Part shown: piece by piece, positions 1 to 42,326 of the stretch
Numbering within the stretch: position 1 is the stretch's first letter
Layout of the letters: every line of letters begins with the position of its first letter
Source: Clostridiales bacterium
GTDB lineage: Bacteria > Bacillota > Clostridia > Lachnospirales > WQUN01
DNA length: 42,326 bases
Reading direction: 5' to 3'
Assembly (NCBI GenBank): GCA_031271275.1
Contig: JAISWA010000066.1
Location: forward strand, 1-42,326
The notes under the pieces: generated by a model
Told to the model about the DNA's origin: nothing
The model's input: only the letters and a program-made list of their open reading frames with translations
Database searches by the model: none
Translations under genes and position numbers: made by a program

Positions 1-86
1 GCCCGCGGGTAGCAATAATATCCCCGTTGTTATACAATTGCGTTGTTATTCAGTATTTGAATTTAAATGAGACAGGGGGATCTCAG

Positions 87-1241
87 ATGATTAAAACACA
101 GTCCGCGTGGACTGTCGAAGTGGACGACGGGGAACTTGCCATAAAGGAAATAAAATCCCGGTTGGACCTTAACGGGTTAGGGCGAAACACCATCGGCATT
201 GTGGCGTGTCATTATGAATTTGTGCTGTCTGGGGTTTTAAAGGCGGTATGCGACGCGCTGCCCTTTGAAGTGGCGGGCGTCATATCTTCGTCGCAATCGG
301 TTAACGGGAAAACCGGTTCGCTGCTGCTTACGCTGATGGTGCTGACCGGCGACGGCGTGGAGTTTGTCACGGCGCAGACGCCTTCCCTGCAAACGGAACC
401 GGAGAAGGCGATTACGGAAACTTACGAAAGCGTTCGCCGTAAGGAACGGCCCGCGCTTATATTTACCTTCGCGCCGTTTATGTTACAGAACGCCGGCGAC
501 GATTACGTGAATATACTCACCCGAATATCCGGCGGCGCGCCGTGCTTCGGTTCGTTGGCGGTGGACGACACGGAGGATTACTCCAACTGCTTCATGGTTA
601 ACAGCCGGGGCTATTTCCGCGACGAAATGTCCATGGTTCTCGTCTACGGCGATATCTCGCCGAAATTCTTCATCGCGAATATTTCCGACAATAAAATCCT
701 CGACGCGACCGCGGTCGTGACCAAAAGCGCCGGCCCCCTGATCATGGAAGTCAACGGGCGGCCCATAACGGATTTCTTTGAAAATTACGGGCTGATTAAA
801 GCCGCCGAAACGCAGTACGCCCTGTCTACGCTTCCGTTCCTGCTCGATTATAACGACGGTTCGCCCAAAGTATCCAAGATTTTTGTGGGGCTTACGCCGG
901 AGCGGTACGCCATATGCGCGGGGGCCGTTCCGCAGGGCTGCACGCTTTACGTCACGTCGTCGGACAAAGACGACGTGCTGTTTACCACGGGCGAGGTGAT
1001 GGGGCGCTTGTTGGGCGAAGCCGGAAATATTTCGGGTATGCTCGCCTATTCATGCATCTCGCGGGGCATGGCGCTTGGTGCCGAGCAATTTAGCGAAATG
1101 GATTTGGTGACGGAAAAGATAGGCGGCAGGTTTCCGTTTATGGTTGCGTATTCCGGCGGGGAAATCTGCCCGACCCGGGTGACGGGCAGCGGAGCGGTCA
1201 ACCGTTTCCACAACAACGCGTTCGTCGTGTGCCTGTTCTGA
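87..1241 (+). CDS. FIST-domain (FIST_N/FIST_C-type) sensory protein
   Basis: ORF 27..1241. I prefer the ATG at 87 (MIKTQSAW...), 6 nt after GGGGGA. Size and blocks such as IGIVACHYEF, LAYSCISRG and MVAYSGGEICP fit FIST sensor proteins. The stop overlaps the next gene's start (TGATG). Confidence 0.75.
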   Translation: MIKTQSAWTVEVDDGELAIKEIKSRLDLNGLGRNTIGIVACHYEFVLSGVLKAVCDALPFEVAGVISSSQSVNGKTGSLLLTLMVLTGDGVEFVTAQTPSLQTEPEKAITETYESVRRKERPALIFTFAPFMLQNAGDDYVNILTRISGGAPCFGSLAVDDTEDYSNCFMVNSRGYFRDEMSMVLVYGDISPKFFIANISDNKILDATAVVTKSAGPLIMEVNGRPITDFFENYGLIKAAETQYALSTLPFLLDYNDGSPKVSKIFVGLTPERYAICAGAVPQGCTLYVTSSDKDDVLFTTGEVMGRLLGEAGNISGMLAYSCISRGMALGAEQFSEMDLVTEKIGGRFPFMVAYSGGEICPTRVTGSGAVNRFHNNAFVVCLF

Positions 1242-2947
1242 TGGATACGCCCCGCCCGGAAGATTTACGCGGCGAGAACAGGGAGCTCCGGCTTGAGATA
1301 AAAAAGCTGGAGCGGGAGCTTCGCGTTTCCAAAAGCTACCTGGACAAAGTAATCAAAGCGTCCGAGGGCAAGGATACCCTCGGCAAAGCGCTTATGGAAG
1401 CAAACGCAAAGCAGCGGGCGTATACGGACATGCTGCTTAAAAGCTGCCCCAACATCATTATTTTGCTTGACGCGGACGGCAATTTTGTCATGTGTACCGA
1501 CGCGTTCCTTTCGGAAACCGGCACGCCCAATTTTAATTATATCAAGGACAAAAATTACCTTGAGGTACTGGGGCAATATTTCAGCGCCGATAGCATGGAA
1601 ATATTTCGGGAAACGGTGGACAGGGCGCTTTCTTCAGACGAGACGGCGGGGTTCAACCTGTGGGCTGACTTCGCGCTTAACGGCGAGAGGCGTTTTTATT
1701 CCGTGGAAATGCGCAGAGCCGGCGCCGGTTTAAGCGGAGACGCTGAAATCGTCGCCGGCGTTTTAATTGTCATGGTAGACCTTACCGACGTGATGCGCGA
1801 GAAGCAGCGGGCGGAGTCCGCCAACCGCGCCAAGTCCGATTTCCTCGCTGCCATGAGCCACGAGATACGCACGCCGATGAACGTGATTCTGGGGTTGGGG
1901 GAAATGTTGGAACGCTCCGACGTTACGGGCAGCAACCGCCGGTATGTTTCGGATATCCGGAAATCGGCGAACGCGCTGCTTTCCATCATCAACGACATCC
2001 TTGACTTCTCGAAGATAGAAGCGGGCAGGATGGAACTTTCCGCCGCAAATTACAACCTTCCGCTGCTGCTCGACAGCATTTCGTCCGTGTTCACGCTGCT
2101 TTGCCGGGAAAAGGGGATTGAGATGACCCACCTCTTTGACGCCCGCCTTCCGGAAACCGTATACGGCGACGAAGGGCGGCTGCGGCAGGTGCTGACCAAT
2201 TTGCTTTCCAACGCCGTAAAATATACCAAGCAGGGCGGGGTAACGCTGCGCGCCTGGGCGGAAAACGGCACGCTGCGGTTTGACGTTACCGACACGGGCA
2301 TAGGGATTAAGGACGTGGACACGGAAAAGCTTTTTAAACCTTTCGAGCAGTTGGACGCCATCAAAAATAAAAACGTGGTCGGCACCGGGCTCGGGCTTGC
2401 GATCACGTATAATCTTTGCAAATTAATGGGCGGCTCCGTCTGGCTTGAGAGCGAATACGAGAAGGGCTCGGTATTTTCCGTCCGGCTTCCCTATACCGCG
2501 GCAAAACGGGAAGAAAAAACCGACGAGCCCGCAATCGGGGAATTTTCCGCAAGCGAAGCGCGGGTGCTCGTGGTGGACGATATTGACATCAACCTTTCGG
2601 TTGCGGAGGAATTGCTCAGTATATTTGATATCAAACCCGATTTGGCGCAGAGCGGGGAAGAAGCGCTGCGCAAAGCCCGGGAAAAAGAATACGACATCAT
2701 TTTTATGGACCATATGATGCCGCAAATGGATGGGATGGAAGCGACGCGGTATATCCGCAAAATGGGCGGCTCACGCGCCGCCGTTCCAATCATCGCGCTT
2801 ACCGCGAATATAATCAGCGGAATGGATCAGTTATATTTGGAAAACGGGATGAACGATTTCCTGCCGAAACCTCTTGAGATACCCGCGCTAAGCGCCTGTT
2901 TAAGCAAGTGGCTGCCCGCGCGGGTTATGGCAACCGCTATAACTTAA
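1241..2947 (+). CDS. hybrid sensor histidine kinase (coiled coil/PAS-like, HisKA, HATPase_c, receiver)
   Basis: H-box SHEIRTPMN. N/G boxes LLSNAVKYT, DTGIGI, GTGLGLAI. C-terminal receiver VLVVDDIDIN...IIFMDHMMPQMDG...ALTA...LPKP. ATG at 1241 overlaps the FIST stop; the GTG at 1229 is an alternative start. Confidence 0.9.
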   Translation: MDTPRPEDLRGENRELRLEIKKLERELRVSKSYLDKVIKASEGKDTLGKALMEANAKQRAYTDMLLKSCPNIIILLDADGNFVMCTDAFLSETGTPNFNYIKDKNYLEVLGQYFSADSMEIFRETVDRALSSDETAGFNLWADFALNGERRFYSVEMRRAGAGLSGDAEIVAGVLIVMVDLTDVMREKQRAESANRAKSDFLAAMSHEIRTPMNVILGLGEMLERSDVTGSNRRYVSDIRKSANALLSIINDILDFSKIEAGRMELSAANYNLPLLLDSISSVFTLLCREKGIEMTHLFDARLPETVYGDEGRLRQVLTNLLSNAVKYTKQGGVTLRAWAENGTLRFDVTDTGIGIKDVDTEKLFKPFEQLDAIKNKNVVGTGLGLAITYNLCKLMGGSVWLESEYEKGSVFSVRLPYTAAKREEKTDEPAIGEFSASEARVLVVDDIDINLSVAEELLSIFDIKPDLAQSGEEALRKAREKEYDIIFMDHMMPQMDGMEATRYIRKMGGSRAAVPIIALTANIISGMDQLYLENGMNDFLPKPLEIPALSACLSKWLPARVMATAIT

Positions 2948-3116
2948 TGTCTATGCCCCCGCCGCTCTGCGGCTGTGTTTCCTGTATCATTTCCACGAGC
3001 TGCGCGCCTGTCTGCTCCATTTGGTCCATTGTCTTTTTCAGCATGGAAACGCCGTGCTGCTGCTGTGTTTTCGCCTGCGACATTTGAATCGAAAGCGCCG
3101 CTATACCCATGTCCAT
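2937..3116 (-). CDS. YjfB-family small protein (putative motility-associated protein family)
   Basis: MDMGIAALSIQMSQAKTQQQHGVSMLKKTMDQMEQTGAQLVEMI...GGIDIKL matches the YjfB-type pattern. The ATG at 3116 is preceded by AGGGGG. The 82-aa extension to 3185 has no RBS and would overlap rlmD. Confidence 0.6.
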   Translation of the reverse strand: MDMGIAALSIQMSQAKTQQQHGVSMLKKTMDQMEQTGAQLVEMIQETQPQSGGGIDIKL

Positions 3117-3150
3117 TGCCAATAACCCCCTGTTTTTATCGTAAATTCCT

Positions 3151-4614
3151 TCATAAGCTGTATCGGCAGAAACCGGTTCCCACATCAGTATAATAATTTG
3201 CGGTTAAGAGCGCCACCGCCTCCACCTTCCCCGTCTGGGGGAACATGTCCACCGGCTGTACTTTTTCCAACCCGTACCCGCCTTCCCGTAAAAGCTTTAT
3301 ATCCCGGGCGAGCGTAGCCGGGTCGCAGGAAATATAAATCACCTTTGGAATACGCGCGAAAGAAACCGCGTCGAGCAGCGCGCGCCCGCAGCCCTTGCGG
3401 GGCGGGTCAAGGAATACGGCTGAAATATTTTCTTCCGCTTCCCCGCCGTTTTTCCCCCTTATTATTTTTTCCACTTCTTCCTCCGCCGCGCCGCAAACAA
3501 ACCGCGCGTTTTTTATGCCGTTTTGCTCTGCGTTGTAAACCGCGTCGTCCACCGCCTCCCCCACGATTTCCACTCCGTAAACGAAACGCGCCTGCTTTGC
3601 CGCGTACAGCGCCACGCCCCCTACCCCCGCGTGGGCGTCTATAACCGTTTCGTTGCCCGTGAACCCGCCGAATTTGAGCGCGGTGTCGTACAAAACTTTC
3701 GTCTGCGCCGGGTTTACCTGAAAAAAGGAACGCGCCGAAAGCCGGTAAGTGATATCGCCGACGGACTCGCGGATATACCCGTCGCCGGTAAGTACCCGGA
3801 AACGGTCGCCGAGTATGACATTGCCGCGCTTTGTGTTGGGGTTGATGATTACCGTGCTCGCCCCCGCGTCCGTAAACAGCTTCGCCAACTCCTTTTCCCA
3901 GGGGCAGCGGTCGCCGTTGATAATCAGCGCCGCCATCACCTCGCCGGAACTGAAGCTTGCCTTGACCATAACATGGCGCACTAACCCGGTGTGGGAATTT
4001 TCATCGTAGGGCGGTACGCCGTAACGGGACAGGTAAAGCCGCGCCGCTTCCAAAATCGCGGCGTGAGCGGGGTGTTGGATATGGCAGGACGCAACGGGAA
4101 TGATCTTGTGCGAGCGGGGCGCGTACAAACCGATGCCCTCCCCCGCCGGGAACTGCCCCTTGCCCCGGTAATGGAAAGGCTCCGCCATTCCGAGTACGTC
4201 CGCCACCGGAGGGTTTTCCACCTTCCCAATCCTACGCAGCGCGTCCTCCACCATGCGCTTCTTAAAGATTAACTGCGCGGAATACGCGCAGTGCTGAAAC
4301 TGGCACCCGCCGCAGCGGGAGGCGACGGGACACGCCGGGTCTGCGCGGTGCGGGGAGGGGGTGAGGATTTTTTCAATTTTCCCGTAAGCGAAGCGGGGCT
4401 TGATTTTTAATAAACGGACGCGCAAAACATCCCCCGGCAGCGCCCCGTCCACAAACACGGCGAAACCTTCGTGTTTGCCGATGCCAAAGCCGTCGGAATC
4501 CACGTCGTCGATGGAAAGCGGAACGACCGCGTTTTTGCGGGGCGGCGCGGTTAATGCGCGGGCATTTCCGAGGCGGCTATCCACAGGATCAAATTCCAAA
4601 AACAAGACCTCCAT
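3151..4614 (-). CDS. rlmD: TRAM-domain 23S rRNA (uracil-C5)-methyltransferase, RlmD/RumA family
   Basis: N-terminal TRAM-like segment (GDVLRVRLLKIKPRFAYGKI). Fe-S Cys cluster CPVASRCGGCQFQHC. SAM-binding VIDAHAGVGGV, catalytic FLDPPRKG and YISCDP motifs. Confidence 0.85.
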   Translation of the reverse strand: MEVLFLEFDPVDSRLGNARALTAPPRKNAVVPLSIDDVDSDGFGIGKHEGFAVFVDGALPGDVLRVRLLKIKPRFAYGKIEKILTPSPHRADPACPVASRCGGCQFQHCAYSAQLIFKKRMVEDALRRIGKVENPPVADVLGMAEPFHYRGKGQFPAGEGIGLYAPRSHKIIPVASCHIQHPAHAAILEAARLYLSRYGVPPYDENSHTGLVRHVMVKASFSSGEVMAALIINGDRCPWEKELAKLFTDAGASTVIINPNTKRGNVILGDRFRVLTGDGYIRESVGDITYRLSARSFFQVNPAQTKVLYDTALKFGGFTGNETVIDAHAGVGGVALYAAKQARFVYGVEIVGEAVDDAVYNAEQNGIKNARFVCGAAEEEVEKIIRGKNGGEAEENISAVFLDPPRKGCGRALLDAVSFARIPKVIYISCDPATLARDIKLLREGGYGLEKVQPVDMFPQTGKVEAVALLTANYYTDVGTGFCRYSL

Positions 4615-4660
4615 GAGAATGAACTTTTCTTTGCGTTTGGGAATCCGATTTTACTATAAA

Positions 4661-4750
4661 CCCTGCGGGCGGGAAAGGTGGCAAAAATGTCACCTTTCCC
4701 GCTTTTTGTTGAAACAAAAGCGCCATGTGTAATATAAAAAGCATTAGAGA
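4661..4750 (+). repeat. copy 1 of a duplicated intergenic module: 10-bp-stem palindrome, T-run, then -35/-10
   Basis: The core 4671..4746 aligns by hand with 15749..15823 at 64 of 76 positions. It contains GGGAAAGGTG (4671-4680), a 10-nt spacer, and CACCTTTCCC (4691-4700). Confidence 0.8.
4709..4738 (+). promoter_or_regulatory. sigma-A-type promoter candidate for the 4785.. operon (TTGAAA-N18-TATAAA)
   Basis: TTGAAA at 4709-4714 and TATAAA at 4733-4738 (or ATATAA with a 17-nt spacer), about 47 nt upstream of the ATG at 4785. The same hexamers and spacing recur in copy 2. Confidence 0.45.
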
Positions 4751-4784
4751 AAGGTTAACCAATAAATAAAGGGAGGACGTTGAC

Positions 4785-6605
4785 ATGCAATTTGAATTTT
4801 CCGACTCGATCGGGGGTTACATAAAAACTTTTGACAGGGAGCGGCGCCGCTTTGTCCTCACCACCACCGACGGGCGGGACTTTACCGTTAAGCTGACCCC
4901 CAATATTTACGCGCGTATGGCGCGTAACTTAGGCGAGCCTTATCAGGACGCCAGCGGACAGCTTTACGACCTGCTCGCGCCGGGGCGGTTCCTGTTCGCT
5001 TACGGCACCTATTACCCGGACGCGCCGGAAGTGATGGAAGCGCAGTACATAGACTTCCAGGGCAAGGCGTTGGGTAAGTTCCGCTTTGAGGAACCCGACT
5101 GGTGGGTGAAGCAGGCCAAAAGCATCGCGGAATTTTTTATCGCCGCCCAGTTCGACAAAGACGGGGACGGCTATAAAATCAATTACGACACCTACCGCAC
5201 GGAAGTCAGCGTGACGGGGGAACGCCAAAGCACGTTCCGGCAGGAGACGGACACGATTTCCCGGATGGTTTACGGCCTTGCGAGCACCTACCTGCTGACC
5301 GGGGAGGAAATTTTCCTGGATGCCGCCGAAGCCGGGACCCGGTACCTGCAAAAGCATATGCGCTTTTACGACACCGACGAAAACGTGGTCTACTGGTATC
5401 ACGGCATCGACGTAAAGAACGGGCGCGAGACGAAGGTGTTCGCCTCCGAGTTCGGGGACGATTACGAAGCCGTTCCCATGTACGAGCAAATCTACGCGCT
5501 AGCGGGGCCTACGCAGACTTACCGCGTAAGCGGCGACCCGTCCGTTATGCGGGACATCAACCTGACCATGGATTTGTTCGAGCGATTCTTTAAAGACAAA
5601 GAAAAAGGCGGGTACTATTCCCATATCGACCCCATTACGTTAAGCGCGCATACCCGGTCCCTCGGTAAGAACACCGCCAAAAAGAACTGGAACTCCGTCG
5701 GCGACCACGCCCCCGCTTATTTAATCAACCTGTGGCTTGCCACCGGAAGCGGCGCGCACAAAGATTTTCTGGAATATACCGCCGATTGCATTACCCAACG
5801 CTTCCCCGATTACGAAAGCAGCCCCTTCGTTAACGAGCGTTTCTTTGACGACTGGAGCCGCGACCAGTCATGGGACTGGCAGCAAAACCGCGCCGTTGTG
5901 GGGCATAACTTAAAAATAGCGTGGAACCTCATGCGCATTTACAGCATCGTCCCGAAAAAAGAATACGCGGCGCTTGCCGAAAAAATCGCGGCGTTAATGC
6001 CCCGGTACGGTATGGACGCCCAACGCGGCGGTTGGTACGACGTGGTGGAGCGCGTCATCAGGGAAGGGGAAACCATGCCCCGTTTCGCGTGGCACGACCG
6101 CAAGGCGTGGTGGCAGCAGGAACAGGGCATTCTGGCGTATCAAATCCTGTACGGAATACTTAAAAAAGAAGATTACCTTAAATACGCCCGGGAATCCGCC
6201 GCGTTTTACAATACCTATTTTTTGGACCATAACGACGGCGCGGTGTTCTTTAACGTCCTCGCCAACGGCCTGCCCTACGCGCTTGGGACCGAAAGGCTCA
6301 AGGGCAGCCATTCCATGAGCTGCTATCATTCCATCGAGTTGGCGTACCTTGCGCAGGTATATACCAATCTCTTGTCCGCGGGCAAGCCCCTCGATTTGTA
6401 TTTTAAGCCGGTACCCGGCGGTTTCCCCGACGGAATACTGCGGGTTTCGCCGGATATACTTCCCCCGGGCAGTATTAAAATTGCCGCGGTGACCGTTGAC
6501 GGCGAGCCCTATGACGGTTTCGACGCCCACCACCTGACCGTTAACATCCCCGACGTAAAACACCGCCCGAAAATAAAAGTGACGGTCGAACCGGTACAGG
6601 CGTAA
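4785..6605 (+). CDS. AGE-superfamily (N-acylglucosamine 2-epimerase-like, (alpha/alpha)6) protein with N- and C-terminal extensions
   Basis: 606 aa, with RBS GGGAGGA at 4771-4777. Helical-repeat blocks typical of AGE/YihS-like enzymes: ISRMVYGLASTYLLTG, MYEQIYALAG, GGYYSHIDP, VVGHNLKIAWNLMRIY, GGWYDVVER, KAWWQQEQGILAY. The specific activity cannot be inferred. Confidence 0.6.
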   Translation: MQFEFSDSIGGYIKTFDRERRRFVLTTTDGRDFTVKLTPNIYARMARNLGEPYQDASGQLYDLLAPGRFLFAYGTYYPDAPEVMEAQYIDFQGKALGKFRFEEPDWWVKQAKSIAEFFIAAQFDKDGDGYKINYDTYRTEVSVTGERQSTFRQETDTISRMVYGLASTYLLTGEEIFLDAAEAGTRYLQKHMRFYDTDENVVYWYHGIDVKNGRETKVFASEFGDDYEAVPMYEQIYALAGPTQTYRVSGDPSVMRDINLTMDLFERFFKDKEKGGYYSHIDPITLSAHTRSLGKNTAKKNWNSVGDHAPAYLINLWLATGSGAHKDFLEYTADCITQRFPDYESSPFVNERFFDDWSRDQSWDWQQNRAVVGHNLKIAWNLMRIYSIVPKKEYAALAEKIAALMPRYGMDAQRGGWYDVVERVIREGETMPRFAWHDRKAWWQQEQGILAYQILYGILKKEDYLKYARESAAFYNTYFLDHNDGAVFFNVLANGLPYALGTERLKGSHSMSCYHSIELAYLAQVYTNLLSAGKPLDLYFKPVPGGFPDGILRVSPDILPPGSIKIAAVTVDGEPYDGFDAHHLTVNIPDVKHRPKIKVTVEPVQA

Positions 6606-6615
6606 GGAGGTATTT

Positions 6616-6945
6616 ATGGAAATCATAAAAAAGAAAGACGGCTCCGCGGATATTTTTAAAATAAACGGACGCCTCGACGTGCTCGGCTCCCAAAAAGCGC
6701 AGGACGAAATCATTCCCGCGATACCGAAAGGCGGCAAGCTCATCTTGGACATGACGGACTGTGATTATGTGGCGAGTTCCGGGCTGCGCGTGCTGCTTAT
6801 CGCCGCCAAGCAGTCCGCCGCGGCGGGGTGCAAGACGGTGCTTGCCGGGGTGCAGCCCATGGTATGGGACGTCATACTTATGACGGGCTTTGAGGATGTG
6901 TTAGAGGCTTACCCGACGCAGAAAGATGCGCTAAGCAGCCTCTAA
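6616..6945 (+). CDS. STAS-domain anti-sigma-factor antagonist (SpoIIAA/RsbV-like), copy 1
   Basis: 109 aa. RBS AAGGAGG overlaps the upstream stop. Motif LDMTDCDYVASSGLRVLL carries the conserved phosphorylatable Ser position. Confidence 0.85.
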   Translation: MEIIKKKDGSADIFKINGRLDVLGSQKAQDEIIPAIPKGGKLILDMTDCDYVASSGLRVLLIAAKQSAAAGCKTVLAGVQPMVWDVILMTGFEDVLEAYPTQKDALSSL

Positions 6946-7034
6946 AAACGCAAAATCGCGTTTGACCTGTGGTTACCGCGGCAAAATATGGGGAAAACTT
7001 AACTGTCGCGCAAAAAAATATAGGAGGATTTTTT

Positions 7035-7340
7035 ATGCAGTTTATTCAATCAACCGGCGAAAACACCGTCGTCACCTTAAAAGACCGGCTGGATTATTCC
7101 ACCGCCGCGGCACTGATGGAGGAACTTAAAACCCTTGTGGGGCAGGACATTAAACGTATAGACTTCCACTGCGGGGACTTGGCGTACATATCGAGCACCG
7201 GCATCCGCTGCATGGTGTTCGTTAAACAAAAAATCGACAAGAACGTGGATTTGGATGTGTGCCTGCACCATGTCCGGCAGGAAGTGAAAGATGTTTTTAC
7301 ACTCAGCGGGCTTGAGGATTATTTTGAATTTGTGGATTAG
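7035..7340 (+). CDS. STAS-domain anti-sigma-factor antagonist, copy 2
   Basis: ATG at 7035 follows AGGAGGA (7022-7028); the longer ORF from 6969 lacks an RBS. Motif DFHCGDLAYISSTGIRCMVF retains the Ser. Confidence 0.8.
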   Translation: MQFIQSTGENTVVTLKDRLDYSTAAALMEELKTLVGQDIKRIDFHCGDLAYISSTGIRCMVFVKQKIDKNVDLDVCLHHVRQEVKDVFTLSGLEDYFEFVD

Positions 7341-7352
7341 GGTGGTATTCAT

Positions 7353-7769
7353 TTGAGTACAGCGCGGAACGTATACAGGGCCGACCTTGCCTCCGTACCC
7401 GAAATGATGAGGGCGGTGGAGGATAGTTTAACGGGTAAGCCGGAAAAGTTCGCTTATTCCATGAAGCTTATCTGCGAGGAAATCCTTGTAAATATCGTCA
7501 GCTACGCCTATCCGGAAATGGAAACGGGGGAGCTGACCATAAACTGGTACGACGATACGGAAAATCAAAGGCTGACTATCGTCTTTGAGGATTCCGGCGC
7601 GCCTTTTAACCCGCTGCTGAAGGAATCCCCCGACCTGTCCGTGCCTATGGCGGAGCGCAAAATCGGCGGCCTCGGGATTATGATGGTGCGCGAGTTGTCG
7701 GACGCCGTCCGGTACGCCTATGAAAACGGGAAAAATATCCTTACCGTTGAAAAAAATTATGGGGATTGA
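7353..7769 (+). CDS. RsbW/SpoIIAB-like anti-sigma-factor serine kinase (HATPase_c_2 type)
   Basis: 138 aa with a TTG start at 7353. N-box-like EEILVNIVSYAY, then FEDSGAPFNP, then KIGGLGIMMVRELSD. Confidence 0.8.
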   Translation: MSTARNVYRADLASVPEMMRAVEDSLTGKPEKFAYSMKLICEEILVNIVSYAYPEMETGELTINWYDDTENQRLTIVFEDSGAPFNPLLKESPDLSVPMAERKIGGLGIMMVRELSDAVRYAYENGKNILTVEKNYGD

Positions 7770-8679
7770 TTTTCAGCCGCTCACGCTAAAACATAAAAGC
7801 ACCGTGGAAAAATATATGTTCCCCTTCGGCGAAGGCTCCTGTCAGCACTCGTTTACCGGCATGTTTTACACCAACGACAAATACGCCCACGCCGTGTGCG
7901 AAACGGAAGGCGCTTTGCTTGTGCGCCGGGAAAAACTCGGGGACGAACGCTTCCGCGTTTATCTTATGCCCATGGGGCAGGGGGATATAGCGCCTGCCCT
8001 CAAGAAGCTGCGCGCGGACGCGCGGGCTCATTCCGCGCTAATCAAGTTGGAAACGGTTACGGAAAAAGCGAAGGATATGATGGAGGCTCGCTTTCCCGGT
8101 ATGTTTATTACCGAGGAAGCGCGTGATTACGCGGAGTACCTGTATTTTACGGATAAACTGGCAGAACTGCCCGGCAGTTCCCTGTCGGGCAAGCGGCGGG
8201 ACGTGAACCACTTTTGGCGGCGGTACGAAGGCCGCATACGGATAAAAGACATGGCGGCGGAAGACGCCGGAGAAGTGCGGGCGTTTCAGTCCGCGTGGCT
8301 TAAAGAACGCGAGGGGCGGGAAGATTTTTGCCACCTGCTCCGCGAAGACGCCGCCGTCGCCCGGGGGTTGGAAAATTTCAACGCCTTAGGGCTGCGCGGA
8401 ATACTGCTTTATGTGGACGGCGCGCTCAGGGGGTTCGCCTACGGCGCGCAAATATCAAACGACACTTTCGATATCATGGCGGAAAAAGGCGACACGCGAA
8501 TCAAGGATATTTACAGGGTCTTGAACATGGAAAATGTGCGGCGCTGCTGCGCCGGTCTGCGCTACGTGAATTATGAGGAGGATATCGGTCTGCCGGGGCT
8601 TCGCAAGTTAAAGCTTTCCTATAAACCGGATATCTTAATGAAAAAATACATAATGAAAGAAGCGGCGGGCGTTGAATAA
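7759..8679 (+). CDS. DUF2156 family protein (homologous to the MprF C-terminal aminoacyl-PG synthase domain; GNAT-like)
   Basis: MGIDFQPLTLKHK...SCQHSFTGMF...RDYAEYLY...LSGKRRDVNHF...AEKGDTRIKDIYRVLNME...YVNYEEDIGLPGLRKLKLSYKP follows the DUF2156 pattern. The ATG at 7759 overlaps the kinase gene by 11 nt. Confidence 0.75.
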   Translation: MGIDFQPLTLKHKSTVEKYMFPFGEGSCQHSFTGMFYTNDKYAHAVCETEGALLVRREKLGDERFRVYLMPMGQGDIAPALKKLRADARAHSALIKLETVTEKAKDMMEARFPGMFITEEARDYAEYLYFTDKLAELPGSSLSGKRRDVNHFWRRYEGRIRIKDMAAEDAGEVRAFQSAWLKEREGREDFCHLLREDAAVARGLENFNALGLRGILLYVDGALRGFAYGAQISNDTFDIMAEKGDTRIKDIYRVLNMENVRRCCAGLRYVNYEEDIGLPGLRKLKLSYKPDILMKKYIMKEAAGVE

Positions 8680-9568
8680 ACTGGAAGCCGGGGTTTCACT
8701 GGTTATCATCACTTTTTTCGCGGGCGTGCAATATCCGTTTTTATCCGGCGTCGTTGCTTCCGTATCGGTTTTCGCGTTCCTGACCGTCACCAACTTCATC
8801 GGTTTCCTGATTATCCTTGCCGCTTTTTGGGGCGAGCTGTTCCGCCTTACCAAAAAGCAGGCGCTTCAAAGCGGTTTGCTCGCGGCGGAGATGCTGATGT
8901 TCAACATATTTTCCCTGCTCGGTTCTTCCGGGATGGACCCGTCGGTCACTTCTTTCGCGCTGACGGGTTATTTGCTTTTTATCCCGCTTCTTTATTTTTT
9001 GCTGCGGAAAAAAGTACATAGGCGCGCCTTGATTGGAACGGGGGCCGTACTCGCGGGGCTGCTGCTTGCGTTGGAAGCCGACCCCGCGCGACTGTGGGAC
9101 GCCCGTATTTTACTGTTGCTGATTGCGGGCTTTTTTTTCGCCCTGTATATGGTGACGGTAGAGAAGCTTTGCGTAAACGCCAACCCGTCCATCCTGTCCA
9201 TGGGGCGTATGTTTTTCGGTTTCGTCTCGGCGCTTGCCTGTTGGACGGCGGAAATACTGATTACCGGCGGCGGGTTCACCGTTCCCGACGCGCCGGGCTT
9301 CTGGAACAGCGTGATTTTTATCAGCGTTTTTATCTGCGGCTTTTACTGCGTGGTGCAGATTTACGCCCAACGCTACTTAAGCGCCATGGATGCAGGGTTG
9401 ATTTTTTCCACCGAAGTTATTTTTACCTTATTGGCGTCGCCGCTGTTGGTCAGGGTCACCGGAGGGACGGCGGAGCCGATCACCGGTTTTAAGCTTGCGG
9501 GCTGCGCCATCATTGTCGCCGGGGTATTAATCGCCGGGGGCGTAAAGAGGGGCGCTCATGAAAAATAA
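8672..9568 (+). CDS. DMT-superfamily (EamA-like) membrane transporter
   Basis: 298 aa with about 10 hydrophobic helices and two half-repeats. The TTG start at 8672 overlaps the upstream stop; the exact start is uncertain. Confidence 0.65.
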   Translation: MNKLEAGVSLVIITFFAGVQYPFLSGVVASVSVFAFLTVTNFIGFLIILAAFWGELFRLTKKQALQSGLLAAEMLMFNIFSLLGSSGMDPSVTSFALTGYLLFIPLLYFLLRKKVHRRALIGTGAVLAGLLLALEADPARLWDARILLLLIAGFFFALYMVTVEKLCVNANPSILSMGRMFFGFVSALACWTAEILITGGGFTVPDAPGFWNSVIFISVFICGFYCVVQIYAQRYLSAMDAGLIFSTEVIFTLLASPLLVRVTGGTAEPITGFKLAGCAIIVAGVLIAGGVKRGAHEK

Positions 9569-10457
9569 GAATACCCGCCTCAAAAACAGGGGGCTTGCGG
9601 CGCTGACCGCCCTCATTTATATCCTTGTTCACTTTGTTTTCGGTTTGGGGGACTTCCCCCTGTTTAAAAGCGATGTGGGCCCGAAGAATTTTTTGCCCCT
9701 CGCGACGGGGTTGCTTCTCGGGGTCTACGGTTCGGCGGGTACGTTCCTCGGGGCTTTGGCTACGGGGATATTTTCCGGCGAAAGCGCGGTCGCGGTATCG
9801 GCTGAAATTATCTTCGCGCTGATCATGTCGGAAGGGGGGCGGCTGCTTTGGTATTCCGGCAAGAAGGCGCGGATAGTCGCGTTAAAGAAAGCCGCCGATT
9901 TCGGGCGGTTTATGGGCCTGTCCTTCCTGCTTTCGGCGGTTTGCGCCGGGTTGGGGCTGCTGTCCGGCGGGGCGGTTGAACCCGCTCGGGTGTTTTTTTC
10001 TTTTGCGGTATGGAACACGCTGCTTGGTATACCCGTCCTGATACTCACGACTTCTATTTTCTGCGTAACCCCGGACTGCCCGAAGCGGCTTCAAATCAAG
10101 CCGGACATAGACGAGCGCCTTCCGCTTACGGTGGAAAGCATCGGTATTTTACACGAAAAAATAGACGGGCTCTGCGCCGAAAAAAAGCTTGACCGCAAGC
10201 GGGCGTTCGGGATGCAGAACTGTATCGAGGAATGTGTTTTGCTCATACTGGGCCAACCCTCCTGTAAAAATTTATGGCTGACAGCCCGCGTAAGCGACAG
10301 CATTTCCATTGTCATGAAGTACGACGGGGAACGCTGCAACCCGTTGGCGCGGCGCAAAATAGGTGACCAACTGGGCCTGATTATTATCAAGAACCGTGCC
10401 CTGCGCGCGTCGCACGGCTATTTCGGCGGCGTAAACAGTTTGCATATTGTGCAATGA
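9558..10457 (+). CDS. membrane protein: N-terminal ~5-TM domain fused to a degenerate RsbW-like (HATPase_c_2-like) domain
   Basis: The N-terminal ~175 aa are hydrophobic (FLPLATGLLLGVYGSAGTFLGALATGIF). The C-terminal ~120 aa align block by block with the 7353 kinase: CIEECVLLIL vs ICEEILVNIV, IVMKYDGERCNPL vs IVFEDSGAPFNPL, RKIGDQLGLIIIKN vs RKIGGLGIMMVRE. Confidence 0.6.
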   Translation: MKNKNTRLKNRGLAALTALIYILVHFVFGLGDFPLFKSDVGPKNFLPLATGLLLGVYGSAGTFLGALATGIFSGESAVAVSAEIIFALIMSEGGRLLWYSGKKARIVALKKAADFGRFMGLSFLLSAVCAGLGLLSGGAVEPARVFFSFAVWNTLLGIPVLILTTSIFCVTPDCPKRLQIKPDIDERLPLTVESIGILHEKIDGLCAEKKLDRKRAFGMQNCIEECVLLILGQPSCKNLWLTARVSDSISIVMKYDGERCNPLARRKIGDQLGLIIIKNRALRASHGYFGGVNSLHIVQ

Positions 10458-10470
10458 AAGGCGTGAAGAT

Positions 10471-13400
10471 ATGAAACCGCATACCCGTCACAGGATAAAA
10501 ATTATAATCCCGCTGATACTGGTAACCGCGCTGCTCGCTGCGGCGGTTGTCAGTATTGCCGGTATGCTCCGTATCGGGAACACGGCGCTGAAGGGAAACG
10601 AAAGCCTCGGGGAAAGTATCGGGAACGATATGGCAAGCGTTTTGACATGGGAAGAAGAAACCAGACAATCGGCGCTGCTCGGCGGAAACGCGGCGGTACT
10701 TGGCGCAAAGCTTGAAAGCGGTACGCCCCTGAGCGACGCTGCCAACGATATTCTTGACCTTACCTACTGGGGCGAGAAAGCCTATGCCTTCGTGGTAGAC
10801 GCCCAAGGCGGCATTGTGGCAGCCCCCGGTCAAGCGCCGGGCGGTTATCAAAATATTTTCAACGACGGCTCCGTTTCTTCCCGCAGCGCGGCGGAATACA
10901 TCCTAAACGCCGAATACGAAGGTTTTATTGTTAAAAGCGGGGACATTTATTATGAGTTCAAGGATTATAATTACATACCGGGGGACGGGGACATTTATTA
11001 TTTCTATTCCCCCGTTCCCGCCACAAGCTTTAAGCTTGTATCCTATGTTCCCGCCGCGCAAATTACTTCCTATGCCGGTTATGCGCGGGAAGCCATCGCC
11101 GCTCAGACGGAAGAAGCGTCAAAACCCGTGGATTCCGTTATGAAAAATTCCGTTATCTTTCTTATCGTGATGTTCGCGGTATTTTTGCTTATCGCGGTCA
11201 TTTTGGCAAACAGCGTCACACACAGGGCGGTTGGCGCGTTTTCCGCCATAAACCGGGACGCGGGAACCCTTAACGGGGAGGCGGACGCAACCGCGGACCA
11301 TAAGCGCAAGCGGTTCTCCATTCAAAAGAAGATACAAATGGTTATCCTCGTCATTTCCATCATAGCCCTGCTGTTGGCAACCGCCGTGGGTATTTCCAGT
11401 ATGCTTAACATACGGCGGGAGGTGCTCGCCGGGAACGAAAGCCTCGGGGAAAAATTCGGAAACGATACGGAAGACCGGTCGATCATAGAGGAAGAAAGCG
11501 CTTACATCAACGAGGTTTATGACAACGCGCTGCTTGCCGACGCGAGTTTTAACAAATTTGTCGATTATGTTTCCATGTTTGCAAAATACGCGGAATCCCT
11601 GTACGCCGCCCCCGGGGATTTTGTCCCGGTGGATGTGCCGCCTCCGGATAAGGCAAATGAAAACATCCTGTCGCTTCAGCGCGTGCTGTTGGATGAAAGT
11701 ATCGCGGCCGGGGACGTAATGGACGAACTGGGGCTGCTCGGTAATTTGCGGTACGTATTCGACCCGTTCATTAGGGAAAACAAGCAGTTAATCGCGACCC
11801 TGTACGCCGGGACGGAAAGCGGCGTGCTTGTGAGTTACGACGACACCGCGCACCTTGCCGACTCGCCGGGTTCCTATGAGGAATACTACGACTTCAAAAC
11901 GGCGGAGTGGTACACGTTGGCGAAAGAATCCGGCGCGCCGGTCTTTACCGACGTATATACGGATGTGTACGGGCGGGGGCTGACCGTAAGCTGCGCGGCT
12001 CCGTTTTACAACAGCGGCGCTTTTGCGGGCGTAGTGTGTATGGACATTTTAATTAAAGACTTGAACAGCAATATTATCGATAATTTTTATTTGGCGGACA
12101 ATTCCCGCGTGTTTTTAGTCAATACCCGGGGCGGAATCATCACTTCGTCCCATACGGACGCAAGCGGTTCCCTCCATGTTTTCAACGACGGGACGGAATC
12201 GGCCAAGACGGCGGTTGAAACTATTTTGAGCAGCGAATACGCCAACTACATATTCAAAAACGGGTACCTTTATCAGGAATATCGGGACTATGACTACAAG
12301 CCGTCCGAAGGGGACATGTATTATTTCTATTCGCCCATGCGCTCTACTTCATGGCGGTTGGTGTATCAGGTCCCCGCGGAGGAAATCACCTCTTACGCCG
12401 CTTATATGCGGGAGGAAATCGCCGCCGAGGCGGAGGAAACCGCCCGGGCGATGAATTCGACGATTTTGTTTTCCATTTTATTTTTCTTTGTCGTGTTCAC
12501 GCTGCTGATTCTTTTTGTCATTCTTTTCGCCAACAGCTTCGCGCGGCGGCTGACCCACCCCCTCATCACCCTGCGCAGGGACGTGGAAGTCATCAGCGGG
12601 GGCAACCTTGACCACCGGGCAAGCGTCGCCGCCAACGACGAAACCGGCGACCTTGCGGCGGCGTTTAACCGCATGGCGGCTTCGCTTAAAACCTACATCG
12701 CCAACTTGACGGAAGTCACTGCGGAGAAGGAGCGCATCGGCGCGGAGCTTAACGTGGCGACGCGGATACAGGCAGGTATGCTGCCCTGCATATTCCCGCC
12801 GTTCCCGGACCGGGGCGAGTTCGATATATTCGCAACCATGCGCCCGGCGAAAGAAGTGGGCGGGGATTTTTACGATTTCTTCCTTGTGGACGACAATACC
12901 CTCGCGGTGGTCATGGCGGACGTATCCGGCAAGGGCGTCCCCGCGGCGCTGTTTATGGTCATCGCCAAAACGCTGATCAAAAATAACGCCCAGTACGGCA
13001 AGCGGCCCGCCGAAGTTTTTACGGCGGTCAACAACATGCTGTGCGAAAATAACGACGAGGGTATGTTTGTTACGGCGTTTATGGGATACTTGGATATCAG
13101 GAGCGGCTTGCTGACCTATGTGAACGCCGGGCATAACCCGCCGCTTGTGAGGAGCGCGGGGGGGTCGTTTGAGTATTTGAGAAGCAAGCCGTCGTTTTTC
13201 CTTGCCGGCATGGAAAACTCCAAGTACCGGGAATACGAGATTACGTTGGCGCGGGGCGACGAAATCTTCCTTTACACCGACGGGGTGACCGAGGCGATGG
13301 ACAAAGATTTCCAACAATTCACCGAGCAGCGCCTTTACGACGCGCTTAACGGGCACGGCGCGGGTCAAATCAGGGAAATGCTGGCGGGGGTGCAGGGGGA

Positions 13401-13473
13401 AATCGACGCTTTCGCGGGTACCGCCGAGCAATCCGACGATATTACCATGTTGGCGCTGTGCAAAAAAATATAG
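10471..13473 (+). CDS. membrane sensor PP2C phosphatase (RsbU/SpoIIE family): two extracytoplasmic Cache-like modules, HAMP, PP2C
   Basis: Four TM segments. HAMP region (RRLTHPLITLRRDVEVISGGNLDHR...DLAAAFNRMA). PP2C motifs EVGGDFYDFF, ADVSGKGVPAALFM, NAGHNPP, LYTDGVTEA, QSDDITML. I prefer the ATG at 10471 over the TTG at 10447. Confidence 0.9.
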   Translation: MKPHTRHRIKIIIPLILVTALLAAAVVSIAGMLRIGNTALKGNESLGESIGNDMASVLTWEEETRQSALLGGNAAVLGAKLESGTPLSDAANDILDLTYWGEKAYAFVVDAQGGIVAAPGQAPGGYQNIFNDGSVSSRSAAEYILNAEYEGFIVKSGDIYYEFKDYNYIPGDGDIYYFYSPVPATSFKLVSYVPAAQITSYAGYAREAIAAQTEEASKPVDSVMKNSVIFLIVMFAVFLLIAVILANSVTHRAVGAFSAINRDAGTLNGEADATADHKRKRFSIQKKIQMVILVISIIALLLATAVGISSMLNIRREVLAGNESLGEKFGNDTEDRSIIEEESAYINEVYDNALLADASFNKFVDYVSMFAKYAESLYAAPGDFVPVDVPPPDKANENILSLQRVLLDESIAAGDVMDELGLLGNLRYVFDPFIRENKQLIATLYAGTESGVLVSYDDTAHLADSPGSYEEYYDFKTAEWYTLAKESGAPVFTDVYTDVYGRGLTVSCAAPFYNSGAFAGVVCMDILIKDLNSNIIDNFYLADNSRVFLVNTRGGIITSSHTDASGSLHVFNDGTESAKTAVETILSSEYANYIFKNGYLYQEYRDYDYKPSEGDMYYFYSPMRSTSWRLVYQVPAEEITSYAAYMREEIAAEAEETARAMNSTILFSILFFFVVFTLLILFVILFANSFARRLTHPLITLRRDVEVISGGNLDHRASVAANDETGDLAAAFNRMAASLKTYIANLTEVTAEKERIGAELNVATRIQAGMLPCIFPPFPDRGEFDIFATMRPAKEVGGDFYDFFLVDDNTLAVVMADVSGKGVPAALFMVIAKTLIKNNAQYGKRPAEVFTAVNNMLCENNDEGMFVTAFMGYLDIRSGLLTYVNAGHNPPLVRSAGGSFEYLRSKPSFFLAGMENSKYREYEITLARGDEIFLYTDGVTEAMDKDFQQFTEQRLYDALNGHGAGQIREMLAGVQGEIDAFAGTAEQSDDITMLALCKKI

Positions 13474-13493
13474 CGGGGCAGGGGGCGGCGCGG

Positions 13494-14192
13494 ATGCCGG
13501 ATAAAAAGACCATCTTACTGGTGGAAGACAACGAGCAGCTTAACCTGATTAACAAGCGCGCCTTTATCCGCGCCGGTTACCGCACGGTTATCGCGACCAA
13601 TATCGTTCAGGCAAAGGCGTATTTGGAAGCGGAGATACCGGACGTTATTATTCTGGACATTATGCTTCCGGACGGAAGCGGCGTGGAATTTTGCCGCGAG
13701 ATACGCAAAAGTATTGCCGCGCCCATTTTATTTCTGACAGCCGTAAGCGGGTACGAGCAGACTTTGGACGGCTTGGAGGCGGGGGGCGACGACTACCTTA
13801 ACAAGCCCTTCGACATGAAGCTGCTGTTGGCGAAAGTGGCGGCGTTCCTGCGCAGGGACAAAATCGCGGACGGAATAAGGCTTCAGGATAATTTAATCAA
13901 GGCGGGACCGATTACCCTCGACGCGGTGGCAATGCGGGCTTCCATTGACGGACGGGGCGTTTCCTTATCGCAGAAAGAATTTTCCCTGCTGCTGCTGCTG
14001 ACCCGAAACGCCGGGACGGTTTTGGCGGACACCTACCTGTACGAAAGCGTATGGAAGCAGCCGATGATCGCCAACGATTTGGCGCTCAGGAGCATGATTT
14101 CCCGCCTGCGGCGAAAGTTGGAGGGCAGCGGGTATGAGATACTTTCCGTAAGGGATAAGGGCTACCGGTTTGACGAGATTCCGCCGGCATAA
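13494..14192 (+). CDS. OmpR/PhoB-family response regulator (receiver plus winged-helix)
   Basis: ILLVEDNE...VIILDIMLPDGSG...LTA...NKPF receiver. C-terminal LSQKEFSLLLLL...LRSMISRLRRKL...GYRF winged helix. ATG at 13494 follows a GGGGG run. Confidence 0.9.
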   Translation: MPDKKTILLVEDNEQLNLINKRAFIRAGYRTVIATNIVQAKAYLEAEIPDVIILDIMLPDGSGVEFCREIRKSIAAPILFLTAVSGYEQTLDGLEAGGDDYLNKPFDMKLLLAKVAAFLRRDKIADGIRLQDNLIKAGPITLDAVAMRASIDGRGVSLSQKEFSLLLLLTRNAGTVLADTYLYESVWKQPMIANDLALRSMISRLRRKLEGSGYEILSVRDKGYRFDEIPPA

Positions 14193-14217
14193 ATTTAGGG
14201 CGGCGCAGCGTAAGCCG

Positions 14218-14282
14218 TGTCATCCTGAGCGAAGCGAAGGAACTTTCAGCCGTAAAGATTCATCGCTTCGCTCAGTGTGACA
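14218..14282. repeat. REP-like palindromic element (TGTCATCCTGAGCGAAGCGA ... TCGCTTCGCTCAGTGTGACA)
   Basis: 20-nt arms at 14218-14237 and 14263-14282, with 18 of 20 positions complementary, between convergent genes. The left arm shares GTCATYCTGAGCGAAGCGAAG with 22287-22311. Confidence 0.75.
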
Positions 14283-14322
14283 TAGAGAACAAGGCGGGAA
14301 TAAAAATTAGACTGTCAGATGG

Positions 14323-14727
14323 TTACAGCGCAATAAACTCAGCCGCCGTCATGATTTGGGGGGTGGTTATGGTGCTTTCAATAAAATCCTTGTCGCCCGT
14401 AAGCAAAATGTCCGCATTCGCGTTTATAGCCGCTCGGAGAATCGGACGGTCTTTTAAATCGCGGATTTCTTTTTCGTCTGGGTAAATACCGGTGGGTACT
14501 GGAACTATCTCCATCAATAATAACGCCTGAGCCATAAACCTTTCAAAATCGCTGATGTGTTCAGGAAATTTTCTATTAGCAATCCGCCAAAATTCTTCAA
14601 TGGTCTGCTCACAAATAATGCATTCATATACAGAATTGGACACGGCTTTGTTGAAAGCCTGTCCAACCGGACTTTTTCTTGAATACGCCGCTGATATGAG
14701 GATGTTGGTGTCGATTAGTATTTTCAT
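14323..14727 (-). CDS. PIN-domain toxin (VapC-like ribonuclease)
   Basis: MKILIDTNILISAA... with acidic residues spaced as in PIN domains (D6, E40s, GDKD near the C-terminus). It overlaps the upstream antitoxin gene by 4 nt. Confidence 0.8.
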   Translation of the reverse strand: MKILIDTNILISAAYSRKSPVGQAFNKAVSNSVYECIICEQTIEEFWRIANRKFPEHISDFERFMAQALLLMEIVPVPTGIYPDEKEIRDLKDRPILRAAINANADILLTGDKDFIESTITTPQIMTAAEFIAL

Positions 14728-14987
14728 CGGCCTTCGACTTCTTCGCGGATTTCACGACACATATTGAGAATGTCATCTTCGCTTTTTATATCTGCTTTTT
14801 CCCATTCTCCTTCCATTGTCTTTGCAAAAGTATCCATTGCATAAATAGCAGGGTTTATTAAAAAGACCCTGCCATTTTCATAAACAAGAGCGATTTTGTC
14901 ACCTGTTTGAATTTTTAGCTTCTGACGGATATCGACAGGTAGGGATATCTGACCTTTGGGCATTACTGTCGTAGTATTGAATGACAT
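14724..14987 (-). CDS. AbrB/MazE/SpoVT-family antitoxin
   Basis: VMPKGQISLPVDIRQKLKIQTGDKIALVYENGRVFL is a typical swapped-hairpin (looped-hinge) DNA-binding motif. RBS AAGGAGGA lies upstream. The gene pairs with the PIN gene. Confidence 0.8.
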   Translation of the reverse strand: MSFNTTTVMPKGQISLPVDIRQKLKIQTGDKIALVYENGRVFLINPAIYAMDTFAKTMEGEWEKADIKSEDDILNMCREIREEVEGR

Positions 14988-15020
14988 TCTTATCCTCCTT
15001 TAATTACTCTTATCTTCGAT

Positions 15021-15049
15021 ATAAAACATTAAATTAGCATTCTTTTCAA
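15021..15049 (-). promoter_or_regulatory. possible promoter of the antitoxin-toxin pair (TTGAAA-N17-TTTTAT on the minus strand)
   Basis: Reverse complement of 15044-15049 is TTGAAA, and of 15021-15026 is TTTTAT. The -10 hexamer is weak, and alternative -10 registers exist. Confidence 0.3.
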
Positions 15050-15088
15050 TCTGCTCGCTTAGGGGAATATGGCGAACGAAGATTATGC

Positions 15089-15583
15089 TTATACTGTTGG
15101 AATATCAAAAATGTTCGCCAATTTATCAAAGGACGGAACGACACGATCAGCATTTTGAAAAACACCGTTATTCGCTGTTATTAAAATTGTTTTCAGTCCT
15201 GCGTTTTTCGCCCCGCTAATGTCTTTTTCATAATCGTTGCCTATCATTACTGTTTCGTATGTGGAAAAACCGTACTTATCAAGAATGCCCTGAAAGAAAG
15301 AGGCGTTTGGTTTTACTACGCCAAGTTCCTTTGACGTAATAAAACCATGGAAGTATTTATCAAGCTCTATTCTTTCAAATGCCCGTTTCATAAGCTCTGC
15401 GTTGGAATCTCCCGCATTGGATGCAACAATGCATGTAAAATTCCGGTGTAATATCGGCATTGTCTCCATTACGCCGGGCATGGGTGATAGTTCATCCCAG
15501 AACGCCATCGAACCTTTGTACTGTGGATAATCTACCATCAATGTATCACCCCAATCAAATAGCAAACACTTAATCTTATTCAT
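15089..15583 (-). CDS. HAD-superfamily hydrolase (subfamily IA-like)
   Basis: Start at MNKIKCLLFDWGDTL (motif I), then VASNA, KPN and GNDYEKDI motifs. The 215-aa ORF extension to 15736 is hydrophobic junk running into the repeat module. Confidence 0.75.
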   Translation of the reverse strand: MNKIKCLLFDWGDTLMVDYPQYKGSMAFWDELSPMPGVMETMPILHRNFTCIVASNAGDSNAELMKRAFERIELDKYFHGFITSKELGVVKPNASFFQGILDKYGFSTYETVMIGNDYEKDISGAKNAGLKTILITANNGVFQNADRVVPSFDKLANIFDIPTV

Positions 15584-15740
15584 CAGAATACCTCGCAGTA
15601 TATAAATACCCTTCGTTCGCCTTCTCTTTCTAATCTGAACCAAGGACATTAACACTAGACCACAAAAAACCGATGTTTCTGCGAAAAAGCTGAAATTTCC
15701 CCCGTCAGCAAAAGCCCAAAAAAATTCCCTTGACAATATC

Positions 15741-15827
15741 CCCTGCGCGGGAAAGGTGGCAAAAATATCACCTTTCCCTTTTTTTATTGAAAGTCGCTCG
15801 CCATATGTAATATAAAAACATTAAGGC
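15741..15827 (+). repeat. copy 2 of the palindrome-plus-promoter module
   Basis: GGGAAAGGTG (15749-15758), 10-nt spacer, CACCTTTCCC (15769-15778), T7 run, TTGAAA (15787-15792), 18-nt spacer, TATAAA (15811-15816). See copy 1. Confidence 0.8.
15787..15816 (+). promoter_or_regulatory. sigma-A-type promoter candidate for the MATE-cupin operon
   Basis: Same hexamers and 18-nt spacing as at 4709-4738. The RBS GGAGGA (15846-15851) and TTG at 15858 lie downstream. Confidence 0.45.
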
Positions 15828-15857
15828 AGCTGCAGCCTTTTGGGGGAGGAAAAACGC

Positions 15858-17291
15858 TTGGAAAACAAACCGGATTCGATTGCGAAAAACGCCAACGCGG
15901 TTATGATGGCGGAGGAACCCGTCGGGCGGCTTCTTTGGAAGTTCAGCCTGCCCGCCGCGCTGGGCGTCATTATCAGCCTGCTTTATAACCTTGCGGACGT
16001 GGCTTTTGTGGGGCAGGGCGTAGACGCGATTGCCGTAGGCGCTTTGACGCTTGCCGGCTCGTTTATGATGGCGGTCACGGCGGTGTCCAACCTGTTCGGA
16101 ATGGGCGCGGCAAACCTGATCTCGGTTAAGCTCGGGCAAGGCAAGCCGGACGAAGCGCAGTCCGCGCTGACGCACAGCTTTGTCCTGCTGCTTGCTTCCG
16201 CCGCAATCATCACCCTGCTTGGGGTTTTGTTTTTAGAGCCGCTGCTGATGCTGTTCGGCGCGGTTCCGGGAACGCGGTCCATGGCTTACGCCAAAGACTA
16301 TACGCTTATTATCCTTTTCGGCACGGTTCCGAACATGGTTTCCTTCGGGCTGAGCCACGGCACAAGGGCGCAGGGTTTTAAAACCGCCACCATGCTTATT
16401 ATGGTCGTCGGCGCGGCGATTAACCTGGTACTGGACCCGCTGTTTATCTTTGTGTTCCGTTGGGGCGTTTCCGGCGCGGCGTGGGCGACGATTATCGCGC
16501 AGTCTGTTTCCATGCTCATAGGGCTTTACTACACGTTCTTTAAGAAGAACGCCTTACATATTTCCCTGAAAGCGTTCAGGTTCTTATGGAAAACCGTCAA
16601 GCTCATCTTGACCTTCGGGCTTTCCCAGTTTGCCGTGCAATTCGCGAGCACCCTCATCAGCGCTGTTTACAACGTCAGCATGAACCAATACGGCCCCGCT
16701 TATTTCGGCATCGCCGCAGGCGGCGACATGGCGCTTTCCGCGTTCGGCGTGCTGATAAAAATCCAGCAGACGGCGCTCATGCCCATCATGGGCATAACCC
16801 AGGGGGCGCAGCCCATTCTCGGCTTTAATTACGGGGCTAAGAAATACGGCAGGGTTCGCAAAACCATTCAACTGGCGGCGCTATCAGCCACCGTTATCTG
16901 CCTTGTTGGTTTTACCGTGGCCGAGCTGTTCCCCGCGTTGGTCACCCATGTCATCTCAAGCAGTATATCCGGCGACATGTTGGACTTCTGCGTGTGGATT
17001 CTCCGCATATCCCTCATCACCCTGCCGATAGTCGGATTCCAAATCGTATCCGCCAATTATTTTACCGTTATCGGCAAGATGAAACAGAGCCTGTTTTTGA
17101 CGCTTTCGCGGCAGTGCCTGTTCCTGATTCCCCTTGTTTTGGTTTTGGGGAACAGGATGGGTCTTGAAGGCGTTATCATCGCCGGTCCCGTTTCCGACGG
17201 GCTGTCTTTCCTGATAACCGGGCTGCTTGTGACCAAAGAAGTCAGAAAGTTAAGGAAGCTTGAAAAAAATATTCTTACGGGAGCGGTATAA
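15858..17291 (+). CDS. MATE-family efflux transporter
   Basis: 12 predicted TM helices and a typical N-terminus PVGRLLWKFSLPAALGVIISLLYNLADVAFVG. I prefer the TTG at 15858, 7 nt after GGAGGA. Alternatives are the TTG at 15840 and the ATG at 15903. Confidence 0.85.
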   Translation: MENKPDSIAKNANAVMMAEEPVGRLLWKFSLPAALGVIISLLYNLADVAFVGQGVDAIAVGALTLAGSFMMAVTAVSNLFGMGAANLISVKLGQGKPDEAQSALTHSFVLLLASAAIITLLGVLFLEPLLMLFGAVPGTRSMAYAKDYTLIILFGTVPNMVSFGLSHGTRAQGFKTATMLIMVVGAAINLVLDPLFIFVFRWGVSGAAWATIIAQSVSMLIGLYYTFFKKNALHISLKAFRFLWKTVKLILTFGLSQFAVQFASTLISAVYNVSMNQYGPAYFGIAAGGDMALSAFGVLIKIQQTALMPIMGITQGAQPILGFNYGAKKYGRVRKTIQLAALSATVICLVGFTVAELFPALVTHVISSSISGDMLDFCVWILRISLITLPIVGFQIVSANYFTVIGKMKQSLFLTLSRQCLFLIPLVLVLGNRMGLEGVIIAGPVSDGLSFLITGLLVTKEVRKLRKLEKNILTGAV

Positions 17292-17292
17292 A

Positions 17293-17616
17293 ATGTTTTG
17301 TTTTCACAGGGAAATAGAAAAGAAGGATTTGGGCAAGGGCGTACTGTTTCAAAACCTCGGCGCGGGCAAAAACATGAACGTGTTCCATTGGAACATGGCG
17401 GACGGAAGCGTCGTGGAACTCCACGACCATCCCGAGGAACAGTTCGGCTACGTTATCAGGGGCGGCTTTGAAATACGGCTGAACGGTCAAAAAACGGTTA
17501 TCGGCGAGGGCGACGCCTACTTTATACCGCCGGACGCCCCCCACTCCTTTACGGCGGTGGGCGAAACGGAAGCCATTGATATTTTTACGCCGGTTAAAAG
17601 CGTTTTCCCCGCGTAA
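17293..17616 (+). CDS. cupin-domain protein
   Basis: VELHDHPEEQFGYVIRGGFEI...GDAYFIPPDAPHSF is a cupin_2 signature. The ATG lies 1 nt after the MATE stop. Confidence 0.75.
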   Translation: MFCFHREIEKKDLGKGVLFQNLGAGKNMNVFHWNMADGSVVELHDHPEEQFGYVIRGGFEIRLNGQKTVIGEGDAYFIPPDAPHSFTAVGETEAIDIFTPVKSVFPA

Positions 17617-17631
17617 AGAAGGGTTCTGTCC

Positions 17632-20600
17632 ATGAAAAATAAAAAAGCCGCCCTGCTTTTATGTCTTGCGCTGCTCCTTTCGTTTCCGCGGCCCGCATAC
17701 GCCGCGCAGGAACCTTCCCCTTGGGCGGCGGGGGAAGTAAGCGCCGCCATACAGGCGGGAATCGTTCCGGCGGACTTCCAAACCGGCTATGACAGGACGG
17801 TCACCCGGGGCGAAGCCGTAAAACTTATTTTGCAGTCCCTGCGGGTATTTTTCCAACTTTCCAATGAGGAGCTGTTGGGGAAATTCGACCGCGCCGCCCA
17901 AACGGGCCTGTATACGGATACCTCCGACTCGGACGCGTTGGTTTCCAACGCGCTCGGGTTGGTGGGAGGGACTTCCGCCACCACCTTTTCCCCCGACCTT
18001 GCCATAACCAGAGCGCAAGCCGCCGTAATCCTCGCGCGCGCCTCGGCGATTCGCGGCATAAAGCCCAACGCCATACCGGTGGGCTTCTCCGACGCAGGGG
18101 ACTTCCCCGACTACGCGCGGGACGGCATCGCCTTTATCTCGGCGGTGCGAAACGCCGGGGGCAACCCCGTTATGTCCGGCAGTTCGGGGCTGTTTGACCC
18201 GGGCGGCGTATTCACCCGGGAGCAGCTCATTTGCGCCGTTTACCGGCTGCACACCACGCCCGCCGAAGCGAAAGCGGAAATGGCGGTTCCCAACAGCATG
18301 GTATATGTGCGGGGCGGGACTTTTACCCTGGGCAAAAATATCAGCCATGAAATTGAAACGGATTCGGCGTCGCCCCTTATCGACCCGCCCCATGAAGTCA
18401 CGGTCAGCGATTATTACATCAGCAATCTGGAAGTCACGCAAAAGCAATTTGCGGAGCTGACGGGCTATAACCCCGTCGCGGTCACGCCCTTTGCCGGAGA
18501 TAACCTTCCGGTGTTTCAAGTCACCTGGTACGACGCGGTTACCTATTGCAACAAACTTTCCGGAAAAAACGGGTTAAAGCCTGTCTATACCATCACCGAA
18601 GCGGAGGCGGACGAAACCGGCAGTATATTTGCCGCCAATGTTTCCGCCGACTACGGCGCTTCCGGCTACCGGCTGCCCTCCGAGGCCGAGTGGGTGTACG
18701 CGGCTTCCGGCGGCGGCATTTCGGAAGGTTACGCCTACGCGGGGGGCAACGTGTTGGAGGATGTGGCGTGGTACGCGGCAAACGCGTATGAAACCGAAGC
18801 GAGGGGCCCCCGCCCCGTTGGAAGCAAAAGCCCTAACGAACTGGGCTTGTACGATATGACGGGCAATGTCTCGGAATGGTGCGGCGACTGGTACGGCGGG
18901 GATTATTTCAGCAACTCCCCCGCAAACGACCCGATGGGCCCGGACACCGGAACGCAAAAAATGCGTTACGGCGGCAGTTGGATCACTTCCGGGGAATTTT
19001 CCCTGCTTGGCGTAAGGGGGCGTCTTGAGCCGGGCGCGCGCTTAAATAACCTGGGGTTCCGCGTGGCGAGAGGGTATGACGGTTTGGTTCAAGCTCCGGA
19101 GGAAATGACGGAAACACCCCCCGCGCCTGAAACGGCGGCGGAAGCGCTGCCCACCCCCAAGCCGGAGATTGTTGTAATGCCGGGCAGGACGGAAACCCGC
19201 ACGGTTACGGAAGTAAAAGAACGAATCGTGACCCGCACCGTATACGTGGAAGCGCCGCGAATACCGGAAGTGACCGTCGAAGAAGTCTTTGTGGAAGGCA
19301 CCGGAAATATACCGGCGATACTGGGAATGCCGACGGAACTGTTTAAAGATGTTGTAACAGGAAAAATACCCAAGTATTTTCCTTCCGTCGCTGAAAATCT
19401 GGTAAAGACCATACCCGTTGCGGCGCCTTTGGTCGTAGACCTGTTCGGTTCGGACTGGGGAACGTCGGCTTCTGCGTTGGATATGGCGTTGGAAACGGAA
19501 TTTGACCGGGACAGCTTAATGAATGCAAGCATAACTACCCCTGAGGAAGAACCTGCGTTCATGTCCGGCTTAACCGCAACCGTTTCCCCGGCGAGCCTGT
19601 CGTTAAGGCGGCCCGAAGACCAGAGCACCACGGATTTTGAAGCGCTGCTATCTTCCTTTTACATAGGGAAATACCCGGTCACCCAAAGGGAGTTCTCCGC
19701 CGTAATGGGGTACAACCCGTCCCAGAACAACGGCCCCGACAGGGAAAACCACCCGGCGGAGAAAGTGACTTTTTACGAGGCGGTGGAGTTTTGCAACCGG
19801 CTTTCCGACATGTACGGCTACGATAAGGTGTATACGGTTAAGACGGTAGACATCGTTCACCGGGGGCCCAACGGGGGCTGCGAGTGCGACTTGGGGGACG
19901 GCTGCATCTATAACCCCGGTCAGCCGCAGTTGGTGGATGAAATCGCGGTGGCGGACTACACCCAAAACGGTTTCCGCCTTCCCACGGAAGCGGAGTGGGA
20001 ATACGCGGCGAGAGGCGGCCCCAACCGGGAAAATTTCCTGTACAGCGGTTCGGATAATTTAGACGAAGTGGCCTGGCACGGCGCGTATACGGAACCCTAC
20101 AAAGGCGAAAACATTTATCAGGGCAAATTATACGAAGCAAACAAAACCTACGGGGCAAACGCTTCAAGCACCATGCCGGTGGGGTTGCTTGCCCCCAATT
20201 CCCTCGGAATCTACGACATGACGGGGAACGTTAACGAATGGTGCGTAAATTTCCCCGGTTTGAACCCCGACACCGTCAATTACGCGCCTGTGTACGACTA
20301 CGCGGGCGGAGCGGTAAGCGCCTACCGGAACGATATACGCCACGGAATACGCGGCGGGGCGTTTATGGTGGTCGAAAACGCAAGCAGCCAGATGGACGTG
20401 TTTTATAAATACAACCGTTCCGGCGTGGTGATAAACAACGGCTCAGGGTTTCGCGTGGCACGTTCCGTACCCGGCGGGCAGGTGGAAGATATGACGTTGG
20501 TGCATAGCGGAGGGTTTACCATGGGTACCAGCGACAATTCCAAAGCCGTATTGCCGAGGGTGCTGACCGCGAGCGAGGACTCCGCCGCCCAAGACCGTAA

Positions 20601-21417
20601 GACTGACGGCGTAAAAGTATCTCTGCGCAATTTTTACATGGGGGAAACGCAGGTCACCCAACGGGAGTTCGAAAAATACATGGGGTTTAACCCTTCCCGC
20701 TTTAAAAACGCCAACGGCCCCGTGGAGAACGTCACCTGGTACGACGCGGCGGAATTTTGCAACCGGAAAAGCCAGGCTTACGGGTTCGCGCCGTTCTATT
20801 CGCTGACGAACCCAAGCAAGTCCGGCAACAGCATCACCTATGCGGACGTAGCGCTTAATTTCGATTCGGATATCTACTGCGGGTTCCGCCTGCCGTCGGA
20901 AGCGGAGTGGCTTTTTGCCGCGCGGGGCGGCGCGCTGTCCATAGGTCATTATGTGCACAACGTAACCTCAACCCGCTTGGAGTTTCCCTATGCCGGTTCC
21001 GCCAGCGCGAGCGAAGTCGCCTGGCACAGCGTTGCCGGAAGCAACATGCCCCCCGGCCCCCAAAGCGTGGGCATGAAAAAGGCGAATGAGTTGGGCCTGT
21101 TCGATATGAGCGGAAACGTTTCGGAATGGTGCGGAGACTGGCGGGACGCCGGTTACGCGTGGCTGCGGCAGGCGGTTGGCGGCGCCGAACCGGTTACGTC
21201 GCCCTTCGGCGCGGAAACGGGGAACGGAAAAGTGATTATGGGCGGAAGTTGGGCTGACGACGCGAGCGGCGTCTGCATCGCCCCGACCGCGTCCCAACTA
21301 AATCACCAACCCGGCGGGCTTCCTGAAAACGAACCGCTGTGCAAAGCTTCGGCGGCTCCGGGCAGCGCGGCGGACACGATAGGTTTCCGCGTTGTGTTCA
21401 CCGGGCCGAGAACCTAA
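17632..21417 (+). CDS. secreted cell-surface protein: signal peptide, three SLH-like repeats, three FGE-sulfatase (SUMF1-like, C-type-lectin fold) domains
   Basis: Signal peptide MKNKKAALLLCLALLLSFPRPAYA|AQ. SLH-like repeats around 17720-18280. FGE-like domains around 18298-19075, 19657-20470 and 20491-21405, each with VTQ[KR][EQ]F, [YF]RLP[ST]EAEW.[YF]AA[RS]GG, G[LI][YF]DM[ST]GNV[SN]EWC and GFRV motifs. Confidence 0.8.
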   Translation: MKNKKAALLLCLALLLSFPRPAYAAQEPSPWAAGEVSAAIQAGIVPADFQTGYDRTVTRGEAVKLILQSLRVFFQLSNEELLGKFDRAAQTGLYTDTSDSDALVSNALGLVGGTSATTFSPDLAITRAQAAVILARASAIRGIKPNAIPVGFSDAGDFPDYARDGIAFISAVRNAGGNPVMSGSSGLFDPGGVFTREQLICAVYRLHTTPAEAKAEMAVPNSMVYVRGGTFTLGKNISHEIETDSASPLIDPPHEVTVSDYYISNLEVTQKQFAELTGYNPVAVTPFAGDNLPVFQVTWYDAVTYCNKLSGKNGLKPVYTITEAEADETGSIFAANVSADYGASGYRLPSEAEWVYAASGGGISEGYAYAGGNVLEDVAWYAANAYETEARGPRPVGSKSPNELGLYDMTGNVSEWCGDWYGGDYFSNSPANDPMGPDTGTQKMRYGGSWITSGEFSLLGVRGRLEPGARLNNLGFRVARGYDGLVQAPEEMTETPPAPETAAEALPTPKPEIVVMPGRTETRTVTEVKERIVTRTVYVEAPRIPEVTVEEVFVEGTGNIPAILGMPTELFKDVVTGKIPKYFPSVAENLVKTIPVAAPLVVDLFGSDWGTSASALDMALETEFDRDSLMNASITTPEEEPAFMSGLTATVSPASLSLRRPEDQSTTDFEALLSSFYIGKYPVTQREFSAVMGYNPSQNNGPDRENHPAEKVTFYEAVEFCNRLSDMYGYDKVYTVKTVDIVHRGPNGGCECDLGDGCIYNPGQPQLVDEIAVADYTQNGFRLPTEAEWEYAARGGPNRENFLYSGSDNLDEVAWHGAYTEPYKGENIYQGKLYEANKTYGANASSTMPVGLLAPNSLGIYDMTGNVNEWCVNFPGLNPDTVNYAPVYDYAGGAVSAYRNDIRHGIRGGAFMVVENASSQMDVFYKYNRSGVVINNGSGFRVARSVPGGQVEDMTLVHSGGFTMGTSDNSKAVLPRVLTASEDSAAQDRKTDGVKVSLRNFYMGETQVTQREFEKYMGFNPSRFKNANGPVENVTWYDAAEFCNRKSQAYGFAPFYSLTNPSKSGNSITYADVALNFDSDIYCGFRLPSEAEWLFAARGGALSIGHYVHNVTSTRLEFPYAGSASASEVAWHSVAGSNMPPGPQSVGMKKANELGLFDMSGNVSEWCGDWRDAGYAWLRQAVGGAEPVTSPFGAETGNGKVIMGGSWADDASGVCIAPTASQLNHQPGGLPENEPLCKASAAPGSAADTIGFRVVFTGPRT

Positions 21418-21426
21418 CGGTTTCAT

Positions 21427-21448
21427 CCGCCGCCGGAACCGGCGGCGG
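21427..21448 (+). terminator. GC-rich perfect palindrome CCGCCGCCGG-AA-CCGGCGGCGG, candidate terminator
   Basis: Starts 10 nt after the stop at 21417 and is followed by AT-rich sequence (CAATATAAATTATATTT), but not by a clean T-tract. Confidence 0.45.
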
Positions 21449-21480
21449 CAATATAAATTATATTTGAGAGGAGATTCATC

Positions 21481-22248
21481 ATGGCAAAAAAAGTATTGGT
21501 TGCCGCGACAAATTACGGTTCCTGGGGGGAGGAGCTTCAGGCTCCGTGGGACGCGCTTAAAAAAGCGGGGTATGACTTAACGCTGACCACGCCGCTCGGG
21601 AAGAAGCCGCTTCCCCTTGTGGTAAGCGTAGACCCCGATTTTGTGGACCCGGTTCAAAATTACAAAACCAACCCGCCCGAGGTTTGCGCGCGCATAAAAG
21701 AACTGGCGGACGGCGACGAATGGGCGAACCCCGTCACTTTTAAAAACGCGAAAATGGCGGACTATGACGCGATTGTACTTACCGGCGGGCTCGGCGCCAT
21801 GATTGACATGTGCAACAACTATTTCCTGCACAGGCTGATTATGGACGCGTACCGTTCGGAGAAGCTTATCGGCGCGCTGTGCTACGCGATTACCACATTG
21901 GTAAACATCCGGGATGAGAAAAACAGCGACAGAAGCATCATTTACGGGAAGCAGGTTACGGCGCACCCCGCCGCGTGGGATTTTTACGGGGATTACGACT
22001 TTACTTACGATTTGTACCACCCCACCCCCGACAACAAAGGCACGGACGTACACACCCCCGGCTTCCTCTGGCGCGTGGAGTACCTGGTGAAGGACGCCGT
22101 CGGGCCTGACGGGAAAGTATTCTGCGACCCCAAAATCTCACGGGAAAAACCCTGCGCCGTGTTTGACTGGCCGTTTGTCACCGGCTGCTCGGTGGAATCG
22201 TCCATCGCCTACGGGGATAAAATCGTCGAAGTTTTGCAAAGCCGCTGA
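21481..22248 (+). CDS. DJ-1/PfpI-superfamily (class I glutamine amidotransferase-like) protein, long form
   Basis: YDAIVLTGGLGAMIDM...KLIGALCYAITTL places the nucleophile-elbow Cys in the usual position, followed by Tyr rather than the usual His. RBS GAGAGGAG. Confidence 0.7.
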   Translation: MAKKVLVAATNYGSWGEELQAPWDALKKAGYDLTLTTPLGKKPLPLVVSVDPDFVDPVQNYKTNPPEVCARIKELADGDEWANPVTFKNAKMADYDAIVLTGGLGAMIDMCNNYFLHRLIMDAYRSEKLIGALCYAITTLVNIRDEKNSDRSIIYGKQVTAHPAAWDFYGDYDFTYDLYHPTPDNKGTDVHTPGFLWRVEYLVKDAVGPDGKVFCDPKISREKPCAVFDWPFVTGCSVESSIAYGDKIVEVLQSR

Positions 22249-22286
22249 TTGGCATTATGCGCAAGCTGCCACTCCGGGCAGCCGTC

Positions 22287-22361
22287 GTCATTCTGAGCGA
22301 AGCGAAGAATCCTTCAATGCTTACCCCTTTGAAAGATTCTTCGCCCGCGGCTCGGAATGAC
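22287..22361. repeat. REP-like palindromic element, second copy (GTCATTCTGAGCGAAGCGAAGAATC ... GATTCTTCGCCCGCGGCTCGGAATGAC)
   Basis: Arms at 22287-22311 and 22335-22361 are imperfectly complementary. The element is intergenic, between the DJ-1-like gene and the tautomerase gene. Confidence 0.7.
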
Positions 22362-22404
22362 CGGTTTGACCGTGAGGCAGCCCTGTCTCTTTGGGAGGTT
22401 TCCT

Positions 22405-22620
22405 ATGCCGGCAATAACCGTACAAAGCCTTGAACTTAACGACGACCAGAAAACCGTCCTCGCGGAGTCCTTTACCAAAATATTTTCGGAAGTTTCAAAG
22501 GTCCCCGAGGACAGGATTTATATGTTTTTCGACGGGTACCCGCTGGATAGCTGCGCCAAGGGCGGGCAGCTGTTTTCCCAAAAACCGCCGCAGTTCGCGG
22601 TGGGGAATTTTTCGAAATAG
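22405..22620 (+). CDS. tautomerase-superfamily (4-oxalocrotonate tautomerase-like) protein
   Basis: 71 aa starting MPAITVQSLELNDDQKTVLAESFTKIFSEV..P.DRIYMFF, with the catalytic Pro1 position and beta-alpha-beta pattern. RBS GGGAGG. The ORF extension from 22357 runs into the repeat element. Confidence 0.7.
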   Translation: MPAITVQSLELNDDQKTVLAESFTKIFSEVSKVPEDRIYMFFDGYPLDSCAKGGQLFSQKPPQFAVGNFSK

Positions 22621-22638
22621 CCGTAAGGAGGTCGCTCT

Positions 22639-24267
22639 ATGGACGTAAACCAATGTATTGTCAAAATCATTGAAAGCCTCGGCGTGGGCCATGTGTTCGG
22701 CGGGTCGGGGCAGGTAAACGCTTCCATGCTGCTAGCGCTGGAAAAATCCGAATCCGTCAAAACCGTTATCGTCAAAAACGAACAAGCCGCATCCTTTATG
22801 GCATGCGGTTACGCCATGTTCTCCCACAAGCTCGGCGTTTGTTTCGCCACGGGCGGCCCCGGCGCGTTTAATTTGTTTTCGGGCATGGCGGTGGCGTATT
22901 CCGATTCCCTGCCGGTGCTTGCCATCACCGGTTACACCTCGGCGGCCCTACGGGGAAAAGGCGCGCTTAACGAATCCACCGGGCTTTCCCGCACGCCGGA
23001 TTCCCACGGCATGTTCGGCGCGACCACCAAAAAATCTTTTATCATCGAAGCGCCGGAACAAACCTGCGACATCATGGAGGAAGCGGTAAACCTCGCCTTC
23101 GACGGAAGGCCGGGGCCGGTGCATATTCACATCCCCAAAGACATTACCGTGGCGCAGGTGCCGGAGTTCCGCGCGGTAAAGCTGCAAGTAAAACCGGTAG
23201 CCCCCGACCCGGCAAAAGTGCGCGAAGCCGCCGCCGCGCTTTCGTCCGGTAAAAAACCCGCGTTGCTGATCGGCTACGGGGCGGTGCGCGCCGGGGCGGG
23301 GGAGGCGCTGACGCGGCTGATAGAAAAAACGGGGATTCCCTTCATGACGACCATGGACGCGAAAGGGTATCTGCCGGAAAACCACCCGCTTTCCCTCGGC
23401 GTGTTCGGAACCTCCGGCGACAAAAGCGCCAACGCATATTTCGACGGCTGCGATACCGTGCTCGCCATCGGCAATTCTTTTGCCGAAAACGCCACCTTCG
23501 CCTTCAACCCCGCGCTTTATGACGGGAAAACCCTTATCCACGTGAATATCGACCCTCACGAGTTGGGCAAGGTTTACGCCCCGCAAATCGGAATCACAGG
23601 CGACGGGAAACTTTTCGCCGAGGCGCTGCTTCCGCTGACGGAGGAACGGCCTTTCGTTCCGGTTGCCCGCCATAAATTTGCCGACGAAGCCATAAACCAT
23701 GAGGGGCAGCGCATTCATCCCGCCGCGTTGGTGCGGGAAATTTCCAAAAACCTGCCGCCCAAGGCGGTGGTGTTGGGCGACGCGGGCGCGCACATGCTGT
23801 GGCTCAACTGCTACCTCAGCCTTGAGCAGGGGCAGATTTACCAAAACCCGGGCAGCTTCGGGCCTATGGCGAGCCATGTAAACGCCTCGATGGGCGTTGC
23901 CTGCGCCAACCCTGACCGGCCCGTCGTCTGCGCCTGCGGGGACGGCGATTATTTGATGGCGGGGTTTGAGCTGCTGACGGCGGTGGAAAACAACATCCCC
24001 GTGGTGTGGGTTATTTTTAACAACGGCGAGTTTAACATCATTAAAAAATTCTTGATAAACATGTTCGGACGGCACGCCTATATGCGATTTAAGAACCCCG
24101 ATTACGTCAAATACGCCGAAGCTTGCGGCGCGGAGGGCTTCCGCGTGACCAAGACGGCGGATTTCGCCGGGGTGTTTAAAAAGGCGTTGGCAAAACGCGC
24201 GCCGGTATTGATTGACGCGGTGGTGGAGCAGGATGTATACCCGCCCTTCGCCATGTCGCGGGTGTAA
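22639..24267 (+). CDS. thiamine-diphosphate-dependent enzyme (acetolactate-synthase-like family; substrate unknown)
   Basis: N-terminal Pyr domain (VFGGSGQVNASML...NEQAASFMACGYA...GGPGAFNL). C-terminal ThDP motif CGDGDYLMAGFELLTAVENNIPVVWVIFNNGEFN. RBS AAGGAGG. Confidence 0.85.
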   Translation: MDVNQCIVKIIESLGVGHVFGGSGQVNASMLLALEKSESVKTVIVKNEQAASFMACGYAMFSHKLGVCFATGGPGAFNLFSGMAVAYSDSLPVLAITGYTSAALRGKGALNESTGLSRTPDSHGMFGATTKKSFIIEAPEQTCDIMEEAVNLAFDGRPGPVHIHIPKDITVAQVPEFRAVKLQVKPVAPDPAKVREAAAALSSGKKPALLIGYGAVRAGAGEALTRLIEKTGIPFMTTMDAKGYLPENHPLSLGVFGTSGDKSANAYFDGCDTVLAIGNSFAENATFAFNPALYDGKTLIHVNIDPHELGKVYAPQIGITGDGKLFAEALLPLTEERPFVPVARHKFADEAINHEGQRIHPAALVREISKNLPPKAVVLGDAGAHMLWLNCYLSLEQGQIYQNPGSFGPMASHVNASMGVACANPDRPVVCACGDGDYLMAGFELLTAVENNIPVVWVIFNNGEFNIIKKFLINMFGRHAYMRFKNPDYVKYAEACGAEGFRVTKTADFAGVFKKALAKRAPVLIDAVVEQDVYPPFAMSRV

Positions 24268-24270
24268 CGG

Positions 24271-25848
24271 ATGGGTGAGCTTATGCGGTTTAAAAAAAAC
24301 CAGGCTTTTATTACGGACACCGCCACCGGCCTGCATTGGGCGGCTGAAACCGGCGCCGGCGTCAGTTGGGCGGAAGCGCCCGGTTACCTTGAGAAGCTTA
24401 ACCGCGATAGGTGGGGCGGGCTCAGCGGGTGGCGGCTGCCCACCCGGCGGGAACTGCGCACCGTCATGGATTACGGCGTCACTTCCCCCGCAATGGATTT
24501 GCGCGTGTTTGAAAATATGCCCCTGGGCAATTACTGGTGCGCGGAGGAATACCCCCTGATGGACCGCTCGTGCGCGTGGGTCATTTTTTCGGGACTGGGC
24601 AGTTCCATCGTGATGAACAAAGGGAACAGGGAAAACGTGATTGCCGTAAACGGGCCGGTTTTAAAATCCGATTTCCGGGATATGGGCGGCGGAATTATTC
24701 TGGACGAAGCCTCCGGGCTGATGTGGCAGAAGGGCGAAAACCCGCGTATGCGTCTTACGGACGCGGAAAAATACTGCCGGGAGCTGACCTTGGGCGGCTT
24801 TTCCGACTGGCGGCTGCCCACGCTGAAAGAATTGGGCTCCCTGTTGGACATGTCCTACTCCGGCGGCGGGTGGTATTTTAAAGACTTTTTCCCGGCGGAG
24901 GGGCTGAAGCCCCCGCTTCTGCATTACTTTTCCGGTACGGAATTTGAAAACCATTACGCGTGGGTCATCAATTTCTGCTTTGGCTACGACGGCTACTACG
25001 GCGGCAAAAACGCCAACCTGCTGTTCCGGGCGGTGCGAGGGGAAAAGAGCGGCTGCGAGGCTTCCACGGCGGACGCGGCGTTAAACCGGCGCGTTAATTT
25101 GAAAAACACCGCGCTTTCCAAGGAGGAAACCACCGCCGCCGGTGCGCTGACATGGGAGAGAAAAACGACGGAAGCGGGCATGGGGCTTTACACCCATGAC
25201 GAAGCAAAAGCGTATATCGACGGCTTAAACCGGTCGGCTTACGGCGGGTTTACCGACTGGCGGCTGCCCCGCCGGGAAGAACTTCGCCGGGTTTACGGCG
25301 AGCGCTGGCGGGACACCCTGCCGGAGTTTTATTGGAGCGCGGAGGACGGTCCGGAGCCGTCGCTTGCCTACGGGATTTATTTCGCCTACGGCTGCGCCAT
25401 CTGTTACCCGAAATCCAACCGCTGCAATGTGCGGGCGGTGCGCGGGGCATATAAACCGGCAAAGCTTATTCTGCTTGACAACGGCTGCGTGTTGGACGAA
25501 ACCTCCGGTCTTTACTGGAAGCGGGGCGAAAGCCCGCCGCTGACGTTGGCGGACGCGGAAAAATACTGCGCGGGTTTAAGCATAGGCGGCTTTAACGACT
25601 GGCGCGTGCCGACCATGGGCGAGCTTGCGTCGTTGGTAGATTTAAACGGAAGCCCCGGCGCGTGGTTTGACAAAAGCATGTTCCCGGACACTCAAACTTT
25701 GCCGCAGGGCTTTTATATGTCCTCCACCCCCTTCGGCGGAACCTTCCTTTGGGGCGTAAACTTCCAGTTCGGTTACGACGGGTATTACGCCGACCCGGGC
25801 AGCCCCTACCCTTTCAGGCCGGTGAGGGGAGGCGGACATGAAATTTAA
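24271..25848 (+). CDS. protein made of four tandem DUF1566 (Lcl C-terminal-like) domains; no signal peptide
   Basis: Four repeats, each with TGL.W / A..YC...GG[FL][ST][DG]WR[LV]P[TR]..EL..[LV] ... [VF]R[AP]VRG: GLSGWRLPTRRELRTV, GFSDWRLPTLKELGSL, GFTDWRLPRREELRRV, GFNDWRVPTMGELASL. Confidence 0.8.
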   Translation: MGELMRFKKNQAFITDTATGLHWAAETGAGVSWAEAPGYLEKLNRDRWGGLSGWRLPTRRELRTVMDYGVTSPAMDLRVFENMPLGNYWCAEEYPLMDRSCAWVIFSGLGSSIVMNKGNRENVIAVNGPVLKSDFRDMGGGIILDEASGLMWQKGENPRMRLTDAEKYCRELTLGGFSDWRLPTLKELGSLLDMSYSGGGWYFKDFFPAEGLKPPLLHYFSGTEFENHYAWVINFCFGYDGYYGGKNANLLFRAVRGEKSGCEASTADAALNRRVNLKNTALSKEETTAAGALTWERKTTEAGMGLYTHDEAKAYIDGLNRSAYGGFTDWRLPRREELRRVYGERWRDTLPEFYWSAEDGPEPSLAYGIYFAYGCAICYPKSNRCNVRAVRGAYKPAKLILLDNGCVLDETSGLYWKRGESPPLTLADAEKYCAGLSIGGFNDWRVPTMGELASLVDLNGSPGAWFDKSMFPDTQTLPQGFYMSSTPFGGTFLWGVNFQFGYDGYYADPGSPYPFRPVRGGGHEI

Positions 25849-27916
25849 GCAGGCGTCCCTTTCCGTGGGAATGAAGTACAGCAAATATTTCACCCTGCTT
25901 TTGGGCGAAGATAATACCCTCTGGGGCGCGGGCTCCAATTTTTTCGGGCAGCTCGGCACGGGGAATTTCGACGACTGCCTTGAGGCGACGCCGACCGGGC
26001 TCGGCGGGGTGGTTTCCGTCCGCGCGGGCAACCTTCACTCCGCAGCCCTTACGGAGGGCGGCTCGGTTTTGGGTTTCGGCCTGAACTTTGCCGGTTCCCT
26101 CGGAAGCCTGCCCCCGGGGCATAACCCCGTTCCCAAACCCATACCCGAACTTGCGGGGCTGAAAATCGCGGAAACGGGCGCGGCGGGGGATTTTACCTTC
26201 GCGCTTACGGAGGGCGGCACGCTGTATATATTGGGAAGCGGCGGCGTAAAAAAGCTCGCCGGCATAGCCGCCCTATACCCCGGGGCGAACCAAAGCTGCG
26301 TAAAAACCGGCTCCGGGGAATGGATGATATTTGAAAACGGGAAAGAGCCGGTACCGCTATCGGGCATTAGCGCGGCGGAAATCTGCGAAGTTTCCGTGGG
26401 CAATACCCATATGGCGGCGCTGACAAGCGGGGGGCGCGTCCTTTGCCGGGGGGACAATTTAAGCGGCCAGTTGGGACTGGGTTATGAAGTGGAATACAGC
26501 GCGGGTTTTACGGACATGGGGCTGACGGGGATTGTTTCCGTAGCTTCCGGCGGTTCCCACACCCTCGCGCTGAACGGCGACGGGGCGGTTTACGCCTGGG
26601 GCTTTAATTTCTTCGGGCAGTTGGGCGACGGGACCGGGGAGCGCAAAGCGCCGCAAATAGTGCGGGGACTGCCCCCCGCCGCGTTTATCGCCGCGGGGAC
26701 GTTTAATTCCATGATCGTTACCCGAGACGGGGAAGTATACGGTTGGGGCGGCGACGATTTCGGGCAGTTGGGGGATTCCGCCCGTTCGCAGATACGCGAG
26801 CCGCATTTATTGGAAGGTCTATCGGACATCAAAACGGCTTGCGCGGGTCTGTACCACACCGCGCTGCTGACGGCCGGCGGGAAGCTGTATGTCAACGGGT
26901 GCGACCTTTACGGCCAGTTGGGGGATGGGAAAAACCATACGGGCAGTTGCCGCCCCGCGCTTGTTTTAAGCGGGGTAACGGACGTTTCAGCGGGGGGAAC
27001 CCACACCGCCGTCATTTGCGAAGGCGGGAAAGTGTTGGCGTGGGGCAACAACGCCTGCGGGCAGATTGGGAACGGCAGGGCGGACATAAACCCCGACGGC
27101 AAACTGGGGAACGGGGAGCGGCGCAACGAACCTTTGCCCGTACCGGTTCCGGTTCCACGCGTAAGAATGCTGACGTCGGGGGAAAACCACACCCTGTACC
27201 TTACCCTTACCGGGGAAGTTTACGCCGCGGGGCTTAACCACTTCGGGCAGTTGGGCGACGGCTCCCGGCATAACGGCAGCGTCCCGCTTAAAATACCCGG
27301 GCTTAAAAATATTACCGAAATACACGCCCATAAATTCCGCAGCGCCGCCTTGGATAAGGACGGCAAGCTGTATTGTTGGGGCTACAACGGAAGCGGCGAG
27401 TTGGGAACCGGGGACTCCGAACCGCGTTTTACCCCAACACTTGTTATGGACGGCGTCGAAAAAGTAATTTTGGGCGGATGGTATACGCTTGCCGTAAAAA
27501 AAGACGCCACGGTTTGGGCGTTCGGCATGAACGCGGACGGGCAGTTCGGCGACGGGACCCGCACGGGAAGCCTGACCCCGAAGGAAGTCACCCCCTTTTA
27601 CGGGGCGTTTAAAGACATCGCGGCGGGCGGTTTCCATACGGTTGTATTACGGGAGGACGGGACCGTGTGGACCTGCGGGAAAAACGAGTTCGGCGAACTG
27701 GGCGGCGGCGCGGCGGGAAGCCGTAACCTGCTGACGCGGGTGCAGGGGCTGAAAGACATTGAAAGCATTTCGGCGGGGTGGTTTTGCGTGTTCGCGATAG
27801 CCAAAGGCGGGGAACTCTTTGCCTTCGGGCGCAATAACTTCGGGCAGTTGTTCGGCGCCGACACCAACCGGTACCTGCCGGTAAAAGCGCGGCAAAAAAA
27901 GGAGGCGATTGTATGA
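25838..27916 (+). CDS. RCC1-repeat (beta-propeller) protein, about 13 repeats; no signal peptide
   Basis: Recurrent G.N..GQLG.G motifs (GSNFFGQLGTGN, GDNLSGQLGLG, GFNFFGQLGDGT, GDDFGQLGDS, GCDLYGQLGDG, GNNACGQIGNG, GLNHFGQLGDGS, GYNGSGELGTGD, GMNADGQFGDGT, GKNEFGELGGG, GRNNFGQLFG). RBS GAGGGGAGG. Overlaps the upstream gene by 11 nt. Confidence 0.85.
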   Translation: MKFKQASLSVGMKYSKYFTLLLGEDNTLWGAGSNFFGQLGTGNFDDCLEATPTGLGGVVSVRAGNLHSAALTEGGSVLGFGLNFAGSLGSLPPGHNPVPKPIPELAGLKIAETGAAGDFTFALTEGGTLYILGSGGVKKLAGIAALYPGANQSCVKTGSGEWMIFENGKEPVPLSGISAAEICEVSVGNTHMAALTSGGRVLCRGDNLSGQLGLGYEVEYSAGFTDMGLTGIVSVASGGSHTLALNGDGAVYAWGFNFFGQLGDGTGERKAPQIVRGLPPAAFIAAGTFNSMIVTRDGEVYGWGGDDFGQLGDSARSQIREPHLLEGLSDIKTACAGLYHTALLTAGGKLYVNGCDLYGQLGDGKNHTGSCRPALVLSGVTDVSAGGTHTAVICEGGKVLAWGNNACGQIGNGRADINPDGKLGNGERRNEPLPVPVPVPRVRMLTSGENHTLYLTLTGEVYAAGLNHFGQLGDGSRHNGSVPLKIPGLKNITEIHAHKFRSAALDKDGKLYCWGYNGSGELGTGDSEPRFTPTLVMDGVEKVILGGWYTLAVKKDATVWAFGMNADGQFGDGTRTGSLTPKEVTPFYGAFKDIAAGGFHTVVLREDGTVWTCGKNEFGELGGGAAGSRNLLTRVQGLKDIESISAGWFCVFAIAKGGELFAFGRNNFGQLFGADTNRYLPVKARQKKEAIV

Positions 27917-28464
27917 AGAAAATCGGCGTGTTGGTGGAAAACCGCTTTATCGACCAGGAGATGATTTATTATCAGAACCGGTTCCGGGAAGCGGGTGTTG
28001 ACGCGGATTTTATGACAAGGCTTTGGGAGCAGCCGAAACTGACCTTTAAAGGGTTGGAGCTCGGGATGGAAATGACGGTGGACAAAAGCTTCGAGGATTT
28101 ATGCGAAGGCGCGTTGGAAGAATACGGCGCGTTTATCGTTCCGGCGGGCTATGTGGCGGACATGCTGCTCTATGCCGAGACCCCCGGGGAGTTGTCCCCG
28201 GCGGCGGCTTTCATCCAAAAAATCATGGCTGACCCGGAGATTGTCAAAGCCGCCATCTGCCACTCCCTGTGGCTTTGGACGCCCATCCCCGAATGCTTGC
28301 GGGGACGGCGCGTCACATGCCATAATAACATCATCGGCAGCGTGAAAAACACCGGCGCGATTTATATCGACACCGACACGGTGGTGGACGGCGATTTAAT
28401 CACCGCCCGCACCGGGGGCATGTTCGCGGAACTGGCGAAATTGATACTTGAACGGATGAAATAA
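27913..28464 (+). CDS. DJ-1/PfpI-family protein, short form
   Basis: 183 aa: KIGVLVENRFIDQE...GAFIVPAGYVADML...KAAICHSLWLW (Cys-His nucleophile elbow). ATGA overlap with the RCC1 gene. RBS AAGGAGG. Confidence 0.75.
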   Translation: MKKIGVLVENRFIDQEMIYYQNRFREAGVDADFMTRLWEQPKLTFKGLELGMEMTVDKSFEDLCEGALEEYGAFIVPAGYVADMLLYAETPGELSPAAAFIQKIMADPEIVKAAICHSLWLWTPIPECLRGRRVTCHNNIIGSVKNTGAIYIDTDTVVDGDLITARTGGMFAELAKLILERMK

Positions 28465-28468
28465 CCGG

Positions 28469-29929
28469 ATGAAAATGCCATTTCGTTTAAAGCCCCACAA
28501 CCATGCCGCGGCGGAAAGCGGAGGCATTGATTTATTGCGCCCGTTTAAAAGGCTGTTCATCATTTTCAGTGTCATTGTCTTGGCGAGCGGCATGATCGTC
28601 GCCATTTTTTCCGCGGGGCTGATGCGAAGGCAGCTGATTCTCAAGTGCATGTCGGCGGCTTCCACCGTAGCCGTACTAATCTCGGAAGATTCCGACGGGT
28701 ACGCGGCGTTTTTAAAAAATATGAATACGGAATCGGCGTATTACCAACGCGTAAAAACCCTGCTGATGAAACTGAAGCAAGCCAACCTGAGGAATGTGAA
28801 TTACCTGTACACGTCGGCGCGGGCGGACGAAAATACCATGATGTATGTGCTTGACGGGGAGGACCCGGCGGGCGGAATGTTCTCCGCTCCGGGGAAAACG
28901 GCGCAAATGACCGAAGCGGAACGCCGCGCCTACGACGAGCGAAGCGATACCGCGGGGAATGTTTTCGTTAAGAATGAAAACGGCTGGCTGTTAAGCGTCT
29001 GCGTTCCGATTGTACATAAAGACACGGGCGAGCCTTTGGGGATGGCGGTGGCAAATGTAACCGGCGCGCAGTACGGGCAGTTCCTGCTGATATACAGCCT
29101 TCAAACGATCGTGACCCTTTTAGCCGGGCTTGCGGCGTTTGCCCATGCCACCCGGCTGACTTCGGGGAAAACCCGCAGCGCGGTAAACCATAAATTATCG
29201 GAAATGCGCGAGGCGGAAGAAAAGCTCGCCACGGAGAATGAAGCCCTCGACCGGATGAACCGTTTAAAGAATGAGCTGATGACCACCATATCCCACGAGG
29301 CGCGGACGCCGCTTGCGGTGCTCTCGGGCTACGCGAGCCTTGTGGCTTTGGAGCTTAGGGACAAGGGCGCGGACGAGCAAACCACCGCCGACCTTGACAA
29401 CATTGTGGTGGAAGCCATGCGCGTGGCGGATTTAATCGACAGCATGAAGCGGCTTGCCGTTAACAGCTGCGAGTCCACGGAGTATACCCAGTTGGATTTC
29501 ACGGGGTTGGTGACGCAAATCGCGAGCCTGTACAAGCCCATCTTAAAACGGAGCGGCGTGATTTTGAATATAGACATAAAAGACCGGTTCTTTGTGTCCG
29601 GAAACAAAGACGAATTGACGCAGGTGTTTTTTAACGTACTGCAAAACGCCAAAAATCACACGGAAACCGGCAGCGTGACCGTCAGCGCGGAAAGGGAAAG
29701 CAGCCAAATCAAAATCACCGTTTCGGATACCGGAACCGGCATCCCGCCGGAGATTTTACCCCGCATCTTTGAGCGCGGCATATCGGGCCGCCCGGCGGGC
29801 ATGGGCGTCGGGCTTGCCGTAAGCAAGGAAATTATGGAAAAGCACGGCGGAACCATACAGGTGCGCAACAACCCCCATGGAAAAGGCACGGTCGCCACGC
29901 TGACGCTGCCGGAGCACACGGAAACTTAG
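28469..29929 (+). CDS. sensor histidine kinase: TM, Cache-like extracytoplasmic domain, TM, HisKA, HATPase_c
   Basis: Two TM segments flank ~150 aa (YLYTSARADENTMMYVLDGEDP...GWLLSVCVPI). H-box ISHEARTPL. NVLQNAKNHT, DTGTGI and GMGVGLAV boxes. Starts 4 nt after the DJ-1 stop (ATG 28469 or 28475). Confidence 0.85.
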   Translation: MKMPFRLKPHNHAAAESGGIDLLRPFKRLFIIFSVIVLASGMIVAIFSAGLMRRQLILKCMSAASTVAVLISEDSDGYAAFLKNMNTESAYYQRVKTLLMKLKQANLRNVNYLYTSARADENTMMYVLDGEDPAGGMFSAPGKTAQMTEAERRAYDERSDTAGNVFVKNENGWLLSVCVPIVHKDTGEPLGMAVANVTGAQYGQFLLIYSLQTIVTLLAGLAAFAHATRLTSGKTRSAVNHKLSEMREAEEKLATENEALDRMNRLKNELMTTISHEARTPLAVLSGYASLVALELRDKGADEQTTADLDNIVVEAMRVADLIDSMKRLAVNSCESTEYTQLDFTGLVTQIASLYKPILKRSGVILNIDIKDRFFVSGNKDELTQVFFNVLQNAKNHTETGSVTVSAERESSQIKITVSDTGTGIPPEILPRIFERGISGRPAGMGVGLAVSKEIMEKHGGTIQVRNNPHGKGTVATLTLPEHTET

Positions 29930-29946
29930 GGCATGCGTCAAACCGC

Positions 29947-30675
29947 TCATGCGCCAACGCCTTTCTTGTTTATAAAATACAGCCACCTTGGAAATTTCCC
30001 CGCCGAAACGAGCGCTTCGACCTCCCGCTGCTCTTTTATCTGCTGTTCCCAGTGATAGCCCATACCTTCATTTTTAAATTCCGATTCCATTTCCACAAAT
30101 AATTTTTTCGATTTTTCCCAAAAGGCCCTATGCTCGCTGATACGGTCAACGGCTTTATAGGCTAACTTGCGGGAAGCCGCCCAACTTCCGACTTCCGCCT
30201 GCTCCGGCGTTGGCGGATCGCCCATTTGTATTCTGGGCGGCTGCGACCAAAAAATACACAGCCTGCCGGCGGGTTTTAAAAGCGTGAATAAACTGTCCAA
30301 TGTTTTTTCCAAATCAACCGCGTAATAAAGGGAATCGAGGGAAATGATTTTATCAAAACTTTCGCCCGCAAAAGGCAGGCGGGTCATATCCGCCAACAGA
30401 AAACGCAAGTTTTCCCGTTCGACCCGCTTAGCGACAGATAAATCTTTTTCGTGGATATCGATTCCCGTAAAATCCGCGCCGGTTTTGTCGCACAGGTATT
30501 CCGTAACGCGCCCGAAACAGCAGCCGATATCCAAAACCCTATCTTCCGGCTTGATTTGCAAGCCGTCCAATAAAATATCCATCTCGTCAACGGTACCCAT
30601 GCCCATCTGCAAAAGGTTCCTGCCGTAAAGCTTTTCACAGAGCCTTGCATATACCGCGCTTTCGTCGTAATACAT
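29947..30675 (-). CDS. class I SAM-dependent methyltransferase
   Basis: Motif I VLDIGCCFGRVTEYL and post-I DFTGIDI. The ATG at 30675 is preceded by AGGAGAT. The 277-aa ORF extension to 30780 is rejected. Confidence 0.75.
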   Translation of the reverse strand: MYYDESAVYARLCEKLYGRNLLQMGMGTVDEMDILLDGLQIKPEDRVLDIGCCFGRVTEYLCDKTGADFTGIDIHEKDLSVAKRVERENLRFLLADMTRLPFAGESFDKIISLDSLYYAVDLEKTLDSLFTLLKPAGRLCIFWSQPPRIQMGDPPTPEQAEVGSWAASRKLAYKAVDRISEHRAFWEKSKKLFVEMESEFKNEGMGYHWEQQIKEQREVEALVSAGKFPRWLYFINKKGVGA

Positions 30676-30697
30676 ACGGTATCTCCTTTTTATAGGG

Positions 30698-30856
30698 TTA
30701 ATGATAGTTCGATTTCCGCAGGTACCGGTTGAACATTTTCTGATACGCCGCCCACCGCCCGGGTGTTTTGGAAAGCTCATAAATTTTCCCGATATTGTGC
30801 AGCATGGCGGTGGAAAGCAGCAAATCCCAGTTGATATATTTATAGCGCGCGCTCAT
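30698..30856 (-). pseudogene. possible remnant of an HD-domain protein (52-codon ORF)
   Basis: My own translation: MSARYKYINWDLLLSTAMLHNIGKIYELSKTPGRWAAYQKMFNRYLRKSNYH. The stretch AMLHNIGKI resembles the HD-domain L(L)HDIGK block with D replaced by N. It is too short to be a complete HD protein. Confidence 0.25.
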
Positions 30857-30894
30857 ACCATCGGTCAACTCCCTTTACCTACCCGCACCGGGGG

Positions 30895-30922
30895 TTGACG
30901 GGGTTTTTACTTGGGGTAAAAT
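30895..30922 (+). promoter_or_regulatory. promoter candidate TTGACG-N16-TAAAAT directly abutting the cls start codon
   Basis: TTGACG at 30895-30900 and TAAAAT at 30917-30922. The ATG of cls is at 30929, only 6 nt after the -10, and no Shine-Dalgarno sequence lies between them. Confidence 0.4.
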
Positions 30923-30928
30923 GCCTGT

Positions 30929-32494
30929 ATGAATAAACGTCCGAAAAAGCATTTCCTCCGCTCGCTGCTGCGGCGGCGCATTATCGTAATCTTCCTGCTG
31001 CTGCTGCAACTGACCATTCTCGGCATATTTCTGTTTAACACGAGCCGTCAGTCCGCTTATTTCAACCTTGCGCTCACTTTCGCCAGTTTGTTTGTCGCGC
31101 TCTATGTGGTCAACAACCGTGAAAAAGGCGCGTACAAACTGATCTGGTCGCTGCAGATTCTGGTTTTTCCGTTTTTCGGCGGGCTTTTTTATTTGCTGTT
31201 CCATTTGCAGGGCGCGAAAAAGAAATTCCGCAAGGCGATGGAGGACTGGCAGGATAAAAATCAGCGGCTGTTTTATGTTTCCGGAGACATGCTTTCCGAA
31301 GCAAAGTCCAAGACGCCGGGTCACGCCCCGCTCATGCATTACCTGCAAAAAACGGCGGGCTATCCGCTGTATGGCAAGAGCCGCGCGGTATACCTGTCCA
31401 CCGGCGAGGAAAAATATGAGAAGCTGCTTGCCGAGCTTGAAAAGGCGGAGCGTTATATTTTTTTAGAGTATTTTATTATTCAGGAAGGCAAAATGTGGGA
31501 CGCCGCGTTGGAAATCCTCGCGCGGAAGGTGAACCAGGGGTTGGACGTGCGCGTCATGTACGACGACATGGGCTGTTTTTTAAAGCTGCCGAAAGACTAC
31601 CCCAAGCGCCTTGAGGCGCTCGGCATCCGGTGTACGGTGTTCGGGCCGTTTATTCCGGTGCTCTCCGCGCGGCAGAACAACCGCGACCACCGGAAAATCG
31701 CCGTAATAGACGGGCGCGTGGCTTTCACCGGCGGGGTTAATTTCGCCGACGAATATATCAACGCGGTAGACAGGTTCGGCCATTGGAAAGACACCGCCAT
31801 CATGGTGGAGGGCGAAGCCGCGTGGAGTTTTACGCTGATGTTTTTACAGCTTTGGACGGTTTGTAACACCCATAAAGACAGCGGAGCCCAAGAGGATTAC
31901 GCCCTGTACGACCCGTGGAAAGATATGCCCTGCGCAACGGTTGGCGGCGGATACGTCCAGCCCTACGCGGACAGCCCCATGGACGAGGAGCGCGTGGGGG
32001 AAAACGTGTACCTGCATATTATCAACACGGCAAAGAAATATGTATATATCAACACGCCGTATCTGGTCATAGACGACGTGATGGTCTCGGCGCTGTGCCT
32101 TGCCGCCCGCAGCGGCGTGGACGTGCGTATCGTTACCCCCCACCGCCCCGACAAACGGTATGTCCACGCGGTAACGCGCTCTTTCTACCGGGAACTGATC
32201 CGGTCGGGCGTGCGCGTGTATGAGTACACCGCGGGATTCCTTCACGCGAAATCCTTTGTCTCAGACGACTGCATAGCCACGGTGGGCACCGCCAACCTTG
32301 ACTACCGCAGCCTGTATTTACATTTTGAGTGCGGGCTGTGCGTTTATCAAGAAGACGGCGTGATAGCCGAAATACGCGAAGACTTTCTCGAAATGCTTCC
32401 CCGCTGCGAGGAAGTAACGGAGGAAAACAGCCGTTACGGGTTTTTCGCGCGGTTTATTCAAGACACGCTAAGACTGCTTTCGCCCCTGCTGTAA
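30929..32494 (+). CDS. cls: cardiolipin synthase (PLD superfamily, two HKD motifs)
   Basis: N-terminal TM pair. HKD motifs HRKIAVIDGRVAFTGGVNFADEY and LHAKSFVSDDCIATVGTANLDYRS. Confidence 0.9.
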   Translation: MNKRPKKHFLRSLLRRRIIVIFLLLLQLTILGIFLFNTSRQSAYFNLALTFASLFVALYVVNNREKGAYKLIWSLQILVFPFFGGLFYLLFHLQGAKKKFRKAMEDWQDKNQRLFYVSGDMLSEAKSKTPGHAPLMHYLQKTAGYPLYGKSRAVYLSTGEEKYEKLLAELEKAERYIFLEYFIIQEGKMWDAALEILARKVNQGLDVRVMYDDMGCFLKLPKDYPKRLEALGIRCTVFGPFIPVLSARQNNRDHRKIAVIDGRVAFTGGVNFADEYINAVDRFGHWKDTAIMVEGEAAWSFTLMFLQLWTVCNTHKDSGAQEDYALYDPWKDMPCATVGGGYVQPYADSPMDEERVGENVYLHIINTAKKYVYINTPYLVIDDVMVSALCLAARSGVDVRIVTPHRPDKRYVHAVTRSFYRELIRSGVRVYEYTAGFLHAKSFVSDDCIATVGTANLDYRSLYLHFECGLCVYQEDGVIAEIREDFLEMLPRCEEVTEENSRYGFFARFIQDTLRLLSPLL

Positions 32495-32848
32495 AGCGCC
32501 TTTCTTAAAAAATTCAAATACCCCCATCCCAAGCAGAAATATTCCGAAACCTTTTCTCAGCCAGTTATTATCGAGCCGGGTCGCCGCAAACGAACCCGCT
32601 ACCGAGCCTATTATCCCGAAAAAAATCAGGAATCCGATGCCCTTTTTTTCGATATTCCCTTTCTCTTTATGCGCAAGCAGCGCGATAACCGCCGTGGGTA
32701 TAAAATACAGCAGGTTTACGTTTTGCGCCTCGCGCTGCCCCATCCCGAGCAGCATAGTCAGCGCGGGTATCAGCACCGCCCCGCCGCCTATTCCCATTCC
32801 GCTAATCACGCCCGCAAGCAGCCCCGCGAGCACATACCAAACCCACAT
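32468..32848 (-). CDS. half-size TauE/SafE (TSUP) family membrane protein, distal half
   Basis: 126 aa, 4 TM helices, GVISGMGIGGGAVLIPALTMLLG motif. GGGGG RBS 6-7 nt upstream of the ATG at 32848. Confidence 0.7.
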   Translation of the reverse strand: MWVWYVLAGLLAGVISGMGIGGGAVLIPALTMLLGMGQREAQNVNLLYFIPTAVIALLAHKEKGNIEKKGIGFLIFFGIIGSVAGSFAATRLDNNWLRKGFGIFLLGMGVFEFFKKGALQQGRKQS

Positions 32849-32867
32849 AGAAAAGCCCCCGAAGAAT

Positions 32868-33236
32868 TTATTTCCCGAACAGCATTCTTAATGCGGCAAA
32901 AACCAAGAACGCGCCGAAAATTTTATGCAGCCAGCCCGCGGACAGTTTGTTCAGCCAGTTGGCTCCCGCGTAGCCGCCCGCCGCGCCGCCCGCCGATACG
33001 TACAGCACCGCGCGCCAATCCACGGGCGCGCCCCGCATATAAATAACCGCGCTTACCACGGAAAGGGGAAGTATTACCGCGATGGCGGTGGCGTGGGCTT
33101 TATGCGTCTCGACCTTGAAGAATTTTTCCATTGCCGGCACAAGGATTGTTCCGCCGCCCGCGCCGAACAGCCCGTTAGCGATGCCCACCAGAGCGCCGAC
33201 CGCGGTCCGCAAGCATTTTTTGTTCAAATAACTCAC
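32868..33236 (-). CDS. half-size TauE/SafE (TSUP) family membrane protein, proximal half
   Basis: 122 aa, 4 TM helices, GIANGLFGAGGGTILVPAMEKFF motif. The stop lies 19 nt before the next half-gene. Confidence 0.7.
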   Translation of the reverse strand: MSYLNKKCLRTAVGALVGIANGLFGAGGGTILVPAMEKFFKVETHKAHATAIAVILPLSVVSAVIYMRGAPVDWRAVLYVSAGGAAGGYAGANWLNKLSAGWLHKIFGAFLVFAALRMLFGK

Positions 33237-33284
33237 CGGAGTTAGTATTTCTCCGCGATCAATATTTATACCGCGTTCATTTTA

Positions 33285-33350
33285 TAGGGCGTGTCTTAAA
33301 ACTCGCTTTCGCCGAAAGAGCGACGGAATGGCGTTTTAAGACACGCCCTA
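33285..33350. repeat. 66-nt palindrome with perfect 18-bp arms TAGGGCGTGTCTTAAAAC / GTTTTAAGACACGCCCTA and an inner hairpin
   Basis: Arms at 33285-33302 and 33333-33350. The inner imperfect stem is TCGCTTT / AAAGAGCGA. The palindrome lies between the divergent TSUP and pyc genes. Confidence 0.75.
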
Positions 33351-33471
33351 ATTCGCCTGCCGCCTCAGAGTCACTTTTTTCTTGACATAATAAACCAATA
33401 TATGTTCCTATTACAGCGAATTAAGTTGGTTCGCTATACATCGCCGTATAACTCTTTTTGCGAGGTGTCCC

Positions 33472-36912
<3,441 letters not shown>

Positions 36913-36991
36913 CAGCGGCGCCGAACAAAAACCGCTGCTGAACGGCGGCAGGGAAGTGGAACGATACGCATTGGCTATATTCCCCTTATCG

Positions 36992-37022
36992 ACAGCCGTA
37001 TGATATACTACGGCTGTTTTTA
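36992..37022 (+). terminator. Rho-independent terminator downstream of pyc
   Basis: Stem ACAGCCGTA (36992-37000) / TACGGCTGT (37009-37017), 8-nt loop, followed by TTTTTA. Confidence 0.7.
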
Positions 37023-37028
37023 TGTCAT

Positions 37029-37092
37029 AGGAAACTGCTTGATTCCGGCGTTCCGTTTTGACGCCAACGGAACGCGCAAGGTGCAGTTTCCT
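37029..37092 (+). promoter_or_regulatory. nested two-tier palindrome/hairpin in the glgP upstream region
   Basis: Outer arms AGGAAACTGC (37029-37038) / GCAGTTTCCT (37083-37092). Inner arms GCGTTCCGTT (37048-37057) / AACGGAACGC (37066-37075). Both pairs are perfect 10-mers. A small palindrome AGAATA-TT-TATTCT follows at 37101-37114. Confidence 0.6.
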
Positions 37093-37130
37093 ATTAACGC
37101 AGAATATTTATTCTACAGGAGGTTCCCCTC

Positions 37131-39602
37131 ATGGCAAATACTCCCCGCGTTTTCCCGGACATAACCAAAGAAGAAATTAAGGACGGCATTTCCGAAATGC
37201 TGAGAGCCATTTACCGCACTAATATTGAAAAAGCCAGCGGCAGGCAGATTTATAACGCGCTTGCGTATACGATCAAAGAATATTTGTCCGACCGTTGGAT
37301 CGCGACCCACGATTTTTACAACGAAGACGACGTGAAAGTCGTGTATTACCTGTCGATGGAATTTTTAATAGGCAGGTTCCTCGGCAACGCGATGCTGAAC
37401 CTGTCCGCCATCGACGTTGCGCGTGAAGTTTTTGAGGAACTCGGCGTTGACTTGAATTTAATAGAGGACGCGGAGCCGGACCCCGGCCTTGGCAACGGGG
37501 GGCTCGGCCGCCTCGCCGCGTGTTTCCTCGATTCCCTTTCCACCCTGGGTTATCCGGCATACGGCTGCGGCATACGGTACCATTACGGGATTTTCGAGCA
37601 GCATATCGAAAACGGGTATCAGGTCGAAAAACCGGACAACTGGTTAAAGTACGGCGACCCGTGGGGCGTTAAGCGCGAAGATTACGCGGTGGAAATAAAA
37701 TTCGGGGGCACCGTCAACGCGCATAAAGGCGACGACGGCGAGTACCATTTTGTTTTGGAGAACTACCGTTCCGTCATGGCGGTGCCTTACGATTACCCCG
37801 TCGTGGGGTACAAAACGAACATGGTCAACACGTTGCGCCTGTGGGACGCCGAGACCACCGACCTCTTTAAATTGAATGAGTTTAACGAGGGCAATCACGA
37901 GCGCGCGGTGGAGGAGCAAACCCTTGCGCGCATACTCACGGAGGTTTTGTATCCCGCCGACGATAACGTGGCGGGTAAGGAACTTCGCCTTAAGCAGCAG
38001 TATTTTTTCATATCGGCGACGCTGCAGCGCGTGCTGCAAAGGTTTAAACAAAAGCACAATAATTTTTCCGAGCTGCCCGATTATGTGCAGTTCCAACTTA
38101 ACGACACCCATCCTACGCTTACCGTAGCCGAGTTAATGCGCATCCTGGTGGACGAATACTATCTGGACTGGGACGAAAGTTGGGAAATCACGCGCAAGGC
38201 CTGCGCCTACACCAACCACACCATCATGTCGGAGGCGCTTGAAAAATGGCCTATCGAGCTTTTCAGCCGCCTGCTCCCGCGTATTTATATGATCGTGGAG
38301 GAAATTAACCGTCGCTTCTGCGCGAACCTCATCGAATGGTACGGCAACGACCCCGGCAAGATACGCAGCATGGCCATCGTGGCGGACGGGCAGGTTCGCA
38401 TGGCGCACCTTGCCATCGTGGGCAGCCATTCCGTCAACGGCGTCGCCGCCATACACACGAACATCCTCAAAACGCAGGAACTCAAAGATTTTTACGATAT
38501 CTACCCCGAAAAATTCAACAATAAAACCAACGGGATAACCCAACGCCGATGGTTGGCGCACTGCAACCCCGGTCTCTCGAAACTCATTACCAAAACCGTC
38601 GGCGACGGTTGGATCAAAGACCTCGACCAACTGGAACAGCTCAAACCCTTTGCCGCCGACCCGGCTTTCCAAAAAGAATTCATGTCCGTAAAGCGCGACA
38701 ATAAGGTGCGCTTCTCCAATTACATCAAAAAGACGATGGATTTCTCCATCGACCCGGATTCCATTTACGACGTGCAGGTCAAGCGGCTTCACGAGTACAA
38801 AAGGCAGCTGCTCAATATTTTCCATGTCATAGACCTGTTTAATACCCTCAAGCTCAACCCGAACCTCGACATAGCCCCGCGCACGTTCCTGTTTTCGGCG
38901 AAGGCCGCCGCCAGTTACCGCCGGGCGAAGCTGATCATCAAGCTTATCAATTCCGTCGCCGACCTTGTGAATAAAGACAAAACCGTTGACGGGCGCATAA
39001 AGGTGCTGTTTGTACCCAATTACCGCGTATCCGTCGCGGAAATACTCATCCCCGCCGCCGACGTAAGCGAGCAGATTTCCACCGCGGGCAAGGAAGCTTC
39101 GGGAACGGGCAACATGAAGTTTATGCTTAACGGCGCGGTTACCATCGGCACATTGGACGGCGCGAACGTGGAAATCCTCGAGGAAGTCGGCGAGGAAAAC
39201 ATGTTCATCTTCGGAATGACCGCGGCGGAGGTGCTCGAACTGACCAGGAGCGGGGCGTATTCCCCCTGGAATCTGTACAACCTGGATTTCAACATCCGCT
39301 ATGTGCTTACGACTTTAATCAACGGAACGCTTGACGCCGCCAACCACGACCTGTTCCGTGAGCTGTACGACGCGATGCTGAACGGCTACGGCGGCGCGAG
39401 GCCCGACGAATATTATGTGCTGCAAGACTTCGCCGCCTACAAACAGGCGCAGACAAAGGTTGACGCGGCGTATAAAGACCGCGGGCGTTGGGCAAGGATG
39501 GCGATAATGAACACCGCTTCCAGTGGGAAATTTTCCAGCGACCGCACCATACGCCAGTACGCGGAAGATGTTTGGAACGCCAAACCGATAAGTATCGTAT
39601 GA
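37131..39602 (+). CDS. glgP: glycogen/maltodextrin phosphorylase (GT35)
   Basis: 823 aa. PLP-lysine motif EASGTGNMKFMLNGA, plus GLGNGGLGRLAACFLDS and TNHT blocks. RBS AGGAGG. Confidence 0.95.
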   Translation: MANTPRVFPDITKEEIKDGISEMLRAIYRTNIEKASGRQIYNALAYTIKEYLSDRWIATHDFYNEDDVKVVYYLSMEFLIGRFLGNAMLNLSAIDVAREVFEELGVDLNLIEDAEPDPGLGNGGLGRLAACFLDSLSTLGYPAYGCGIRYHYGIFEQHIENGYQVEKPDNWLKYGDPWGVKREDYAVEIKFGGTVNAHKGDDGEYHFVLENYRSVMAVPYDYPVVGYKTNMVNTLRLWDAETTDLFKLNEFNEGNHERAVEEQTLARILTEVLYPADDNVAGKELRLKQQYFFISATLQRVLQRFKQKHNNFSELPDYVQFQLNDTHPTLTVAELMRILVDEYYLDWDESWEITRKACAYTNHTIMSEALEKWPIELFSRLLPRIYMIVEEINRRFCANLIEWYGNDPGKIRSMAIVADGQVRMAHLAIVGSHSVNGVAAIHTNILKTQELKDFYDIYPEKFNNKTNGITQRRWLAHCNPGLSKLITKTVGDGWIKDLDQLEQLKPFAADPAFQKEFMSVKRDNKVRFSNYIKKTMDFSIDPDSIYDVQVKRLHEYKRQLLNIFHVIDLFNTLKLNPNLDIAPRTFLFSAKAAASYRRAKLIIKLINSVADLVNKDKTVDGRIKVLFVPNYRVSVAEILIPAADVSEQISTAGKEASGTGNMKFMLNGAVTIGTLDGANVEILEEVGEENMFIFGMTAAEVLELTRSGAYSPWNLYNLDFNIRYVLTTLINGTLDAANHDLFRELYDAMLNGYGGARPDEYYVLQDFAAYKQAQTKVDAAYKDRGRWARMAIMNTASSGKFSSDRTIRQYAEDVWNAKPISIV

Positions 39603-41491
39603 GAAGGGAACGCCCTGAAGGTTATGAGCGCAGGCGCAGGCGGGCGAAGCGTTCCGTATTAGGCGGCCTGCCGCGTTGGGTGGTTCCGGTATGCGTCTGC
39701 GTGGTCGTAGCCGGCGTGCTCGCGGGCGGGACGCTGCTCATATCCCGGTTGTTCCCGGATATGACGCTGCCTTTCGTCTCAAACGGCAAGGTACGCGACT
39801 ACCATGAATACTTCGCGTTGGAACCGGACGAGGTTTCGTTGGTAATGGATAGCGAGCGCCTGACCGGCAGCCCTCCGCCGCTCATCGATAACGGCGCGGT
39901 CTATTTGAGCGCGGACTTTATACGCCGGCATATAGACTCGTTTTTATTTTGGGACGAATACTCCCGGGACGTATACTTCACCACGGCGGCGGACGTGTTA
40001 CGGTTTACCCCCGACGCGTTGGAATACACGCGAAACGGGGAGCAAAACGCACTGTCCGCGCCTGTTATAATCGAAAACGGCGGCGCGTACCTGCCCGCGT
40101 CTTTGGTGGAAGCGCTTTACCCGTATGAAGTGGAATACCTTTCAAAATACAATATTGTGTTGGTCACCGACCGCAGTCTTAACGAAGATTTGGAATACGG
40201 AACGGCAAACCGCCGCACCGAGGTGCGTTATCAACCCTCCAGGGAATCGGAAATAGCCGTAAGGGCGGAGAAAGACGCGTATTTTGTGATTCTCGGATAT
40301 GACAGCGGCGGCTATACCTATGTGCGCACCGCCGACGGGCTGCTCGGTTACGTACTTTCCTCCCATATGGAACCGGCGGACGCGAAACCGGAAAGCGATC
40401 CGCTTACGCCCCCGGAAGGGGCGGCGCAGCCGGATGAAAACGTAATCTTCGACCGTTCCGAACCGGAAACTTTTTGGCAGGCAGGGAAAAAAATAAATCT
40501 GGTCTGGGAAGCCGCGTACAACCCCGACGCGACCGCCGCGCGCATGGGCGTACCCATTGACGGCGGGGTGAACGTTATTTCGCCCACCTGGTTTTCTTTT
40601 GACGAGGCGACTTTCGATTTGATTTCCCAGGGGACCGCCGAATATGTGAGTTGGGCGCACGGGCAAGGCTGTGAGGTATGGGTCATGCTTGCCGATTCAA
40701 GCTACGCCGGCACCCACGCGTTATTGACGGACGCGGCAGCGCGGCAGCGGCTGATTGCCCAAATATCCGCCGGGCTGCAGGCGCTTGGCGCGGACGGGCT
40801 CAACGTGGACTTCGAAAGGGTGGACGACGCGGAAGGCGCGTATTTTCTGCAGTTCCTGCGGGAACTCGCGCCCGCTGTGCGAAAAATGGGCGCGGTGCTT
40901 TCGGTGGACGTGTTGGTCCCCTCGGAATGGTCGCGGGAGTATTTTCGCGGTCAAATCGCGGAAACGGCGGATTTTGTTTGCGTAATGACCTACGACGAGC
41001 ATTACGGCGGTTCGCCCGCCAGCGGGCCGGTGGCTTCGCTGTCCTTTGTGCAAAAGGGCGTGGAGGACATGCTCGCGGAAGTCCCGAAAGAAAAACTGCT
41101 GATGGGTATTCCGTTCTACAACCGCGTCTGGCGCGAAATCGTGGACGACGACCGGCCCGAGACCCGGGGGATTTCCCACTACAGCATGGATTATACGGTT
41201 CAGTTTTTTCTGGACAACGGCGCGGAATTTTCCTGGGACCCCCTGTCGGGGTATTATTACGCGGAATTCGCCACGGTGGAAGAAACGCTGCGGAAGAACG
41301 CGGAGACCGGTGAGGACGAGCCTACCGGAGAGAACGAGACCGTCCGGTACCGGGTGTGGCTCGAGGACGAAAATTCCATTTCGGAAAAATTAGAAATTTA
41401 CCAATCCAACGACCTTGCCGGAGTCGGGTGTTGGAGCCGCGGTTATGAGAACGAAAAGACCCGGGGGCTGCTGAAAGATACCCTACAATAA
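39599..41491 (+). CDS. membrane-anchored GH18-family protein (YaaH/YdhD-like) with copper-amine-oxidase-N-like and SH3-like domains
   Basis: The ATG at 39599 overlaps the glgP stop (ATGA). N-terminal Arg-rich tail plus TM. GAVYLSADFIRRHI / GGAYLPASLVEAL stalk repeats. GH18 catalytic-type motif GADGLNVDFE. Confidence 0.75.
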   Translation: MRRERPEGYERRRRRAKRSVLGGLPRWVVPVCVCVVVAGVLAGGTLLISRLFPDMTLPFVSNGKVRDYHEYFALEPDEVSLVMDSERLTGSPPPLIDNGAVYLSADFIRRHIDSFLFWDEYSRDVYFTTAADVLRFTPDALEYTRNGEQNALSAPVIIENGGAYLPASLVEALYPYEVEYLSKYNIVLVTDRSLNEDLEYGTANRRTEVRYQPSRESEIAVRAEKDAYFVILGYDSGGYTYVRTADGLLGYVLSSHMEPADAKPESDPLTPPEGAAQPDENVIFDRSEPETFWQAGKKINLVWEAAYNPDATAARMGVPIDGGVNVISPTWFSFDEATFDLISQGTAEYVSWAHGQGCEVWVMLADSSYAGTHALLTDAAARQRLIAQISAGLQALGADGLNVDFERVDDAEGAYFLQFLRELAPAVRKMGAVLSVDVLVPSEWSREYFRGQIAETADFVCVMTYDEHYGGSPASGPVASLSFVQKGVEDMLAEVPKEKLLMGIPFYNRVWREIVDDDRPETRGISHYSMDYTVQFFLDNGAEFSWDPLSGYYYAEFATVEETLRKNAETGEDEPTGENETVRYRVWLEDENSISEKLEIYQSNDLAGVGCWSRGYENEKTRGLLKDTLQ

Positions 41492-41506
41492 TATTTAGGT
41501 GACGGA

Positions 41507-42326
41507 ATGCCCACGTTTTTATTTCGCGGTTATGACAGGCAGGAACGCAGGCTGTACGGCAGCCTGTTCAGCCCGACCCTTGCGCGGGCGGAGGAAATGT
41601 CCGCGCGCAAAGGCGCGCCGGTTACGCTGTATGAGTCGGAAACGCGTTTTAAGCGGCGGGAATGGTCGCGCATAGACCCATCCGAGTTGGCGTATGCCTG
41701 CCGCGAAACGGGCGCCGTTCTGGATTCGGGCGCTTTGCTTTCCGAGGAGTTGCCCTTGATTGCGAAAAATATTAAGGATGAGCAGTTGCGGTTGACGCTT
41801 ACGGAAATCGGCGCGCTGACCGCGCGCGGTATCGCGCCGGCCGGCGCTTTTTCCATGTTTGGGCATGTGTTTGGCGTTTTTTTTGTGCATGTGATAAATT
41901 CGGCGAAAGCCGGTACGCCGTTGGCGGAAACCATGCGGAGCCTTTCGGTTTACTACGAGGGCGAGGCGCGCGCGGGGGAGAAATTTAAAAGAATTTTCCT
42001 GTACCCGATGGGCCGTATGCTGCTCGCGTGGAACATCGCGTTCTGGATGACCGCCTCTTTAATCCCCGTAGCGAATTTGCTCCTGCCGGACGCGGCCGGC
42101 GCGGCGTTCGAAACGGTGCGCCGGCTTTATTCACGGGGGTGGGCGCTTGCCGCGACAACGGTTTTTGTTATCGCCGCGCTCATAATACTGCCGCGCTTCC
42201 CCGCGGTCAGGCGGTATACGGACAGCCGGCTCGTCCGGGGGCGGTTGCTGCGGAAGGTGTCTGTGCCGTGGTATGCCGGGCGGATTGCCCGGGGGCTTGG
42301 CGTGCTGTTTAAAAACAAATCGGCGT
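41507..42326 (+). CDS. type II secretion system F-family (PilC/GspF/ComGB-like) membrane protein, 3'-partial (runs off the window)
   Basis: Not in the ORF track because it has no stop inside the window. My translation: MPTFLFRGYDRQERRLYGSLFSPTLARAEEMSARKGAPVTLYE...LAYACRETGAVLDSGALLSEELPLIA...ARGIAPAGAFSMFGHVF...AKAGTPLAETMRSLSVYYEGEAR...IFLYPM, which follows the T2SS-F domain pattern. RBS AGGTGA. Confidence 0.6.
   Translation, partial: MPTFLFRGYDRQERRLYGSLFSPTLARAEEMSARKGAPVTLYESETRFKRREWSRIDPSELAYACRETGAVLDSGALLSEELPLIAKNIKDEQLRLTLTEIGALTARGIAPAGAFSMFGHVFGVFFVHVINSAKAGTPLAETMRSLSVYYEGEARAGEKFKRIFLYPMGRMLLAWNIAFWMTASLIPVANLLLPDAAGAAFETVRRLYSRGWALAATTVFVIAALIILPRFPAVRRYTDSRLVRGRLLRKVSVPWYAGRIARGLGVLFKNKSA

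Follow-up and report, generated by a model that had tools for sequence, protein, structure and literature searches.

Several partner switches act on outputs other than sigma factors, among them SiaABCD and HsbR/HsbA of Pseudomonas, SypE/SypA of Vibrio and BtrU/V/W of Bordetella, whose outputs are diguanylate cyclases, FlgM, type III secretion and polysaccharide. The icfG cluster of Synechocystis sp. PCC 6803 (slr1855-slr1861) encodes the AGE-like protein Slr1855, the STAS protein Slr1856, the GlgX isoamylase Slr1857, the STAS protein Slr1859, the PP2C phosphatase IcfG (Slr1860) and the kinase Slr1861 (PMC8670252; PMC12329169). Slr1861 is an anti-SigC factor; sigC lies outside the cluster, as does the gene of the antagonist, ssr1600 (PMC12329169).

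The locus studied here occupies positions 4785 to 14192 of the window, by which we mean the whole 42,326-nt stretch that was analysed. A sequence-only reading had proposed it as a single undescribed nine-gene system. Our analysis points instead, with a probability of about 0.55, to one operon that joins two homologous, separately conserved partner-switching cassettes, and that would work through the switch mechanism described below.

Organisation of the cluster

The ORF check of the window found nine intact ORFs on the + strand (Table 1), and the coordinates, the three overlaps (7759/7769, 8672/8679 and 9558/9568) and the limit of 89 nt on the gaps are all as the sequence-only reading had given them. 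The widest gap (6946-7034) presumes that STAS2 starts at ATG 7035, a start that was adopted because the orthologues begin there. Pfam annotation bore out the domain calls for the nine proteins, with TMX falling in no Pfam family, and recovered the full antagonist, kinase and phosphatase set (STAS, HATPase_c_2 and SpoIIE). No sigma factor is present among the annotated ORFs of the whole window, as had been noted, and no strong internal terminator was found within the cluster. The OmpR-family regulator runs in the same direction and is probably co-transcribed, but it is kept in neither conserved cassette in the related loci compared, and we do not retain it as a member of the system.

Table 1. 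Features of the cluster and its upstream region, in positions of the window.
Feature	Position	Strand	Assignment and remarks
Hairpin, 17-bp stem, then T-run	4667..4704	+	directly 5' of the likely operon promoter/RBS
Likely operon promoter and RBS	TTGAAA at 4708; AAGGGAGGA at ~4770	+	
AGE-superfamily protein, 606 aa	4785..6605	+	Pfam GlcNAc_2-epim, E 1.4e-11; opens the icfG-type half
STAS1, anti-sigma-antagonist type	6616..6945	+	Pfam STAS; acceptor Ser present
STAS2	7035..7340	+	Pfam STAS; ORF open from GTG 6969; acceptor Ser present
RsbW/SpoIIAB-type Ser kinase, 138 aa	7353..7769	+	HATPase_c_2, E 6e-21
DUF2156 protein, soluble double-GNAT, 306 aa	7759..8679	+	LPG_synthase_C (DUF2156), E 3.6e-38; opens the second cassette
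EamA/DMT-family membrane transporter, 298 aa	8672..9568	+	Pfam EamA
TMX, 299 aa, six TM helices and RsbW-like pseudokinase domain	9558..10457	+	no Pfam family
Membrane PP2C phosphatase, 1008 aa	10447..13473	+	dCache_1, HAMP, SpoIIE; ATG 10471 a possible true start
OmpR-family response regulator	13458..14192	+	Response_reg and Trans_reg_C; ATG 13494 the likely start

Two conserved cassettes and their junction

The first half (4785-7769) is orthologous to a cassette found across phyla in the order AGE-like, STAS, isoamylase, STAS, kinase and Cache-HAMP-PP2C. This order, annotated as AGE-STAS-CBM48/alpha-amylase-STAS-HATPase_c_2-dCache/HAMP/SpoIIE, appears in all six Pfam-annotated places of AGE homologues, which represent five distinct loci. 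In a set of 32 metagenome loci whose sequence extends 6 kb or more beyond AGE on its 3' side, STAS was found in 29 (two STAS in 26), GH13 in 31, RsbW in 25 and PP2C in 27, while DUF2156, EamA and TMX occur in none. STAS1 and STAS2 are orthologues of the STAS genes that lie 3' of AGE and 3' of the isoamylase gene, respectively, and both keep the phospho-acceptor Ser; they are 66% and 65% identical to STASa and STASb of the icfG-type locus L085, and the 138-aa kinase is 53% identical to its RsbW. Counterparts in DUF2156-type loci, by comparison, share 30-50% identity with these three proteins (35-50% for the kinase). In alignments the kinase shows an intact N box, G1 box and G2 box, and its identities place it in the icfG-type lineage; AGE-STAS-STAS-RsbW is an icfG-type cassette reduced to its 5' portion. 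The AGE-like protein consists of an N-terminal beta domain, an (alpha/alpha)6 barrel and a C-terminal beta sandwich, and its AlphaFold2 model (pLDDT 83) has glucose 2-epimerase 8h1l as top Foldseek match (E 1e-15). It has more than 4600 homologues across phyla, the best 120 at 64-84% identity, and natural AGE::STAS fusions were found in other genomes.

The second half (7759-13473) corresponds to a cassette of DUF2156, EamA, TMX and PP2C that occurs in gut and rumen Clostridia, Synergistota and Spirochaetota. It is formed by the 23 closest DUF2156 loci, with a Cache-HAMP-PP2C adjoining DUF2156 in 21 of them; in the other two (L009 and L021) the available sequence ends just after TMX. The partner genes are absent from more distant DUF2156 loci (L024-L026, L028-L084). 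RsbW is found within 10 kb in 12 of the 23 loci and STAS in only 9, so that the invariant core is DUF2156, EamA and PP2C, and the phosphatase of these loci may have a target other than STAS. Natural fusions link the components: EamA::PP2C (10 loci), EamA::TMX (3 loci) and PP2C::RsbW (4 loci). TMX is absent where EamA::PP2C occurs and thus is not a universal output. The window PP2C shares 68% identity in its catalytic part and 42% in its sensor with that of L004, against 47% and 25% with that of L085, which identifies it as the orthologue of the PP2C in DUF2156-type loci. No description of this cassette was found in the literature, and it is apparently undescribed, whereas the cassette to which the first half belongs matches the icfG cluster in gene content.

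The cassette arrangement thus recurs in 23 DUF2156-type loci (21 with PP2C in the available sequence) and in most of the 32 AGE-type loci, and it exceeds chance. Conservation in related genomes holds for each half separately and not for the nine-gene joint; among about 55 informative loci no second hybrid was found, and the two cassettes occur together only in this window. Half 1 lacks the isoamylase gene and the Cache-HAMP-PP2C of its cassette, which it would have lost, and half 2 would have lost its own STAS and kinase. It is very improbable, in our view, that a rearrangement or an assembly error merely placed cassette remnants side by side, one or both of them decaying and with no cross-talk, even though the hybrid was seen once and, compared with the two parent cassettes, lacks an isoamylase, a PP2C, a kinase and a STAS gene. 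Against such a junction without function, none of the nine ORFs is disrupted, and their starts and stops overlap or lie close together, with 11 nt of overlap at the joint itself (7759/7769); the combined halves retain each switch component in exactly one copy, namely one kinase and one phosphatase, with two STAS proteins; and a GH13-less AGE-type locus is known elsewhere (L130). In tetranucleotide composition both halves also agree with the remainder of the window (r 0.87-0.95), so the hybrid is not an artefact of assembly between organisms. The hybrid comes from one contig, and a chimera assembled from within one population could still account for it.

Proposed switch and its partners

The double sensor that had been read on the phosphatase was confirmed and reflects a partial duplication within the protein (41% identity across 155 aa): a truncated duplicated sensor (aa 1-290) precedes the dCache sensor (aa ~291-690), the HAMP domain (698-748) and the SpoIIE/PP2C domain (815-1005). 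TMX combines a part of six helices (~aa 1-170) that resembles an ECF S component with a cytoplasmic part (~aa 185-298) in which we recover the membrane-anchored, degenerate RsbW paralogue claimed earlier. Its C-terminus aligns with the co-encoded RsbW kinases (hhalign probability 96.5%, E 7.5e-10), an RsbW HMM matches TMX directly, and in a Foldseek comparison with its AlphaFold2 model UsfX, RsbW and SpoIIAB ranked first. TMX has lost the Asn of the N box, the Asp of G1 and the GGLG motif of G2, and the domain is predicted to be a catalytically dead pseudokinase. Pseudo-RsbW domains are also fused to SDF and MATE transporters, and other genomes encode EamA joined to PP2C or TMX.

The DUF2156 protein had been likened to the C-terminal fold of MprF. 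Its subfamily profile matches BT_3689 (PDB 2HQY) over the full length with E 5e-83 and MprF (4v36) with only E 0.29, so the protein is BT_3689-like and the MprF analogy is weak. In MprF and the fungal protein ErdS, DUF2156 domains act as aminoacyl-tRNA transferases (PMC7334510), PF09924 is the family of the MprF synthase domain, and nearly all the loci show translational coupling of the DUF2156 gene to one for a membrane transporter. These observations would suit a split, MprF-like lipid remodelling system, in which DUF2156 would move the amino acid of an aminoacyl-tRNA onto a membrane lipid and EamA (with TMX) would flip the resulting lipid, the phosphatase, kinase and STAS proteins activating the process on an envelope signal. 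We regard this as unlikely, given that the profile matches only BT_3689, that 2HQY is reported to hold acetyl-CoA and a Helicobacter pylori homologue functions in protein lysine acetylation (PMC10700544), that the LPG_synthase_TM domain is absent, and that the flanks of the loci favour amino-acid transport and peptidases over lipid genes.

For the two-cassette operon we infer the ligand, the binding partners and the reactions catalysed by the AGE-like and DUF2156 proteins as follows. The extracytoplasmic Cache module would sense a small ligand, which may be an amino acid or a metabolite related to one, and through HAMP would set the activity of the PP2C, which would dephosphorylate STAS~P, while the 138-aa kinase would re-phosphorylate STAS. 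Unphosphorylated STAS would alternate between the kinase and two non-sigma partners, proposed to be the AGE-like enzyme and the dead RsbW-like domain of TMX, the latter in the membrane with EamA. The switch would in this way gate, post-translationally, both an enzyme of the sugar epimerase/isomerase type and a module for transport and acyl transfer (DUF2156 and EamA); EamA itself has a weak match to the carboxylate/amino acid/amine transporter model TIGR00950.

The suggestion that the kinase has a non-sigma partner is plausible, but the term "sigma-less" is true of the locus only: since Slr1861 controls SigC, which is encoded elsewhere (PMC12329169), the absence of a sigma factor from a locus does not show that the switch lacks one. 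A conventional anti-sigma switch, with the 138-aa kinase sequestering a sigma factor encoded elsewhere, STAS freeing it, and AGE-like, DUF2156, EamA and TMX as co-expressed cargo or regulon, would agree with this precedent, with the position of sigC and ssr1600, and with a kinase that is catalytically intact and closest to icfG-type kinases. We nevertheless consider it a rather unlikely account, as it leaves unexplained the fusions AGE::STAS, EamA::pseudo-RsbW, SDF::pseudo-RsbW, MATE::pseudo-RsbW and EamA::PP2C, in which switch domains are physically tied to cargo proteins. Nor is a sigma factor regularly adjacent in related loci: the five Pfam-annotated AGE-type loci have none in their flanks, and none recurs around the 23 DUF2156-type loci. 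The two modes are not mutually exclusive, and the kinase may also hold a sigma factor encoded elsewhere.

Comparison with known systems

Judged by the gene content given in the literature, the icfG cluster is made up of the same families, in nearly the same order, as the AGE-type loci and the four genes that open the cluster of the window. Both have a pair of STAS proteins, which are phosphoproteins in Synechocystis, with a single RsbW-like kinase and a single PP2C, in a cluster without a sigma factor. The window differs in lacking the isoamylase, in taking its PP2C from another cassette and in the insertion of DUF2156, EamA and TMX. The sequence-only reading had invoked icfG only as a precedent; the carbohydrate-type enzyme is a standard member of icfG-type cassettes.

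BT_3689 and Helicobacter pylori HPB8_1270 are soluble DUF2156 double-GNAT proteins like that of the window, but the homologues of Bacteroidales lack any signalling or transporter neighbours. With MprF the window shares the Pfam family PF09924 and the pairing of a synthase-type domain with a membrane translocator; the membrane partner here is a DMT transporter, LPG_synthase_TM is lacking and the similarity is marginal.

Like the RsbU-RsbV-RsbW and SpoIIE-SpoIIAA-SpoIIAB switches of Bacillus, the cluster combines a PP2C phosphatase and a GHKL Ser kinase with a STAS antagonist that carries an acceptor Ser, and the C-terminus of TMX is modelled with the SpoIIAB/RsbW/UsfX fold. The window operon differs in having no sigma factor, in its extra dead RsbW paralogue, membrane-anchored or transporter-fused, and in a phosphatase with an extracytoplasmic Cache sensor. 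It would share with SiaABCD, HsbR/HsbA, SypE/SypA and BtrU/V/W a STAS-type protein whose phosphorylation state picks the partner, and SiaA is the top NCBIfam match of the window HAMP-PP2C, far under the model cut-off. To our knowledge, none of those switches has a transporter-tethered pseudo-RsbW, a DUF2156 enzyme or an AGE-like enzyme. In the DUF2156-type cassette a switch of phosphatase, kinase and STAS is linked to membrane transporters and to an enzyme that resembles acyltransferases.

Components of the operon and its surroundings

The nine plus-strand ORFs proposed by the sequence-only reading were recovered at exactly the same coordinates, with three overlaps (7759/7769, 8672/8679 and 9558/9568) and a widest gap of 89 nt, from the end of STAS1 at 6945 to the ATG of STAS2 at 7035. 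Eight of that reading's nine domain assignments were upheld by Pfam and NCBIfam, and the membrane protein that we call TMX, composed of six helices and a degenerate RsbW-like domain, had no Pfam match. The first gene is preceded by a good RBS; within the operon, no convincing terminators were found, and promoter and terminator scans stayed at chance level. The features discussed here are compiled in the table.

Features of the window and of the related loci considered in this analysis
Feature	Source	Position	Description
AGE-family protein, first ORF of operon	window		606 aa; Pfam match weak but over threshold
STAS1, STAS2	window		STAS (Pfam/NCBIfam)
Kinase	window		138 aa; HATPase_c_2
DUF2156/LPG_synthase_C protein	window		Pfam/NCBIfam
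EamA transporter	window		Pfam/NCBIfam
TMX	window	9558-10457	
Phosphatase (PP2C)	window		1008 aa; dCache-HAMP-SpoIIE
OmpR-type regulator	window	13458-14192	Pfam/NCBIfam
FIST-domain protein, then hybrid histidine kinase	window	27-2947	kinase PAS-HisKA-HATPase-REC
Hybrid or orphan kinases	window	1229-2947; 28469-29929	
Hairpin, then T-run	window	4667-4704	perfect 17-bp stem
PIN-domain toxin and MazE/AbrB-type antitoxin	window	14323-14987	minus strand
Run of large repeat proteins	window	17632-27916	
SLH and three FGE-sulfatase domains	window	within 17632-27916	1261 aa
Four Lcl_C domains	window	within 17632-27916	525 aa
RCC1-repeat protein	window	within 17632-27916	692 aa
Two DJ-1/PfpI genes	window	21481-22248; 27913-28464	
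Two Gly-rich membrane ORFs	window	32468-33236	minus strand; ~125 aa each; four predicted helices
AGE::STAS fusion	L165	8995-11109	
AGE::STAS fusion	L168	78-2222	
AGE::STAS fusion	L167	3278-5575	
Two added small ORFs	L012	9029-9676; 12806-13297	~210 and ~165 aa
Two added small ORFs	L013	9112-9738; 12809-13306	~210 and ~165 aa
SDF transporter with pseudo-RsbW domain	L006	8341-9963	

The components of an RsbV/RsbW/RsbU-type switch are in place by sequence. The kinase matches HATPase_c_2 (E 6e-21) and has all of its N, G1 and G2 boxes, with N47, D80/G82 and GGLG invariant in the alignment, and its catalytic motifs are intact. Both STAS proteins carry a phosphorylatable Ser in a DS(S/T)G-like loop, where 'VASSG' of STAS1 and 'ISSTG' of STAS2 line up with the Ser that accepts phosphate in TM1442 and SpoIIAA. 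The phosphatase covers the whole SpoIIE profile (E 4e-47) and resembles the PP2C domains of RssB, SiaA and Rv1364c, whose structures are solved. We considered its first sensor module as a possible remnant of a lost icfG-type PP2C and rejected this in favor of an internal partial duplication.

The OmpR-type regulator has both its receiver and its winged-helix domain; no histidine kinase is encoded within the operon, and no conserved counterpart of the regulator was found in related loci. Hybrid or orphan kinases lie elsewhere in the window, and the hybrid kinase that follows the FIST-domain gene might be the partner of this orphan regulator. A similar hybrid kinase is found upstream of the AGE-type cassette in L085, the AGE-type locus closest to the window, and in L086.

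Several features flank the operon. The hairpin precedes its likely promoter, in the region that separates it from a divergent tRNA/rRNA methyltransferase gene (minus strand, start 4614), and the toxin-antitoxin pair is directly 3' of it in a low-GC stretch (0.44). The DJ-1/PfpI genes stand at the edges of the repeat-protein run; DJ-1 is a frequent neighbor of AGE-type cassettes, and the window's copy is only 38% identical to that of L085. The two neighboring Gly-rich membrane ORFs look like a putative split TauE/SafE-type permease.

Two halves with different relatives

The first half of the operon, from the AGE-like gene to the kinase, belongs to a widespread family of loci. The AGE-like protein has more than 4600 homologues. 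Identity to it is 64-84% across the best 120, whose sources include Actinomycetota, Bacteroidota, Spirochaetota, Omnitrophota, Elusimicrobiota and Latescibacterota. Modeled with AlphaFold2 (pLDDT 83, pTM 0.88), the AGE-like protein is an AGE-superfamily barrel with added N- and C-terminal beta domains, and Foldseek finds the (alpha/alpha)6 barrel with E 1e-15 and a TM-score of about 0.71 by PDB chain length. The fold matches comprise glucose and cellobiose 2-epimerases, which are closest, mannose isomerase and YihS, and the sequence likeness to any solved AGE enzyme is marginal. Invariant R152/R160, H374 and H509/H515 lie in the alignment at the spacing expected of a catalytic His pair and a substrate-binding Arg, and are candidates for these residues.

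The order AGE, STAS, CBM48/alpha-amylase, STAS, HATPase_c_2 and dCache/HAMP/SpoIIE occurs at each of the six places annotated with Pfam, which represent five distinct loci, and a DJ-1/PfpI gene often accompanies it. Our census took 32 metagenome loci whose sequence runs 6 kb or more past AGE, and we found STAS in 29, two STAS genes in 26, the GH13 isoamylase in 31, RsbW in 25, PP2C in 27 and DJ-1 in 26; DUF2156, EamA and TMX occurred in none of the 32. The window has the same order of AGE-like, STAS, second STAS and RsbW-like kinase genes, orthologous to those of AGE-type loci. The GH13/CBM48 isoamylase gene is absent from between its STAS genes, and tblastn of the window with the GH13 protein found nothing; L130 is an AGE-type locus likewise without GH13. 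The input to the AGE-type PP2C varies among loci, which include RsbW::PP2C fusions of about 525 aa without Cache and others that are REC::PP2C (L109, L113, L114, L120; L117, L143, L148).

In some loci ordered DJ-1, GH13 and AGE, the AGE-like protein ends in a fused STAS domain, which scores over the Pfam threshold in L165 and L168 and weakly in L167. No separate STAS, kinase or PP2C gene was found in these loci in the sequence at hand (about 9 kb downstream in L141 and L165). L141 has the same order and an AGE ORF of like size (711 aa), in which no STAS domain was detected. These fusions argue that the STAS gene after AGE would encode a direct partner of the AGE-like enzyme.

The second half, from the DUF2156 gene to the phosphatase, has relatives in Lachnospiraceae and other Clostridia, Synergistota, and Spirochaetota of the gut and rumen. 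The likeness to MprF proposed for the DUF2156 protein was not supported: despite the Pfam family match, MprF (4v36) scores only E 0.29 against the subfamily profile, while the one convincing solved structure, BT_3689 (2HQY), reaches E 5e-83 and matches over its full length (profile positions 2-299 against residues 1-293). The protein is soluble, with a single domain of 306 aa in which no LPG_synthase_TM flippase domain was found. BT_3689 holds acetyl-CoA, and a Helicobacter pylori homologue has a part in protein lysine acetylation (PMC10700544), while MprF and the fungal ErdS use aminoacyl-tRNA (PMC7334510). For the window's enzyme, the profile scores make the MprF analogy the weaker of the two.

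We define the cassette from the 23 closest distinct DUF2156 loci. A Cache-HAMP-PP2C gene adjoins DUF2156 in 21 of them, and in the remaining two, L009 and L021, the sequence stops shortly past TMX; the remoter DUF2156 genes (L024-L026 and L028-L084, mainly from Bacteroidales and Butyricicoccus) have no cassette neighbors. The cassette takes two forms: DUF2156-EamA-TMX-PP2C, often with RsbW next and STAS upstream, and DUF2156 followed by an EamA::Cache-HAMP-PP2C fusion of about 1025 aa, in loci without TMX. EamA::TMX fusions occur in Treponema sp. C6A8 and two Synergistota, and PP2C::RsbW fusions in four loci. Within 10 kb, RsbW is present in 12/23 loci and STAS in 9/23, and the invariant core therefore consists of DUF2156, EamA and PP2C.

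The flanking genes are heterogeneous, with no Pfam family in more than five of 135 flanking ORFs and a mild enrichment in polar amino-acid ABC transporters, peptidases and an SDF transporter. An all-against-all BLAST for extra conserved partners around the cassette gave only small clusters, mostly of transporter or two-component genes. Two added small ORFs, one of them between TMX and PP2C, are common to two copies of the cassette, one from Synergistaceae and one from Lachnospiraceae (L012 and L013); the 163-aa ORF of L012 has no Pfam match. Agr-like LytTR/HATPase_c_5 two-component pairs lie beside the cassette in L001 and L004, and L001 also has C39-peptidase ABC exporters of the bacteriocin type.

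By sequence identity, the window is a hybrid. Identity to the L085 counterparts is 66% for STAS1, 65% for STAS2 and 53% for the kinase, compared with 30-50% for DUF2156-type loci, whereas the phosphatase is closer to that of the DUF2156-type locus L004 (68% in the catalytic and 42% in the sensor part) than to that of L085 (47% and 25%). No second PP2C or kinase, no further STAS and no GH13 gene is encoded in the window. In tetranucleotide signature, both halves resemble the remainder of the window and not their relatives, which makes an inter-organism assembly chimera unlikely, and we rejected it; the shared signature also indicates that the two halves were not joined very recently. The DUF2156-type and AGE-type loci examined contained no further hybrid. 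Contigs of 5659 and 4032 nt common to the AGE, DUF2156 and TMX matches had raised the suspicion of more hybrids, and proved coincidental, as those bearing DUF2156 lack AGE.

The view of the nine genes as one undescribed system thus stands in part. Judged by gene order and homology, the icfG-type half adds a member, short of one lost gene, to a known kind, and the nine-gene combination is a lineage-specific splice and not one system. The undescribed part is the other cassette: we found nothing in the literature on DUF2156 with partner switching, SpoIIE with EamA, or HATPase_c_2 with a transporter, and, as far as the searchable literature shows, DUF2156-EamA-TMX-PP2C with its transporter-tethered pseudo-RsbW is an undescribed partner-switching variant.

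Transporter-borne pseudo-RsbW domains and a proposed switch

In an alignment of 14 homologues, conservation extends over both parts of TMX: the membrane part with its six helices and, C-terminal to it, a domain of roughly 115 aa. This domain is homologous to the RsbW-like kinases encoded alongside it (hhalign probability 96.5%, E 7.5e-10) and is found directly by an RsbW HMM built from those kinases; the best PDB matches of the AlphaFold2 model (pLDDT 83) are UsfX, RsbW and SpoIIAB. A sequence search against the PDB gave nothing, the kinship surfacing through profile-profile and fold comparison only. Substitutions have removed the Asn of the N box, the Asp of G1 and the GGLG of G2, and the lid region is shorter; the domain should therefore neither bind ATP nor phosphorylate. 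The modeled membrane part matches RibU (5kbw) with a Foldseek probability of 0.99 and a TM-score of 0.64 by PDB chain length, but at rank 50, and its possible likeness to an ECF-type S component is a lead only; EcfT and EcfA are absent from the operon and not recurrent in related loci.

The TMX family is rare, with 55 clusters at E <= 1e-30 when its profile was searched against 1.84 billion representative proteins. The profile matches include MATE and SDF transporters that bear the pseudo-RsbW domain found at the C-terminus of TMX. Degenerate RsbW-like domains are fused N-terminally to SDF and C-terminally to MATE transporters, and in the DUF2156-type locus L006 such an SDF fusion, with the domain at its N-terminus, is placed between STAS and DUF2156. 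The pseudokinase-on-transporter theme therefore reaches past EamA and TMX. Proteins P0320, P0332, P0339, P0343 and P0367 are, like the L006 protein, examples of these SDF and MATE fusions. In three other proteins (P0311, P0314 and P0328; 700-790 aa), a TMX-type membrane domain forms the N-terminus of SpoIIE-HATPase_c_2 fusions, so that a single membrane protein unites phosphatase with kinase.

In most teaching, partner switching serves to control sigma factors; if confirmed, the transporter-tied cassette and the spread of icfG-type loci over many phyla would broaden this picture. STAS domains have two classical roles, on SulP/SLC26 transporters and as anti-sigma antagonists. In the mechanism that we propose, the Cache-PP2C and the kinase would fix the phosphorylation state of STAS, and unphosphorylated STAS would dock on two partners, the AGE-like enzyme and, beside EamA, the pseudo-RsbW domain of TMX, so that a sugar-converting enzyme and a transport/acyl-transfer module would be controlled after translation. 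The natural fusions physically join switch domains to these cargo proteins. The basic N-terminus and six helices of TMX predict a cytoplasmic pseudokinase, which fits the model, and the ten-helix EamA protein would also end in the cytoplasm, as known for the DMT family and as the EamA::TMX and EamA::PP2C fusions demand. The weakest point is that many DUF2156-type loci have no nearby STAS and RsbW, and that the EamA::PP2C loci lack TMX.

The main rival explanation places a sigma factor at another site in the genome. Synechocystis is an example: there the kinase Slr1861 was identified in 2025 as an anti-SigC factor, with SigC and its antagonist Ssr1600 encoded outside the cluster (PMC12329169). 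The window bears out the earlier observation that no sigma factor is encoded anywhere in it, and no sigma-factor family recurs in the flanks of related loci; a sigma factor elsewhere and STAS docking can, however, coexist.

A more novel joint reading, to which we give a probability of 0.35, is that pseudo-RsbW domains on EamA/DMT, MATE and SDF transporters would be STAS docking sites, that DUF2156-EamA-TMX-Cache/PP2C would be the founding example of partner switches in which an extracellular ligand governs the post-translational gating of transport and acyl transfer, and that, in parallel, STAS would bind directly to the highly conserved AGE-like enzyme of the cross-phylum icfG-type cassette and so control it; in the window, one kinase/phosphatase pair could drive both outputs. 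If confirmed, a conserved cassette would tie switch domains to transporters beside a DUF2156 enzyme, a tie that the natural fusions support, linking the two classical roles of STAS and adding a post-translational layer of transport control in gut anaerobes. Genetics would be possible in cultured carriers of this cassette, namely Oscillibacter sp. GMB15532, Butyrivibrio sp. WCD3002 and Treponema sp. C6A8.

Comparison with the Synechocystis icfG cluster

The slr1852-1862 (icfG) cluster encodes the AGE-like Slr1855, the STAS proteins Slr1856 and Slr1859, GlgX (Slr1857), the PP2C IcfG (Slr1860) and the kinase Slr1861, which phosphorylates both STAS proteins, Slr1856 being dephosphorylated by IcfG (PMC8670252, PMC12329169). 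In our literature search, an anti-sigma factor antagonist, glgX and a 2-epimerase came up together only in a Synechocystis salt-stress paper. If confirmed, the icfG cluster would be one instance of a cassette found in many phyla and no cyanobacterial curiosity, and the conservation of the AGE-like protein (64-84% among the best 120 homologues) would allow the long-standing question of the IcfG target to be addressed in heterotrophs that grow fast, for example Xylanimonas ulmi. Compared by published gene content and not by cyanobacterial sequences, the AGE-type loci and the Synechocystis cluster are equal, whereas the window differs from the icfG type in that the isoamylase is gone and the PP2C is of another lineage than the kinase and the STAS proteins.

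What the first reader, a model, noticed from the sequence alone, without database searches (positions are those of the whole stretch)
22405..29929. Six translationally coupled genes: tautomerase, ThDP enzyme, 4xDUF1566, RCC1 propeller, DJ-1/PfpI, Cache histidine kinase (candidate undescribed system B)
Junctions are 18 nt (22620/22639), 3 nt (24267/24271), an 11-nt overlap (25838/25848), a 4-nt ATGA overlap (27913/27916) and 4 nt (28464/28469). This packing indicates one transcript with coupled translation. Three small-molecule enzymes are interleaved with two large repeat proteins. Those repeat proteins are normally extracellular or eukaryote-like (DUF1566, RCC1), yet here they lack any signal peptide or TM segment. 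A membrane sensor kinase closes the operon. I know of no characterised pathway or system with this composition. Directly upstream lies a surface protein built from the related FGE/C-type-lectin-like fold. Possible roles are a sensing or scaffolding complex around a reactive-metabolite pathway, or a non-classically exported surface or adhesion module.
Basis: partly seen in the sequence, partly recalled or inferred. Interest (0 to 1): 0.8.

Follow-up and report, generated by a model that had tools for sequence, protein, structure and literature searches.

The report
Fragment of a widespread uncharacterised enzyme cluster
The six tightly packed genes are real, but four of them belong to a much larger gene cluster of unknown function conserved in many bacterial phyla, while the RCC1 propeller and the sensor kinase were found only in this genome.

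Summary
The six ORFs, their junctions and all domain calls except "Cache" are confirmed. The unit is mis-delimited.

Tautomerase, ThDP enzyme, 4xDUF1566 and DJ-1/PfpI belong to a cluster conserved across at least 10 phylum-level lineages. Enzyme identity to the window is 45-83%.

- Anchored on 4xDUF1566: 20/20 non-redundant loci with enough upstream flank carry ThDP, tautomerase and ThiJ-like. Of 51 control loci with distant DUF1566 proteins, 0 do.
- Anchored on ThiJ-like: 38/39 loci carry ThDP, 36/39 tautomerase, 31/39 AGE and 28/39 isoamylase. Only 14/39 carry 4xDUF1566, and 0/39 carry RCC1 or the kinase.

So the lectin-like protein, efflux pumps and FGE-like proteins are optional. RCC1 and the kinase are lineage-specific.

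In this genome the cluster is split into two operons, each preceded by the same ~72-nt hairpin-plus-promoter cassette.

No paper, defence-system model or equivalog family model matched the cluster.

My best model is inferred, not shown: a partner-switch-gated defence against reactive carbonyls and electrophiles, coupled to alpha-glucan mobilisation. Variants add nitroreductase, flavodoxin-like reductases, VOC and ABM genes.

The parts
4669..4740 (+). Regulatory cassette, copy 1: perfect palindrome GGGAAAGGTGGCAAAAATGTCACCTTTCCC, a T-run, then TTGAAA...TGTAATAT promoter-like hexamers. It lies upstream of the AGE operon.
   Evidence: There are two copies in the window and 0 expected by chance. 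Both lie in divergent intergenic regions.
4785..6605 (+). AGE-family (GlcNAc 2-epimerase-like) 606-aa protein. Conserved core member.
   Evidence: Pfam. It is 58-71% identical to co-located orthologues and is present in 31/39 ThiJ-anchored loci.
6616..6945 (+). STAS (anti-sigma-antagonist-like) protein 1.
   Evidence: Pfam; tblastn. The motif reads ...VASSGL..., so the phosphorylatable Ser is present (read directly from the sequence).
7035..7340 (+). STAS protein 2. Other genomes have an isoamylase gene between the two STAS genes; here there is only an 89-nt gap.
   Evidence: No isoamylase match was found anywhere in the window.
7353..7769 (+). RsbW-like serine kinase (HATPase_c_2).
   Evidence: Pfam E=6e-21. 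It is 31-50% identical to cluster orthologues.
10447..13473 (+). Membrane PP2C phosphatase (SpoIIE domain) with dCache and HAMP sensor domains.
   Evidence: Pfam. The PP2C part is 40-54% identical to the cluster phosphatases.
13458..14192 (+). OmpR-type response regulator overlapping the phosphatase gene. Candidate partner of the orphan kinase at 28469 (inference).
   Evidence: Pfam. It is not conserved in other loci.
15747..15818 (+). Regulatory cassette, copy 2, 85% identical to copy 1. It lies upstream of the MatE-to-kinase operon.
15840..17291 (+). MatE efflux pump. Occupies the optional exporter slot.
   Evidence: Pfam. The same slot holds MFS in Omnitrophota, two ABC exporters in Oscillospiraceae and MatE in Selenomonadaceae.
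17293..17616 (+). Small metal-binding cupin, starting 1 nt after the MatE stop. Core member.
   Evidence: Pfam Cupin_2. It is 51-79% identical to orthologues and present in 36/39 loci. The His/Glu motif is conserved.
17632..21417 (+). Secreted, SLH-anchored protein with three FGE-sulfatase-like domains. Occupies the optional surface slot.
   Evidence: Pfam; signal peptide. Other lineages have analogous secreted FGE-like proteins, but similarity is only at domain level.
21481..22248 (+). ThiJ-like (Hsp31/glyoxalase-III-like) DJ-1 superfamily protein. The best-conserved core member.
   Evidence: Pfam. It is 63-83% identical to orthologues, with 81% mean column identity. Cys134 is invariant. PDB relatives are listed.
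22249..22404 (+). REP-like long hairpin element between the ThiJ-like and tautomerase genes.
   Evidence: dG -68.6 kcal/mol, z = -5. A related copy lies at 14218-14282.
22405..22620 (+). 4-oxalocrotonate-tautomerase-family protein (71 aa, Pro1).
   Evidence: Pfam; NCBIfam DmpI E=2e-11 but below its cut-off. Pro1 is invariant in 24 sequences. Present in 36/39 loci.
22639..24267 (+). AHAS/BbmA-like ThDP-dependent enzyme.
   Evidence: Pfam. Best PDB relative is BbmA at E=3e-95. It scores below every equivalog cut-off. Glu47 and the GDG...NN motif are conserved. Present in 38/39 loci.
24271..25848 (+). Cytoplasmic protein of four tandem DUF1566/Lcl_C (C-type-lectin-like) domains. Optional module. 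It lacks the two ~65-aa head segments of its orthologues.
   Evidence: The model (pLDDT 76.6) matches tandem CTLD receptors and Lcl C-terminal domain 8q4e. 20/20 non-redundant ortholog loci with at least 4 kb upstream carry the cluster enzymes.
25838..27916 (+). RCC1-repeat protein, probably about 13-14 blades from its length (inference). No export signal. Lineage-specific insertion whose ends overlap both neighbouring genes.
   Evidence: It has no co-located homologue in any related locus. Best database relatives are only about 30% identical.
27913..28464 (+). DJ-1/PfpI-type protein (183 aa) with an invariant Cys-His. Core member.
   Evidence: It is 42-66% identical to orthologues and present in 27/39 loci.
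28469..29929 (+). Two-TM sensor histidine kinase (HisKA plus HATPase_c) with an unclassified extracytoplasmic domain. Lineage-specific.
   Evidence: It has no co-located homologue in related loci.

Best explanation
What it is. The six-gene block is the 3' end of one lineage-specific version of a conserved, horizontally spread gene cluster.

Shown:
- The core is AGE-family isomerase/epimerase, STAS, isoamylase, STAS, RsbW-like kinase, PP2C phosphatase with variable sensor domains, DJ-1/PfpI, a small cupin, a ThiJ-like (Hsp31-like) protein, a 4-OT tautomerase and an AHAS/BbmA-like ThDP enzyme.
- An optional module adds the cytoplasmic 4xDUF1566 lectin-like protein, an efflux pump (MFS, MatE or ABC) and FGE-like proteins, which are often secreted.
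- In this genome the cluster has lost isoamylase from the window.
- It is split into two operons (4785-14192 and 15840-29929). Each is preceded by the same hairpin-plus-promoter cassette.
- It has gained an RCC1 protein and an orphan histidine kinase.

How it probably works (inferred; about 0.35 for this specific model):
1. A signal sensed by the PP2C phosphatase flips the STAS/RsbW partner switch. Here the kinase and the OmpR-type regulator may add a second input.
2. No sigma factor gene was seen in the cluster, so the switch probably acts on the cluster's own enzymes.
3. Stored alpha-glucan is mobilised by isoamylase and the AGE protein.
4. The DJ-1, ThiJ, cupin, tautomerase and ThDP set converts reactive 2-oxoaldehydes, unsaturated 2-oxo acids or quinone-type electrophiles into harmless products. 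The tautomerase would feed the keto form to the ThDP enzyme.
5. The pumps expel the products.
6. The lectin-like and propeller proteins (4xDUF1566, RCC1, WG repeats) act as non-catalytic binders or scaffolds.
For: Co-occurrence:
- DUF1566-anchored loci from GTDB genomes: 20/20 non-redundant loci with at least 4 kb upstream carry ThDP, tautomerase and ThiJ-like. 14/14 loci with long flanks also carry cupin and DJ-1, and 13/14 carry AGE.
- Control: 0/51 loci with distant DUF1566 proteins carry any of them.
- ThiJ-anchored metagenome loci of at least 12 kb: ThDP 38/39, tautomerase 36, cupin 36, AGE 31, isoamylase 28, STAS 29, RsbW 29, DJ-1 27, DUF1566x4 14, RCC1 0, kinase 0.

Synteny holds in Omnitrophota, Armatimonadota, Bacteroidota, Spirochaetota, Riflebacteria, Dependentiae, Clostridia and Negativicutes, by the submitters' labels.

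Catalytic residues are intact (ThiJ Cys): Pro1, the Cys-His of DJ-1, the Cys of ThiJ, the cupin His/Glu, and Glu plus GDG-NN in the ThDP enzyme.

A complete partner-switch set is present in the window.

The two operons share a cis cassette.

Three non-homologous efflux families occupy the same slot.

Accessory genes in variants are classic electrophile or quinone detoxification families: Nitroreductase, Flavodoxin_2, FMN_red, VOC/glyoxalase, ABM, CMD and an alpha/beta-hydrolase.

The nearest solved relatives of the ThiJ-like protein include glutathione-independent glyoxalase III.

Parallel: the B. subtilis SigB general-stress regulon lists ydaP, ydaE and yfkM (PMC7824861). That these are a ThDP pyruvate-oxidase-like protein, a cupin isomerase and a DJ-1/PfpI protein is from my own knowledge.
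Against: - No function was tested, and no substrate is known for any member.
- The link between the glucan enzymes and the carbonyl enzymes is conserved synteny only.
- The ThDP enzyme's closest solved relative (BbmA) looks like a biocatalysis or natural-product carboligase, judged from the entry name alone. That would fit a biosynthetic role equally well.
- Efflux pumps and secreted FGE-like proteins fit export of a made product as well as detoxification.
- The role of the lectin-like proteins is unexplained.
- Phylum labels come from MAG submitters and some bins may be wrong.
- The window's own genome lacks isoamylase within 42 kb.
Confidence: 0.5

Rival explanations
1. Biosynthetic gene cluster. 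The ThDP carboligase, with tautomerase, cupin, ABM and DJ-1-type tailoring enzymes, makes a small acyloin, butenolide or reductone-type molecule, possibly sugar-derived through isoamylase and AGE. The MFS, MatE or ABC pump exports it, and secreted FGE-like proteins bind or mature it outside the cell.
For: - The best solved relative of the ThDP enzyme is BbmA/CsmA rather than AHAS.
- Exporters of three families replace each other in the same slot.
- The FGE-like proteins show PvdO-like similarity and are secreted in several lineages.
- ABM, cupin, YCII and CMD are common tailoring families.
Against: - Exporters and FGE-like proteins are optional: 10-11 of 39 loci.
- There is no scaffold-building enzyme apart from the ThDP enzyme.
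- Very high cross-phylum sequence conservation, and presence in MAGs labelled Omnitrophota and Dependentiae (lineages that, from my own knowledge, tend to have small genomes), is unusual for secondary metabolism.
- Nitroreductase and quinone-reductase accessories fit detoxification better.
Confidence: 0.2
2. Catabolic pathway for an exogenous glycoside or an aromatic or unsaturated acid. Surface lectin-like proteins capture the substrate. Isoamylase and AGE process the sugar part. Cupin, tautomerase, ThDP and DJ-1 enzymes degrade the aglycone or keto-acid.
For: - The cluster combines carbohydrate-active enzymes with 4-OT, VOC, cupin and CMD families typical of ring-cleavage pathways.
- Surface FGE, autotransporter or lipoprotein genes, and a solute-binding protein, occur in some variants.
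Against: - The transporters are efflux-type, and no dedicated importer is conserved.
- No dehydrogenase, CoA ligase or aldolase completes a pathway.
- Regulation by a partner switch rather than a substrate-responsive transcription factor is atypical.
- The hosts appear to be mostly anaerobes (my inference from their taxa and sample types), whereas many of these ring-cleavage chemistries need O2.
Confidence: 0.12
3. One reading: the six genes form a self-contained sensing or scaffolding complex, or a non-classically exported adhesion module, built around DUF1566 and RCC1 and closed by a sensor kinase.
For: - RCC1 overlaps both neighbouring genes, so it is expressed with them.
- Bacteroidota variants carry WG-repeat proteins in a similar position. 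A repeat-protein binder slot next to 4xDUF1566 may therefore be a recurring feature.
Against: - RCC1 and the kinase have no co-located homologue in any related locus.
- 4xDUF1566 is optional.
- Neither protein has an export signal.
- The 4xDUF1566 orthologues keep many invariant residues (mean column identity 63% in A1), where surface adhesins would be expected to diversify (my expectation).
- The cluster extends well beyond the six genes.
Confidence: 0.08
4. Anti-phage defence system, or a target of a diversity-generating retroelement (DGR).
For: DUF1566 and FGE-like C-type-lectin folds are common DGR targets, according to titles and abstracts listed.
Against: - No PADLOC model hits any of the nine non-kinase proteins scanned. 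The kinase gives one weak ATPase-domain hit.
- No reverse transcriptase was found among the large ORFs scanned, and no template/variable repeat pair was found.
- The sequence conservation is housekeeping-like.
Confidence: 0.02

Closest known systems
RsbV-RsbW-RsbU / SpoIIAA-SpoIIAB-SpoIIE partner-switching modules
   Same: STAS proteins with the phosphorylatable Ser, an HATPase_c_2 serine kinase and a PP2C phosphatase with variable sensor domains are encoded together, both in the window and in nearly all related loci.
   Different: No sigma factor gene was found in the cluster. Two STAS genes flank an enzyme gene (isoamylase), and the conserved cargo is a fixed set of enzymes. The output is therefore probably not a sigma factor. 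SypA/SypE control of polysaccharide synthesis is the nearest precedent I can recall.
B. subtilis SigB general-stress regulon and quinone/aldehyde regulons (MhqR/YodB type)
   Same: The protein families are the same: a ThDP pyruvate-oxidase-like protein, a cupin, DJ-1/PfpI, flavodoxin-like reductases, nitroreductase and VOC. ydaP, ydaE and yfkM are listed as SigB regulon genes in PMC7824861.
   Different: Those are dispersed regulons under a sigma factor or repressor. This is a compact, syntenic, horizontally shared cluster that includes the glucan enzymes. The family assignments of the B. subtilis genes come from my memory, and orthology was not tested.
BbmA/CsmA (PDB 8x3x, 8xod, 8x3z) and acetohydroxyacid synthase large subunits
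   Same: The three-domain ThDP fold is alignable over the whole length. E=3e-95 to BbmA and 1e-66 to AHAS. The cofactor motifs are present.
   Different: It scores below every NCBIfam equivalog cut-off, for example 344 bits against 509 for the best-scoring AHAS large-subunit model (PRK08322). No AHAS small subunit is nearby. I could not retrieve the function of BbmA.
4-oxalocrotonate tautomerase (DmpI)
   Same: About 70 aa, with an N-terminal Pro1 that is invariant across orthologues, and a Pfam Tautomerase hit.
   Different: It scores below the DmpI equivalog cut-off (43.7 against 70 bits). 4-OT's Arg11 position is Asn here (read from the sequence). No meta-cleavage pathway genes are nearby.
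Hsp31/Glx3 glyoxalase III and PfpI/YhbO deglycase-type DJ-1 proteins
   Same: DJ-1/PfpI fold with a conserved nucleophile Cys (Cys-His in the 183-aa protein). PDB relatives include glyoxalase III 4lru.
   Different: Both proteins score far below the equivalog cut-offs. The ThiJ-like protein forms its own extremely conserved family.
Legionella Lcl C-terminal domain and tandem C-type-lectin receptors
   Same: Four Lcl_C domains. The model matches 8q4e (TM-score 0.60 normalised to the target) and the tandem CTLDs of mannose receptor and PLA2R.
   Different: It has no signal peptide, no collagen-like region and a cytoplasmic enzyme context. It is not an adhesin by any tested criterion.

Membership tests
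Tautomerase superfamily (4-OT type) | Short beta-alpha-beta subunit of about 60-70 aa with a catalytic N-terminal Pro1 | tested here: met
   71 aa with a Met-Pro start. Pfam scores 23.4 bits against a cut-off of 22. Pro1 is invariant in 24 sequences.
4-oxalocrotonate tautomerase DmpI (equivalog) | Score above the NCBIfam cut-off | tested here: not met
   43.7 bits against a cut-off of 70.
ThDP-dependent enzymes, POX/AHAS class | N, M and C domains, the cofactor-activating Glu and the GDG-X(n)-NN motif | tested here: met
   All three Pfam domains are present. Glu47 and GDGDY...NNGEFN are conserved.
Acetolactate synthase large subunit (equivalog) | Score above the equivalog cut-off | tested here: not met
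   Best score is 344 bits against a cut-off of 509.
DJ-1/PfpI superfamily | Flavodoxin-like fold with a nucleophile-elbow Cys | tested here: met
   Both the 183-aa and the 255-aa proteins score above the Pfam cut-off. The Cys is invariant in both, as Cys-His in the 183-aa protein.
Lcl-type adhesin | Secreted protein with a collagen-like region and one C-terminal Lcl_C domain | tested here: not met
   Four Lcl_C domains with no signal peptide. The adhesin_Lcl model scores 20.6 bits against a cut-off of 500.
RCC1-like domain proteins | Tandem RCC1 blades of about 50 aa | tested here: met
   10-11 repeats. WD40_RLD scores 567 bits. The DNA repeat period is about 147-150 nt.
Two-component sensor histidine kinase | HisKA with the H-box His, an HATPase_c domain and a membrane sensor region | tested here: met
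   The H-box reads SHEARTPL.
Cache-domain sensor | A Cache/PDC domain between the TM segments | tested here: inconclusive
   No Pfam hit at E<=1. The AlphaFold model has pLDDT 30-40 in that region.
Partner-switching system | STAS antagonist, HATPase_c_2 kinase and PP2C phosphatase encoded together | tested here: met
   Window genes at 6616, 7035, 7353 and 10447. The set is conserved in related loci.
Partner-switching system | A cognate sigma factor as the output | tested here: not met
   No sigma-70 family domain was found among the window ORFs scanned or among the called genes of related loci.
Single operon with translational coupling | Same strand, gaps under 20 nt or overlaps, and no internal terminator | tested here: met
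   Whether it is one transcript cannot be tested here. A strong hairpin lies just upstream, at 22249-22404.
Known anti-phage defence systems (PADLOC) | A match to any system model | tested here: not met
   The only hit is a weak ATPase-domain match of the kinase.

The most novel reading that the evidence does not exclude
The conserved core (AGE, STAS, isoamylase, STAS, RsbW, PP2C, DJ-1, cupin, ThiJ-like, 4-OT, ThDP) encodes an undescribed pathway found across many anaerobic phyla. In it a partner switch controls enzymes directly rather than a sigma factor, and it links stored alpha-glucan to a new 2-oxo or dicarbonyl chemistry. Cytoplasmic lectin-like and propeller proteins (4xDUF1566, RCC1, WG repeats) would serve as interchangeable substrate-binding or scaffold modules.
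Probability: 0.35. Interest if true: 0.85.

Novelty: new variant of a known kind. Interest (0 to 1): 0.68.

Why it matters
- A roughly 11-gene core that keeps its order and 45-83% amino-acid identity from Omnitrophota to rumen and human-gut Firmicutes and Bacteroidota has no description that I could find. A gene set this conserved and this widely shared is likely to matter for the physiology of anaerobes.
- It offers a concrete case for asking what partner-switching modules control when no sigma factor is present.
- It also asks what lectin-like DUF1566 and FGE folds do inside the cell.
- For annotation, the ThiJ-like protein is a sharp marker for the whole cluster. 'Acetolactate synthase' and 'adhesin-like' labels on its members are probably misleading.

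Tried and rejected
- Literature searches for DUF1566 with tautomerase, for combinations of the cluster's families, and for BbmA/CsmA found nothing relevant. DUF1566 papers concern DGR targets, Legionella Lcl and Leptospira surface proteins.
- PADLOC gave no defence-system match.
- Rfam gave nothing in the window or in the low-GC gap.
- A PDB sequence search with the 4xDUF1566 profile gave no hit. The AGE protein gave only marginal hits.
- RCC1 homologues are generic at about 30% identity. The one RCC1-only Omnitrophota protein of similar size (699 aa) that I checked sits in an unrelated context.
- The cassette palindrome was not found in any related locus.
- The kinase sensor region shows no similarity to the window's own dCache domain, and its AlphaFold model was unusable.
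- The secreted giant FGE protein of a Lachnospiraceae locus is only a domain-level relative of the window's FGE/SLH protein, not an orthologue.
- The exact-sequence look-up of the 525-aa 4xDUF1566 product found nothing. The 521-aa form is on a single 1.8-kb contig. The source organism therefore stays unidentified. It is probably a member of the Clostridia, judged from the SLH domain and the nearest AGE and DJ-1 relatives.

Full report
OBSERVATION

The six + strand ORFs are at the stated coordinates. Shine-Dalgarno motifs precede the tautomerase (GGGAGG), ThDP (AAGGAGG), RCC1 (GGGGAGG) and DJ-1 (AAGGAGG) genes. The 4xDUF1566 gene has a better Shine-Dalgarno if it starts at 24283, which is the start called on a public contig.

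Pfam confirms Tautomerase, TPP_enzyme_N/M/C, four Lcl_C domains, 10-11 RCC1 repeats, DJ-1_PfpI, and HisKA plus HATPase_c. The two repeat proteins have no hydrophobic N-terminus or TM-like segment. The kinase has two TM segments. Promoter-like and terminator-like hits inside the block are at the shuffle level.

Three details fail or need correction.
- 'Cache' has no HMM support even at E<=1. A single-sequence AlphaFold model of the sensor region is unusable.
- The FGE/SLH protein is not directly upstream. A 255-aa ThiJ-like gene and a 156-nt hairpin element lie between.
- The co-directional, tightly spaced run starts at 15840: MatE, then cupin after 1 nt, FGE/SLH after 15 nt, the ThiJ-like gene after 63 nt, and the tautomerase after 156 nt.

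THE BLOCK IS PART OF A CONSERVED CLUSTER

Homologues of the 4xDUF1566 protein form a tight family: about 40-45% identity, about 660 aa, and no signal peptide. Their neighbourhoods repeat the window's genes. An Armatimonadota contig reads ThDP, ThiJ-like, tautomerase, FGE, FGE, 4xDUF1566, MFS, AGE, STAS, isoamylase, STAS, RsbW, DJ-1. Omnitrophota, Bacteroidota and a Firmicutes MAG contig carry permutations of the same set.

A scan of one genome per GTDB species returned 28 loci whose match to the query is strong and near full-length (L011-L038), which I treat as orthologous. By their record titles they come from Omnitrophota, Spirochaetota, Bacteroidota, Planctomycetales, Fusobacteriales, Oscillospiraceae, Ruminococcus, Lachnospiraceae, Eubacteriales, Selenomonadaceae and Pelosinus.

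Of the non-redundant loci with at least 4 kb upstream, 20/20 carry ThDP, tautomerase and ThiJ-like, and 18/20 carry the cupin. Of those with long flanks on both sides, 14/14 also carry cupin and DJ-1, and 13/14 carry AGE. Identities to the window in these loci are ThiJ-like 58-74%, ThDP 58-65%, tautomerase 46-66%, DJ-1 42-65% and AGE 58-71%. As a control, 51 loci holding distant DUF1566 proteins contain none of these genes.

- a cupin at 17293-17616
- two STAS genes at 6616 and 7035
- an RsbW-like kinase at 7353
- the PP2C domain of the dCache/HAMP SpoIIE protein at 10447-13473

No isoamylase, VOC or MFS gene is in the window.

CORE VERSUS OPTIONAL PARTS

The ThiJ-like protein is extremely conserved, with 81% mean column identity across labelled phyla. 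Its closest relatives (81-83% identical) sit in clusters that have the whole enzyme and partner-switch set plus ABM, VOC and extra cupin and tautomerase genes, but no 4xDUF1566. A Riflebacteria version is similar. A contig labelled Dependentiae has 4xDUF1566.

A metagenome scan anchored on the ThiJ-like protein gave 39 loci of at least 12 kb:

| Gene | Loci carrying it (of 39) |
|---|---|
| ThDP | 38 |
| tautomerase | 36 |
| cupin | 36 |
| AGE | 31 |
| STAS | 29 |
| RsbW | 29 |
| isoamylase | 28 |
| DJ-1 | 27 |
| 4xDUF1566 | 14 |
| FGE | 11 |
| MFS | 10 |
| VOC | 10 |
| RCC1 | 0 |
| kinase | 0 |

So 4xDUF1566 was found with the enzyme genes in every locus with enough flank, but the cluster often lacks 4xDUF1566.

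The exporter slot after 4xDUF1566 is filled by MFS (Omnitrophota), two ABC exporters (Oscillospiraceae) or MatE (Selenomonadaceae, Lachnospiraceae, this window). FGE-like proteins are secreted in Omnitrophota and here, where the protein is SLH-anchored, but they are only domain-level relatives of each other.

RCC1 has no co-located homologue anywhere, and its best database relatives are generic at about 30% identity. Bacteroidota variants carry two WG-repeat proteins without signal peptides next to 4xDUF1566. This suggests a variable slot for repeat-protein binders.

THIS GENOME'S ARRANGEMENT

The cluster is split into two co-directional operons, 4785-14192 and 15840-29929. Exactly two copies of a ~72-nt cassette lie in the window, one in front of each operon. 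Each cassette has a perfect 30-nt palindrome, a T-run and promoter-like hexamers. The two copies are 85% identical, with 0 expected by chance. I read this as shared transcriptional control.

Between the operons lies a low-GC insert (GC 0.42-0.45). By my reading of the translations, without HMM confirmation, it holds a PIN-like toxin and an AbrB/MazE-like antitoxin pair. A HAD hydrolase gene (Pfam) lies beside them. Three unrelated membrane or transferase genes sit between the RsbW and PP2C genes. Where other genomes have isoamylase between the two STAS genes, the window has an 89-nt gap.

The orphan kinase at the end of operon 2 and the orphan OmpR-type regulator at the end of operon 1 may be a pair (inference).

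WHAT THE PROTEINS LOOK LIKE

Catalytic residues are conserved across orthologues (ThiJ Cys): tautomerase Pro1, DJ-1 Cys-His, the ThiJ-like Cys, the cupin His/Glu motif, and Glu47 plus the GDG-NN motif of the ThDP enzyme.

The ThDP enzyme is closest to PDB BbmA (E=3e-95) and CsmA, then to AHAS. It scores below every NCBIfam equivalog cut-off.

The nearest solved relatives of the ThiJ-like protein include fungal glyoxalase III.

The 4xDUF1566 model (pLDDT 76.6) matches tandem C-type-lectin receptors and Legionella Lcl C-terminal domain. The window's copy lacks the two ~65-aa head segments of its orthologues.

FUNCTION

Nothing here tests function. Three lines of evidence lead me to favour a stress model.
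1. The core enzymes all do carbonyl, enol or 2-oxo-acid chemistry.
2. Lineage-specific additions are nitroreductase, Flavodoxin_2, FMN_red, VOC, ABM, CMD, an alpha/beta-hydrolase and efflux pumps. In my knowledge these are the usual electrophile and quinone detoxification families.
3. A complete partner switch with variable sensor phosphatases (cNMP-binding, HAMP, dCache, 5TMR-LYT) is part of the cluster, with no sigma factor seen.

The B. subtilis SigB regulon offers a parallel: ydaP, ydaE and yfkM are listed as members (PMC7824861). Their family assignments come from my memory.

The model is that the switch gates glucan mobilisation (isoamylase, AGE) together with disposal of reactive carbonyls (DJ-1, ThiJ-like, cupin, tautomerase feeding the ThDP enzyme), followed by efflux. 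I put about 0.35 on this specific model. A biosynthetic cluster for an exported small molecule (0.2) and a catabolic pathway (0.12) remain open. Defence-system and DGR readings are disfavoured.

NOVELTY

No paper in the searchable library describes this combination. The parts belong to known superfamilies and to a known type of signalling module, so I file it as a new variant of known kinds. I give a 0.35 chance that it is a new pathway with direct enzyme control by a partner switch.

Limits: phylum labels are the submitters' own, the literature library is incomplete, and the source organism of the window is not identified.

Noticed in passing
window 4669-4740 and 15747-15818: A ~72-nt cassette (perfect 30-nt palindrome, T-run, promoter-like hexamers) occurs exactly twice. 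One copy precedes each half of the split cluster, and both lie in divergent intergenic regions.
   Followed up: yes
window 22287-22360 and 14218-14282: REP-like long hairpins share the arm GTCAT(T/C)CTGAGCGAAGCGAAG. One lies between the ThiJ-like and tautomerase genes (dG -68.6 kcal/mol, z = -5). The other lies just after the response-regulator gene.
   Followed up: partly
window 14323-14987 (- strand), within the low-GC stretch 14001-16000: An apparent toxin-antitoxin pair: a 134-aa PIN-like protein and an 87-aa AbrB/MazE-like protein, by my reading of the translations without HMM confirmation. Together with a HAD hydrolase gene they form a GC 0.42-0.45 insert that separates the two operons.
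   Followed up: partly
window 6945-7035: Only 89 nt separate the two STAS genes. Most related genomes have a ~700-aa isoamylase gene there, and the window has no isoamylase at all.
   Followed up: yes
window 7720-10457: Three genes are embedded in operon 1 between the RsbW and PP2C genes: LPG_synthase_C-like, EamA, and a 299-aa membrane protein with no Pfam hit. They have no counterpart in related clusters.
   Followed up: partly
window 27-2947: A FIST-domain protein overlaps a PAS/HisKA/HATPase/receiver hybrid kinase. This looks like a separate signalling pair at the window's start.
   Followed up: no
window 22948-24336 (- strand): A 462-aa antisense ORF lies inside the ThDP gene. It is Arg/Gly/Pro-rich and is most likely a spurious ORF of GC-rich coding DNA.
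   Followed up: no
window 33285-33350: A 30-nt-arm inverted repeat (83% complementary, 6-nt loop) lies upstream of the pyruvate carboxylase gene at 33472.
   Followed up: no
L154 4516-9933 and L152 12888-16929: Clusters from a human-gut metagenome contig (L154) and a second metagenome contig (L152) carry three to four paralogous ~430-aa proteins with no Pfam hit, plus lipoproteins, one with a faint Lcl_C hit. These are further uncharacterised accessory families.
   Followed up: partly
L029 5542-6981, L032, L034 and L035: In Selenomonadaceae the two DJ-1-type genes appear fused into one protein of about 470-500 aa. A nitroreductase and two flavodoxin-like reductases join the cluster.
   Followed up: partly
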